A stretch of DNA of 45,582 nt, taken from contig JBGAIN010000051.1 of assembly GCA_044225505.1 (NCBI GenBank), forward strand, positions 1-45,582, given 5' to 3'. Source of the stretch: Limisphaerales bacterium. GTDB lineage: Bacteria; Verrucomicrobiota; Verrucomicrobiia; Limisphaerales; SIBE01. The stretch's first letter is position 1. Each line of letters starts with the position of its first letter. Both the position numbers and the translations under genes were made by a program. Below, piece after piece: positions 1 through 45,582 of this stretch. The notes below the pieces were generated by a model. That model saw nothing but the letters and a program-made list of their open reading frames with translations. It was not told the DNA's origin and made no database searches.

Positions 1-723
1 CAGATTCGGCAACGCTTAGCGCAGATTGGGCGGACTCCTGAATCACTCCACGCTGTCCTGGTCACTCACGAACACACAGATCATATCCAGGGACTTACGG
101 CGCTCGGAACGCGTCTGCAAATCCCCGTCTACTGCAATCGATTTACCCACGAAGCGATCGAGCAACGCCTGCAAACCAAGGTCCCCTGTCGTCTCTTTCA
201 GACGGGCGCTCAGTTTCAGATTGGAGATCTCAATGTTGAGACGTTCCCGGTTCCGCACGACGCGCAAGATCCGGTTGGATTCGTGATCCGCACCGCAACG
301 GCGACGATCGGCTTTTTAACGGACCTGGGACATGCGACCAAACTCGTGATCGAACGCGTGCGCGCAGCCAATGTGCTCGTCTTGGAGACCAACCACGATG
401 TCAAACTCCTTCAAGACGACCGGCATCGTCCTTGGAGTGTGAAACAGCGGATCTTAGGAAGGCACGGCCATCTCTGCAATGAGGCCGCCGCGGAAGTCGC
501 CGAACAAATCGTGTCCGCGCAACTGCGCCACCTTTACTTGGGCCACCTAAGCCGCGATTGTAATCGCCCGGAACTGGCGTTTCGGACCGTCTCCGAAAGG
601 TTGCAACGAATCGGAGCGACCCACGTTCAAGTGGAGTCAACCTCGCAAGACACTGCGTGCCCGACGTTGAGTATCGACACGCATCGCATCGAGACGTCGA
701 CGGCAACGGCGACGGTCGTTTAG
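1..723 (+). CDS. MBL-fold metallo-hydrolase, YycJ/WalJ-like (5' partial)
   Basis: Frame +1 is open from base 1: QIRQRLAQIGRTPESLHAVLVTHEHTDHIQGL (HxHxDH metal motif), then VPHDA, TDLG, LETNHD, GHLCN and LGHLSRDCN motifs typical of YycJ-like proteins. The ORF track only shows 283-723. Confidence 0.88.
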   Translation, partial: QIRQRLAQIGRTPESLHAVLVTHEHTDHIQGLTALGTRLQIPVYCNRFTHEAIEQRLQTKVPCRLFQTGAQFQIGDLNVETFPVPHDAQDPVGFVIRTATATIGFLTDLGHATKLVIERVRAANVLVLETNHDVKLLQDDRHRPWSVKQRILGRHGHLCNEAAAEVAEQIVSAQLRHLYLGHLSRDCNRPELAFRTVSERLQRIGATHVQVESTSQDTACPTLSIDTHRIETSTATATVV

Positions 724-731
724 TCGCCCGC

Positions 732-3700
732 TCAGCTCAACAAATCCTGGATCTCATCCCAAGTCAGGGTCGCGGCGAGTGTGGCTTCATCGTTTAGCAC
801 CGTCTGCAGCAGTTCGCGTTTCCGTGATTGGAGGTGTAAGATCTTCTCCTCAACCGTCCCACGGGTAATGAGTTTGTAGCTGGTCACGACTCGGGTCTGT
901 CCGATTCGATGGGCTCGGTCGGTAGCCTGAGCTTCCACTGCGGGGTTCCACCACGGATCAAAATGAATCACCGTGTCTGCCGCGGTGAGGTTGAGACCAA
1001 CGCCACCGGCTTTCAGACTAATAAGAAAGACCGGGATCTCCGGGCTGGTTTGGAAACGCTCGACGACCTCGCCGCGATTAACGGTAGACCCATCCAAGTA
1101 ACAGAACGGCACGGAGTCCTCGGCAAGTTTCTGCCGGATCAAATCGAGCATCTGGACAAACTGACTGAAAACCAAAATCCGGTGCCCGCCGTCCATCGCT
1201 TCTTCGAGGAGTTCACCGAACAGCTCCAGTTTCCCAGAGGCCTGCGACGGGTCAACGCCGTCCAGTTTCAGCAAGCGCAAATCACAACAGATCTGACGCA
1301 GCCGCAGCAGGGCGTTGAGAACCACCATGCGTGAACGTTGCAGATTCTCGGCTCCCGCATTCGCGAGGATTTCTCGTCGACTGAGATCCAAGATTTGCTG
1401 GTAAGCTGCTTTCTGATCTTGGGTGAGCTCACAGTAAGAGACCTGTTCAATCCGCTCTGGCAGGTCCTTGGCGACTTCGCGTTTCATGCGCCGCAAAAGG
1501 AATGGCCGCACTCGGCGAGCCAGACGCGATTGGGCTTCGCTGTTCTTCTCCCGCGTAATGGGAACCTCATAACGCTCCCGGAAGTCATTCGCCGAGCCTA
1601 AGTAACCGGGCATTAAGAAGTCGAAGATCGACCACAGGTCGAGCACGGAGTTTTCGAGAGGCGTGCCCGTAAGCACGACCCGGTGGTCCGCCTTTACGGC
1701 TTTTACAGCCTGCGCATTTTGCGTCTGACGATTCTTGATGTGCTGCGCCTCGTCGAGAATCACGGTGTCAAATTGCAGGTTCTTGTAGAATTCGGCGTCG
1801 CGCCGGATTAATGCGTAACTCGTCACGATTAGGTCGGCCTTTTCGATTCGATCAAAGAGCTGGCGTCGTTGTGGGCCATGGAGGGCCAGCACAGTCAATT
1901 CCGGGACGAATTTCTTCGCTTCGGACTCCCAGTTGAAGACCAGGCTGGTCGGGCAAACGACCAAGCTTGGGCGTCTGGAATCGGAGGCTGCATTCAGAGA
2001 CGTCCGGCTGGAAAAACGGTCCACTACCGTCCACAAGAAAGCGAGCGTCTGGAGAGTTTTGCCCAGACCCATGTCATCCGCTAGAATCCCCCCAAACTGG
2101 TTCTCGCGCAGAAACCATAACCAGGCCACCCCATGCTTCTGATAGGGCCGGAGGACCGGGTCCAGTTTGCCAAGCGGCGGGATTTCCAGCTTTGCCTCGC
2201 CAGTTTGCTTGGCTGCGCGTTCCCGCCAGGGGGCGGGCGCCTGCAAATCCCAGCCAAGTTGGCGCCGGATGCTTGTTTCGAGAAACCCAGCCTGGTTGTT
2301 TCGGAGCCTGTAGCCCTGCGCGTGTTGCTGCGGAGCACAGTCCAGCAAGACTTCTTGAAGTTCCTCGACAGCGCCCGTGTCGACGAGCGCGATACGCCCG
2401 TTCTTCAAGCGGGTATGACTTTGCCCGGAGAGAACGAGTCGTTGAATTTCAGCTGCGGAAAACCGCTCCCCAGCTTTCGATGCGAACGCGACATCCAAAT
2501 CGAACCACTGTTCGCCCGACGGCGATACTTGCAGCTTGGGTTCAATCCATTCGAGGTTTTGGACGGTACTCCGTTCCAACCGTTCTTCGAGGGTTACTTC
2601 CCATTGCTTGCAGAGCCGCGGATAAACTCGCGCAAAAAAGTTTAAAACCGGGCCTTGTCCCTGCAACTGATAGGACCCCTGGGTGTCTGGTCCTGTAAAA
2701 CCGGCCCGGATTAGTTCCCCAGCCGCGGCATGTTCTGCTACCAGGTCGCGAGTGGAATAGCGCGTTGGCGTCTCTGGATCTGGCAGCCAAAGCAATTCGT
2801 CGCGCGCCGTGACTCCAATGGTCATAATGCGTGCGCCGTAGGCACACTGCAGTTGCGCCTGGAGTTGAGCCAAGCCTCCTCGCAAAGAGAGGAGAAAGCG
2901 CGGCGGGTTCGGCTCAAAAGCGAAATCTTCCAGTTTAAAATTGCTCTCCACATCCGCGCCGCTCTGCAACGTGGGCCAGTCGCGGCTCAGAAAAACCGGG
3001 ACGTGCGTTCGATCCAGCCGGACTGGACCGCGGAACACCTCGGCCATAGACAGCGGCAGCACAATCGGATGAAAGGCGTCTTTCATAAACACCCATGGCG
3101 TCTTTCCCTGGATCAGGATCGGTGCCGGTGCGACTGGATTCCGGAGTTGAACGGTAATACTCCCGGACGAGTCGAGATGAGCTCGAACTGGCACCCGCCA
3201 GGGCGTTCCGGCAACCTCGACCGTCGGGTTCCTCCCCAGGCTGACTCGCGGATGTCCGACCAGGGCATGGAGCAAAACGGTCAGTTCAGAGCTCGACAGC
3301 ATCAGCATGCCAGGCGTGTCGCCATCGGCAAATTCCTCCAGTCGATCCAGGACTTTCGCATCCGATGGCGGGAACCGAAATCCAATGGTCGAGGGAAGTG
3401 CATCTAAGGGATTGCGGCCGCGACTCCACTTTACCTCAGCACAGACCATCACTTTGCCCCGGCCGATTGCGGATGCAAAGTTCGGCGGGATAATGATAAA
3501 AAGCTCGATCGGCTCTCCTGGGCCATCCGGGTCGGCGCGACGAACGCGTTTGCCGCATTTTCGAAGTTCGAGAGGTTGCGACGGGAGAGGATTGGCTGGC
3601 AATGCGGGTGTCGAGGCCTGGGCGCGAGTGCCTTGGGGCGGCGGGGTGTCCCGACGCAAGTGGTGCAAGCCTACGGCGACGGAGTGGGCGCAGATAGTGC

Positions 3701-3932
3701 CCCAGTCCTGCGAAGGGCGGCATCGGCAGATGTTTTCCAGGTTGATCGTGTCCTTAATGACCAAGCCGGCGCGGTAAGAGACAGAGCCTTCTTGAACGAC
3801 CCCCTTCAGCATGGGAGGCGACCAATTTGAGCTCAGCACCGAGCCCTGGTCTATATAGCCTCGGGCCTTTTTCATTACCTCCCAGCCCGCGATCTTGGCC
3901 AGGAAAGCTTCGCTCAGGTCGACTTCGCTCAT
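732..3932 (-). CDS. SNF2-family helicase/ATPase with N-terminal SWIM zinc finger
   Basis: SWIM CRC-x9-CAH; helicase motifs LADDMGLGKT, DEAQHIKN, LTGTPLEN, SLKAGGVGLNLT, QATDRAHRIGQ. Start placed at ATG 3932 (MSEVDL) to avoid overlap with the upstream gene. Confidence 0.93.
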   Translation of the reverse strand: MSEVDLSEAFLAKIAGWEVMKKARGYIDQGSVLSSNWSPPMLKGVVQEGSVSYRAGLVIKDTINLENICRCRPSQDWGTICAHSVAVGLHHLRRDTPPPQGTRAQASTPALPANPLPSQPLELRKCGKRVRRADPDGPGEPIELFIIIPPNFASAIGRGKVMVCAEVKWSRGRNPLDALPSTIGFRFPPSDAKVLDRLEEFADGDTPGMLMLSSSELTVLLHALVGHPRVSLGRNPTVEVAGTPWRVPVRAHLDSSGSITVQLRNPVAPAPILIQGKTPWVFMKDAFHPIVLPLSMAEVFRGPVRLDRTHVPVFLSRDWPTLQSGADVESNFKLEDFAFEPNPPRFLLSLRGGLAQLQAQLQCAYGARIMTIGVTARDELLWLPDPETPTRYSTRDLVAEHAAAGELIRAGFTGPDTQGSYQLQGQGPVLNFFARVYPRLCKQWEVTLEERLERSTVQNLEWIEPKLQVSPSGEQWFDLDVAFASKAGERFSAAEIQRLVLSGQSHTRLKNGRIALVDTGAVEELQEVLLDCAPQQHAQGYRLRNNQAGFLETSIRRQLGWDLQAPAPWRERAAKQTGEAKLEIPPLGKLDPVLRPYQKHGVAWLWFLRENQFGGILADDMGLGKTLQTLAFLWTVVDRFSSRTSLNAASDSRRPSLVVCPTSLVFNWESEAKKFVPELTVLALHGPQRRQLFDRIEKADLIVTSYALIRRDAEFYKNLQFDTVILDEAQHIKNRQTQNAQAVKAVKADHRVVLTGTPLENSVLDLWSIFDFLMPGYLGSANDFRERYEVPITREKNSEAQSRLARRVRPFLLRRMKREVAKDLPERIEQVSYCELTQDQKAAYQQILDLSRREILANAGAENLQRSRMVVLNALLRLRQICCDLRLLKLDGVDPSQASGKLELFGELLEEAMDGGHRILVFSQFVQMLDLIRQKLAEDSVPFCYLDGSTVNRGEVVERFQTSPEIPVFLISLKAGGVGLNLTAADTVIHFDPWWNPAVEAQATDRAHRIGQTRVVTSYKLITRGTVEEKILHLQSRKRELLQTVLNDEATLAATLTWDEIQDLLS

Positions 3933-4009
3933 GGGCCGAGAATATAGCTTCCTTTTGGGGAAGCTAGAACCCGCTTTTTGCCCTGGAACGAAAAAGTGCT
4001 GGGAGGATT

Positions 4010-5134
4010 CTAGAATGCTTGAAGCAGCTCGAGCATTGCCCGATCCAGGCGGTGTCCCTGCCAATCCTCATACGCGACATCAGATCGGTTGCTGTCCAGG
4101 ACTCCAAAAGACCCGCGATAGTTCCAAAGCGCCCAACCCCAGTCCAATTCCTTCCAAAGAGATAAACAGTCGCGCATCCAGGCAAGCACCACTTTGTGCG
4201 GGGTGTACTGATGAGCGCCCCATTCTCCCACGTGGACCCCCACACCTTGTTGGGCCAGTGCCTTCCAGGGGGCTATCTGTTCCTGCGCAAGGCGTTCCTT
4301 GTCCCAAACGTCGCCTGCTTTGAGGGATAATGGCCAGGTGGGTTCCGGCCACTTGTCCGACCCTTGAACCCAACTGGCTTTATAGTGAGTAATTCGAAAC
4401 GGCTGATACCCACGAGTACTCTGCCCGATCCCAAGATCCGAAAGGCTCGTCACCGGCTTGGTGCCCCACTTTAGACCGTCGGCAATGATCAGCCGTTGCG
4501 GATCCTCCGCGCGAATTGCCGCGGTAAGGCGGCGCACGACGCGAGCATATTGTTCTTCGGGCAGATCCGCAGGCTCATTCAATAGATCGAAGCTTACCCG
4601 TGAGTTTGGGATACCGCGGTAGCGCTTACCAAACTGCGCCCAGTGATACGCGCAGGCATCCAGGGCTTTCTCGTCGGTCCAAAGGTCCAGAGCCTCCTTT
4701 GGCGGATTGACACAGTAGCCCGGGGCACGATGGAAGTTGAGATTAACGTGGATCCCATACTTCCGCCCCCATTCAATGGCCTCGTCAATATGCTGGAGTT
4801 CTTCCTCTCGCAGCGTGAGCCAATTCTGGGGGGCGGTCCAGCAAAGGTAGGACATGGGCAAACGCACAAAATTGAAGCCAAAGTCCGCGATGGACGCAAA
4901 ATCCTGCTCGACAAAACGCGGATTTCCTTTGGATCGTTTTGTGAACTTTTCCAGTAAGTTAAACCCGCGCCAGCGAGGCAAGTGAGCGGCGGTGACCTCC
5001 GGCAAGGGACGTGTCGGAGTCGACGGAGCGGGCGCGCTGTTTAGAACCGCGCATTCGCATGCTGCCGCGAGAGCCGCAGCGCTCCGGATAAACTGCCGCC
5101 GAGTTAGAGGAGAGGCATAATTTGAATTATTCAT
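4010..5134 (-). CDS. Glycoside hydrolase family 5 (cellulase-like), Tat-exported
   Basis: WRGFNL, FNFVRLP, NLNFHRAPG, LLNEP (acid/base Glu), VGEWG (nucleophile Glu), GWALWN; twin-arginine signal TRRQFIRSAAALAAA. Start set at ATG 5134. Confidence 0.88.
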   Translation of the reverse strand: MNNSNYASPLTRRQFIRSAAALAAACECAVLNSAPAPSTPTRPLPEVTAAHLPRWRGFNLLEKFTKRSKGNPRFVEQDFASIADFGFNFVRLPMSYLCWTAPQNWLTLREEELQHIDEAIEWGRKYGIHVNLNFHRAPGYCVNPPKEALDLWTDEKALDACAYHWAQFGKRYRGIPNSRVSFDLLNEPADLPEEQYARVVRRLTAAIRAEDPQRLIIADGLKWGTKPVTSLSDLGIGQSTRGYQPFRITHYKASWVQGSDKWPEPTWPLSLKAGDVWDKERLAQEQIAPWKALAQQGVGVHVGEWGAHQYTPHKVVLAWMRDCLSLWKELDWGWALWNYRGSFGVLDSNRSDVAYEDWQGHRLDRAMLELLQAF

Positions 5135-5168
5135 TCGTGCAAAGGACCAGTCAGGATTACCATTCTTT

Positions 5169-7451
5169 CTACGGGGCAGCGAGGGCAAGGTCAGCTTCTT
5201 TCTCCACGACCCGCATGCGCCCGTCCCACCGAACGTGCGGTTCGCCAAATCCATGATAGATACGCACCTGCTGCGCGACGCGGAATGGCTTATGATCTGT
5301 CGTTCTCAACGTGAAGAGAGTTGATGTGCGGTAATGCACACCGGCAAACTCGAGCGCGTGGAACGCGACGAAACCCGGACCGTCGATCAGAAACCCGTTC
5401 GGTGACAGCACGACTGGGCCGAGGCGCGGGCTTTCACCGTAAGGAAATGCGGCTGAAGTAGCGTTGACGATGACCACCGTCGCCCCGGAGCCCGAACCGA
5501 ACACCGTCTTCTGAACCTTGCCATCGCTGGTCAAAAACTTGTGCTCGGTCACCAGCATCTCGGCCGTGCTTTCGTAGAGGGGTGAGAGAATCTCGGCGGT
5601 GTTCTTAACGAATCGGTCAAGAGGATGCATCCCCTCCGTCCAGCCCCCTTGGCCGCGGGTGAACACGGCAGGAAGGGAATTGTTTTCCGCCGGAGCTTTT
5701 TGTTTCCAATACAAGTGTGGCGGAATGTCATGATAGTTGAGCGGTCGTCCGAGGCTGATATGCTGCAGGACGTATTCGGCGGCTTCCGCTGGGTCGTAGC
5801 CATACTTGCCGTAGGCGGCGATACAGTCCCGATACACCATTTCGAACAACGGCACAACGCGGCCGCCCAGTTTGTTTAGTAGCCCGGCGTCATGGTATGC
5901 CTTCCCGCTCACCCCGGTAAGGCCTTCGAAAAAGTCACTATGGGGGATGGCCCATTCGCGGCCACATTCACTGCCAAATACACCAAAGACATCGCGGGCA
6001 TAATCGGACAGAGCTTGCTTCCATTTCATATCGTCCGCTCGCGAGAGTGGGTGGTTTAGGTCGAAACATTCTTGAAGTCCGGCGGCGTAGGTCGTGTCGA
6101 TGAAATAACTGTTGGGATTGATCAATCGTTTGATGTCCGGGAGATTCTGTGCTCGTTTCGCCAGTTCCAAGGCCTGTTGCGAGCAGGTGAGGTAAGCCAT
6201 GCCTCCGGCCCAGTGGCCACCTCGGCTCAGGCTTCCGTCCGGCTTCTTCATGATCAGACTCTCGTCCCACGACGGGGAGTCTCGATAGATATCCTGGTAA
6301 TTGTCGTGCAGGCAAAACAGGTATCCCAGCGCCTGGACGCGACGGGCGCAGTCAGCAAGCCCCGGGTTTCCTCCGCATTCGGGAGCGGCGGGAAGCACGT
6401 CCGGGTGCTGATTATCGTAGCCGCGACGAATCCAGCCACCCACAGTGAAAAGGACCCGATCGAGTCGGAGGTCCTTTTTCAGATGCTCTGCGACCTCCGC
6501 CGCCTCGGCGAACGTCCAATTCAGGCGGGTTCTTACCTCGCGGGTACTCTCTTCGTTCATTTCCCGATCGAGCACACTCCAGAGCTTGAAGTTAATCGCA
6601 CCGAAAAGTTGCGCGCGTTCCGGATGGCTCTGTCGTTTAGTTTGCCAGGGCGTCAACCAACCTTGATCAGCCGCAACGGGCCGGTAGGCTTTGCCGATGC
6701 TCACCGCGTCACCCCGACCAAGAAATTGAATCCGGCAGCTGCGTGCCGACTTGCTTAGCACGAGAGACGGCGCCAGAATCTGACGGCCCGGGACCCAGAC
6801 GGCGTTCGTGAGCACGCTCTGCAGGTCCACCGCGGTGTACGGATCGGACCAGGTGACCAACACCGCGCTCCCTCGTTTTAGCAATCCCAGCATTTGCATG
6901 TGGCAACCTTCATACGCAAAGGTGTCAAACCGATGCGTGAACGCTTTGCCAGTGTCGGCTGGGATTTGTAATCCTTCCCGAACCGGCACGATCACAGACC
7001 CTTCCTCTCCGTCGCTTGTCCACAACGCCTGATCAAGGAGACGGAGGCTTTCGACGGGCCGTTCCTCGGGCGTGGTGTAACAAAACTCAAGCGCGTTTCG
7101 TTCCAAGCTAAGTTGGACTGAGACTCTGACGATGGACTCGGGCTGGTCCGGTCTAGGTCGGAACAGAAGGTCCAGCCGCGTTGGGGAAGGGATTACGGAG
7201 CACGGGCCTAGCTCTAGTCGCCGTCGGTTGTCTCCTTGACGATAGGTTGCTTCCCCGAATCTTGCCTCGAAGGGGTTTGACTGCCAAATCACACCGCTGC
7301 TTTTGTCATGAATCTGATAACTCCCGGTGTCCGGCTCGATGCGGAAGAGAATGGACGGCGATTCCAACGTGACTGGGGCGGCGCTCCATGATGGGCGGAC
7401 AAGCGTCAATGCACCTAATACCGAACCCAGCACGATTATGCGATGCCACAT
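5169..7451 (-). CDS. Secreted DUF5696 / GH101-GH129-like glycoside hydrolase
   Basis: Signal peptide MWHRIIVLGSVLGALTLVRPSWSA from ATG 7451; GWIRRGYDNQHPD, LHDNYQDIY, YFIDTT, GSECG and VPLFEMVY motifs resemble this family. Confidence 0.65.
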   Translation of the reverse strand: MWHRIIVLGSVLGALTLVRPSWSAAPVTLESPSILFRIEPDTGSYQIHDKSSGVIWQSNPFEARFGEATYRQGDNRRRLELGPCSVIPSPTRLDLLFRPRPDQPESIVRVSVQLSLERNALEFCYTTPEERPVESLRLLDQALWTSDGEEGSVIVPVREGLQIPADTGKAFTHRFDTFAYEGCHMQMLGLLKRGSAVLVTWSDPYTAVDLQSVLTNAVWVPGRQILAPSLVLSKSARSCRIQFLGRGDAVSIGKAYRPVAADQGWLTPWQTKRQSHPERAQLFGAINFKLWSVLDREMNEESTREVRTRLNWTFAEAAEVAEHLKKDLRLDRVLFTVGGWIRRGYDNQHPDVLPAAPECGGNPGLADCARRVQALGYLFCLHDNYQDIYRDSPSWDESLIMKKPDGSLSRGGHWAGGMAYLTCSQQALELAKRAQNLPDIKRLINPNSYFIDTTYAAGLQECFDLNHPLSRADDMKWKQALSDYARDVFGVFGSECGREWAIPHSDFFEGLTGVSGKAYHDAGLLNKLGGRVVPLFEMVYRDCIAAYGKYGYDPAEAAEYVLQHISLGRPLNYHDIPPHLYWKQKAPAENNSLPAVFTRGQGGWTEGMHPLDRFVKNTAEILSPLYESTAEMLVTEHKFLTSDGKVQKTVFGSGSGATVVIVNATSAAFPYGESPRLGPVVLSPNGFLIDGPGFVAFHALEFAGVHYRTSTLFTLRTTDHKPFRVAQQVRIYHGFGEPHVRWDGRMRVVEKEADLALAAP

Positions 7452-7701
7452 AGCAGTTTCCTCTATTGCGTCCGACGTTCTCGGCGACGCGCCGAGGTCT
7501 GATCCCCGCCGGAGCGAGCGATGGCGTGACCGTGGCGTGCGCGAAAGCGATAGTCTGCGGGTTTGCATGGGGGGTGACGTTGACCGATGTCAAGAAGCGT
7601 CGATGGAGGTCTGAGGCACTGTGAATTTGAATAGCATTTCTGCTCTGGTGGTCTATTCTAGAGCCTCAGACCCCTGATCCAACAGCGTTACTATCCTTAT
7701 C

Positions 7702-8988
7702 ATGAGCATGCCAAAGAAGTTCACCCGTCGCGAGTTTCTCCAGACTAGCACCCTGGTCGGTCTCGCCGCGCCGTTTCTCCTACCCTCAAGCGTCTGGTCG
7801 GCCGATACCAAACCGAACGATCGAATCACGATGGGATTCGTCGGAGTCGGAACCCAAGGGCGGTATTTGCTGGGTGGGTTTTTGGGAGACAAACAAACAC
7901 AAGTCCTGGCGGTGTCGGACGTCGATACGACTCGCCGAGAAGCGAGTCGCAAGACGGTGGACGAGCACTATAGCAAGGCCAGCGGATCCGAGTATAAAGG
8001 CTGCACGGAGTATAAAGATTTCCGCGAGTTGATTGCTCGAAAGGACATCGATGCCGTGTGTATCGCGACGCCAGATCATTGGCACGCCTACGTCGCGGTC
8101 GCTGCGGCCAAGGCGGGCAAGGACATTTATTGCGAAAAACCACTTTCTCTGACGATTCGTGAGGCTCGTGCCATGGTGCGGGCGGCTCGAGAGAACCAAC
8201 GTGTGTTCCAGACAGGCAGCATGCAACGGTCTTCGTCTGAATTCCACAAAGCTTGTGAATTGGTTCGGAATGGCCGGATCGGGAAAGTTAAGCAAGTCCT
8301 GGTAGACGTGGGGCCTCCGTCCGTCTGGTGCGACCTTCCAGAAGAGGCGATGGAGCCGGGCTTGGACTGGGATATGTGGTTGGGTCCTTCGCCCACGCGA
8401 CCGTACAACTCGGTGCTCAGCCCGCGAGGCGTGCACAAACACTTTCCGAATTGGCGTAATTACCGAGAGTATTCCGGTGGCATGATGACAGACTGGGGGG
8501 CGCATCACTTTGATATTGCCCAGTGGGGCTTGGGCATGGATGAAAGTGGCCCTGTCGAGGTCATTCCTCCGAGCGATCCGAAAGCGACGAAAGGCGTCCG
8601 TTATATTTACGCGAATGGCGTCGAGGTAATTCATGGCGACGGCGGCGGCGTCACATTTATCGGAACGGAAGGGAGGATTTTCGTAAACCGCGGCAAGTTC
8701 AAAGCGGAGCCGGAGTCCCTCGCGGAGGCGCCAATCCCAGCAAATGGCGTTCACCTCTATAAGAGCAGCAATCATCTCCAGGATTTTCTGACGTGTATTC
8801 GCTCGCGGCAGCGTCCAATCTGCGACGTCGAGGTAGGGTGTCGATCAGTGACAGTCTGTCATTTAGGGAACTTGGCCTATTGGAATCATCGGCGCCTCAA
8901 ATGGGATCCGGCTAAAGAACAATTCATTGACGATCCGGAGGCTAACTCTTGGCTGGATCGACCGAAACGCGGTGCCTGGACGGTCTAA
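7702..8988 (+). CDS. Gfo/Idh/MocA-family oxidoreductase, Tat-exported
   Basis: TRREFLQT signal, GFVGVGTQG Rossmann motif, IATPDHWH, YCEKP, QTGSMQRS, DWGAHHFD. Confidence 0.93.
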   Translation: MSMPKKFTRREFLQTSTLVGLAAPFLLPSSVWSADTKPNDRITMGFVGVGTQGRYLLGGFLGDKQTQVLAVSDVDTTRREASRKTVDEHYSKASGSEYKGCTEYKDFRELIARKDIDAVCIATPDHWHAYVAVAAAKAGKDIYCEKPLSLTIREARAMVRAARENQRVFQTGSMQRSSSEFHKACELVRNGRIGKVKQVLVDVGPPSVWCDLPEEAMEPGLDWDMWLGPSPTRPYNSVLSPRGVHKHFPNWRNYREYSGGMMTDWGAHHFDIAQWGLGMDESGPVEVIPPSDPKATKGVRYIYANGVEVIHGDGGGVTFIGTEGRIFVNRGKFKAEPESLAEAPIPANGVHLYKSSNHLQDFLTCIRSRQRPICDVEVGCRSVTVCHLGNLAYWNHRRLKWDPAKEQFIDDPEANSWLDRPKRGAWTV

Positions 8989-9048
8989 AGCGGCATCACG
9001 TATAGGACCGGCGGATTTTCCGTGATCTGGATTCCTGCGGTATCGGGC

Positions 9049-9083
9049 AAAGTCCAAAACGCTGTCATGGCGTTTTGGACTTT
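9049..9083. terminator. Perfect 14-bp hairpin, probable terminator after the oxidoreductase
   Basis: AAAGTCCAAAACGC-tgtcatg-GCGTTTTGGACTTT, 60 bp after the stop at 8988; U-tail is short. Confidence 0.55.
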
Positions 9084-9179
9084 CCATTAAGTGACCCCTC
9101 GCGAGGGGGCGAGCTCCGCTCGAGTTGGGGTTCGACGGTGGCTCTTTCTGGTCCGCCGATATCCTCAGGAGGGTTTCAA

Positions 9180-9208
9180 TTGACAGAAAGTTAGTGATCA
9201 CTCACTTT
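9180..9208 (+). promoter_or_regulatory. TTGACA -35 element followed by a TetR-type operator palindrome
   Basis: TTGACA at 9180-9185; AAAGTTAGTGATCACTCACTTT (9187-9208) is a 22-bp inverted repeat with one mismatched pair, directly upstream of the tetR gene. Confidence 0.7.
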
Positions 9209-9214
9209 AAGGGA

Positions 9215-9907
9215 GTGACGCGGGAGCGAATGACAGCAGAAGATCGGCGCTTGGCCATCGTGTTGGCTGCGTTGCCGCTCTTCGCCCGGCAAGGTTTTGC
9301 GGCGACAACCACGAAGGATCTCGCGAAGGCGGCAGGTGTTTCTGAGCCTCTTCTTTACCGTCATTTTCCCAGTAAGGAAGCGCTTTACCAGGAGATTCAA
9401 GATTTCACCTGCCGAGCGACTGATCCGGTCGTGCAGCGATTGACAGAGCTCGAACCGTCGACGTCAAATTTGGTCCATCTGATTTACTATGTCATGCGCA
9501 TCCCGTTGCTAGGAAAGGTTCCTGGAGGAGTGGATTGGGATGTTCGTTTTCGTTTGATGCTAAACAGTTTACTGGAGGACGGAACCTTTGCTCGCATGCT
9601 CTATCGCAGTCGGTTCGAGTGCTTCTGCGCGCGCATCGAAGCCTGTCTCAAGGCGGCCATTCGGGCGGGTGACGCAGTGCCTAGCCCGATTTCTGAGGGA
9701 AATCGCGCGCGGTTTGCGCATCACTTAGCGGCTTGGATTGCGCTGGTCCATTTGCCGGAAGAAGCTGCGATTCGTTATGGGGCATCTCGGGAAGAATTGC
9801 TCGAGCAGGCCGTATGGTTTGCGCTCCGGGGGATGGGCCTTACCGACAAAGCGATTGCAACCTATTACAATCCGAAAGCTTTGAGTGTTTTGTTTGGGGA
9901 AAACTGA
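9215..9907 (+). CDS. TetR/AcrR-family transcriptional regulator
   Basis: N-terminal HTH FARQGFAATTTKDLAKAAGVSEPLLYRHFPSKEALY; start probably GTG 9215 or ATG 9230. Confidence 0.92.
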   Translation: MTRERMTAEDRRLAIVLAALPLFARQGFAATTTKDLAKAAGVSEPLLYRHFPSKEALYQEIQDFTCRATDPVVQRLTELEPSTSNLVHLIYYVMRIPLLGKVPGGVDWDVRFRLMLNSLLEDGTFARMLYRSRFECFCARIEACLKAAIRAGDAVPSPISEGNRARFAHHLAAWIALVHLPEEAAIRYGASREELLEQAVWFALRGMGLTDKAIATYYNPKALSVLFGEN

Positions 9908-9924
9908 TTGGTTTCAGAAACTTA

Positions 9925-9940
9925 GTGAGTGATCATTCAC
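9925..9940 (+). promoter_or_regulatory. Second TetR operator copy upstream of the efflux operon
   Basis: GTGAGTGATCATTCAC matches GTTAGTGATCACTCAC (9190-9205) at 14 of 16 positions and lies 25 bp before the MFP start. Confidence 0.7.
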
Positions 9941-9964
9941 CGACCGTAAGGAGCTTGCAGAGTT

Positions 9965-11155
9965 ATGAGAAGAAGCCGAGTTGAGATGCTACTTGTGGCG
10001 ACTGCGCTGGGAGCTTTTTGCCTCACTGGCTGTCATCGAGCGAAACCGGGCGCGGGGGTCCCCCCTCCGCCTATGGTGACAGCCAAGCAGCCGGTGACCC
10101 GCGATGTTGTGGAGTGGGACGAATATCCAGGTCGTCTAGAGCCGGTCGACATGGTCGAAGTGAGAGCCCGTGTCAATGGCTACCTGGAGTCGATCCATTT
10201 CAAGGATGGAGCGCTTGTCAACAAGGGCGATTTGCTCTTCGTGATTGATCCCCGGCCTTACCAGGCGGAAGTTGCCAAAGAGGAAGCGGCGTTGAATCAA
10301 GCACAAACCCGTTTGGAATGGGCGGTGAACGAGGTGGGGCGAGCAGAACGAATGGTCAAAGCACGGGCCATTTCCGAGGAAGAAGCGGACTCTCGGAACA
10401 AATCGCGTCGGGAAGCGGAAGCTGGCGTTCAGTCCGCCCGGGCGGCGCTGGATGTCGCCAAACTCAACCTGGAATACACGCGCGTTACCGCCCCTGTCAC
10501 CGGTCGGATTGGCCGCAAACTCATCACCGAAGGGAACCTGGTGAACAGCGGACAAGGGCAGTCGACATTGCTGACAACGATTGTTTCCGTCGACCCGATC
10601 TACTGCTATTTCGATGCGGATGAGCGGTCGGTGTTGAAATACCAACAGCTCCATCGGGAAGGGAAGGGCTTGAATCTCCGCAACGGCCAGGTCGAATGTG
10701 AGTTGGAATTGGCGAACGAAACTGGTTTTCCCCACAAAGGCGTGCTTGATTTTGTGGATAATCGAGTGAATTCGGCGACGGGAACGCTGCGTGTCCGCGG
10801 GGTCTTTGCCAATCCTGCACCGGACTTTGTGCTGCAACCGGGCTTTTTCGCGCGGGTGCGGGTGCCAGGGAGTTCCAAGTATTCGGCATTGCTCATTCCA
10901 GACCAGGCGATCGGGAGCGACCAGGGGCAGAAGTTTGTCTACACGGTTACCGAGGAGAACGCGGTCGAGTATAAGCTCGTTCAGCTAGGCCCATTATTCG
11001 ATGGGTTGAGAGTGGTTCGAAATGGCTTGGCGCCGGGCGACTGGGTGGTCGTGAACGGGCTGATGAGTGTTCGTCCGGGGGCGAAGGTGAAAGCGGACCG
11101 GGTCGGGCCTGGAAATGGGCCGCAAGCCGGGCCGCTTGCCCAGGCGCAGCCTTAG
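9965..11155 (+). CDS. RND efflux periplasmic adaptor (MFP), MexE-like lipoprotein
   Basis: Lipobox LTGC; VEVRARVNGYL, VNKGDLLFVIDPRPY, LNLEYTRVTAPVTGRIG, TGTLRVRG. Confidence 0.95.
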   Translation: MRRSRVEMLLVATALGAFCLTGCHRAKPGAGVPPPPMVTAKQPVTRDVVEWDEYPGRLEPVDMVEVRARVNGYLESIHFKDGALVNKGDLLFVIDPRPYQAEVAKEEAALNQAQTRLEWAVNEVGRAERMVKARAISEEEADSRNKSRREAEAGVQSARAALDVAKLNLEYTRVTAPVTGRIGRKLITEGNLVNSGQGQSTLLTTIVSVDPIYCYFDADERSVLKYQQLHREGKGLNLRNGQVECELELANETGFPHKGVLDFVDNRVNSATGTLRVRGVFANPAPDFVLQPGFFARVRVPGSSKYSALLIPDQAIGSDQGQKFVYTVTEENAVEYKLVQLGPLFDGLRVVRNGLAPGDWVVVNGLMSVRPGAKVKADRVGPGNGPQAGPLAQAQP

Positions 11156-11185
11156 CTCGGTGAGCTTACTTATACCTCAGCGCCC

Positions 11186-14100
11186 ATGAAATTCTCACAT
11201 TTCTTCATCGATCGTCCCATTTTCGCGTCCGTTCTTTCGATCGTCATTGTGCTGGTGGGGGGATTAGCGATTCTGCAACTCCCGGTCGCCCAGTACCCCG
11301 ATATCGTTCCGCCGACGGTGATTGTGACGGCGCGTTATCCGGGGGCAAATCCGCAAGTGTTGGCCGATACGGTGGCAGCACCGATCGAGCAGGAAGTTAA
11401 CGGGGTTGAAAACATGCTCTATATGTCAGCACAGTGCGCTGCTGACGGAAGTATGACTCTGACCGTCACCTTCAAGCTCGGGACGGATATCGATAAGGCG
11501 CAAGTCCAAGTGCAGAACCGTGTGGCGGTGGCTGATCCCAAGCTGCCCGAAGAAGTGCGACGGCTGGGTGTCACGGTTGCCAAGCGCTCGCCCGATATCA
11601 CACTCGTGGTGAATCTGATCTCGCCAGAAGGCCGATATGACAAGCTCTACATTGATAACTACGCCAATCTTCAGGTGAAGGACGCGCTTGCCCGTCTTCC
11701 TGGCGTCGGGAACATCACCATTTTTGGTGCACGCGATTACAGCATGCGGGTTTGGCTCGATCCGGAGAAAGTCGCGTCGCGCGGCCTCACCGCCAATGAC
11801 GTGGTCAACGCGATCCGGGAGCAAAACGTCCAGGTGGCGGCTGGGGTGCTCGGTCAGCAGCCGATGACTCATGGTGTTCCTTTCCAATTCACGGTCAATG
11901 CCCAGGGCCGGCTCACGGACGAAGTTCAATTTGGCGAGATCGTCCTTCGCACAGGGGACGATGGACAAGTGACGCGCGTCCGAGATGTGGCCCGGATCGA
12001 ACTTGCGGCGCGGGACTACAGCATGGATAGCAAATTGAACGGGCAGCCAAATGCTTCGTTGGGAATCTTTCAATTGCCTGGATCTAATTCCATTGAAACG
12101 TCGGACGCAGTCCACGCGCTAATGAAAAAACTGAAGCAGACGTTTCCGCCGGGGCTCGATTACCGGATTGTTTTTGATACCACAGGGTTTACGCGCGAGT
12201 CGATTCGCGCGGTGTTGCATACCCTAGCGGAGGCGATGGCTTTAGTAGTGCTGGTTGTGGTGATCTTTCTGCAGACTTGGCGCGCTTCGCTCATTCCGCT
12301 CCTGGCTGTGCCCGTTTCCTTGATCGGCACTTTTGCGGCCATGGTCGCGATGGGTTTTTCTCTAAACAATCTTTCTTTGTTCGGGCTGGTCTTAGCGATC
12401 GGGATTGTCGTCGATGACGCGATTGTCGTGGTTGAAAACGTGGAGAGACACATCGCGAATGGATTATCCCCGCGAGAGGCGACGCGAAAAGCGATGGACG
12501 AAGTCAGTAGTGCGGTCGTGGCGGTGGGGTTGGTGTTGACAGCCGTGTTTGTGCCTACGGCGTTTATTAGCGGCATCACGGGTCAGTTCTATCGTCAATT
12601 CGCGCTCACGATTGCGGTCTCGACCCTGATTTCCGCATTTAATTCGCTCACTCTTAGCCCTGCATTGTGCGCGATTCTTCTGAAACCACACGGCAGCCGA
12701 GGGGACTGGTTCACGCGGTTGATGGACCGAGTGATGGGCTGGTTTTTCAAGTTGTTCAATGCCAGCTTTGCTCGAGGGACCGCGATCTATGGTCGGGCGG
12801 TGTCGCGTCTCATTCATCTGAGTGCGGTCGCTTTGCTCGTCTACGGAGGCTTGCTCACATTAACCTATTTTGGGTTCAAGACGGTGCCGACTGGATTTAT
12901 TCCACCGCAGGACAAAGGGTATCTTGCGATGATGGCCCAGTTGCCGGACGCGGCCTCGCTCGAGCGCACCGGAGAAGTCATTGATCACCTCAGCAAGATC
13001 GCCCGTGACACTCCGGGCGTGAAAGCAACCATCGACCTGGCGGGGCTCTCGCCAATCAGCTTAACAGCCAGTCCCAATGCCGGAACGATCTTCGTCATCC
13101 TGGAGGATTTCGAGCAGCGAAAGAAAACCGGGCGCACGAGCGAGAAAATCATCGCGGATTTGCGACGCCAATGTGCCGGGATTCAAGAGGCTTTCGTGGG
13201 AGTGTTTCCACCCCCGGCCGTGCAGGGATTGGGCATTGTCGGTGGGTTCAAACTCCAAGTCCAAGATCGCGGCGGTTCCGGATTACCCGCGTTGCAGGCG
13301 GCGACCGGGCGTCTGATGGCGGCGGCAAATCAGAGTGGGCTAGTGCAAGGCGCATTGACCTCGTTTCGCGCGGGCGTGCCGCAGTACTATGTCGAGGTGG
13401 ACCGTGTGAAAGCCAAGTCCATGCGCGTGCCATTGAGCGAGGTTTTTGACACGCTTCAAATTTATTTGGGTTCGCTCTATGTCAACGACTTCAATTTGTT
13501 CGGTCGCACTTATCAAGTGACCGCGCAGGCGGACGCCCCGTTCCGCAAAGATCCCCAGAATATCCTCAATCTGAAAACCCGGAACGCTGCTGGTGAGATG
13601 GTTCCGCTCGGTACTCTAGTCAAGGTTCGCAGCGTGGCCGGGCCGGACAAGATCGTCCGGTATAACATGTTTCCTTCCGCAGAATTGACGGGCAATCCGT
13701 CGCCGGGAATCAGCTCAGGCCAAGCGATCGCTAATATGGAACGACTCGCTCGGGAAAACCTTCCGCCCACGATGGGGTTTGAATGGACGGAACTTACTCT
13801 GCAAGAAATCCTGGCAGGGAACACTGCGATATTTATTTTCCCGCTCTGCGTGCTGTTTGTGTTCTTAACGTTGGCGGCGCAGTATGAAAGTTGGTCCCTT
13901 CCATTGGCCATCGTCTTGATCGTCCCAATGTGTCTGTTTAGCGCGATTGCAGGAGTTTGGATGCGGGGCATGGACAACAACATCTTCACGCAGATCGGTT
14001 TCGTGGTGCTTGTAGGATTGGCATGCAAGAACGCCATCCTCATCGTGCAATTCGCGAAACAGCGCCAGGATGACGGCCTCTCGCGTTTCGATGCCGCGGT

Positions 14101-14350
14101 TGAGGCTAGCCAACTGCGTTTGCGCCCTATCCTGATGACTTCGTTCGCTTTCATCTTCGGCGTGGTCCCATTGGTCGTGGCCCGGGGCGCTGGGGCCGAA
14201 ATGCGCCAGGCGCTCGGAACGGCCGTATTCTTTGGGATGCTGGGTGTTACCTTCTTCGGAATCTTCCTGACTCCAGTTTTTTACGTGGTTATACGCTGGT
14301 TCACCGATCGACGACATCGAAAGACGCCCCATGCATCTCCCACCCATTAG
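11186..14350 (+). CDS. RND multidrug efflux permease (HAE1; MexF/OqxB-like)
   Basis: FFIDRPIFASVLS, LPVAQYPDIVPP, GIVVDDAIVVVENVER, GLACKNAILIV, RLRPILMTSFAF; 1054 aa. Confidence 0.96.
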   Translation: MKFSHFFIDRPIFASVLSIVIVLVGGLAILQLPVAQYPDIVPPTVIVTARYPGANPQVLADTVAAPIEQEVNGVENMLYMSAQCAADGSMTLTVTFKLGTDIDKAQVQVQNRVAVADPKLPEEVRRLGVTVAKRSPDITLVVNLISPEGRYDKLYIDNYANLQVKDALARLPGVGNITIFGARDYSMRVWLDPEKVASRGLTANDVVNAIREQNVQVAAGVLGQQPMTHGVPFQFTVNAQGRLTDEVQFGEIVLRTGDDGQVTRVRDVARIELAARDYSMDSKLNGQPNASLGIFQLPGSNSIETSDAVHALMKKLKQTFPPGLDYRIVFDTTGFTRESIRAVLHTLAEAMALVVLVVVIFLQTWRASLIPLLAVPVSLIGTFAAMVAMGFSLNNLSLFGLVLAIGIVVDDAIVVVENVERHIANGLSPREATRKAMDEVSSAVVAVGLVLTAVFVPTAFISGITGQFYRQFALTIAVSTLISAFNSLTLSPALCAILLKPHGSRGDWFTRLMDRVMGWFFKLFNASFARGTAIYGRAVSRLIHLSAVALLVYGGLLTLTYFGFKTVPTGFIPPQDKGYLAMMAQLPDAASLERTGEVIDHLSKIARDTPGVKATIDLAGLSPISLTASPNAGTIFVILEDFEQRKKTGRTSEKIIADLRRQCAGIQEAFVGVFPPPAVQGLGIVGGFKLQVQDRGGSGLPALQAATGRLMAAANQSGLVQGALTSFRAGVPQYYVEVDRVKAKSMRVPLSEVFDTLQIYLGSLYVNDFNLFGRTYQVTAQADAPFRKDPQNILNLKTRNAAGEMVPLGTLVKVRSVAGPDKIVRYNMFPSAELTGNPSPGISSGQAIANMERLARENLPPTMGFEWTELTLQEILAGNTAIFIFPLCVLFVFLTLAAQYESWSLPLAIVLIVPMCLFSAIAGVWMRGMDNNIFTQIGFVVLVGLACKNAILIVQFAKQRQDDGLSRFDAAVEASQLRLRPILMTSFAFIFGVVPLVVARGAGAEMRQALGTAVFFGMLGVTFFGIFLTPVFYVVIRWFTDRRHRKTPHASPTH

Positions 14351-15902
14351 TATTAGTCGCGTGAGCTCGACAGAACTTCGGACTCTATTTCAAGCTGCGT
14401 CCAAAGGCAGGTCGCGCCGTTGGATCAGTTTCCTGCGGGCCGCGCGGACGGGTTCACCCGCCAACCAAACGGTTGCGATCGCGATTTTCGTGACGCTCCT
14501 GGCTGGCTGTGCCGTTGGCCCGAATTATCGCCCGCCTCCCGCTACGGCCCCGAACGCCTTCGTCAACGGCGTCCAAAACAACGTCTCTTCTGCGGAAAGC
14601 GTGGTCACTTGGTGGAAAGGGTTTCGTGATCCGCAGTTGGACGACTTGGTGCAACTCTCACTGACGAATAACTATGACCTGCGGATTGCGACCGCGACAG
14701 TCCGGGAGGCACGCGCTCTCCGGCGATTTGCGCAATTTGACCTATTGCCGGTTGTGCAGGCTGATGCTGGCTACCAACGCTCCCATGCTAGCCGTGCGGT
14801 AACTCCTTTCTTGCCGGCGAGCGCATTGGATACCGAACTCTACGAAGCGGGCTTCGATGCTGCTTGGGAATTGGACTTCTTTGGGCGAGTCCGACGATCG
14901 ATCGAGGCCAGCACTGCGGAATTGCAAGCGGCTGAGGCGAATCGCCGCGACGTCCAGGTGATTCTTATCAGCGAGGTAGCACGGAACTATTTCGAACTGC
15001 GCGGCGCCCAGAACGAACTTGCCGTTGCCCAACGGAATGTGACCAACCAGCGTGAGACGCTGGCGATCACACAAGCTCGCCTTGAAGGAGGCGGCGGAAC
15101 CGAGTTGGACGTGGCCCGAGCGCGCGCGCAGCTAAACGTCACTCTGGCCACGATTCCGCCCCTGGAGACTGCAACCGCGCGGGCGATGCACCGGTTGGGT
15201 GTGTTGACTGGACAGCAGCCCACCGCGCTTGTCGATATCTTGAAAGTCCCGGCACCTCTCCCACCGTTGCCAGGCATGGTTTCCATTGGTAGCCCGGAGG
15301 CATTGCTTCGGCGTCGGGCGGATGTCCGCGTGGCGGAGCGTCGCCTCGCGGCCGCGACCGCGAGGATCGGAATAGCCACGGCTGACTTGTTTCCCAGAGT
15401 CACCTTTAACGGTAGCTTCGCGTTGCAGGCTACTTCCATTTCCGACTTGGGCAAATCTGGCACAGACGCTTGGGGTTTCGGGCCCCGCATCACTTGGGCG
15501 GCGTTGGATCTGGGGCATGTCCGAGCGCGGATTCGAGCCTCGGATGCACGGGCGGAAGCGGCTCTGAGTGCCTACGAACGGGTGGTGCTGACGGTTTTAG
15601 AGGAGACTGAAAATGCGTTGGTCGACTTTGGCCGTGAGCAAGTGCGCCGGGACTTTCTAAACGAATCGGCGCAAGCGAGCGAATCAGCCGCTCGATTGGC
15701 GCGGCAGCGATTTGAAGCGGGTGCGACGGACTTCTTGACCGTTCTCGACGCAGAGCGAGTTTTGTTAGAAGCAACCGACCAATTGGCACGCAGCCAGACG
15801 CGCACGGCTACGGCATTGGTAGCGGTCTATAAAGCCTTGGGCGGCGGTTGGGAGGCGGAAGCACAGGCCGCATCCGTGCAAACGACGGGCGCCTCTCGGT
15901 AG
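14331..15902 (+). CDS. Efflux outer-membrane factor lipoprotein (NodT/OprN-like)
   Basis: LLAGCAVGPNY lipobox, WWKGFRDPQL, WELDFFGRVRR, LLRRRADVRVAER, VYKALGGGW. Start uncertain. Confidence 0.93.
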   Translation: MHLPPISISRVSSTELRTLFQAASKGRSRRWISFLRAARTGSPANQTVAIAIFVTLLAGCAVGPNYRPPPATAPNAFVNGVQNNVSSAESVVTWWKGFRDPQLDDLVQLSLTNNYDLRIATATVREARALRRFAQFDLLPVVQADAGYQRSHASRAVTPFLPASALDTELYEAGFDAAWELDFFGRVRRSIEASTAELQAAEANRRDVQVILISEVARNYFELRGAQNELAVAQRNVTNQRETLAITQARLEGGGGTELDVARARAQLNVTLATIPPLETATARAMHRLGVLTGQQPTALVDILKVPAPLPPLPGMVSIGSPEALLRRRADVRVAERRLAAATARIGIATADLFPRVTFNGSFALQATSISDLGKSGTDAWGFGPRITWAALDLGHVRARIRASDARAEAALSAYERVVLTVLEETENALVDFGREQVRRDFLNESAQASESAARLARQRFEAGATDFLTVLDAERVLLEATDQLARSQTRTATALVAVYKALGGGWEAEAQAASVQTTGASR

Positions 15903-16134
15903 CCTAGGATTCTGTTGGGTTAGAGGAGTTGACCAAACTCCCCGCTTCGAGTGTAATCGCGAAGGGGATGATGGGAAGCGGTGTTTGGTCAAGGACCGCG
16001 GGGGAGGGGGGACCGTTGCTCGATTGTCATGGAAGCGGGTTGAGTGACCGGCGGGGCTGACGATCGTGGCAAATCGGCAAACATCGTCGCCATTTCGCGG
16101 TGTGAGATAGTGTTCTTAAGCAAGGAGGAGTGAA

Positions 16135-17451
16135 ATGAAATCGAAGCTAATAGTATTGCTCGTGTCGGGCTGGGCAACGTCATGTCTAGCCATCGTCAAC
16201 GGAGATTTCGAGGCTGGTCTGTCTGGCTGGACCCGGTTCACCGGTGGAGGTCAGTTTTATATCCAAGACCAGCCTGTCGAGTTTCATCCGGATCCCCAAT
16301 TCTACGATGCCTACGGATTTTCTACGGTCGACACTCGAACGGTTGACGGCGGTCCAGCGCTTTTCATTGACACAAATGGTTCACAAAGCCGGGTGGTCCA
16401 AGGTCCGGACGGCGCTTACTACACATTCCTAACAGACGGAGCTTCGAGAATATTTTGGGTTGGGGTGTCGCAGGACATTTACCTGCAGGCTGGCCAGATG
16501 CTATCGGGTTGGAGCCGTTTGGCCACCTGGGAGGTTTCGTCTGCGTATCATGATCATCTCGAAGTCACTGTCGACGAAACTGCCGTGCAGACGATCACCC
16601 TGTCCGATATTTGGTGGAGCTTCGTCGACCCCGCCTTCCAAGTCTGCGACTGCGGCGATAAGTCTCTGGCCTCGGCAGCGGGAGATTGGACGGCCTGGCA
16701 ATTCACTGCCCCGGTTTCGAAGGTTTACCGATTGAAGTTGACCGTGTTTCAGGACGACATCATCAACACATGGGCTTTTTTCCGCGATATCGAGGTTTCC
16801 AGTCCCAGCCCGCAAGTAACCTCCCTTTCCTTGGAAACTTCGTGCGCTTATTGGCACGCCCCCCAAGCTACTCTTGCCGCCCGTTTAAACGTGGCAGATG
16901 AGCCTCTGCCCGGGCGGCCTATCGAATTTGCGATCGAAGGGTCTCCGCTTGGAGTCGGCGTGACTGGCGCGGACGGCTGGGCGACCCTGGTGATCGACCC
17001 GAGCCGTTGGCATGTCGGCGAATACGAGGTCTCAGCGCGCTTTGCCGGCGAGGGTTCTTATGAGCAGAGCTCTGCCACAAAGAGTTTCGGTGTGCAATAC
17101 AAGTTCGTGGGGTTCCAGTCGCCGCTGCCAGACTTCCGTCTTCGAGCGAATAATGGAAAGATGATTCCTGTAAAAGTGCGACTCGCGGACTATTTTGACA
17201 CGCCGGTAAGCACTGGCGTAGCTCGAGTTTTGTACGCTCCCTCCAAGGGCGGCCAGTGGGCTCAAGCATTGGCAGCTCATCGCAATACGGGAAGCTTGAT
17301 GAAACCGGAGGGAAACTCAGGTCGCTACAGCTTCGACTGGGATATTTCGGCGTTGAGCGGCGCCTACTCGCTTGGGATCGACCTCGGGACGGGAGATTCG
17401 TGCGGAGGCATCCCGTCAGTAGAGGTGACAATTCCGCGCGAAGGCAAGTAG
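16135..17451 (+). CDS. Secreted hypothetical protein with jelly-roll-like N-terminus, Ig-like domain and PxKF-like C-terminus
   Basis: Strong RBS AAGGAGGAG; signal peptide; NGDFEAGLSGW start; GVTGADGWATL...VSARFAG Ig-like segment; YKFVGFQSPL...GKMIPVKVRL tail. Confidence 0.6.
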   Translation: MKSKLIVLLVSGWATSCLAIVNGDFEAGLSGWTRFTGGGQFYIQDQPVEFHPDPQFYDAYGFSTVDTRTVDGGPALFIDTNGSQSRVVQGPDGAYYTFLTDGASRIFWVGVSQDIYLQAGQMLSGWSRLATWEVSSAYHDHLEVTVDETAVQTITLSDIWWSFVDPAFQVCDCGDKSLASAAGDWTAWQFTAPVSKVYRLKLTVFQDDIINTWAFFRDIEVSSPSPQVTSLSLETSCAYWHAPQATLAARLNVADEPLPGRPIEFAIEGSPLGVGVTGADGWATLVIDPSRWHVGEYEVSARFAGEGSYEQSSATKSFGVQYKFVGFQSPLPDFRLRANNGKMIPVKVRLADYFDTPVSTGVARVLYAPSKGGQWAQALAAHRNTGSLMKPEGNSGRYSFDWDISALSGAYSLGIDLGTGDSCGGIPSVEVTIPREGK

Positions 17452-17601
17452 GCGTGACAAGGAGCAAAGGGCTGGTTTGACAACTCAGGGATTTTGGTCG
17501 CTTGCCTGACTTGGATTAAAGTTGGGCGGTGGAAGCGATGAATTTGGGAAGCTGAGCAATCGGATGTTTAAATGGGCTATTCCTGACGTCGATGTCCGGG
17601 A

Positions 17602-18219
17602 TTAAGCGGCTGTGACTGCTGGAGAAAGGCAATGTTCGATGCTAACGCGCATGGCGTTGACGAGCGTGGCCAAGGACAGTGCGTTGGAACCGACCGATTC
17701 TGCGCGGACAGAAGGGACGTGAATAAACCCGCCTCGGGCCTTGGACTGAGACTGGGCGAGTGCGTGCATAAGGCGGTAGAAAACCTGATTGCACACGAAG
17801 GTTCCCGCGCTCTCGGAGACTTCGGCTCGGATTCCGCGCGCTTGCAGGGCACTTACGATGCCTTTGACAGGCAACGTGCTCCCATATGCCGTTGGCCCGT
17901 TTGGTTCGATGGCTTGCTCAGTTGGCTGTTCGCCAGCATTGTCGGGAATGCGAGCGTCCATGAGATTGATGGCAACGCGCTCCGGCGTAACGGCGCTTCG
18001 TCCGGCCGCTAACCCGAGACAGATGACCAGGACGGGATGATGCAATGCGATGAGGCGTAATAACTCATTGCTCGCTTGACCGAAAACACAGGGCAGAACG
18101 GCCCCGCGAACGTGATGCGCGCCGATGACGGCACCGTTTAAGGCCTGCGCGATTTCGGCCGAAGGATTGAAAGTGTCTCCTCCAAACGGTTCAAATCCGG
18201 TAAGAAGCACGGTGTGCAT
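17602..18219 (-). CDS. pcp: Pyroglutamyl-peptidase I (pyrrolidone-carboxylate peptidase)
   Basis: VLLTGFEPFGG, ERVAINLMDARIPDN, SAGTFVCN (catalytic Cys), GGFIHVP. Start at ATG 18219 overlaps the upstream stop. Confidence 0.95.
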   Translation of the reverse strand: MHTVLLTGFEPFGGDTFNPSAEIAQALNGAVIGAHHVRGAVLPCVFGQASNELLRLIALHHPVLVICLGLAAGRSAVTPERVAINLMDARIPDNAGEQPTEQAIEPNGPTAYGSTLPVKGIVSALQARGIRAEVSESAGTFVCNQVFYRLMHALAQSQSKARGGFIHVPSVRAESVGSNALSLATLVNAMRVSIEHCLSPAVTAA

Positions 18220-19182
18220 TAGAACCGAAACACGCAATAGCTCATTAGAACGATGTTCGCCAGGAGAATTACCAGGGCCATCGGAGCTTGTGCTCGGATG
18301 ACGGCATGGGGATGTTCGATTTCGAGGAGCATCACAGGAACGATGTTGAAGTTCGCCGCCATAGGCGTTACCAGCGTGCCACAGTAGCCTGACAGCATTC
18401 CAAATGCAGCCATGATGGCCGGGTTACCGCCATGCTTCTGTACAATCAACGGCAAACCGATGCCGAGCGTAATCACGGGAAAGGCGGCGAATGCATTGCC
18501 TAGGCATATCGTGAATAGCGCCATGCCCAAACAATAGACCGCCACGGCCACGATCGGGATTTCTGTCGGAAAGAGATTCGCTACGATCGAAGCCAGTATC
18601 TGACCAACCCCCGCTTGGGAAAAGATGCCCCCAAGTGCAGCCAACAGTTGCGGCAGGATCAAAGCCCACCCGATCGAATGGAGCAGTCGTGCGCCCTCGG
18701 CCAGGGGAAGGCTCAGGCGGCTTCGAGTCAGACGTAGCCCAACCCCGGCAGCGATCAATCCGCCCAGGCCCAGGGCTGAGAGTGTTGGTTGTCCTGGATC
18801 TAGCAGCGACAGGTTGTGCCAACGGAGTTTGGCGAGGCAGAGAGTTCCCAGCGCCGTTGTTGCTGGGATCAAGAGTGCAGGCAGAAATAGCCAGTTTCCG
18901 AGACGATTGGCCATGAGCAATCTTTGCTCGGTGGAAATCACCGCGTCGACAGGGTCGGCCGACTTGACGTAAGGCGGCCAGAACGACCATGGCGAGCAAC
19001 ATCCATCCGACCCATGTGTAAGGCAGGCGTTTGCCGAGAAGGAAAATGAGCCCGAACAACCCCCAAAAACCGGCGGCGCCCCACCGGCGAAAGGCCGCCC
19101 CGCGACGCACACTCTGCACCGCAACACCCAAGAGGATGAGTCCCGCAATGGCATAGAACAACTCGAGCGAGAAGATGCTCAT
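18219..19182 (-). pseudogene. DUF979-family membrane protein (putative pyroglutamate transporter subunit) split by a +1 frameshift
   Basis: Hydrophobic N-terminus (MSIFSLELFY...AALRQVGR) is in the 19182 frame; C-terminus (RLGNWLFLPALLIP, IGWALILPQLLAALG, GNAFAAFPVIT, GYCGTLVTPMAANFNIVP) is in the frame ending at 18219. Removing one C near 18952-18954 joins them. Confidence 0.8.
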
Positions 19183-19871
19183 GAACAGCTTCTATTTGCG
19201 GCGCGTTGTCCGGCTCGCTTCGCTAACCGTCGGTCGAGCGCGCGGGCGCGCCAGCCCATGGCTACAAACGCGATCAGAGCGGTGGGGATGCCCCAAAGCG
19301 CGATCGCCCAAACGTTCAGCAAAACGCCCTGAGTTTCGAAGAATCCACGCATTAAAAGAACAGCTCCCACGGCGATGAAGATGTCTTCTCCGAAGAAGTT
19401 GCCGATGTTTTCGGAAGCGGCAGCGTGAGCGCGAATGTCGTCGCTGTCTTCCTTGGTCAACTCGCTCGCGTGCAAATGAGCGGCAGCTTCGGCCATGGGG
19501 GATACGAGCGGACGCACGGCTCCGGCATGCCCGCCGATGTTAATCCCTAGAGCAATAGAGATCTGTCGAATGGTTGCGTAAAGCCAAAGGACGCGCCCTG
19601 CGCTCGTCGCTTTCGACTGACGAATAAGTGTCTCCGCGCGCTCTCGCAACCCGTGACGTTCCAGCAAGCCAATGACCGGCACCATCAGGATCACAGGCAA
19701 ACTGACGTAGCGATTCTCCACAAAGAGCCGGCCAAACTCCCTCATCACTTCAGACAACGTCATGCCGGATAGCAGGCCAGTCACAATGCCCGCCACCATC
19801 ACAACAAGCAGCAGATTCGCCCGCATGACGAATCCGAGAACCACGACGAGGAGACCAATCAGTTTGATCAT
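19179..19871 (-). CDS. DUF969-family membrane protein (putative pyroglutamate transporter subunit)
   Basis: PVIGLLERHGLRERA, GGHAGAVRPLVSPMAEAA, ENIGNFFGEDIFIA; 4-bp overlaps with neighbouring genes. Confidence 0.88.
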   Translation of the reverse strand: MIKLIGLLVVVLGFVMRANLLLVVMVAGIVTGLLSGMTLSEVMREFGRLFVENRYVSLPVILMVPVIGLLERHGLRERAETLIRQSKATSAGRVLWLYATIRQISIALGINIGGHAGAVRPLVSPMAEAAAHLHASELTKEDSDDIRAHAAASENIGNFFGEDIFIAVGAVLLMRGFFETQGVLLNVWAIALWGIPTALIAFVAMGWRARALDRRLAKRAGQRAANRSCS

Positions 19872-20614
19872 CGTGATGGTGGTTCCAACGAAACATGTGC
19901 TGCCAGCAGTGCTTGGCGCAAGGCGCGCACCAAGTGCAAAGCGCTGGGACGATCACCGTGAACGCAGACCGTGTCGACGCGCAGAGCAATCTCAGCTCCG
20001 TCCACGGTGAGGATCTTGCCTTCTCGGACGAGCCGCAGGACCTGCGCCACAGCCTCGCCTTCATCCGTGATCAAGGCGCGAGCGTGGGTGCGAAGCGTCA
20101 GCGAACCGTCCGATTGGTAAGTTCGATCCGCGAAGGCTTCGCACGCAACTGGGACTCGGTTTTCGACAGCCATTGCTTCGAGGATGCTCCCGGCGGGTGC
20201 AAACAAGATAAGCTGCGAGTCCAGGAGTTGGATCGCTTTGATAACCGCCTGCGCTAGACTTGCATCGCGTGCGGTTTGGTTGTAGAGGGCACCATGGAGT
20301 TTAATGTGGCGCAAGGCCCCGCGTTCTTCGTCAACAATGGTCTGCAAGGAGCGAGTTTGAGTTACAATCAACTCCTGGACCCCTGCCGGGGTAACCGTTT
20401 GCTCTTGCCGACCGAAACCCGTGGAGTCGACAAAGGAAGGGTGGGCTCCGATGGCAATTCCGTGATCGATCGCCAAAATCACGGAGCGTCGCATCGTCTT
20501 GTCGTCCCCCGTGTGTCCACCGCACGCGATGTTGGCAGAGGTTACCAAGGGCATCAATTCGCCTTCGGCAGCGACTCCTTCCCCAAGATCACAGTTCAAG
20601 TCGAGGGAGCGCAT
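19868..20614 (-). CDS. pxpA: 5-oxoprolinase subunit A (LamB/YcsF)
   Basis: DLNCDLGEG, SANIACGGHTGD, GAHPSF, HIKLHGALYN, EAFADRTY, TVCVHGD. Confidence 0.95.
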   Translation of the reverse strand: MRSLDLNCDLGEGVAAEGELMPLVTSANIACGGHTGDDKTMRRSVILAIDHGIAIGAHPSFVDSTGFGRQEQTVTPAGVQELIVTQTRSLQTIVDEERGALRHIKLHGALYNQTARDASLAQAVIKAIQLLDSQLILFAPAGSILEAMAVENRVPVACEAFADRTYQSDGSLTLRTHARALITDEGEAVAQVLRLVREGKILTVDGAEIALRVDTVCVHGDRPSALHLVRALRQALLAAHVSLEPPSR

Positions 20615-20620
20615 GACGCT

Positions 20621-21613
20621 TCACAGGGTTCGCCGCAATATCTCGATACAAACTCGGTTAAAGTCCCGCTCTCGCGCAAGGTAAAGCTCGTGGGCCTGCC
20701 TCAGGTCAATCTCTTCGAACGCAATGCGATCGCCTTGCTTCAGCTGGGCGAGTTGGCCGAATTCCACTGAAGCCACGCCAGCCAGACGGGGATAGCCTCC
20801 CACTGTCTGCCGGCTGCATAGCAAAACGATGGGGTGTCCGCCGGGTGGGACTTGAACGATCCCAGCATTTACGGCGGATGAAATCATTTCGCGTTGATCG
20901 GTTAATTCGAGAACCGGGCCCTTCAGCCGCACACCCATCCGATCGGCGTCTTTTGTCACGTGATACTCTGAACCGAAGAAATGCCCTTGGGCGTCGCGCG
21001 AGAACCAGTCCCACTCAGGGCCGCGGAGTGCTCTAATGCGTTCAGGGATGGAAGGTTTGCCCAGCGACGCAGGGCGGACACTCCAACCACAAGAGGCTTG
21101 GCCCGCGTCGCGAAGCGAAGTAGACATACGCTCTGCCCACTCGGTGCGCTCCCCAAAGGTCAAGCGATCGCCAGCCACTAACGGACGACCGCGTAGTCCG
21201 CCAAAGCCGAAGCGACGGCAGGTGCTACGGCTGCCCAGGATTACGGGGACATCGATCCCACCGGCGATCGCCAGCCATGCACGTGCCCCCCGGCGCACCG
21301 CACCGAAGGAAACCGTCGCGCCCGCTTGAACGCGGACCGGCCGATTCGAAGGCAGGGGTATGTCTCCGAGGCGCGCATCGAAGTCCGCCCCGGTCCAGGC
21401 TAGCAATGACTCCTCTTCAAAGCGTAGTTCTGGGCCGACCAACGCGAATTCCAGGACGGCAGCGTCTCCCGAATTCCCCACGAGTGCGTTGGCCACGCGA
21501 GCAGAAAAAGGGTCGGCTGCACCGCCGACCACGACTCCATAACGTTGGTATCCAGCTCGGCCCAAGTCTTGGATCGTGGTCAGGAGCCCGCTTTTGACGA
21601 CATTCAAGCTCAT
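20621..21613 (-). CDS. pxpC: 5-oxoprolinase subunit C (carboxyltransferase/AHS2-like)
   Basis: GLLTTIQDLGR, ANALVGN, ADRMGVRL, QTVGGYPRL; ATG 21613 overlaps the pxpB stop (ATGA). Confidence 0.92.
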   Translation of the reverse strand: MSLNVVKSGLLTTIQDLGRAGYQRYGVVVGGAADPFSARVANALVGNSGDAAVLEFALVGPELRFEEESLLAWTGADFDARLGDIPLPSNRPVRVQAGATVSFGAVRRGARAWLAIAGGIDVPVILGSRSTCRRFGFGGLRGRPLVAGDRLTFGERTEWAERMSTSLRDAGQASCGWSVRPASLGKPSIPERIRALRGPEWDWFSRDAQGHFFGSEYHVTKDADRMGVRLKGPVLELTDQREMISSAVNAGIVQVPPGGHPIVLLCSRQTVGGYPRLAGVASVEFGQLAQLKQGDRIAFEEIDLRQAHELYLARERDFNRVCIEILRRTL

Positions 21614-22317
21614 GCGGACGGGGTCCGGCGGGCAAATTCGGTGGGAGAAATGGCGCGGAACTTCACGCGGTCCCCCGGGCGAAGCAAGCTGGGCGGCTCT
21701 GTGTCCCAACGGAACAGTTGCAGAGGTGTGCGCCCGATCAAATTCCAGCCCCCGGGAGTGGCCATTGGGTAAATGCACGTCTGCCGATTCGCGATGCCAA
21801 CCGATCCCGGCGGGACGGAGACGCGGGGGGTGTCGCGGCGAGGCACGGCTAAAGCCAACGGTAACTCGCCCAGATACGGGAATCCCGGTGAAAAACCAAT
21901 GAGATAGACCAGATAGATAGTGCTGCTATGTCGGCGTGCAACCTCTTCCGGCGTCAGTCCCTTTTGCACAGCGACATGGTCCAAATCCGGCCCAAACGGA
22001 CCTCCGTAACAGATGGGAATCTCCACCACCGGACCTGGGTCGGGTTTGGCCTTAGCCGCCAGCTTGCGCAGACGGACGCGGACTGATTCCGTGAACTTTT
22101 CGAGCTCGGTTCCTGTCGGTTGTCCAGGCGTGATCACCAATTTGGGGTCGTAAAACAATGTGATCGTATTGAAAGCGGGCACTAACTCGGTGACTCCTTG
22201 CAGCGGCGGTGTTTCCAGGAGGCGACAAGCGGCCTGCACGCGATGAAGCGTGGCCTCATCCAGAGCCGTTCCCAGTTCTACCACAAGTGCTGTGTCTCCC
22301 AAGGGCGTGATACGCAT
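21610..22317 (-). CDS. pxpB: 5-oxoprolinase subunit B (KipI/AHS1-like)
   Basis: PLGDTAL, IPICYGGPFGPDL, IGFSPGFPYLG, GSVGIA, TPGGWNLIGRTP. Confidence 0.95.
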   Translation of the reverse strand: MRITPLGDTALVVELGTALDEATLHRVQAACRLLETPPLQGVTELVPAFNTITLFYDPKLVITPGQPTGTELEKFTESVRVRLRKLAAKAKPDPGPVVEIPICYGGPFGPDLDHVAVQKGLTPEEVARRHSSTIYLVYLIGFSPGFPYLGELPLALAVPRRDTPRVSVPPGSVGIANRQTCIYPMATPGGWNLIGRTPLQLFRWDTEPPSLLRPGDRVKFRAISPTEFARRTPSA

Positions 22318-22405
22318 TCGTCTTGCGGTAGAGCCGAAAGGAACCTGCTGTCAAAATCAATCAGAAAAGACTCTCGCAAAGCGTAAATCGTCCCAGGCTA
22401 GATGA

Positions 22406-24310
22406 TTGCGCTCGGACAGCCCGCGGAGGTATGGTCCAGGTCAGCGTATGTCTCTCCATGTCGAAACAAGAGCTCTTCTCTCAAACGGTCGCTTGCATCC
22501 AGCGACGGAGAAAAGGCGTCTGGAGGACCGCAGGTCCGTCCCCAGCGTGTCCAATGGCCGGTCGAATTGGGGTGTGCTGCAACTTCTCAAGCCAATTGCC
22601 CAGTATGGGATGACGATCCTGAGTAGCGCATTGATTCTTCTCCCAACCGCAGGCTGTGATCGGACCTCGAAACCAAATGCCGCAAACTCTCCAGGGCTCA
22701 GCTCGGACTCCAAAGCGCCGAAGGGAACGATCACCTCCGGCGAGTTTGAAGACGTCACTGACAAAGCGGGAATCCATTTTGTTCATCAGTTGGCCGATGG
22801 CAAGTTGGACAATATCATGGAATCCGATGGAGCGGGGGGTGTCTGTTTCGATTTTGACCGCGACGGTTTCATCGATATTTATCTGGTTAATTCAGGCCCG
22901 GCGCCCGTTCTTTCGAAGGCGCCGCGTGGGACAGCTCGCCAGCCCAACCGCCTTTACCGGAACCGCCAGAACGGAACGTTCGAAGACGTGACCGAGCGCG
23001 CGGGTGTTGCGGGCCATGGTTTTGGGACCACGGCCACCGCCGCGGACTACGATAACGACGGGTTTCCAGACCTATTGGTCGTCAACTTTGATGGATTGAT
23101 ACTTTTTCACAATGAAGGCAATGGCACGTTCAGCGACGCCACGTTGAAGGCCGGGCTTCTGTCGAACCGCGCAGGGATTTCCGCAACATTTTTTGACTGT
23201 GATCAAGATGGGTATCTCGACGTTTTTGTGGCCAACTATCTGCTCTACGATCCTGCCGTGCAAAATCCACCGGGTGCAAAGGCCCCTTATCCAGGTCCGC
23301 TCTCGTATAACTCCGAATTCAATATCCTATATCGGAATCGCGGAGACGGATCATTTGAGGACTTCAGCGAGGCCGCGAACATCCGCATTCCAGGCCACCG
23401 TGCGATGGCGGTGACGGCCTTGGACGTTGATCTGGATGGAGACTCTGACTTGTATGTCTGCAATGACGGGACAGCAAACTTGCTGCTCCTGAATGACGGG
23501 CATGGACATTTTTCGGAATCGGGACTCAAAGCGGGCGTGGGTCTCAACCAATTTGGCGGGGCGGATGGGTCGATGGGCGCAGCGGTGGGAGATTGTAATG
23601 GGGACGGCTATCCTGACCTTTTCGTGACTCGCTTCGGCAAGGCCTCGCTTTATATTAATTCGCCGGGCGGTTTCTTTGACGATCGCATCCAACCGGCCGG
23701 TATATTGGCTCTGTCATCGCAGTACACAGGCTGGGGTGGAAACTTCCTCGACGCCGACAACAACGGGACGCTCGATCTGTTCGTTGCCAATGGGAATGCT
23801 CACTTCCTCGAAGGCATGCCGCCATTGCTGTTTGAGAACCTCGGAACCGGCACATTTACCGATGCCTCGACGTTAGGCGGGCGCGTGTTCAAGCAATCTT
23901 TGAATGCCCGCGGCAGCGCAGCCCTTGATTTTGACAATGACGGTCGCATAGATCTCCTAGTCACGACCCTGGCCGGTCCGACCTTCCTTTGGCGCAACGC
24001 GCTAAGCACTTCGAATCATTGGGTGACCCTCACCTTGGAAGGAGCTCAGGGGAATCGCGACGGCCTCGGCGCTTTGGTGACGGTGCAGGCCGGATCTCTC
24101 ATTCAACATGCCGAAATGCGGTGCGCCACAAGCTATGTCACCCAACAGGACGGCCGATTGCATTTCGGCTTGGGGTCTCATACCGTCGCAGACAGGGTTG
24201 ACGTGCGCTGGCCTGGGGGAAAGACTTCGATGTTTAAGATGGTCGCTGCGGATCAGATTCACAAAGTAGTCGAACCTGGAGAATCGCGGTGGCGCAAAAA
24301 GGCGCCCTAA
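22406..24310 (+). CDS. CRTAC1-family FG-GAP/ASPIC-UnbV protein, probable lipoprotein
   Basis: Repeated DxDxDG loops (DFDRDG, DYDNDG, DVDLDG, DFDNDG), FEDVT.KAG repeats, C-terminal NRDGLGALVTV...RLHFGLG...VRWPGG. TAGC lipobox suggests the real start is near 22574-22610. Confidence 0.85.
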   Translation: MRSDSPRRYGPGQRMSLHVETRALLSNGRLHPATEKRRLEDRRSVPSVSNGRSNWGVLQLLKPIAQYGMTILSSALILLPTAGCDRTSKPNAANSPGLSSDSKAPKGTITSGEFEDVTDKAGIHFVHQLADGKLDNIMESDGAGGVCFDFDRDGFIDIYLVNSGPAPVLSKAPRGTARQPNRLYRNRQNGTFEDVTERAGVAGHGFGTTATAADYDNDGFPDLLVVNFDGLILFHNEGNGTFSDATLKAGLLSNRAGISATFFDCDQDGYLDVFVANYLLYDPAVQNPPGAKAPYPGPLSYNSEFNILYRNRGDGSFEDFSEAANIRIPGHRAMAVTALDVDLDGDSDLYVCNDGTANLLLLNDGHGHFSESGLKAGVGLNQFGGADGSMGAAVGDCNGDGYPDLFVTRFGKASLYINSPGGFFDDRIQPAGILALSSQYTGWGGNFLDADNNGTLDLFVANGNAHFLEGMPPLLFENLGTGTFTDASTLGGRVFKQSLNARGSAALDFDNDGRIDLLVTTLAGPTFLWRNALSTSNHWVTLTLEGAQGNRDGLGALVTVQAGSLIQHAEMRCATSYVTQQDGRLHFGLGSHTVADRVDVRWPGGKTSMFKMVAADQIHKVVEPGESRWRKKAP

Positions 24311-27300
24311 GGACCGGGATGCAATTTATGCGAAAGGCGAGATCTGGATCGGCACGTTCGCTCTGCGGGAACATGAGGCACATTCTCTTCGATTTATCTC
24401 TTCCTTCGCTCGGCGCGGATACGAAGTTGAGACTTTCGAGCCACGGCATCAGGAAGTTCGCACGATGGTCGGAACGTTGTGACCTCGCTTCCATCGTGGG
24501 CCTCGTCGCGAGCGTGGTACTCTTGGGAACTGGAGGGTGTCAACGCGCGGAAAACGTCGGATCATCACGCGGCTACTCCTCGACGGTCGTATCGCACATG
24601 AACCGGGGCGTCAGTCTGATGGGGCAGTACCAATACGGAGATGCCGTGAACGCCTTTGAGCAGGTCGTCCAGGAAGCTCCGGATTTGATGGACGGCCGCA
24701 TCAACTTGGCCATCGCCCTTTTTAATCGTAATCGCCAGGAAGACTTGGCGGCGGCCGAGTTGGCGCTGCAAGAGGTGCTCAAGAATGAACCGGAAAACGT
24801 CCGAGCGCTGTATTTTCACGCGATTCTGCTCCAGCACCTTGGCAAAGCGGAAGCCGCGATTCCGCAACTGGAGTCTGTTCTGCAGCAGCGAGCCGAAGAT
24901 GGCGCCGCTTGGTACTTGATGGCGCTTTGCAGGCAGCGGGTAGGCCAGCCCGCGACCAATGAGTTCCTTAAGGCCGTGCAGTACCGGCCTTACCTCTTCA
25001 GCGCCTATTATCAGCTCTACCAGACTGCGATGCGCGGGGGGCAGGAGTCGGAAGCCCATCAATACCTTGAGCGCTTCAAGAATCTCCGGGAGAGTCCGCT
25101 CGGCGAATCATTGGAGTTCCCCCAATACAATCAGATGGGAGACTTGGCATTGGCCGTTCCAATACCAGCTGTTTCCAAGGCTGAAATTTCCAAGAGTCGC
25201 TATCAGCTCGGGAGCTACAACCTCGCCTTGACGCCGACTGCAGCGCCTGGGGCAGCGCGACCGGCGAGAAACCTCGGCTTGAACCGAACCGTGGCTGCCG
25301 ACTTTGATCGAGATGGAAAGACGGATCTTCTGGTGATGCTTGACGTGCCAGGTCCTCTGGCCCTGTTGCTGGGGCAGCCCGGCTCGTGGGTGAATGCCAC
25401 TTTTGGCTCGGGTCTGGAAACCGTCACGAATGCGGTGAGTTGTGCTGTCGGTGACATTGACAACGACGAAGAGGTCGATCTGTGCCTAGTGACGACTGGT
25501 GGACCTCGCCTCTTTCGCGGCTTGGGCAATCACAAGTTCCTCGATGTCACCGCCGCGATGGGCGTCACGGCCAACGAGTACGCCCAGAGCGCTCTGCTTC
25601 TCGACGCTGACCATGACGGGGACCTCGATCTTTTGGTTTGTGGACCCAAATTCAACCAGCTTTGGAATAACAATGGCAACGGCACCTTTGTCAACATTGC
25701 CACCCAAGCGGGAGTGGAATGTGTCGATCAAAAATCCGTGCAAGTTCTGGCGGGTGATTTGGACGGCGATCGCGACATGGACTTGGTAATTCTGCGCGAG
25801 AATGCACCCGCGAAGATCTTCTTAAACGAACTCCTGGGAAAATATCGCGAATTGGAATTGCCCGGGCTTGAGTTGCGCGGGGATCTGGGTGGAGCACTTC
25901 AAGATCTGAACGGCGATGGAAAACTTGACTTGGTATTGTTAGGGGGAGCTCCAGCTCGCCTGCAGCTTTGGTTCGGTGATGGTCATGGCCAGTTTCAGGC
26001 CGACCAGCCGTTTGCGGCGGTTAGCCAAGCGGCCGAATCGTGGGGGCAACTCCAAGGAATCCGAGTGGCTGACATGGATTTCGATGGAGATCTCGATTTG
26101 ATCTGTGCGGGATCGCAAGTTCATCTGTTGCTCAACGATGGTCTGGGTCGATTTGCGCTTCAGGCTCCGCTCTGGGCGCCTGCCAAGGGCACGTCATTAG
26201 CTGGTTTCGATCTAGTTGATGTCACGGGTGATCTTGTCCCGGACCTGGTGACGGTGGAGCAGGGGAGCGGCCGCGTTGGCATTGCCGTGGGAGAGATCAG
26301 TCCACCTTCGACCGCCTTAGCCATTCAACCGAACGGTGTTCGGGGCCGAGACGGTCGCACTCGCAGCCCGGCTAGCGGCTACGGAGTACGAGCGCGGTTG
26401 CGCGCGGGGCTTTGTGAATCGCATTACTCCTACACCGGTCAATCGGGCGGTGCAAACCAGTCCATGCTGCCAATGATATTGGGGCTCGGCGGCGCAGCGT
26501 CGGCGGATTACGTGCAGCTCCAATGGCCGGATGGCGTCGCCCAAGTCGAGATGACTCTGGCGGCGGGCCAGACTCACAAAGTCGCCGAGCTTCAGCGTAA
26601 GATTTCCAGTTGCCCAGTGTTGTTTGCCTGGGATGGAACTCGATTCGGATTCGTCACCGATTTTGCCGGTGTAGGCGGATTAGGCTATTTTCAAGAGCCT
26701 GGAGTTTCCGCCCCTCCTCAGGTGGAGGAACACGTGAAGATCCAATCTGAGCAACTCCAACCCCGTGATGGCATCTACGAACTGCGCGTTACGGAGCCGA
26801 TGGAAGAGTCCGCTTATATCGATCGACTCGAACTGCTCGCGGTGGATCATCCAGCGGGCACGGCTGTTTTTCCGGACGAACGATTAGCGATTTCGGGCGC
26901 GTCGCCGACTCATCGATTGATGACAGTGGAGCACCCGATTTTTCCGCGGCGAGCGCTAGCTCCCAATGGACGAGACTGTACCGATAGTTTGCGTCGCGCC
27001 GACCGCGTTTACGCGTATGAACCGGTTTTGGATCGTCGTTATGTTGGGTTCTGCCAACGGCACACATTGGAGCTCGATTTCGGTGATCAGCTCGCGGAAC
27101 TGCCGGACCGGTCCCCCATGACCCTTTTCCTCCGAGGCTCGATCGAATATCCGTATTCCCAGACGGTTTACGCTGCCAGCCAATCGCGAGTGGGCTGGGA
27201 GCCAATTCGGATTGAAGCGTTGAATCCCAAGGGCGAATGGCAGACGGTCATCGAGGATGCGGGAGCTCCTGGTGGCGTGGATCGCACGATGACTGTTCCG

Positions 27301-27873
27301 TTGCCTAAGCTATTGCCCAATGATGCCCGCAAACTGAGGCTGACCAGTAATCTCGAACTTTACTATGATCAGCTTTTCCTGGCAGCAACTCCGCCAAACG
27401 ATCGAGCTCAAGTAAGAACGGTCCCGCTTCGTTCCGCGACGCTGCGCTATTTGGGATTTCCACGAGAGTATTCTCCCGACGGACGCGAACCGGTTCTTTA
27501 TGACTACGAACACTGCGATGCCAGCGCACCTTTCCATCGGTTGCGAGGGGCTTATACACGCTATGGACCGGTTGAGGCACTGCTGCGCGAGTTCGATGAT
27601 CAGTACGCGATCCTGGGCCCGGGCGACGAGGTGGCGCTCCGTTTCGACGCTGAGGCATTGCCTCCTCTCCCAGCGGGGCAAGTACGCAGTTTTATTCTGG
27701 TCTCTCATGCCTATTGCAAGGACATGGACCTTTACACTGCAACGCCGCGCACGTTGGAACCGCTGCCTTTCAAGGGCATGAGTCGTTATCCTTACTCCGC
27801 CGCGGAACGGCATTCTAGCACGGAAGCGTACCGCACCTACTTGCAGAGTTACAACACTCGACTCGTGGAATAG
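24289..27873 (+). CDS. TPR + FG-GAP + ASPIC/UnbV large (lipo)protein with C-terminal extension
   Basis: TGGC lipobox, TPR helices (NRGVSLMGQYQYGDAVNAF..., ARYLF-like helical repeats), many DxDxDG loops, ILGLG...QWPDGVAQ, then SCPVLFAWDG...CKDMD domain. Start uncertain (24289-24373). Confidence 0.82.
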   Translation: MAQKGALRTGMQFMRKARSGSARSLCGNMRHILFDLSLPSLGADTKLRLSSHGIRKFARWSERCDLASIVGLVASVVLLGTGGCQRAENVGSSRGYSSTVVSHMNRGVSLMGQYQYGDAVNAFEQVVQEAPDLMDGRINLAIALFNRNRQEDLAAAELALQEVLKNEPENVRALYFHAILLQHLGKAEAAIPQLESVLQQRAEDGAAWYLMALCRQRVGQPATNEFLKAVQYRPYLFSAYYQLYQTAMRGGQESEAHQYLERFKNLRESPLGESLEFPQYNQMGDLALAVPIPAVSKAEISKSRYQLGSYNLALTPTAAPGAARPARNLGLNRTVAADFDRDGKTDLLVMLDVPGPLALLLGQPGSWVNATFGSGLETVTNAVSCAVGDIDNDEEVDLCLVTTGGPRLFRGLGNHKFLDVTAAMGVTANEYAQSALLLDADHDGDLDLLVCGPKFNQLWNNNGNGTFVNIATQAGVECVDQKSVQVLAGDLDGDRDMDLVILRENAPAKIFLNELLGKYRELELPGLELRGDLGGALQDLNGDGKLDLVLLGGAPARLQLWFGDGHGQFQADQPFAAVSQAAESWGQLQGIRVADMDFDGDLDLICAGSQVHLLLNDGLGRFALQAPLWAPAKGTSLAGFDLVDVTGDLVPDLVTVEQGSGRVGIAVGEISPPSTALAIQPNGVRGRDGRTRSPASGYGVRARLRAGLCESHYSYTGQSGGANQSMLPMILGLGGAASADYVQLQWPDGVAQVEMTLAAGQTHKVAELQRKISSCPVLFAWDGTRFGFVTDFAGVGGLGYFQEPGVSAPPQVEEHVKIQSEQLQPRDGIYELRVTEPMEESAYIDRLELLAVDHPAGTAVFPDERLAISGASPTHRLMTVEHPIFPRRALAPNGRDCTDSLRRADRVYAYEPVLDRRYVGFCQRHTLELDFGDQLAELPDRSPMTLFLRGSIEYPYSQTVYAASQSRVGWEPIRIEALNPKGEWQTVIEDAGAPGGVDRTMTVPLPKLLPNDARKLRLTSNLELYYDQLFLAATPPNDRAQVRTVPLRSATLRYLGFPREYSPDGREPVLYDYEHCDASAPFHRLRGAYTRYGPVEALLREFDDQYAILGPGDEVALRFDAEALPPLPAGQVRSFILVSHAYCKDMDLYTATPRTLEPLPFKGMSRYPYSAAERHSSTEAYRTYLQSYNTRLVE

Positions 27874-27885
27874 TCTCCCGCTCGC

Positions 27886-28890
27886 ATGAGATACGCTGTC
27901 GCTGCCTGTCAAACGGACTTTCCTTGCCCAAAGGGCCGAAGTGAGATCGCCAGCCGGGTGGACCGAATGCTGGCACTGATCGACGGGGTGGTCATTGGCT
28001 ACAAACCATTTTTCCCAGTGCGCCTGGTCGTTTTTCCAGAGTTCGCCCATGCCGCGCCCATTTATCTGACGGTCGATGAGCTGCGTGAAAAGCTAGCCGT
28101 GCCTGTGCCGAACGAGCATACGGACCGCTATGTCGCGAAGGCCCGACAACATGGCGTTTACATCCAAACGGGGACCTTTATCGAGGCGGATCCCACCTGG
28201 CCAGGGGTGCTCTTCAACACGACCTGTCTTGTAGGGCCAGACGGAGTGCTCTCCAAGTATCGCAAAGTGAACCCGTGGTTGCCCTGGGAAGTGCACGCCA
28301 GTCCTCACGATCTCCCGGGCTACGACGTGGAGATGTTTCCCGTGGTCGAAACCGAGATCGGGCAGCTCGGCTGCGCTATTTGCTACGATTGGATTTTTCC
28401 GGAGGCCATCCGTCAACTGGTGTTTCACGGGGCGGAAGTCTTAATTCGCGTGTCGGCATATATGGACCCTTGGGGAGCGACCCCGCCGCTCGATTGGTGG
28501 ACCGTGGTCAACCGCTGCCGCGCCTTGGAGAATATGGCTTACGTGGTTGCGGCGAATCAGGGAGCGACCCTGCAGCATTACGGTCCGTTTTCTTGGCCGG
28601 GCGGGAGTATGATTGTTGATTTCGACGGTCGAATCCTCGCGCAAGCGGATCCAGGCCCGGGAGAGAAGATTGTGGTAACGGAGATTGACTTGGGCGCACT
28701 GCGCGAAGCGCGCGCCTCTCGACTGGGACATAATCCGCAGGCTCATCTGCGGCGGGAAGCCTATCCCCAAGCTCCGACCGGTTATCCGCATGGCAGCTTC
28801 ACGTCGGCGAAGGATCCCAAAGGGAACCGGACGGTGCCGGAAAACGAAGCGCTTATCCGCCGAGTCCTTCGACCGGTCCGACCTGTATAG
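27886..28890 (+). CDS. Nitrilase-superfamily carbon-nitrogen hydrolase (amidase-like)
   Basis: Glu-Lys-Cys triad motifs LVVFPEF, KYRKVNPW, AICYDWIFPE; RALENMAYVVAAN; GGSMIVDFDG. Confidence 0.92.
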   Translation: MRYAVAACQTDFPCPKGRSEIASRVDRMLALIDGVVIGYKPFFPVRLVVFPEFAHAAPIYLTVDELREKLAVPVPNEHTDRYVAKARQHGVYIQTGTFIEADPTWPGVLFNTTCLVGPDGVLSKYRKVNPWLPWEVHASPHDLPGYDVEMFPVVETEIGQLGCAICYDWIFPEAIRQLVFHGAEVLIRVSAYMDPWGATPPLDWWTVVNRCRALENMAYVVAANQGATLQHYGPFSWPGGSMIVDFDGRILAQADPGPGEKIVVTEIDLGALREARASRLGHNPQAHLRREAYPQAPTGYPHGSFTSAKDPKGNRTVPENEALIRRVLRPVRPV

Positions 28891-28903
28891 GCGTTCGGCC
28901 TGC

Positions 28904-30655
28904 CTACTCTTCCCGTTCGTTGTCGAAATCGCGGAAGGAACAATTACAGGGCGTTCGAAAGAGGAGCACCCAATCTTCGGCCGTGGGCGTTTTGTAGACG
29001 CGGGATCGGAGTGCGCGGGCGTTTCGCATGCCGCCGTCGCGCGGGCTGAACCACAATGGCTTGAGCTGATCTTTCAGAAGCTCGTTCTTAAGACTCACAA
29101 TGCCACCGTCCCGAATATAGATCGCGGCGAGATCGCCATCGGCACTACGGGCGGCAAACACCGGCACCGTCGTTGTAGTCTTGGCTTTGGCTTTCGGATG
29201 AGGCTGAACGGCAGTAACGAGATTAGTGTCCGGAAGGAGTCTCCACCAGGGAATGCCGGTGAAAAAGTCGTAGATGTGCCCGTAAAGCTCGAGCATCGCG
29301 GAGTTCGTATCCCCACGACCGTTGATCCAGCCCCCGCACGCGTTGGAGGCTTGACCTGGCCTCGGACTCGCCCGTTCGCCAGTCGTTTGATATCCACCGG
29401 CAAGGTATATTTCCCACGCCAAGCGAGCCCGTGTCTCGGGTGCGCGCGCCGGAGATTTGCGGTCGCTGCCCCAACCCTGTGGATAGTGATCTTCATAGCC
29501 GTATTCCTCATTGACCTGCGGAATCACCCGGCCAGTTTGTGCCTGGACCAGCCGGTTGGTCAGCATGAAGCCATGTCCGCCAGATTCGTCCCAGGCCTGA
29601 TACATCGCGAAGTCCGCCCAACGAGACTTGCCGAAATGGAAGTTATCAAAACCATGCGTGGACGTGAGATGGTTATAGGGATCGCACTCTTTTACAAACG
29701 TCCCCATCCCTTCGGCCCAAGCGTCGTCGCGGAACATTCGGTATTCATTGGCCAGATCCCACATGACATTGCAGAACGGAGCGAGACGGGCGATGGCATA
29801 GCGATAGTAGCGCCGTTCGTCTGCGCCCCCCATTCCTGCCTTGCCAAATGGATCAACACCCGGGCGGCTGCCATCGACATAGAAAATCACCGACACGGCG
29901 ATGTCCTTCGCCCGGGCGCTTTCCAGCAAGTGTTCCCACTTTTGCCAATAACCCACGTTGAACCGGGTCACGTCGAATTCCGGGGACTTCACACTCTTCG
30001 GGTTCTTCGCTTCCCACGGGTTGAGGAGGAAGGAAAACTTTTCGGTGGGGTAAACGTCCTCAAACCAAGCGCGGCCGTCCTCGACTCGTCCACTTAACGC
30101 GGCCCGGAGCCGGGTCACTTTAAGTCGGTCAAATCGATCGACGATCTGTCCAATGGTCTCAGCGTCCCAACCCGCAAGCCAATAGGCCGTTGTGCCATTC
30201 CAGAAGAACCGTTCTTGGGTCCCTTCCCATCGAAAGTGCGACGGATACTCTGCGTCGACTCGGAGCACGCCGCGTTTCTTGGCATCAATGGCCTCGAAGC
30301 GACCCTCGTAGGACCGGGTCAACACTGCTTCGCGGTAATTGACGACATACGTGTAGTTGCCCGCGATCGAGGGCATGAAGCGGATCCGAAAGGTGCTTCC
30401 GTCCGCGGAGTCACAAAACCCATCGACTCGGACGGCGGGCGAGCCTGGGATGCCAAACGCGCCTTCGACGATGACATCGGTGAAGGGGTTCGCGACTTGA
30501 GTCCCCCTCGTCCTGAGCGTGATCTCGAGGAACTCGTAGCAGCTGACGCGGTTGGTCGACGGTTCGAATTCAACTCTGGGCGCGGCGATGGCGCATGGAT
30601 TCACCAAGGCGCCTAATTGCACAGCGATCAGGATCCAGGAATATGCAGTTTTCAT
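28904..30655 (-). CDS. Secreted DUF5060/DUF4038 (apiosidase-like) protein
   Basis: Signal peptide from ATG 30655; NPFTDV, GFCDS.DG..FRIRFMP, FFWNGTTAY, YAIARLAPFCNVMWDLANEY, NEEYGYE, WFSPRDG. Confidence 0.75.
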   Translation of the reverse strand: MKTAYSWILIAVQLGALVNPCAIAAPRVEFEPSTNRVSCYEFLEITLRTRGTQVANPFTDVIVEGAFGIPGSPAVRVDGFCDSADGSTFRIRFMPSIAGNYTYVVNYREAVLTRSYEGRFEAIDAKKRGVLRVDAEYPSHFRWEGTQERFFWNGTTAYWLAGWDAETIGQIVDRFDRLKVTRLRAALSGRVEDGRAWFEDVYPTEKFSFLLNPWEAKNPKSVKSPEFDVTRFNVGYWQKWEHLLESARAKDIAVSVIFYVDGSRPGVDPFGKAGMGGADERRYYRYAIARLAPFCNVMWDLANEYRMFRDDAWAEGMGTFVKECDPYNHLTSTHGFDNFHFGKSRWADFAMYQAWDESGGHGFMLTNRLVQAQTGRVIPQVNEEYGYEDHYPQGWGSDRKSPARAPETRARLAWEIYLAGGYQTTGERASPRPGQASNACGGWINGRGDTNSAMLELYGHIYDFFTGIPWWRLLPDTNLVTAVQPHPKAKAKTTTTVPVFAARSADGDLAAIYIRDGGIVSLKNELLKDQLKPLWFSPRDGGMRNARALRSRVYKTPTAEDWVLLFRTPCNCSFRDFDNEREE

Positions 30656-30662
30656 CGCAAGT

Positions 30663-32084
30663 TTACGGAGAGTGTGAGGTGCCAAACGCATTGTGGGTGT
30701 ATTCCGTTCGCCCGGATCGCCAGGTGGCCAGCCCGACTCCCGCGCGACGGTTTTGTCCCGTGCGATCAAAGTCAATGGTGCCAGCAATTCCTGTCCAAGG
30801 CGTGAGCTGGCTTAGTGTGGCTCGCAATTGAGAACGGTTCGGACCCGTCTCGCTCAACGCCCTAAGAAGCAGACGAGTCGCGTCGTAGGTCAGCAGTGCC
30901 GCATAATCCGGGAGATGTTGTCGTTCGGTCACAAATCCCTCGACGAACCGTTGCGCCTCTGGCTGAGCGAGATCCACGAATCCTAAGAGAGGAAAGCAAA
31001 CGCCCTCACAAAACCGGCCGGCTAATTCCTGGAATTCGGATCGCGCCATGGCCGGCCCTCCAAAGACGGTGGGGGGCAACGACGCCGGTCCGTCCGGGGC
31101 ATTGCCCGGTTCGCGACGCTGGACCGCGCGGACGAGATGGGCGGAGTCGGGCAGATTCGCGATAATGATGACCACAGCGGGCTCGGTTTGATGGAGACTC
31201 GACAGAACGCCTCCGAAATCCGATCGGTGGGGAGTGAGCTCGAAGTGGAAATCCGGCGGGTGTTGCCGTCGGGAAAGTTCGTGAATGACAGCGCGTGTTG
31301 TCATGCGCGACTCGTGGTCTGTGGTGCTAATCAGGGCGAGGCGGCCATGACGCTGTTCCATCGTAGCCAGAACCGATCCGACTAGCGCGTGGGCAATCGC
31401 GTCGTCTGATGGCGCACATGAGAACATCCAAGGCACGCCGGCCAAGGTCACTGATGGGTCGGTCGCAATCGGACTGATCAAGGGCAAGTTCGCTTTGGCC
31501 ACAATCTGTTCAGCGAGATGGGTGGATGCCGAATCGATCGAGCCCATTAAGGCGGCTGGCCGTTCCTCATAGACCATGCGCGCCAATTGGGCGACACCGG
31601 TCCCCCACGGATTGTCCGACCAACGCGCAACCAACTGAAAGTGTGTGGCCGGGGCATTTTCCGGGCTTTTCAAAGCCGCCGCGACGTTGGCATCCTTCAC
31701 CGCTCGGTTCGCCGCCCACCACATATCCTGAGCCATTCGGTTCGTGCTGTCGACAGGCCCAAACCAGCCTATTCGGACTTCGGTCGAGGACACCAGGTCG
31801 TCTCCTGGATCGTTATAGTGGAAGGGGAGTTGACGGAGGTTTCGGTACGGCAATTCGCCCGGAACGGTCGCCCGCGGGCTCTCTGCGGTGGGTTCGCTCG
31901 GGAACGCGTGGTCCAGGGTGAATAGCGCCAGCCAAACCAGGGCGTGATGCACCGTGCGCCGGGTGCCACTCCAAGCTCGCTTCGCGGACAGGGAGCTCGA
32001 ATGCATGCGCTTTACGCCCGCTGCGGAAAAGCTGTTGAATGATGACCCTGTCACAACGTCGAATTCCACAGAAGAGACCGGCAC
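30663..32084 (-). CDS. LivJ-like (type I periplasmic binding fold) substrate-binding protein
   Basis: VRIGWFGP, MGSIDSASTHLA, PLISPIATDPSVT, AALLTYDATRLL, GIAGTIDFDRTG. Start may be ATG 32006. Confidence 0.8.
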   Translation of the reverse strand: MPVSSVEFDVVTGSSFNSFSAAGVKRMHSSSLSAKRAWSGTRRTVHHALVWLALFTLDHAFPSEPTAESPRATVPGELPYRNLRQLPFHYNDPGDDLVSSTEVRIGWFGPVDSTNRMAQDMWWAANRAVKDANVAAALKSPENAPATHFQLVARWSDNPWGTGVAQLARMVYEERPAALMGSIDSASTHLAEQIVAKANLPLISPIATDPSVTLAGVPWMFSCAPSDDAIAHALVGSVLATMEQRHGRLALISTTDHESRMTTRAVIHELSRRQHPPDFHFELTPHRSDFGGVLSSLHQTEPAVVIIIANLPDSAHLVRAVQRREPGNAPDGPASLPPTVFGGPAMARSEFQELAGRFCEGVCFPLLGFVDLAQPEAQRFVEGFVTERQHLPDYAALLTYDATRLLLRALSETGPNRSQLRATLSQLTPWTGIAGTIDFDRTGQNRRAGVGLATWRSGRTEYTHNAFGTSHSP

Positions 32085-32091
32085 AGTTGCG

Positions 32092-33582
32092 TTACTCGTT
32101 CTCGTTTTCCTCGCGTTCTCGGCGCATTTGTTCTACGACATGGCCGCGCGGTATCCCCAACGCCTCACGGGAGTAGTAATTCCAACTGCCTTTTTCAAAC
32201 TTCGCGAGATAGACTTCGCCACCGTCATCCAGGGCTGAACTGAGCGGAATCTCTCCAGTCACACCTTCAAACGGTTCGGCGCGGTAAGCTAAGACATCGC
32301 GAATCTTCGCCCGATTGAGACCTGCGGTTTGGATCGCCCAAATCAACATGTTTGCTCCATCATAAGCGTGGGCAGCATACGTGCTCGCGGGAACTCCGTA
32401 ACGCTCCAGAAACCCCTTCCGAAAGGCATCGAGTTTCGGATCTTGGCGATTGGGATTCCAGGGATAACCGCAAATGACCCCATTCGCGTTCGTTCCAGCA
32501 ATCTGGACAAACTCGTCGGTCACCGCCCGATCACATGTCAGAAACGGCTGGTCGAGACCGCGGGAACGCATGGCATTCAGAACGCGCGCTGCGTCGTCCC
32601 CGTTGCCCCAATGAAAGATGACGTCGGGCTTGTATTCCGCGATCCGGTCGAGCTGCATATCAAAGTTCGTGCTGCCCACCTTGTAGGCCATTTCGATGAC
32701 GCTAGGGTGTCCCAGGCGCCGACAGCTATCCCTGATCTCGCGGACTCCAAAGCGGCCATAGCGATTGCTCGATCGGATGATCGCGGGCCGTTGGTATTTC
32801 ATCTTGCGTAAGGCGAAGTCGACGAGGATGTAATTGAGTTGTCGATCGTCGCCAATGCAACGCATTACCCATGGAATGTTGGTCTCGATATAGGTGGGAT
32901 CGAGATCCCCGGGGGTCATCCAAGGAATCTCGATCTTAAGCGCGACGCGGATGGCGATGTGGGTGTTCGCTCCATCAATACCGCCGATGATGGCCCAGAC
33001 ATTGTCTTTGTAGGCCAGATGAATCACTTCGCTCCCGGAGGCACCCCAGAGCGCGTTGTCGTTGCGCACGCATAACTCAAATGGGATCTTACGCTTGAAA
33101 TAGCCGCCCTTGGCGTTGGCTTCGTCGATGGCCATGCGGATGGCCTGGAGCATGGCGATTCCCAATGCTTCTTCGTTGTGGCTCCGGCCCCCGGTCGCCA
33201 CTGAGACCGTGGGCATGATGGGGCCCAAAAACCCAATCTTTACCGTATCCACGTGCTCAGGCTCCGGGATCGCTCGTCCGGATCCCGTATACTCCATTTG
33301 AACGAGAAAGTGCTCTTTGAATGGCTTTACACCTCCGTACGGTTCCACGTCGGACGAAGAGTGGGCGTAATTGCTGTTGGTCTTGAGCGGCAGGGCCAGA
33401 GGTTCATAGGCACTGATGCCCTCCAGTTGTTTGAGGATGTCTTCGACTTTGACATCGTCCGGGCGGAGCGGTTTGTCTGAGGCCGGTGCGGTTGGAGTTG
33501 CGCTCTGGGCAAACCCCAAACCGAGGCAGAGGCTGGTGCTAACGAGAGCGGCCAGCGAACGGATCAGGCGCAATCTAAGCAT
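32092..33582 (-). CDS. LivJ-like (type I periplasmic binding fold) substrate-binding protein
   Basis: Signal peptide; VKIGFLGP, MAIDEANAKGG, AIIGGIDGANTH, NRYGRFG, AAHAYDGANML, FEGVTGEI. Confidence 0.85.
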   Translation of the reverse strand: MLRLRLIRSLAALVSTSLCLGLGFAQSATPTAPASDKPLRPDDVKVEDILKQLEGISAYEPLALPLKTNSNYAHSSSDVEPYGGVKPFKEHFLVQMEYTGSGRAIPEPEHVDTVKIGFLGPIMPTVSVATGGRSHNEEALGIAMLQAIRMAIDEANAKGGYFKRKIPFELCVRNDNALWGASGSEVIHLAYKDNVWAIIGGIDGANTHIAIRVALKIEIPWMTPGDLDPTYIETNIPWVMRCIGDDRQLNYILVDFALRKMKYQRPAIIRSSNRYGRFGVREIRDSCRRLGHPSVIEMAYKVGSTNFDMQLDRIAEYKPDVIFHWGNGDDAARVLNAMRSRGLDQPFLTCDRAVTDEFVQIAGTNANGVICGYPWNPNRQDPKLDAFRKGFLERYGVPASTYAAHAYDGANMLIWAIQTAGLNRAKIRDVLAYRAEPFEGVTGEIPLSSALDDGGEVYLAKFEKGSWNYYSREALGIPRGHVVEQMRREREENENE

Positions 33583-33615
33583 AGGACATCAAAGGGGTTG
33601 AGTGAGCCGAAAGTT

Positions 33616-34804
33616 TCAATGGGTTCGCGCGGTGGCGGAGACGGGCTGAGGAGTTCGCAGGCGCGGGTAATATCCTTGACCGACGCCGTGGCCGATTCCT
33701 TTTGAGGTCCCGATCCAGACGTCAGGTCCATCAAAATCGATGCAGATGATGAAATTTTGCGGCACGTTATACCCTGTGTTCACCACCTGCAGGAGTTCGT
33801 GTCCTTGTTTAATCACCGCTTTTCCCGTGTGATTCTTGCCGTCGGAGGTATACGCGACCCACGTATCCGTCTCCGCATCCATGCAAGCACCCGCGCCTTT
33901 GTCTCCCGCAAACCAGCATTCCTGCGCGCTCCGCGCCTTGATGTTGTTGTTGAAGTTGCTGGGCAAGCCGCAATCGTGATCGAAATAGCCGCGCCAATGC
34001 CGGCCGTCATAGCGAGCGCACCCGAAATAGGACGAAATCCACAGCACTTTCTCGATGTAACTCGCGCCTGTGACGATCACGTGGACGTTGCCATCATCCC
34101 GATAAAGGTCGATTTCCATCTCGCCATCCGGGTCCAGATACACCTTCCAATTTTCGGTTTTGACGTCGTACTCGAGCACGCCGCTGCCCCAGACCGCCAG
34201 GTGCACCTTGCCATCACAGGCACTCACGTTGTAGTTCCAGATCTCTTCCATGGGGGCATTTTTTTCTGTAAATACATCCCAGTGGTCGGTCTTGGTATTG
34301 TAACGGCTGGCACCGGCGGTTGTCGCGCACCAGACATGGTCGCCTTCCAGAGCAATCGCGTAGACCACATCATTGACCAAGCCGCTGTTGAGTTGATGAA
34401 AATGATCGAAACGCCCGCCCGTAAAACGCGCCAAGCCACCCCCAAACAAGCCCAACCAGATATCCCCGGTTCTCGGATCCACTTCGATCGCCGTAATCAC
34501 GCGCCAGGGGAGTCCGTCCTTCTCACCCCAAGTTTTGATTTGCCGTGTCTTCTTGTCAAAGCGGGCCAAGCCGTTTTCAGTGCCAATCCAAATACAATCG
34601 CGTGAAGGGTCGGCCTTCAGGCGAAGATGTGGTCGTTGGGAAGGCCTGCTGCGTTGTTAGTTGTTCCCATTGGGTATAGACGTATGCGGCATTGGCCGTT
34701 CTATCGCAGGAGCAGCTTTGCCATCGCTGGGGTCGGCGGTGGCGCTCGCCGAGACGAGAGCGCCCAGCGAGGAACGTCGCGTCGAGGAATCGCAGCATTT
34801 TCAT
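33616..34804 (-). CDS. Secreted beta-propeller protein (two-component-regulator propeller repeats); 5' part disrupted by indels
   Basis: Repeats IWIGTENGLARFD, DGLPWRVITAI, IWLGLFGGGL, SGLVNDVVYAI, VWIGTSKG. The upstream pieces (signal-like segment, YVYTQWEQLT, GLPNDHIFA) are spread over three frames in 34620-34804; start at 34804 is tentative. Confidence 0.72.
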
Positions 34805-34847
34805 AGAAGACGTGAACATTATCGGCCGGGAATCCGGGCCGGGACAG

Positions 34848-37711
34848 CTAAAGCGTTTAAGATATTCCACCAGATCGTTTAATTGGTCTTTGGTCATGTC
34901 GTTGGTCACTCCGTGCTGGTCGTAAGGATTGTAAACCGTCCAGATCTCCTCCAACGTCTGCGCAATCCCGTTATGCAGGTATGGTGCGGAATCGTAGATG
35001 TTCAACAAATGCGGCGCATCAAACTTGCCCGTGCGGTCGTAGGCGAACTTGGTGCCGACATCGTGAATCCTACCGTCGGTGTAGAGAGGCGGCGGATGAC
35101 AGGTGTGGCAGCGGCGATCCAGTGGAATGATCGATCCATCATTCTTGCGCGTCCGTTCGAACATTGCTTTGCCCCGGCGCTGGGCTTCGGAGAGGTCGTC
35201 TCCCAGCTTGCGATAACGATTGGGCGGGCGCGGGATGGTGCAAAGATAATAGTGCAAATCATCGAGTTGCTCGGACGTGAATGGCTGGATCCGAGTGATG
35301 AAGACCGCCAAGCGCGGACCGCACTGACGCCTGAGGCTTGGGTTGATTCCGATCCATTTGTAGGGAGCCATGTCATTGATCCCGCGCAACGTCCGGTTGT
35401 CGATTGGCCCCATGCCAATGCCATCATCCTCGATATCGTAAACGATGTTGTCGATGTGCCCATCGGGATGACAACTGCTACAGGAGAACTGACGCCGGAA
35501 GGCCACGTCGGCGCTATGAAAGAGCTTCTCACCACGTCGGCGTTGGGTCATCTCCTTGGAGCCACCCAAGTCGATCCGGCCCGCCATCTCCAGCTTTTTC
35601 AGATCGATGACGCTCACTGAATCATCGAGCATGCTCGCCACGTAAGCCGTTGCTCCGTCTTTGGAAATCAGAATGCCGTGCGGCGCAGTTCCGACAGCGA
35701 TATGCTTCGCGACAAATTCCGCCGGTTTGCCCGTGTGGTTCGGCAGGACGTGCTGCCGTTCTTCCGGTGTTGCGCTTTGAATCAGGGCGATCAGCTTTGC
35801 CAGATCCACCACCGCGACTCGATCTGTGCTGCTGCTGGTCACCAGCGCAAGACGACCGTCCGGTGTGATCGCGACATCGATCGGGTCTGGGAAACAAAGG
35901 TCGTTCTGATCCAGCAGCACTTGATCCACGGTTCCGTCTTTCCAGAATACACCCAAGCCATTGGAAATGGTCCAGCCATGGTTAATCCGTGTCATCGGGA
36001 CCAGATTCTTGGTGCGGAGCAGGGGAAGGAGGGCATACTCTCCGGTCGGATGCCAGGCAATCCCCTGAAGCAGATTGGCGCCGGAAACAACCGCGCGGTC
36101 TTGCACGATACCCTTCAACGCGTCGATCACCATCACTTCGGATTGGCTGGGCTTGCGATCGCCGATAAACCGGGAGAGTGCGTGCGTCACGAGAATTCGC
36201 TGGCCGTCCGGCGACTCTGCCAGAGACCAGGGCGATCGCGACGCGCTCAGACGCCGCACCTCCTTGAGGCTGGCGATGTCAATCACGGACACGTTGTCAA
36301 TCGCTGTATTTAAAACGTATAGGTTTTGGCCGCGTTGATCGACCAGCAAGCCGTGCGGCTCATCTCCCACCTCGATCGTCGCGATCACTTGGTGTGACGC
36401 CACGTCGATCACAGAGACGTTGTCGTCCAGTCGGTTCGAAACGAATGCTCGCTGACCGTCCGGAGTAAAAGCGACATCGTGCGGCTGGCCTCCGACTGTG
36501 ATTTCCAGGATTCGAACGCGGGAGGCCGTGTCCACGACCACGACGGACGAGGAAGCTTCACATGTCACCCAAAGCTCGCGGCCATTGGGCGTTAACGCGA
36601 GATTGAGCGGGTTCTTGTAAGTCGGTTCGGCGGTCGCTACCCGAGTTGGTTTGGTGGGATGCGCGATCTTCCGCACCGCTGCGGTATAATCGAACGGTTT
36701 CCCATGAGCCTTATCGTGGCACGGCGCGCAGGTTTGGGCGTTGATGGGCAAGAGCCCCTTGGTCATGGCTGTGGCCTTGTCGAGCATGATGGCCTCGGGC
36801 GAATAGTCGAGACCTGGACCATGGCACGATTCACATTGCACCCCATCCGTCAGATCAAAACCTTTCTCCAAATGAGTCGTGTCGATGGTCGCGGCGGTGG
36901 CGTGGCATTTGAGGCACTGCTCACTCTTTTGGGGATCGGTTCGAACACCTTCCGAGCGGGCAATTTCAAAGCCCTTCTCCGTGGCAAGCTCCGCATAGGC
37001 GCGGGCGTGCTCCGATCGGCGCCATTGGCTGAATTGGAAGTTAAACTTCGGACCGGTGTGGCACACGGCACAGGCCATCACCCCGACGTAGTGACGCGGG
37101 CTGGATGTCTTGGGGAACTCTTGGGGTTTCTCCAACGTCGGTTTCTCTTCGGGTATGCGATGGGCAATGCGTTGAAATGCTTCTTTGAGCTGAAACGGTT
37201 GCTTCTTCAGCACGGCCTCATGCGAACCTTTGGCGCGGTGGCAGATCATACAGTCTTCTTTCGGGAGAAGTCTGAGACCGTTCGCCAGGGCTCGCGGTTT
37301 GTCTTTCATGATTTCTTCGGTGGCGTACTCGCTGCCCGGTCCATGGCACGCCTCGCATTGCAGTCCGTCCTCCAAATGAAACTCCTCGCCATGCCGCCAA
37401 TCCTCTTCTTCCGAAGCCGTGGCATGGCATCCCAGGCACATCTTGGCGCGGTGCGGTTCTTCTGTAATGCCGCTGAGTTTCGTGATCTCTTTCGCTTCGG
37501 GCAGTGAGAGCGCCGCATACGCCTTGGCATGGGCGGTCAATCGCCACTTGCTGAACTGATGGCCCATGGCGGGGCCGTCATGGCAATGGCCGCACGCCTG
37601 GGCACCGATATAGATCGCTTCTTTGCCGCTGGCATAACTGGCAGCGCGGGCTGGGTGTGCGGACCACAAGAGAAACACGAGGCTGATCCAACCGATCGCT
37701 GGCGTCTTCAT
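34848..37711 (-). CDS. Decaheme fusion: two cytochrome c554-like tetraheme domains + YVTN beta-propeller + di-heme peroxidase/MauG-like domain (HzsB/HzsC-like layout)
   Basis: Signal peptide; 10 CxxCH motifs (CGHCH, CLGCH, CEACH, CMICH, CAVCH, CLKCH, CESCH, CAPCH, CSSCH, CHTCH); YVTN repeats (AFVSNRLDDNVSVID, LYVLNTAIDNVSVID); GEKLF, GKAMF, SAPYLHNG, LNDLVEYLK. Natural end LKTL* at 34848 needs one extra A; as given the ORF reads on to 34577. Confidence 0.82.
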
Positions 37712-37751
37712 GCGGGGTTTAGGGAGGGCGCGTTGAGGTTTTTGCCTGGGT

Positions 37752-39434
37752 TCATGGGGTCGGCGCCTTCACGTTGAGAATCTGGTTCGCTGGAACGTGC
37801 TCAAGCCGTTGTTTCCGGCCATTCGGCCAGGCAATCTCGACCGCATCCGCTTGAGAAGCCTTCCCCAATCCAAAGTGCGGCCGCGGATCACTGCTGGTGA
37901 GATAGCCATTGACAGCGATGACCGGTTGAACCATCGCCAGACCGTGCGCGGTCACCGTGACCGTGGCACCCAAAGCGACCATTCCGGTGTCGGACCGAAC
38001 GGGAACCACCTTGAGCCAGGATTGGCGATTCCCTCCATCATTCCGCAGCAAATGGGGCGCGTTCTGAATGGTGTTCATCACAATGTCGATGTCGCCGTCG
38101 TTATCGAAATCGCCGAACGCCGCACCCCGGCCGACACATTTGGTCTTGAAGAAGTCTCCCGAGAAATCCGTCACGTCGATGAATCGGCCTTTCCCATCGT
38201 AGCGAGCTAGGGTGGCTTCCTCGACGTAGAGATGGTGCGGGTCGCCATTGGCGATGAATAAGTCCAGGTAGCCATCGTTGTCGTAGTCGTTCAGCAGCCC
38301 GCCCCAACCGGTATATTGGCCACAAAGCAGCGCCACGCCAGACTGTGCTGTGACATCTAGGAAAAACCCCTTCTTCACCTGCAACATGAGCGAGCTGTAG
38401 CCCATGTCCGGCACGAGAATGTCCAACAATCCGTTGCGATCCACATCTCCGACAAACGGCCCCATGGAAGATACGCCCTGGCCTCCTTCGCCGAACGCGG
38501 TGCCATTCTCCACGGCCATGTCCTTGAAATGCCCATGGCCATCGTTAATCCAGCAATTGTTGGCCATGGCATCGTTCGTGACGTAGATATCCAAGTCCCC
38601 GTCGCCGTCTAGATCACAAACCACTGCCCCCATGCCGCGACCTGTGGGCTCCCATAATCCGGCTGCCTTCGTGATGTCGGTAAACGTTCCGTCGCCGTTG
38701 TTTCGATAGAGGTTGTCCGGTTGCCCGGGATAGGAGAGAGGTCCCGGGAAGTTGTCGGCTTTATAATACGCGCCCGTGCGTTGGAAAGCTCCTTTATCGT
38801 AGTTGAGGTAATGGACGACGAACAGGTCTAACAGCCCGTCCCCATCCACGTCGAACCAGGGCGCGGAGAGTGCCCAACCCGGGCTGGCCACGCCGGCTTT
38901 AGCCGTGACATCTGTAAATGTTCCATTCCGGTTGTTATGGTAAAGGATGCTCTGGCCGTAATTGCAGACGTAGAGGTCCAGGTAACCGTCGTTATCATAA
39001 TCTCCGGCGGATGCGGCCATGCCATAGCCATCCTCAATTCCCTCAACGCCCGCTTTGTCCGTCACGTCGGTGAAAGTTCCGTTGCCGTTATTATGGTAGA
39101 GCGCGTTTTTGAGTTTTCCTTTCAGATGCCGGCCCCGGTTGTCGCTGATGTCCGGATGCCACCGTCCGTTGACGAAATAGATGTCGAGGAAGCCATCGTT
39201 GTCATAGTCGAAGAGGGCGCAACCCGGCCCGGTCGCCTCGACAATGTTGCTCATTTCCAGATCGCCCAGGCTATGACGGAAGTGGATCCCCGCGGATTCC
39301 GTCACGTCGGTAAACTGCGGCCACGTCGGCTCGGCTGCGAGCGCGCGCGGCGCTAAGGCCAGCACGCCTAACAACGGCCATAGGCCCGGCCCAGATCGAG
39401 AGCATGCGCGGATGAGTCGAGAAGGTGATTTCAT
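37752..39434 (-). CDS. CRTAC1-family FG-GAP/ASPIC-UnbV secreted protein
   Basis: Signal peptide from ATG 39434 (ATGA overlap with upstream stop); FTDVT.KAG repeats, DYDNDG loops, GRGAAFGDFDNDGDID, PHFGLG...IAWPNG. Confidence 0.88.
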   Translation of the reverse strand: MKSPSRLIRACSRSGPGLWPLLGVLALAPRALAAEPTWPQFTDVTESAGIHFRHSLGDLEMSNIVEATGPGCALFDYDNDGFLDIYFVNGRWHPDISDNRGRHLKGKLKNALYHNNGNGTFTDVTDKAGVEGIEDGYGMAASAGDYDNDGYLDLYVCNYGQSILYHNNRNGTFTDVTAKAGVASPGWALSAPWFDVDGDGLLDLFVVHYLNYDKGAFQRTGAYYKADNFPGPLSYPGQPDNLYRNNGDGTFTDITKAAGLWEPTGRGMGAVVCDLDGDGDLDIYVTNDAMANNCWINDGHGHFKDMAVENGTAFGEGGQGVSSMGPFVGDVDRNGLLDILVPDMGYSSLMLQVKKGFFLDVTAQSGVALLCGQYTGWGGLLNDYDNDGYLDLFIANGDPHHLYVEEATLARYDGKGRFIDVTDFSGDFFKTKCVGRGAAFGDFDNDGDIDIVMNTIQNAPHLLRNDGGNRQSWLKVVPVRSDTGMVALGATVTVTAHGLAMVQPVIAVNGYLTSSDPRPHFGLGKASQADAVEIAWPNGRKQRLEHVPANQILNVKAPTP

Positions 39435-41407
39435 GGGGTGGCAGTTTTTCCTGGGCTCCCGGTCTCGAAGGACGCGCTGTACGGGGCTCCGAGGTCGATC
39501 CATTGAATGATCGTCCGGAGTTCTTCCGGAGTCAGCGGTTCCCCTTTGCCCGGCGGCGGCATCGGCGAAATTTTTGCCTTTGGCTTGGCGCGGTCTCCAT
39601 CCCAGAGCCGCGACGTGTTGCGTCCGGTCAGTTGCCACGTCAGCCAACTCGTGCGCGCCTGGCCCGCCTCGACATAGCGGTGGGGCGGTGGACCCGCGGT
39701 TCCATCCGCTTCGTCAAGCTTGAGGAGCGCGGCATAAGCCTTCTGCAAAGCTTCTTCCCCGGGCTTCGATTCGCCCAGGGCGAGCGGCAACGGCGAGTCC
39801 GGCCCACCATGACAGTCCGCGGCCGCGCAATGCCGCTCCAAGATCGGCGCGATATCTTCCCGGAACGAAATGGTCCGCCGCACTCGCGCTGGAAGCACCA
39901 GGCGATCGGATGGCCGGCGCAGTGCCAGGACGTATTCGTTTTCGGGAACCCGTTCGGGATCTTCATGACAGCCAATGCAGCCGCGCTTTTCTTTTGGCTT
40001 CACCCAAATCCAGCCGCAGGTCGCCAAGGCCAATCCTTGCTCGTCCAGACTCTGCAGGAGCATCGGGGTGTCCGCGGGAACTTCCACATTGAATGATCCA
40101 TCCGCTTCGACAGGAGCTTCGCCAATCAGACGGCGTCCGACAAAAGGACCGCGCACCTCCGCTTCGTGAGCGGTCGCCGAAACCTTTTGCCGCACGCCTT
40201 CGATAAACCGCACCTTCTTGACCGTGCCCGGCCGCAGCTGCGACTTGAACCGCGCATCCGCGTCATAACAGTTCAAGCCGTAGAACAGGCCTGTGCCCGC
40301 TTTCGTGTCGACCACCGTGGAGTGTCCATCTGGCCGCTTGCGATTTTCCACGAGCACCGCTTGAACTTCGTGCAACTCTGGCGTGTCAAACACCCGCTCG
40401 CACTGGCGCGAATCCGCGTCGAACGAGACAATGCCCCAATTCTGACGGCCGCTCTTGCTGCGCCGCGCCGCTAGAACCCGGTTGTCGCGCAATGGGGCAG
40501 GGGAACGGAAGAGAAACACCGGGTCCGAGGTCAAGGCTCGGTAGGTCACGTGCGGCCGCTGCGCTTGCACGCACGCGAGTTGTCCCGCACCGTCCGCTGT
40601 GACGCGATCGCTTTCGATGAACACGACTAAACCCCCGGGCGTGGCGCAGGGCATCCATTGGATCGATTGGCCCAGTTCTCCGCCATACGCTTCCATGTCC
40701 GTGCCTTCGACGTGAATGGCGTAGAGCCCAAAACGGGCGGGCCATTCCTGCCCCACGCTGGGCGACCGTTCCGCCGCATAGAGAACTCGTCCATCCCACA
40801 TCTGAAACGGATCCACGCTGTGATTGGGATTAAACGTGACCTGGCGCAGGTCTGTGCCATCGAGTTTCACGTTGTAGAGACTCGAAGCCGAAAGTCGCCC
40901 GAACTCGTTGAGCTCGGTTTCACGGCCGACAAAGACGGTGGCCGCCCACGGTTCCGGAGAGTCCAGGGTGAAGAGCGTCGCGGCGTAGATAGGATGTCGG
41001 GCGTTCATGCGCTCCGGGCTGATGGCCCGCAACCCCTCGCCATTCAGCCCCATTTCCCAAATTCTCCAAATTCCGCCTCTTTCCTTCCTGCCGGCAAACA
41101 ACACATGTTGGCCGTCAAACGAGACATTGGGATCACACGCGGCGTCGAATCCGCCCGAGAGCACGCGCCAATTCCCGTCCGGCATGACGATAATCAGCCG
41201 CGCCTGGTCCATCGCATCGCGCCGATTCCACAGGCCCGACTCGATTTCTGCATCGACCGCTTCGTCTTGAACGGGAACTTGAGTAACGATTATCGGAGCG
41301 GGCAGCGATACCGTGGCCTGCTCTGCCCCCACCTCTCCCAACATCCCAGCGCTCACCAGCAGCGCTGGAACCCAGAGCACGTCGAACACACGCCCGCCCC
41401 AACTCAT
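39431..41407 (-). CDS. Hydrazine synthase alpha (HzsA)-related heme c protein
   Basis: ATG 41407 with GGAGGGGAGG RBS and signal peptide; TolB-like propeller (ACDPNVSFDGQHVLFAG, WRIWEM, DGRVLYA); HZS-alpha middle-domain-like GEAPVEADGSFNVEVPADTPMLLQSLDEQGLA...CIGCHE; C-terminal SFREDIAPILERHCAAADCH...MPP...IQWIDLGA cytochrome domain. Confidence 0.8.
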   Translation of the reverse strand: MSWGGRVFDVLWVPALLVSAGMLGEVGAEQATVSLPAPIIVTQVPVQDEAVDAEIESGLWNRRDAMDQARLIIVMPDGNWRVLSGGFDAACDPNVSFDGQHVLFAGRKERGGIWRIWEMGLNGEGLRAISPERMNARHPIYAATLFTLDSPEPWAATVFVGRETELNEFGRLSASSLYNVKLDGTDLRQVTFNPNHSVDPFQMWDGRVLYAAERSPSVGQEWPARFGLYAIHVEGTDMEAYGGELGQSIQWMPCATPGGLVVFIESDRVTADGAGQLACVQAQRPHVTYRALTSDPVFLFRSPAPLRDNRVLAARRSKSGRQNWGIVSFDADSRQCERVFDTPELHEVQAVLVENRKRPDGHSTVVDTKAGTGLFYGLNCYDADARFKSQLRPGTVKKVRFIEGVRQKVSATAHEAEVRGPFVGRRLIGEAPVEADGSFNVEVPADTPMLLQSLDEQGLALATCGWIWVKPKEKRGCIGCHEDPERVPENEYVLALRRPSDRLVLPARVRRTISFREDIAPILERHCAAADCHGGPDSPLPLALGESKPGEEALQKAYAALLKLDEADGTAGPPPHRYVEAGQARTSWLTWQLTGRNTSRLWDGDRAKPKAKISPMPPPGKGEPLTPEELRTIIQWIDLGAPYSASFETGSPGKTATP

Positions 41408-41982
41408 TCCTCCCCTCCGCGCACCAAAATGGCAATCGCTTCGATCTCGACCAGAAGGTCGCTCCGGCAAATCCGCGCTTGGATCGCGGTGCTCGCCGGA
41501 AATGGATCAAGGCCCAGCGCGTGAAAGAACTCGTTCCGGACCGCGTTAAAGTCATGATAATCGCGCTCGATATCGCGGATGTAACACGTGGTTCGGACGA
41601 TGTCCTGCCACGTGGCCCCTTCGCTTTCAAGCAACCGCGTAATATTATGATACGTCCGCCAGAGCTGCGCCCGGAAGTCTCCTTCATAAAGCGTCTCGCC
41701 TTTCTCTCCGACGCTCGCCGTTCCGCTAATCAGCAACTGGGTTACCCCGCCGGGCAGCTCGACACGCAGTCCTCGGGTAAAAGCACTCCCGTAAGCAGGG
41801 GCTTCGTTCAACACGTCCGGCGCTTTAATCGCCTTCTTTTTCACCGGACGACGGGTCTGCGGCATTTTCTTGATCATCCCAGGCGCGGCATAATCTCCCG
41901 GTGGCAACCCTAACGCACGACGCTCCGTCTTTTCCGCTTCTGTCACATTGCCGTTTATCATCAGTTTCGTCTCGTGATTCAT
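41404..41982 (-). CDS. Rid (YjgF/YER057c/UK114)-family protein, FkbO/Hyg5-like C-terminal motifs
   Basis: SAFTRG, LLISGTASVG, GDFRAQ, NITRLL, ARICRSDLLVEIEAIA. Start may be downstream (41877 or 41865). Confidence 0.85.
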   Translation of the reverse strand: MNHETKLMINGNVTEAEKTERRALGLPPGDYAAPGMIKKMPQTRRPVKKKAIKAPDVLNEAPAYGSAFTRGLRVELPGGVTQLLISGTASVGEKGETLYEGDFRAQLWRTYHNITRLLESEGATWQDIVRTTCYIRDIERDYHDFNAVRNEFFHALGLDPFPASTAIQARICRSDLLVEIEAIAILVRGGEE

Positions 41983-42050
41983 AGGAGTGATCGTGCCCGG
42001 AGCTCGTGCCGTGACGCCATTCCACCTGTGACCTGGCGCCTCAGTGATAG

Positions 42051-42070
42051 TTGTAACGCTGCTATTACAA
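42051..42070. promoter_or_regulatory. Palindromic candidate transcription-factor site TTGTAA-N8-TTACAA
   Basis: TTGTAAcgctgctaTTACAA, AT-rich inverted repeat in the divergent intergenic region about 70 bp upstream of the Rid ORF. Confidence 0.5.
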
Positions 42071-42435
42071 TCGAGCTTAACCGCTTTTGCGGTGAAACGG
42101 ACGGCGAAATGGCCAGGTGGAGGTGCCGCAGGGCAGAATGGTGGTGTGCAGGGGTGAAAAGACGGCTAACGAATTGGGCGCTAATGATGTCGTATGGTAG
42201 AATCAGAAGAGCTGTTTATAAGCCACATTCGAGATACGCGATTCTCAGCTTGATCTCACGCAGGATACAGCTGCTGGTTAGAGATGCTTTCTGTCCGCCT
42301 CGATTTCCAACGCCGCCGTCCAGTTCTCCAAGCTTCGTTTTGCTATCGCTTCCTTCCGCAAAAACCGGTGACTAACCTTGACAATACCTCGAATCTTCAG
42401 CTCTGGTGCCTGTTGTAATCAACGACGTGCTTTTC

Positions 42436-44496
42436 ATGAAAGCGATTTCTCTCCTCCTCGGGAGTGTGGTGTTACTAGCCGCTTCCGCGCCACTTTCAGC
42501 AATCGATTCCCGTCTGGAATTAGCCGTGGACGATGCTGGGGCCTGCGTGGGACTGCATGTCGGGGCGGCGCTCCTCGACTGGAGGCCTGAACTCGGATCG
42601 GGCAGTCGTCTGGTGGAAAACGAAGCAAGAAGTTCCACGGCTCAGGCAGAGCGAGTGGACCGTTTCAGTTCTGACGCCAATGGGCTGCGCTGGAAACAGA
42701 CGTTTCGGAACCTCACAGAACATCCGATCGCCATAGGGCCCAGCTTCGAAGTTCATTCCAGCGAAAGCTCGTCCTGGAGGACGCCAGGGCTGCCGCTGGA
42801 GGTGCGAATCTTTTCCAAAGCTGGCTTGGGAGTCACGCTCCTCCAGGCGCCCAACGAGGCGATCTGGTCTAATAACCGCCGCTTGGAGCCTGGAGCGAGC
42901 CTGACCTTTACCGCCTTGATCCGGGCCCATGCGGCCGACTGGCGGCCTGGAATGGCAGCCCTGGTTGCAGCCTACCCCGAGTTCATGAATCCACCCAACC
43001 CTCGCGTCCACCAGGTGGCTGGGGGAGGCGCTTACTCCGCGGCCGAGAATGTTCCTGACATCGACCGGGCCCTCAAGATCGGGTTCCAGGTGAACTGGAA
43101 AGCGAGTTTCGATTTTACCGGGATTGGAGTTTTTGTCGCTCCTTCCCCCGTCCCTGTGGAGACGACGTGGACAGATATTCGCGGTAAAACCACTTCCATT
43201 GCCAAAATGGCGCGCTATGCCACCGCCATGAAGCAGGCGGGATTTCACGTGCTGAACTATTTCAATGTGACCGAGGCCGGTCATGAGATTCAAAGCCGTC
43301 CTCCCCCACGGGTCGCGGAACGGGATGAGGATCTATGGCGCCGCCCGAACGATTGGGTTCATTACGCCATCCGCGATGCCGTCCTGGAAACGGAGAAGCG
43401 AGACCTCCTTTATACCGACTGGGAAGGGTGTGTGGTAGTGGATCCAGCCGAGCCAAAATACCGCGCGCACCTCCGAGATCAGGCGACGCGCCTGGTCCAT
43501 GACATCCCCGACGCGGACGGCGTCTGCGTGGATCGAATGGATCACTTAGGCAAGCTGAATAGGCGCCGCTCGGACGGTCTCGGCATGTACCCCGGATCGT
43601 CCGGAGGCGCCCGGCTGCTCGTCTCCTGGATGGATGTGATGGATGAACTCGGCCCCATCTTTCACAAAGCCGGGAAAGTGATGTTCGGCAATCCCATACG
43701 CCACTATTCCCTAGCGGCTTTCCAGCATCTCGATGGCCTCTATACCGAGTATTGGGATGAACTCGAAGCTTGCGCCATGCTTTGCGTGATCAAACCCCTA
43801 ATCGTTTGGAGCGGAGACTATAGCGACGCCGGTATGCAAAAACTGTTGCACTTTGGCGCCTGGCCAACTTGTCCGATGCCCGGGAACGATCATTCTCAAG
43901 CGCCCGATCCCAGCATCGAGACGATGCTCCAGGATTACGCCCCGATGTTCGAAGCTCTCCGCGGACGACGCTGGGCCTTGCACGCCAACCCCATCCAATG
44001 CCGTTCACCCCAGCCCGCCCGAGCGAATCTCTTTGTCGTTCCAGGGGGTTACGTGGCGGTCGTCACCGATTTGGGCGCCGCGGACTCCACGGTGGTTCAA
44101 CTGCCCGAGCTGCCGCTTCCCTCTGGAGTCGAGGACCTTAAGGCCTGGCAAATAACGCCTGGGCAACCGTGGGCGCCCGTCGCACTGTCCAGACAAGGCC
44201 GCGATTGGCTCGTCTCGATCCCGCTTCGACGCGGATGTGGCATGGTCCGGCTTCATTGGGCTTGGATTGAACCGTTTCAGCGAGGATGGACTGTTCGCCC
44301 CGCGATCCAGTTGCGAACGACTGTGCCCAACGCCCTTTTCCGGGCCACGGTGGACGGCACCCCAGCGATGGCCGATTCTCCCGTTTGGAAGCCAGTTGAG
44401 AATGTGCCTGCGTTACTCGAAGTCCGAACGCGGGTTTGGAAAGATGGCCGACAAGTTGGAGACGAGCTGGTGGCTAATTTTGTCCAGGCGCGCTAG
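42436..44496 (+). CDS. Secreted hypothetical protein, probable glycoside-hydrolase-like TIM-barrel
   Basis: Signal peptide MKAISLLLGSVVLLAASAPLSA; GFHVLNYFNVTE, VVDPAEPKYRAHL, ADGVCVDRMD, LDGLYTEY resemble catalytic strands of clan-D-like hydrolases. Confidence 0.55.
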   Translation: MKAISLLLGSVVLLAASAPLSAIDSRLELAVDDAGACVGLHVGAALLDWRPELGSGSRLVENEARSSTAQAERVDRFSSDANGLRWKQTFRNLTEHPIAIGPSFEVHSSESSSWRTPGLPLEVRIFSKAGLGVTLLQAPNEAIWSNNRRLEPGASLTFTALIRAHAADWRPGMAALVAAYPEFMNPPNPRVHQVAGGGAYSAAENVPDIDRALKIGFQVNWKASFDFTGIGVFVAPSPVPVETTWTDIRGKTTSIAKMARYATAMKQAGFHVLNYFNVTEAGHEIQSRPPPRVAERDEDLWRRPNDWVHYAIRDAVLETEKRDLLYTDWEGCVVVDPAEPKYRAHLRDQATRLVHDIPDADGVCVDRMDHLGKLNRRRSDGLGMYPGSSGGARLLVSWMDVMDELGPIFHKAGKVMFGNPIRHYSLAAFQHLDGLYTEYWDELEACAMLCVIKPLIVWSGDYSDAGMQKLLHFGAWPTCPMPGNDHSQAPDPSIETMLQDYAPMFEALRGRRWALHANPIQCRSPQPARANLFVVPGGYVAVVTDLGAADSTVVQLPELPLPSGVEDLKAWQITPGQPWAPVALSRQGRDWLVSIPLRRGCGMVRLHWAWIEPFQRGWTVRPAIQLRTTVPNALFRATVDGTPAMADSPVWKPVENVPALLEVRTRVWKDGRQVGDELVANFVQAR

Positions 44497-44551
44497 GTTT
44501 GGATCGAACCAAGCCTCTGATTCGCCTCTGGATGGCCTCTTCATTCGGACG

Positions 44552-44858
44552 TGACCCACTGGTGGCCCACTTCCAAGTGGGTGACCTGTGGGTCAGCAGC
44601 GAAAGAACTCCCCATGACGTTCGGACCGCGACGGGTGCGAAGTGCCAGTCGCCGAATTCCCGCGTTCGTAACGTATTCATCGACATTAACTTCAGCCGAT
44701 TGGCCGGTCTGTGGTTCGTGGTGACAATTGTCACCGGATCTGACCTCCTTGGGAACGGTCCGTTCCCAAAAACAACTGATCGCCCCGGGATTTGTCGCAC
44801 ACTCCGTCCGCAAATTGCGGACGCCGCAACTTCATGGGGGCGCGGACTTCCAGTCCGC
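44552..44858. repeat. Cluster of inverted repeats in a non-coding spacer
   Basis: Nested hairpin 44552-44595, perfect GGTGACAATTGTCACC 44720-44735, TTGGGAACGG-T-CCGTTCCCAA 44749-44769, TTGCGG-ACG-CCGCAA 44815-44829, GCGGACT-TCC-AGTCCGC 44842-44858. Confidence 0.65.
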
Positions 44859-45027
44859 AGGAACGGGCGCGCGGAGGACAGGTTGCGGATGATTCCGGGC
44901 GCAGTCGGCCAGTCGAGGCTTCGGGCGGAATAAATTCATCACATCGATCGAGATCCGGGAAAATTGATGACAAAGCAGGCGGATTGGGCTGGGCCGAAAG
45001 GAGAAGCAGAAAGTTGCGTCTGGATAG

Positions 45028-45043
45028 TTGACTAAATAGTAAA
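45028..45043 (+). promoter_or_regulatory. Candidate autoregulatory operator overlapping a -35-like TTGACT
   Basis: TTGACTAAATAGTAAA, imperfect 16-bp inverted repeat about 50 bp upstream of the tetR start. Confidence 0.45.
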
Positions 45044-45094
45044 ACTGAGGCAAGTTTTCCACGTGTTCGGGATTATCGAGCTGAAAGAGTCGCT

Positions 45095-45582
45095 ATGGGC
45101 CGCGTGAGTGATGCTAAAGAAAGATTGATGTGCGCCGTCCGGGATTTGATCTGGGCGGGCTCTTACGGCACAACCACGATCGACCAGATCTGTGAGAAGG
45201 CTGGGGTTAAGAAAGGGAGCTTTTATTATTTCTTCGAGTGCAAAGCGGAACTGGCAGTGGCAGCTATTGAAGAAGAGTGGCAGCAGCGCCGGGGAGAGTT
45301 GGATTCGCTCTTTTCACCGACCGTTCCTCCCTTGGAACGACTACGTCGGTATTGTGACTATGTTTATCAGATGCAAGGAGAAATACACAGTAAATGTGGC
45401 TGTGTCCTGGGGTGTCCGTTGTTCTCAGTAGGGGCGGAAGTGAGCACTCAGGAAGGCGGCATGCAGAAGAAGATTCAGGAGATTCTGGAGTATAAACGGA
45501 AGTACTTGGAATCTGCGATTCGGGATGCGCACGGGTTGGGTCTGATTTCGGCTCCTGATCCCGCTGGGAAGTCGCGAATTTT
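45095..45582 (+). CDS. TetR/AcrR-family regulator, NemR-like (3' partial)
   Basis: Manual translation: MGRVSDAKERLMCAVRDLIWAGSYGTTTIDQICEKAGVKKGSFYYFFECKAEL...KCGCVLGCPLFSVGAEVS; open to the window end, so absent from the ORF track. Confidence 0.9.
   Translation, partial: MGRVSDAKERLMCAVRDLIWAGSYGTTTIDQICEKAGVKKGSFYYFFECKAELAVAAIEEEWQQRRGELDSLFSPTVPPLERLRRYCDYVYQMQGEIHSKCGCVLGCPLFSVGAEVSTQEGGMQKKIQEILEYKRKYLESAIRDAHGLGLISAPDPAGKSRI

Follow-up and report, generated by a model that had tools for sequence, protein, structure and literature searches.

A clade I-type hydrazine synthase-like gene cluster with 12 heme-binding motifs in a Verrucomicrobial genome

Published homologs and organization of the locus

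In 2023, hzsA-like and fused hzsBC-like genes were described in Phycisphaerae UBA1845 (PMC10732223), and in 2025 a "previously undescribed HzsA" was reported from ten phyla including Verrucomicrobiota and argued to represent real hydrazine synthase (HZS) or to mark cryptic anammox capacity outside Brocadiia (PMC11828985). In the excerpts used here, both papers weigh such genes as possible new anammox bacteria. The architecture considered in the present work corresponds to the "clade I" hydrazine synthase homologs of Hagglund et al. (PMC12758564; Genome Biol Evol, Dec 2025). According to the main text of that paper, the clade I cluster encodes an alpha subunit, an FG-GAP/CRTAC1 protein, a beta-gamma protein carrying eight additional hemes, and a pair of substrate-binding proteins, with examples in Syntrophobacter fumaroxidans, Aquisphaera giovannonii, Thermogutta terrifontis, and Opitutus terrae. 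The residue losses described below are reported there as well, including the CCP/MauG-type Trp at gamma His144; gamma Asp168 is not discussed in the parts of the paper used here.

The window, i.e. the whole stretch of 45,582 nucleotides that was analyzed, belongs to a Limisphaerales-like Verrucomicrobial member, a heterotroph from sludge and bioreactor metagenomes. By architecture the locus is a clade I member, and the cluster type is already published. The earlier note had regarded the complete subunit set with its accessory genes as the notable part; this claim was not sustained, since the excerpts of PMC12758564 already describe exactly such a cluster. The locus and the published clusters have the same order of alpha, FG-GAP/CRTAC1, fused beta-gamma (eight N-terminal hemes, two c554 domains), and two binding-protein genes. 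They also share gamma Cys165, the Trp at gamma His144, and the absence of alpha Tyr591, Cys303, and His772. In this comparison, the second alpha heme motif of the window reads CX4CH followed by Met-Pro-Pro, and a sensor-type propeller gene is located between the beta-gamma and binding-protein genes, which the main text of PMC12758564, to the extent used here, does not mention. The genes in the excerpts of PMC10732223 and PMC11828985 are similar in that an HZS-like alpha and a fused beta-gamma lie side by side outside Brocadiia, Verrucomicrobiota included. However, residue tests and genome content speak against anammox in the present case, and a shared clade is not assumed.

The locus consists of eight close-packed minus-strand ORFs (Table 1). 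Both ATGA overlaps recorded earlier are present, at the g1/g2 and g2/g3 junctions as read on the minus strand, and the intergenic gaps from g1 to g8 are -4, -4, 40, 7, 33, 7, and -125 bp in longest-ORF coordinates. The last value arises because the longest ORF of g8 takes an upstream TTG start; a start at the later ATG would leave an overlap of about 9 bp with g7. All eight genes had been taken as one operon. Their adjacency was borne out, but the conserved unit consists of six genes, namely the alpha-like g2, g3, g4, the propeller gene g5, g6, and g7, with g1 and g8 being variable. Among 12 related loci, the six-gene order was kept in every one that reached far enough: g3 was present in 12/12 and g4 in 10/10, g5 followed g4 in 9/9 (63-80% identity), and g6 and g7 were each found in 7/7 (63-76 and 39-50% identity, respectively). 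The carriers are Verrucomicrobiota and one Phycisphaerae genome, i.e. two phyla; the co-occurrence is conserved in other genomes. The distribution of the module is sparse and patchy, with 3/301 phylum-sampled genomes and 6/61 relatives carrying it (the window's own genome is counted in each case), and it is therefore no core respiratory function.

Table 1. Features of the locus in window coordinates
Feature	Position	Strand	Description
g1	41404-41982	-	RidA/YjgF-family protein, 192 aa
g2	39431-41407	-	HzsA-like (alpha-like) protein, 658 aa
g3	37752-39434	-	CRTAC1-family FG-GAP propeller with ASPIC/UnbV domain, 560 aa
g4	ORF 34577-37711; gene 34850-37711	-	Decaheme beta-gamma-like protein, 954 aa in relatives
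g5	ORF 33616-34569; gene 33616-34840	-	Secreted beta-propeller, "two-component regulator propeller" type
g6	32092-33582	-	Type I periplasmic binding protein (LivJ/HAAT-like), 496 aa
g7	30663-32084	-	Second type I periplasmic binding protein, more divergent; 473 aa (longest ORF)
g8	28904-30787	-	DUF5060 + apiosidase-like (GH140-type) + collagen-binding-2 glycoside hydrolase
g4/g5 junction stretch	34600-34860	no strand	Error-rich or variant; indels versus other contigs

The alpha-like and fused beta-gamma-like subunits

The protein g2 is a full-length HzsA homolog. The search with the HZS_alpha model (PF18582) confirmed its assignment as HzsA-like well above the Pfam cut-off (E = 4e-24, 85.4 bits versus 26.6). 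Against PDB sequences, 5c2v_A was the sole match at E<=1 (8.5e-35), in four stretches spanning the propeller, middle, and C-terminal domains, and the profile search gave an E value of 6.6e-57. For the AF2 model (mean pLDDT 80.8), 5c2v_A was the top Foldseek match (E = 3.6e-38, TMq 0.70) and the only full-length structural match, with TolB as runner-up (1.4e-12). A signal-peptide-like N terminus and a beta-propeller are followed by the HZS_alpha middle domain with the heme motif CIGCH and by the C-terminal domain with CAAADCH (CX4CH). Both motifs were invariant or nearly so in 55 relatives. In the 120 nearest relatives, the second motif was CX4CH in 115 and continued with Met-Pro-Pro in 109; the Phycisphaerae locus has CAGCH at this site, and the Opitutaceae locus has neither CXXCH nor CX4CH. 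In the stretch after CXXCH, P484, E485, P488, E489, and N490 were invariant; the alpha heme loop (476-489) had a pLDDT <50 in the model. An alignment of 6 true HzsA, 10 clade I, and 4 paralog sequences showed that Cys303 and Tyr591 are absent from clade I alpha and that MPP replaces the His772 region. The HzsA tree resolved three groups, each with 100% support: anammox HzsA, clade I, and the paralogs encoded in the genome. Under midpoint rooting only, these other paralogs lay farther from anammox HzsA than the window's clade did.

The protein g4 comprises a signal peptide, two c554-like tetraheme modules, an HzsB-like seven-bladed YVTN propeller, and an HzsC-like di-heme domain. Of its ten CXXCH motifs, eight are located in the c554-like modules, and CSSCH and CHTCH in the di-heme domain; g2 and g4 together contain 12 heme-binding motifs. 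Three model types had been suggested for g4. The c554 and YVTN models matched (Cytochrome_C554 twice, E = 1.3e-29; YNCE/YVTN propeller, 7.2e-17), but CCP_MauG remained below the Pfam threshold with 21.1 versus 25.6 bits. PDB searches returned 5c2v_B (E = 1.7e-35, residues 13-347 of 352) and 5c2v_C (2.4e-19), with 1.1e-50 and 4.5e-28, respectively, in the profile search, and 5c2v_B was the top Foldseek match (TMt 0.89). The NCBIfam hydrazine_BC model was matched at 205.6 bits (cut-off 1250). The propeller and di-heme part was most similar to HzsB/HzsC and the hydrazine_BC fusion model, not to unrelated YVTN-CCP proteins. As the earlier note had claimed, the locus encodes a counterpart of each of the three hydrazine synthase subunits, with g2 as HzsA homolog and g4 as HzsB- plus HzsC-like protein. 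These two proteins share ancestry and fold with hydrazine synthase, and in the beta-gamma subunit two c554-like modules have been added as an octaheme chain at the N terminus. In 53 sequences, all ten g4 heme motifs were invariant or nearly so, and W786 and C797 were invariant, as were R800 and L801, which lie with C797 around the gamma heme. Gamma His144 aligns with Trp and Asp168 with Leu; of the HZS residues compared in alpha and gamma, only Cys165 with its heme link is kept. The gamma active-site region of the model (residues 737-809) had a pLDDT <50.

Compared with HZS of "Ca. Kuenenia stuttgartiensis" (5C2V), the alpha three-domain fold, the beta propeller, the di-heme gamma module with a third Cys-heme link, both alpha heme positions, and export of the proteins are shared, at an identity of 22-26%. 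In contrast to the Kuenenia enzyme, the window alpha lacks the proximal ligand Tyr591 and the zinc site, and its alpha-II ligand is probably Met instead of His772. Its beta and gamma parts form a single protein with eight further hemes, the genes stand in the reverse order with alpha in first place, and the host has neither hydrazine dehydrogenase (HDH) nor an anammox pathway. The tandem tetraheme modules of g4 resemble Nitrosomonas cytochrome c554 (1bvb/1ft5; PF13435, 1bvb E = 3.2e-6). However, they are N-terminal domains of a larger subunit, whereas c554 is a free electron carrier from HAO.

Candidate function of the complex

We consider it probable that the locus encodes a clade I-type periplasmic 12-heme HZS-like redox complex with non-hydrazine chemistry and a core of six co-transcribed exported proteins. 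The three co-encoded subunit homologs support the central proposal of the earlier note, an uncharacterised periplasmic redox enzyme in a heterotroph. The heme subunits g2 and g4 would assemble into a periplasmic complex of the HZS type in which two hemes are catalytic. The first would be the CCP/MauG-like gamma heme, with the HZS-specific third cysteine link kept and Trp and Leu in place of His144 and Asp168, and the second an ordinarily His-ligated alpha heme without Tyr591 and zinc site. The octaheme chain may connect the respiratory electron pool with the gamma site. For the alpha relay heme, His/Met ligation is probable (CX4CH ... MPP), and its potential would therefore be higher than in HZS. 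The complex is expected to act redox-wise on a small periplasmic substrate and not to make hydrazine. Both its substrate and the direction in which electrons flow are conjectural; within this reading, a tentative suggestion is that it reduces or detoxifies a small N- or O-oxide such as NO, NH2OH, or H2O2. The N-N/N-O substrates that the earlier note considered possible are made less probable, in part, by the loss of most HZS catalytic residues in the alignment, and the missing gamma Asp168 speaks against a proton-coupled reduction of NO at the gamma heme as in HZS.

The invariant W786 at the position of gamma His144 places a Trp between the gamma hemes, the hallmark of CCP and MauG, which would also fit peroxide-driven oxidation. 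In an oxidising system of this kind, the gamma-like di-heme module would be activated by H2O2 or O2 and would oxidise or cross-link a protein or organic substrate, held e.g. by the LivJ-like proteins, the propellers, or the alpha-like subunit, with the octaheme chain draining or buffering electrons. We regard this as unlikely. The two-heme layout is shared with di-heme cytochrome c peroxidases and MauG, and 1iqc, 3hq9, and MauG are weakly matched by the C-terminal heme domain of g4; weak matches to CCP_MauG, RoxA-like, and MbnH-family models were also obtained. However, CCP_MauG stays under the cut-off given above, HzsB and HzsC are by far the best matches, and the extra HZS-specific Cys-heme link is retained in a domain that is joined to a propeller and eight c554-like hemes and has an HzsA-like partner subunit. 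The lost distal Asp168 and the probable His/Met ligation of the alpha relay heme, hence its higher potential, are consistent with a MauG/CCP-type system. The same holds for the two orphan binding proteins and for the gene of RidA, a member of the imine deaminase family, which are located within or next to the module, but RidA occurs in only 3/10 related loci, and none of the proteins stands out as a candidate substrate with a known cofactor site.

Eight of the 12 hemes form the c554-like chain, which also weakly matches MtrC/MtrF domain II/IV (PF22113, E = 3.9e-15) and DmsE-type decaheme models. Together with the lost HZS catalytic residues, this is compatible with an electron-transfer conduit, in which the 12 hemes pass electrons between periplasmic partners, or to an external acceptor or donor, and no small-molecule catalysis takes place at the HZS-derived sites. 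The invariant alpha residues after CXXCH and gamma C797, R800, and L801 nevertheless suggest a conserved pocket, not a mere wire, and outer-membrane porin and quinol dehydrogenase genes are absent from the module, making a pure conduit quite improbable.

A true hydrazine synthase, or cryptic anammox marker outside Brocadiia, appears highly improbable. The subunit set is complete and in synteny, every heme motif is retained together with gamma Cys165, the midpoint-rooted tree places the clade nearer to anammox HzsA than the paralogs, and predicted heterotrimers are reported for such homologs in the excerpts of PMC11828985. However, Tyr591, Cys303, His772, gamma His144, and Asp168 are not conserved; on the same residues, Asp168 excepted, the parts of PMC12758564 used here reject this function. 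NCBIfam scores were 4-8 times under the equivalog cut-offs (bits/cut-off: alpha 159.5/800, BC 205.6/1250, beta 159.4/560, gamma 82.1/625). True HzsA scored at least 1518 bits in 17/401 Planctomycetota genomes, with 244 as next best. The host genome, which is 95% complete, yielded neither HDH nor an HzsA equivalog and has four heme-copper oxidase (COX1) family genes. By the residue tests above, the reading as a true synthase appears largely refuted. That the genes are mere neighbours with no joint function, as the variability of g1 and g8 might suggest, is scarcely credible given the six-gene order kept across two phyla, the tight gaps, and the two ATGA overlaps.

The g4/g5 junction and accessory genes

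The 1044-aa g4 ORF of the window was rejected as an artefact; relatives, which are about 955 aa long, and a 99%-identical database protein stop at residue 954. In the window, the g4 frame runs on to 34577 with the stop out of frame, the open frame of g5 is only 317-346 aa long, and pieces of the g5 N terminus are spread over three frames. The junction was compared in four runs, three of which span the stretch. Contigs of runs X1, X4, and X5 share the same eight indels versus the window (34619-34855), and those of run X2 break on both sides of the stretch. The g5 of the window thus reads frameshifted and is restored in other assemblies. Both the missing g4 stop in the 1044-aa ORF and the broken 5' end of g5 are due to these local indels in the window.

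In the proposed clade I-type redox complex, g3, the g5 propeller, and both orphan LivJ-like proteins probably have accessory roles or handle the substrate. Within the module, conservation is highest for g3, with 61-83% identity across 12/12 related loci and 76% to a protein of Opitutus terrae PB90-1. The g3 protein carries a signal peptide and matches FG-GAP_3 (E = 2.8e-52), UnbV_ASPIC (2.2e-21), and cartilage acidic protein 1 (PDB 9etn, 8.6e-25), which places it as CRTAC1-like. For g5, matches were found to Reg_prop (E = 1.5e-5) and to the periplasmic domain of a hybrid two-component sensor (PDB 4a2l, 3.3e-26). Peripla_BP_6 was matched by g6 (E = 1.7e-38), which has an N-terminal extension of about 100 aa and PDB matches to 4gnr (2.1e-18) and LivJ/LivK, and by g7 (5.2e-29; PDB 3hut, 2.4e-10). 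No ABC permease or ATPase gene was found near g6.

The RidA gene g1 and the GH140-like gene g8 are attached to the module only sometimes. g1 matches PF01042 (E = 6.3e-20) and has a conserved extension of about 70 aa at its N terminus; no hydrophobic signal segment was seen in its sequence. A gene of this type lies upstream of the alpha-like gene in L017, L025, and L028 among the ten loci holding upstream DNA. g8 matches PF16586 (1.3e-14), PF13204 (4.3e-12), and PF12904 (1.4e-5). It is a variable passenger outside the conserved core, with a gene of its type after g7 in 3/7 loci (L025, L026, and L028).

Organization and conservation of the gene cluster

The earlier note had described a hydrazine synthase (HZS)-like operon of eight tightly packed minus-strand genes. 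ORF calling confirmed the eight ORFs, designated g1 to g8, and both ATGA junctions. The remaining intergenic gaps are 40, 33, and 7 bp, the overlap of g7 and g8 is only apparent and hinges on the start codon chosen, and the G+C content is uniform over the region (56-60%). As judged by eye, the N-termini of the g2 to g8 products are signal peptide-like, RidA (g1) being the exception. The three domains found in g8 are those we take to characterize GH140-type hydrolases. Pfam annotation of the window revealed no gene for an ABC permease or ATPase in or beside g2 to g7. A promoter and terminator scan gave fewer sites than shuffled sequences (2 against a shuffle mean of 5.1, and 10 against 14.4) and was uninformative for this phylum.

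Positions and domain content of the cluster and of other features in the window
Feature	Position (nt)	Strand	Content
ORFs g1 to g8	28904-41982	minus	Eight ORFs (ORF calling)
g1	41404-41982	minus	Pfam: RidA/L-PSP
g1/g2 junction	41404-41407	minus	ATGA, 4-base overlap
g2		minus	Pfam: HZS_alpha, E 4e-24
Second alpha heme motif of g2	about 39550-39830	minus	CX4CH (residues 527-533), then Met-Pro-Pro (616-618)
g2/g3 junction	39431-39434	minus	ATGA, 4-base overlap
g3		minus	Pfam: FG-GAP repeats, ASPIC/UnbV
g4		minus	Pfam: cytochrome c554 (twice), YNCE/YVTN propeller, CCP_MauG (below threshold)
g4/g5 patch	34600-34860		Eight indels at 34619-34855
g5		minus	Pfam: "two-component regulator propeller"
g6, g7		minus	Pfam: Peripla_BP_6; LivJ-like PDB entries matched
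g8		minus	Pfam: DUF5060, apiosidase-like, collagen-binding-2
Carbon-nitrogen hydrolase	27886-28890
Two further CRTAC1-like genes	22406-27873	plus	FG-GAP/ASPIC
696-aa ORF	42406-44496	plus
5-Oxoproline cluster	17602-22317	minus	PxpA/B/C type
RND efflux set	9125-15902	plus	TetR regulator, then efflux genes

A scan of species-representative genomes with the HzsA-like protein g2 yielded 12 related loci. Eleven bear the label Verrucomicrobiota, among them that of the isolate Opitutaceae bacterium EW11, and the twelfth comes from a Phycisphaerae MAG. In tblastn searches with the window's proteins, the CRTAC1-like gene g3 followed g2 in all 12. The beta-gamma-like gene g4 was present in 10/10 loci extending past g3, with the order alpha-like, g3, beta-gamma kept in every case, the sensor-type propeller gene g5 in 9/9 loci extending past g4, and the binding-protein genes g6 and g7 in 7/7 extending past g5. 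RidA was found upstream of g2 in only 3 of 10 loci, and a GH140-like gene followed g7 in three of seven. The conserved unit is the six-gene module g2 to g7, with the sensor-type propeller g5 as a fixed member. Conservation across the related loci holds for this core and not for the RidA and GH140-like genes, which are variable. The co-occurrence for which the earlier note had suggested a synteny survey is kept in the 12 related loci, and its overall interpretation, a hydrazine synthase-like gene set outside an anammox context, was correct; the feature is real and conserved.

Identity to the related loci was 61-83% for g3, 63-80% for g5, 63-76% for g6, and 57-73% for g4, and lower for g2 (44-61%) and g7 (39-50%). 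The RidA protein carries an N-terminal extension of ~70 residues, which is conserved in the three related loci having the gene (64-79% identity over nearly the full length). The carbon-nitrogen hydrolase and the 696-aa ORF were rejected as module members, both being unmatched in the 12 related loci; the 696-aa ORF, divergent from the module, gave no Pfam or NCBIfam match.

Of 301 genomes sampled from the phylum, three carried a g2 ortholog (E ≤ 1e-50); among 61 relatives, the number was six. The window's genome is included in each count. By rank, such orthologs occurred in both other genomes of the genus, in 1 of 10 from the rest of the family, and in 2 of 48 genomes belonging to the order's other families. 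Close orthologs of g3 (at least 56% identity) were present in 5 of 401 Planctomycetota genomes; in two of these five genomes, the g3 ortholog has a weak HzsA-model match beside it on its contig. The module is thus uncommon and patchily distributed, occurring in about 1% of the genomes sampled in each of two phyla. Metagenome protein collections hold a large family, with the 120 best matches each for g2, g3, and g4 at no less than 53-71% identity. Proteins of this kind already carry the NCBI names "HzsA-related protein" and "CRTAC1 family protein."

The g4 ORF of the window comprises 1044 aa; in its relatives and in a database protein of 99% identity, translation ends at residue 954, and pieces of the g5 N-terminus are spread over three frames. 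In the patch at this junction, contigs from the sequencing runs X1, X4, and X5 (two studies) agree with each other and differ from the window by the eight indels, and they match it exactly in the flanks. Contigs of run X2 break on both sides of the patch. By frame arithmetic, the eight indels would bring back both the stop of g4 and the reading frame of g5. We read the patch as a probable assembly error or variant, possibly a minority strain variant, rather than as gene decay. Of the runs compared, those containing this stretch are labelled bioreactor and activated sludge metagenomes.

Comparison of the alpha-like and beta-gamma-like proteins with hydrazine synthase

To our knowledge, hydrazine synthase was long thought to be without relatives. 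A search of g2 against PDB sequences gave the HzsA chain of Kuenenia HZS (5c2v_A) as the sole match at E ≤ 1 (E 8.5e-35), with four aligned stretches that together span the propeller, the middle domain, and the C-terminal heme domain. A 55-sequence profile of g2 matched the same chain with an E value of 6.6e-57. The AlphaFold2 model of g2 (mean pLDDT 80.8, pTM 0.83) was compared with known structures by Foldseek, where 5c2v_A was the only full-length match (E 3.6e-38, TMq 0.70 over 759 columns) and the runners-up were TolB propellers at 1e-12. The g4 protein matched HzsB end to end (residues 13-347 of 352, E 1.7e-35) and HzsC with an E value of 2.4e-19; in the profile search the values were 1.1e-50 and 4.5e-28, respectively. 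The HzsB chain (5c2v_B) was also the best Foldseek match of the g4 model (TMt 0.89), and the best NCBIfam model for g4 was that of the beta-gamma fusion subunit. The likeness of the gamma domain to HzsC comes from sequence alone, and residues 737-809 of the model have a pLDDT below 50. Common to HZS and the window's proteins is the fold, with a three-domain alpha part, a seven-bladed beta propeller, and a di-heme gamma part. The homology claimed in the earlier note is borne out by the HZS_alpha match, by sequence matches to 5c2v_A, 5c2v_B, and the HzsC chain 5c2v_C, and by structural matches to the first two. Its proposal of HzsB and HzsC counterparts likewise stands, since the propeller/di-heme part groups with HzsB and HzsC and not with unrelated YVTN-CCP proteins.

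Residues of the alpha subunit were compared in an alignment of 6 true HzsA sequences, 10 g2 relatives belonging to the published homolog class clade I, and 4 paralogs from the window's genome. According to PMC12758564, Tyr591, four residues past the CXXCH His, is the proximal ligand of heme alpha-I, Cys303 and His587 form the zinc site of HzsA, and His772 is the distal ligand of the bis-His heme alpha-II. The heme motifs of g2 are CIGCH and CX4CH. The Tyr591 region reads CH[YD]GSY in 6/6 true HzsA and CHE[DN]PE, lacking the Tyr, in 10/10 clade I sequences. Cys303 is present in 6/6 true HzsA, in 0/10 clade I sequences, and in 0/4 paralogs, and its position is a gap in the pairwise alignment of g2 with 5c2v_A. 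His772 is likewise present in all six true HzsA; in clade I the region reads MPP[PTAK][GD][KL], and the His itself falls opposite a gap. Among the relatives of g2, M616 is nearly invariant and P617 invariant. Of the 120 nearest relatives, 115 have CX4CH as the second alpha heme motif and 109 have Met-Pro-Pro. The Phycisphaerae ortholog has CAGCH at this motif, and the Opitutaceae ortholog has neither CXXCH nor CX4CH at the site. In the window's group, the second alpha heme would be ligated by His and Met and would have a higher potential than the bis-His heme of HZS. The CX4CH/Met form is a lineage-specific feature added by the window's locus.

Ten CXXCH motifs occur in g4, eight of them before residue 333, and cytochrome c554 (PF13435) is matched twice in the protein; 113 of the 120 nearest relatives also have ten. 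At heme gamma-I, Cys165 forms an unusual third covalent bond (PMC12758564; bioRxiv 10.1101/2023.01.22.525020), and Asp168 is the distal residue (bioRxiv 10.1101/2023.01.22.525020). Cys165 corresponds to C797 of g4, a residue that does not vary among 53 sequences. The counterparts of His144 and Asp168 in the alignment are W786 and L801, respectively, and these are invariant as well.

Assignment to clade I and possible function

All of the equivalog cut-offs (NF052339, NF052342, NF052340, and NF052341) were missed by the window's proteins, with 159.5 bits against 800 for alpha, 205.6 against 1250 for BC, 159.4 against 560 for beta, and 82.1 against 625 for gamma. True HzsA scored 1518-1606 bits in 17 of 401 sampled Planctomycetota genomes, the next best match reached 244, and there is no continuum between the two. 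A maximum-likelihood tree with midpoint root only resolved three groups with 100% support each, namely HzsA of anammox bacteria, the window's clade, and the other paralogs of the window's genome. The window's genome comprises 9.0 Mb, is 95% complete, and has four genes of the heme-copper oxidase family. An NCBIfam search of this genome found neither HzsA nor hydrazine dehydrogenase (HDH) equivalogs, the best match to the HDH model NF052343 being 64.1 bits against a cut-off of 900. Identity with hydrazine synthase was rejected on the absence of alpha Tyr591, Cys303, and His772 and of gamma His144 and Asp168, on the missed equivalog cut-offs, and on the HDH search. Judged by these residues and scores, the cluster is best described as a homolog of hydrazine synthase but not one itself. 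It is no evidence for anammox. The hzsA gene serves as a marker for anammox, and in genome scans HZS_alpha matches outside Brocadiia should not be taken for this process.

Co-localised HZS homologs fall into four clades (PMC12758564, Genome Biol Evol, Dec 2025). As described there, clade I has the alpha homolog upstream, then an FG-GAP/CRTAC1 gene and a fused beta-gamma homolog with eight extra hemes in two c554 domains (four in Opitutus terrae), and two genes for substrate-binding proteins lie downstream. The window's locus has the same alpha-CRTAC1-beta-gamma order, two c554 domains, and two downstream binding-protein genes, and the Opitutaceae locus, in which the first c554 module is missing, as is the second alpha heme motif, matches the clade I description in detail. 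The cluster is an additional member of an already described family. The residue pattern reported for clade I is that of the window's proteins, gamma Asp168 not being discussed in that text. Its main text does not mention two-component, RidA, or glycoside terms, and its supplements and figures may list the propeller gene, CX4CH, and Verrucomicrobial members. Earlier, hzsA-like and fused hzsBC-like genes had been reported from Phycisphaerae with the suggestion of a broader enzyme family (PMC10732223, 2023). Clusters of this type, found in ten phyla including Verrucomicrobiota, were counted as anammox potential according to PMC11828985 (2025), a reading rejected in PMC12758564, where clade I members are judged not to be hydrazine synthases and the text proposes no function. 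The window provides an independent residue-level check in a Verrucomicrobial member and supports the rejection. Literature searches for functional studies of HzsA-like or hydrazine synthase-like proteins, or of bacterial CRTAC1 plus cytochrome plus FG-GAP proteins, returned none.

Beyond the homology, heme motifs, conserved gene order, and, by eye, export signals established for the module, a mechanism can be proposed. The alpha-like and beta-gamma-like proteins may form an HZS-type complex with two catalytic and two relay hemes, in which the c554-like octaheme chain would connect the gamma site to the periplasmic electron pool. The chemistry probably differs from that of HZS. The alpha heme would be ordinarily His-ligated, and the gamma pocket appears to have lost its acid and gained the Trp of CCP/MauG. 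A complex prediction for g2 (residues 40-500) with g3 (residues 36-560) gave no answer (score 0.00) and is neutral on binding.

We favour turnover of a small N- or O-oxide by the module. A MauG/CCP-like oxidising role ranks second: W786 lies, as placed through the HzsC alignment, at the position that PMC12758564 equates with the Trp of the bacterial di-heme cytochrome c peroxidases and MauG, but the CCP_MauG (PF03150) match of g4 stays at 21.1 bits, below the gathering score of 25.6. A pure electron conduit, for which the octaheme chain could serve, ranks third. A bolder reading would make the module an as yet unrecognised periplasmic enzyme in heterotrophs, aerobic or facultative, that share their habitat with nitrifiers. 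NO or hydroxylamine would be turned over at the gamma heme, which the octaheme chain would supply. At the alpha heme, the product would then be handed on to a small amino or amide compound brought in by the two orphan LivJ-like proteins, or be joined with it. The outcome would be N-oxide detoxification or scavenging, or N-N/N-O bond chemistry other than hydrazine synthesis. We consider this complete scheme quite unlikely. If true, the reading as a periplasmic N-oxide enzyme would give biochemical access to the turnover of hydroxylamine and NO by heterotrophs and to the ancestral function behind hydrazine synthase. The function of the family is testable because cultured carriers exist (Opitutus terrae PB90-1 and Opitutaceae bacterium EW11), and, once known, it would show the origin of hydrazine synthase.

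Related and neighbouring genes

Five further HZS_alpha proteins and three further beta-gamma-like proteins are encoded elsewhere in the window's genome (contigs C165, C328, C32, C22, C179, and C115; loci L029-L034). One alpha/beta-gamma pair is adjacent and adjoins a histidine kinase. The members of another pair lie on either side of FGE-sulfatase-like, Dak1/Dak2, and DeoC genes under an IclR regulator, and an S9 peptidase/esterase domain is fused to one alpha-like protein. These loci were rejected as copies of the same system (23-29% identity), and no CRTAC1, propeller, or binding-protein genes were found at any of them. The extra proteins sit in unrelated settings, and this heterotroph thus makes wide use of the HZS-like scaffold. 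A single PF13447 multiheme cytochrome is present in the genome (contig C335, 68500-73000, locus L049; 486 aa); it is a weak match to the HDH model (63/900 bits) and adjoins a DsrP/NrfD-like membrane protein (409 bits, above cut-off).

Within the window, two more CRTAC1-like genes are convergent with the module, one of them encoding 1194 aa with an N-terminal TPR region. In the Opitutaceae (L026) and Phycisphaerae (L027) loci, both have homologs no more than 10 kb upstream of the alpha-like gene, and they may therefore be loosely linked to the module. The 5-oxoproline cluster encodes a pyroglutamyl peptidase, DUF979 and DUF969 membrane proteins, LamB/YcsF, and two carboxyltransferase-domain proteins; its final two ORFs overlap by ~170 bp under longest-ORF calling. 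The RND efflux set consists of a membrane-fusion protein, an AcrB-family pump (1149 bits), and an outer-membrane factor.
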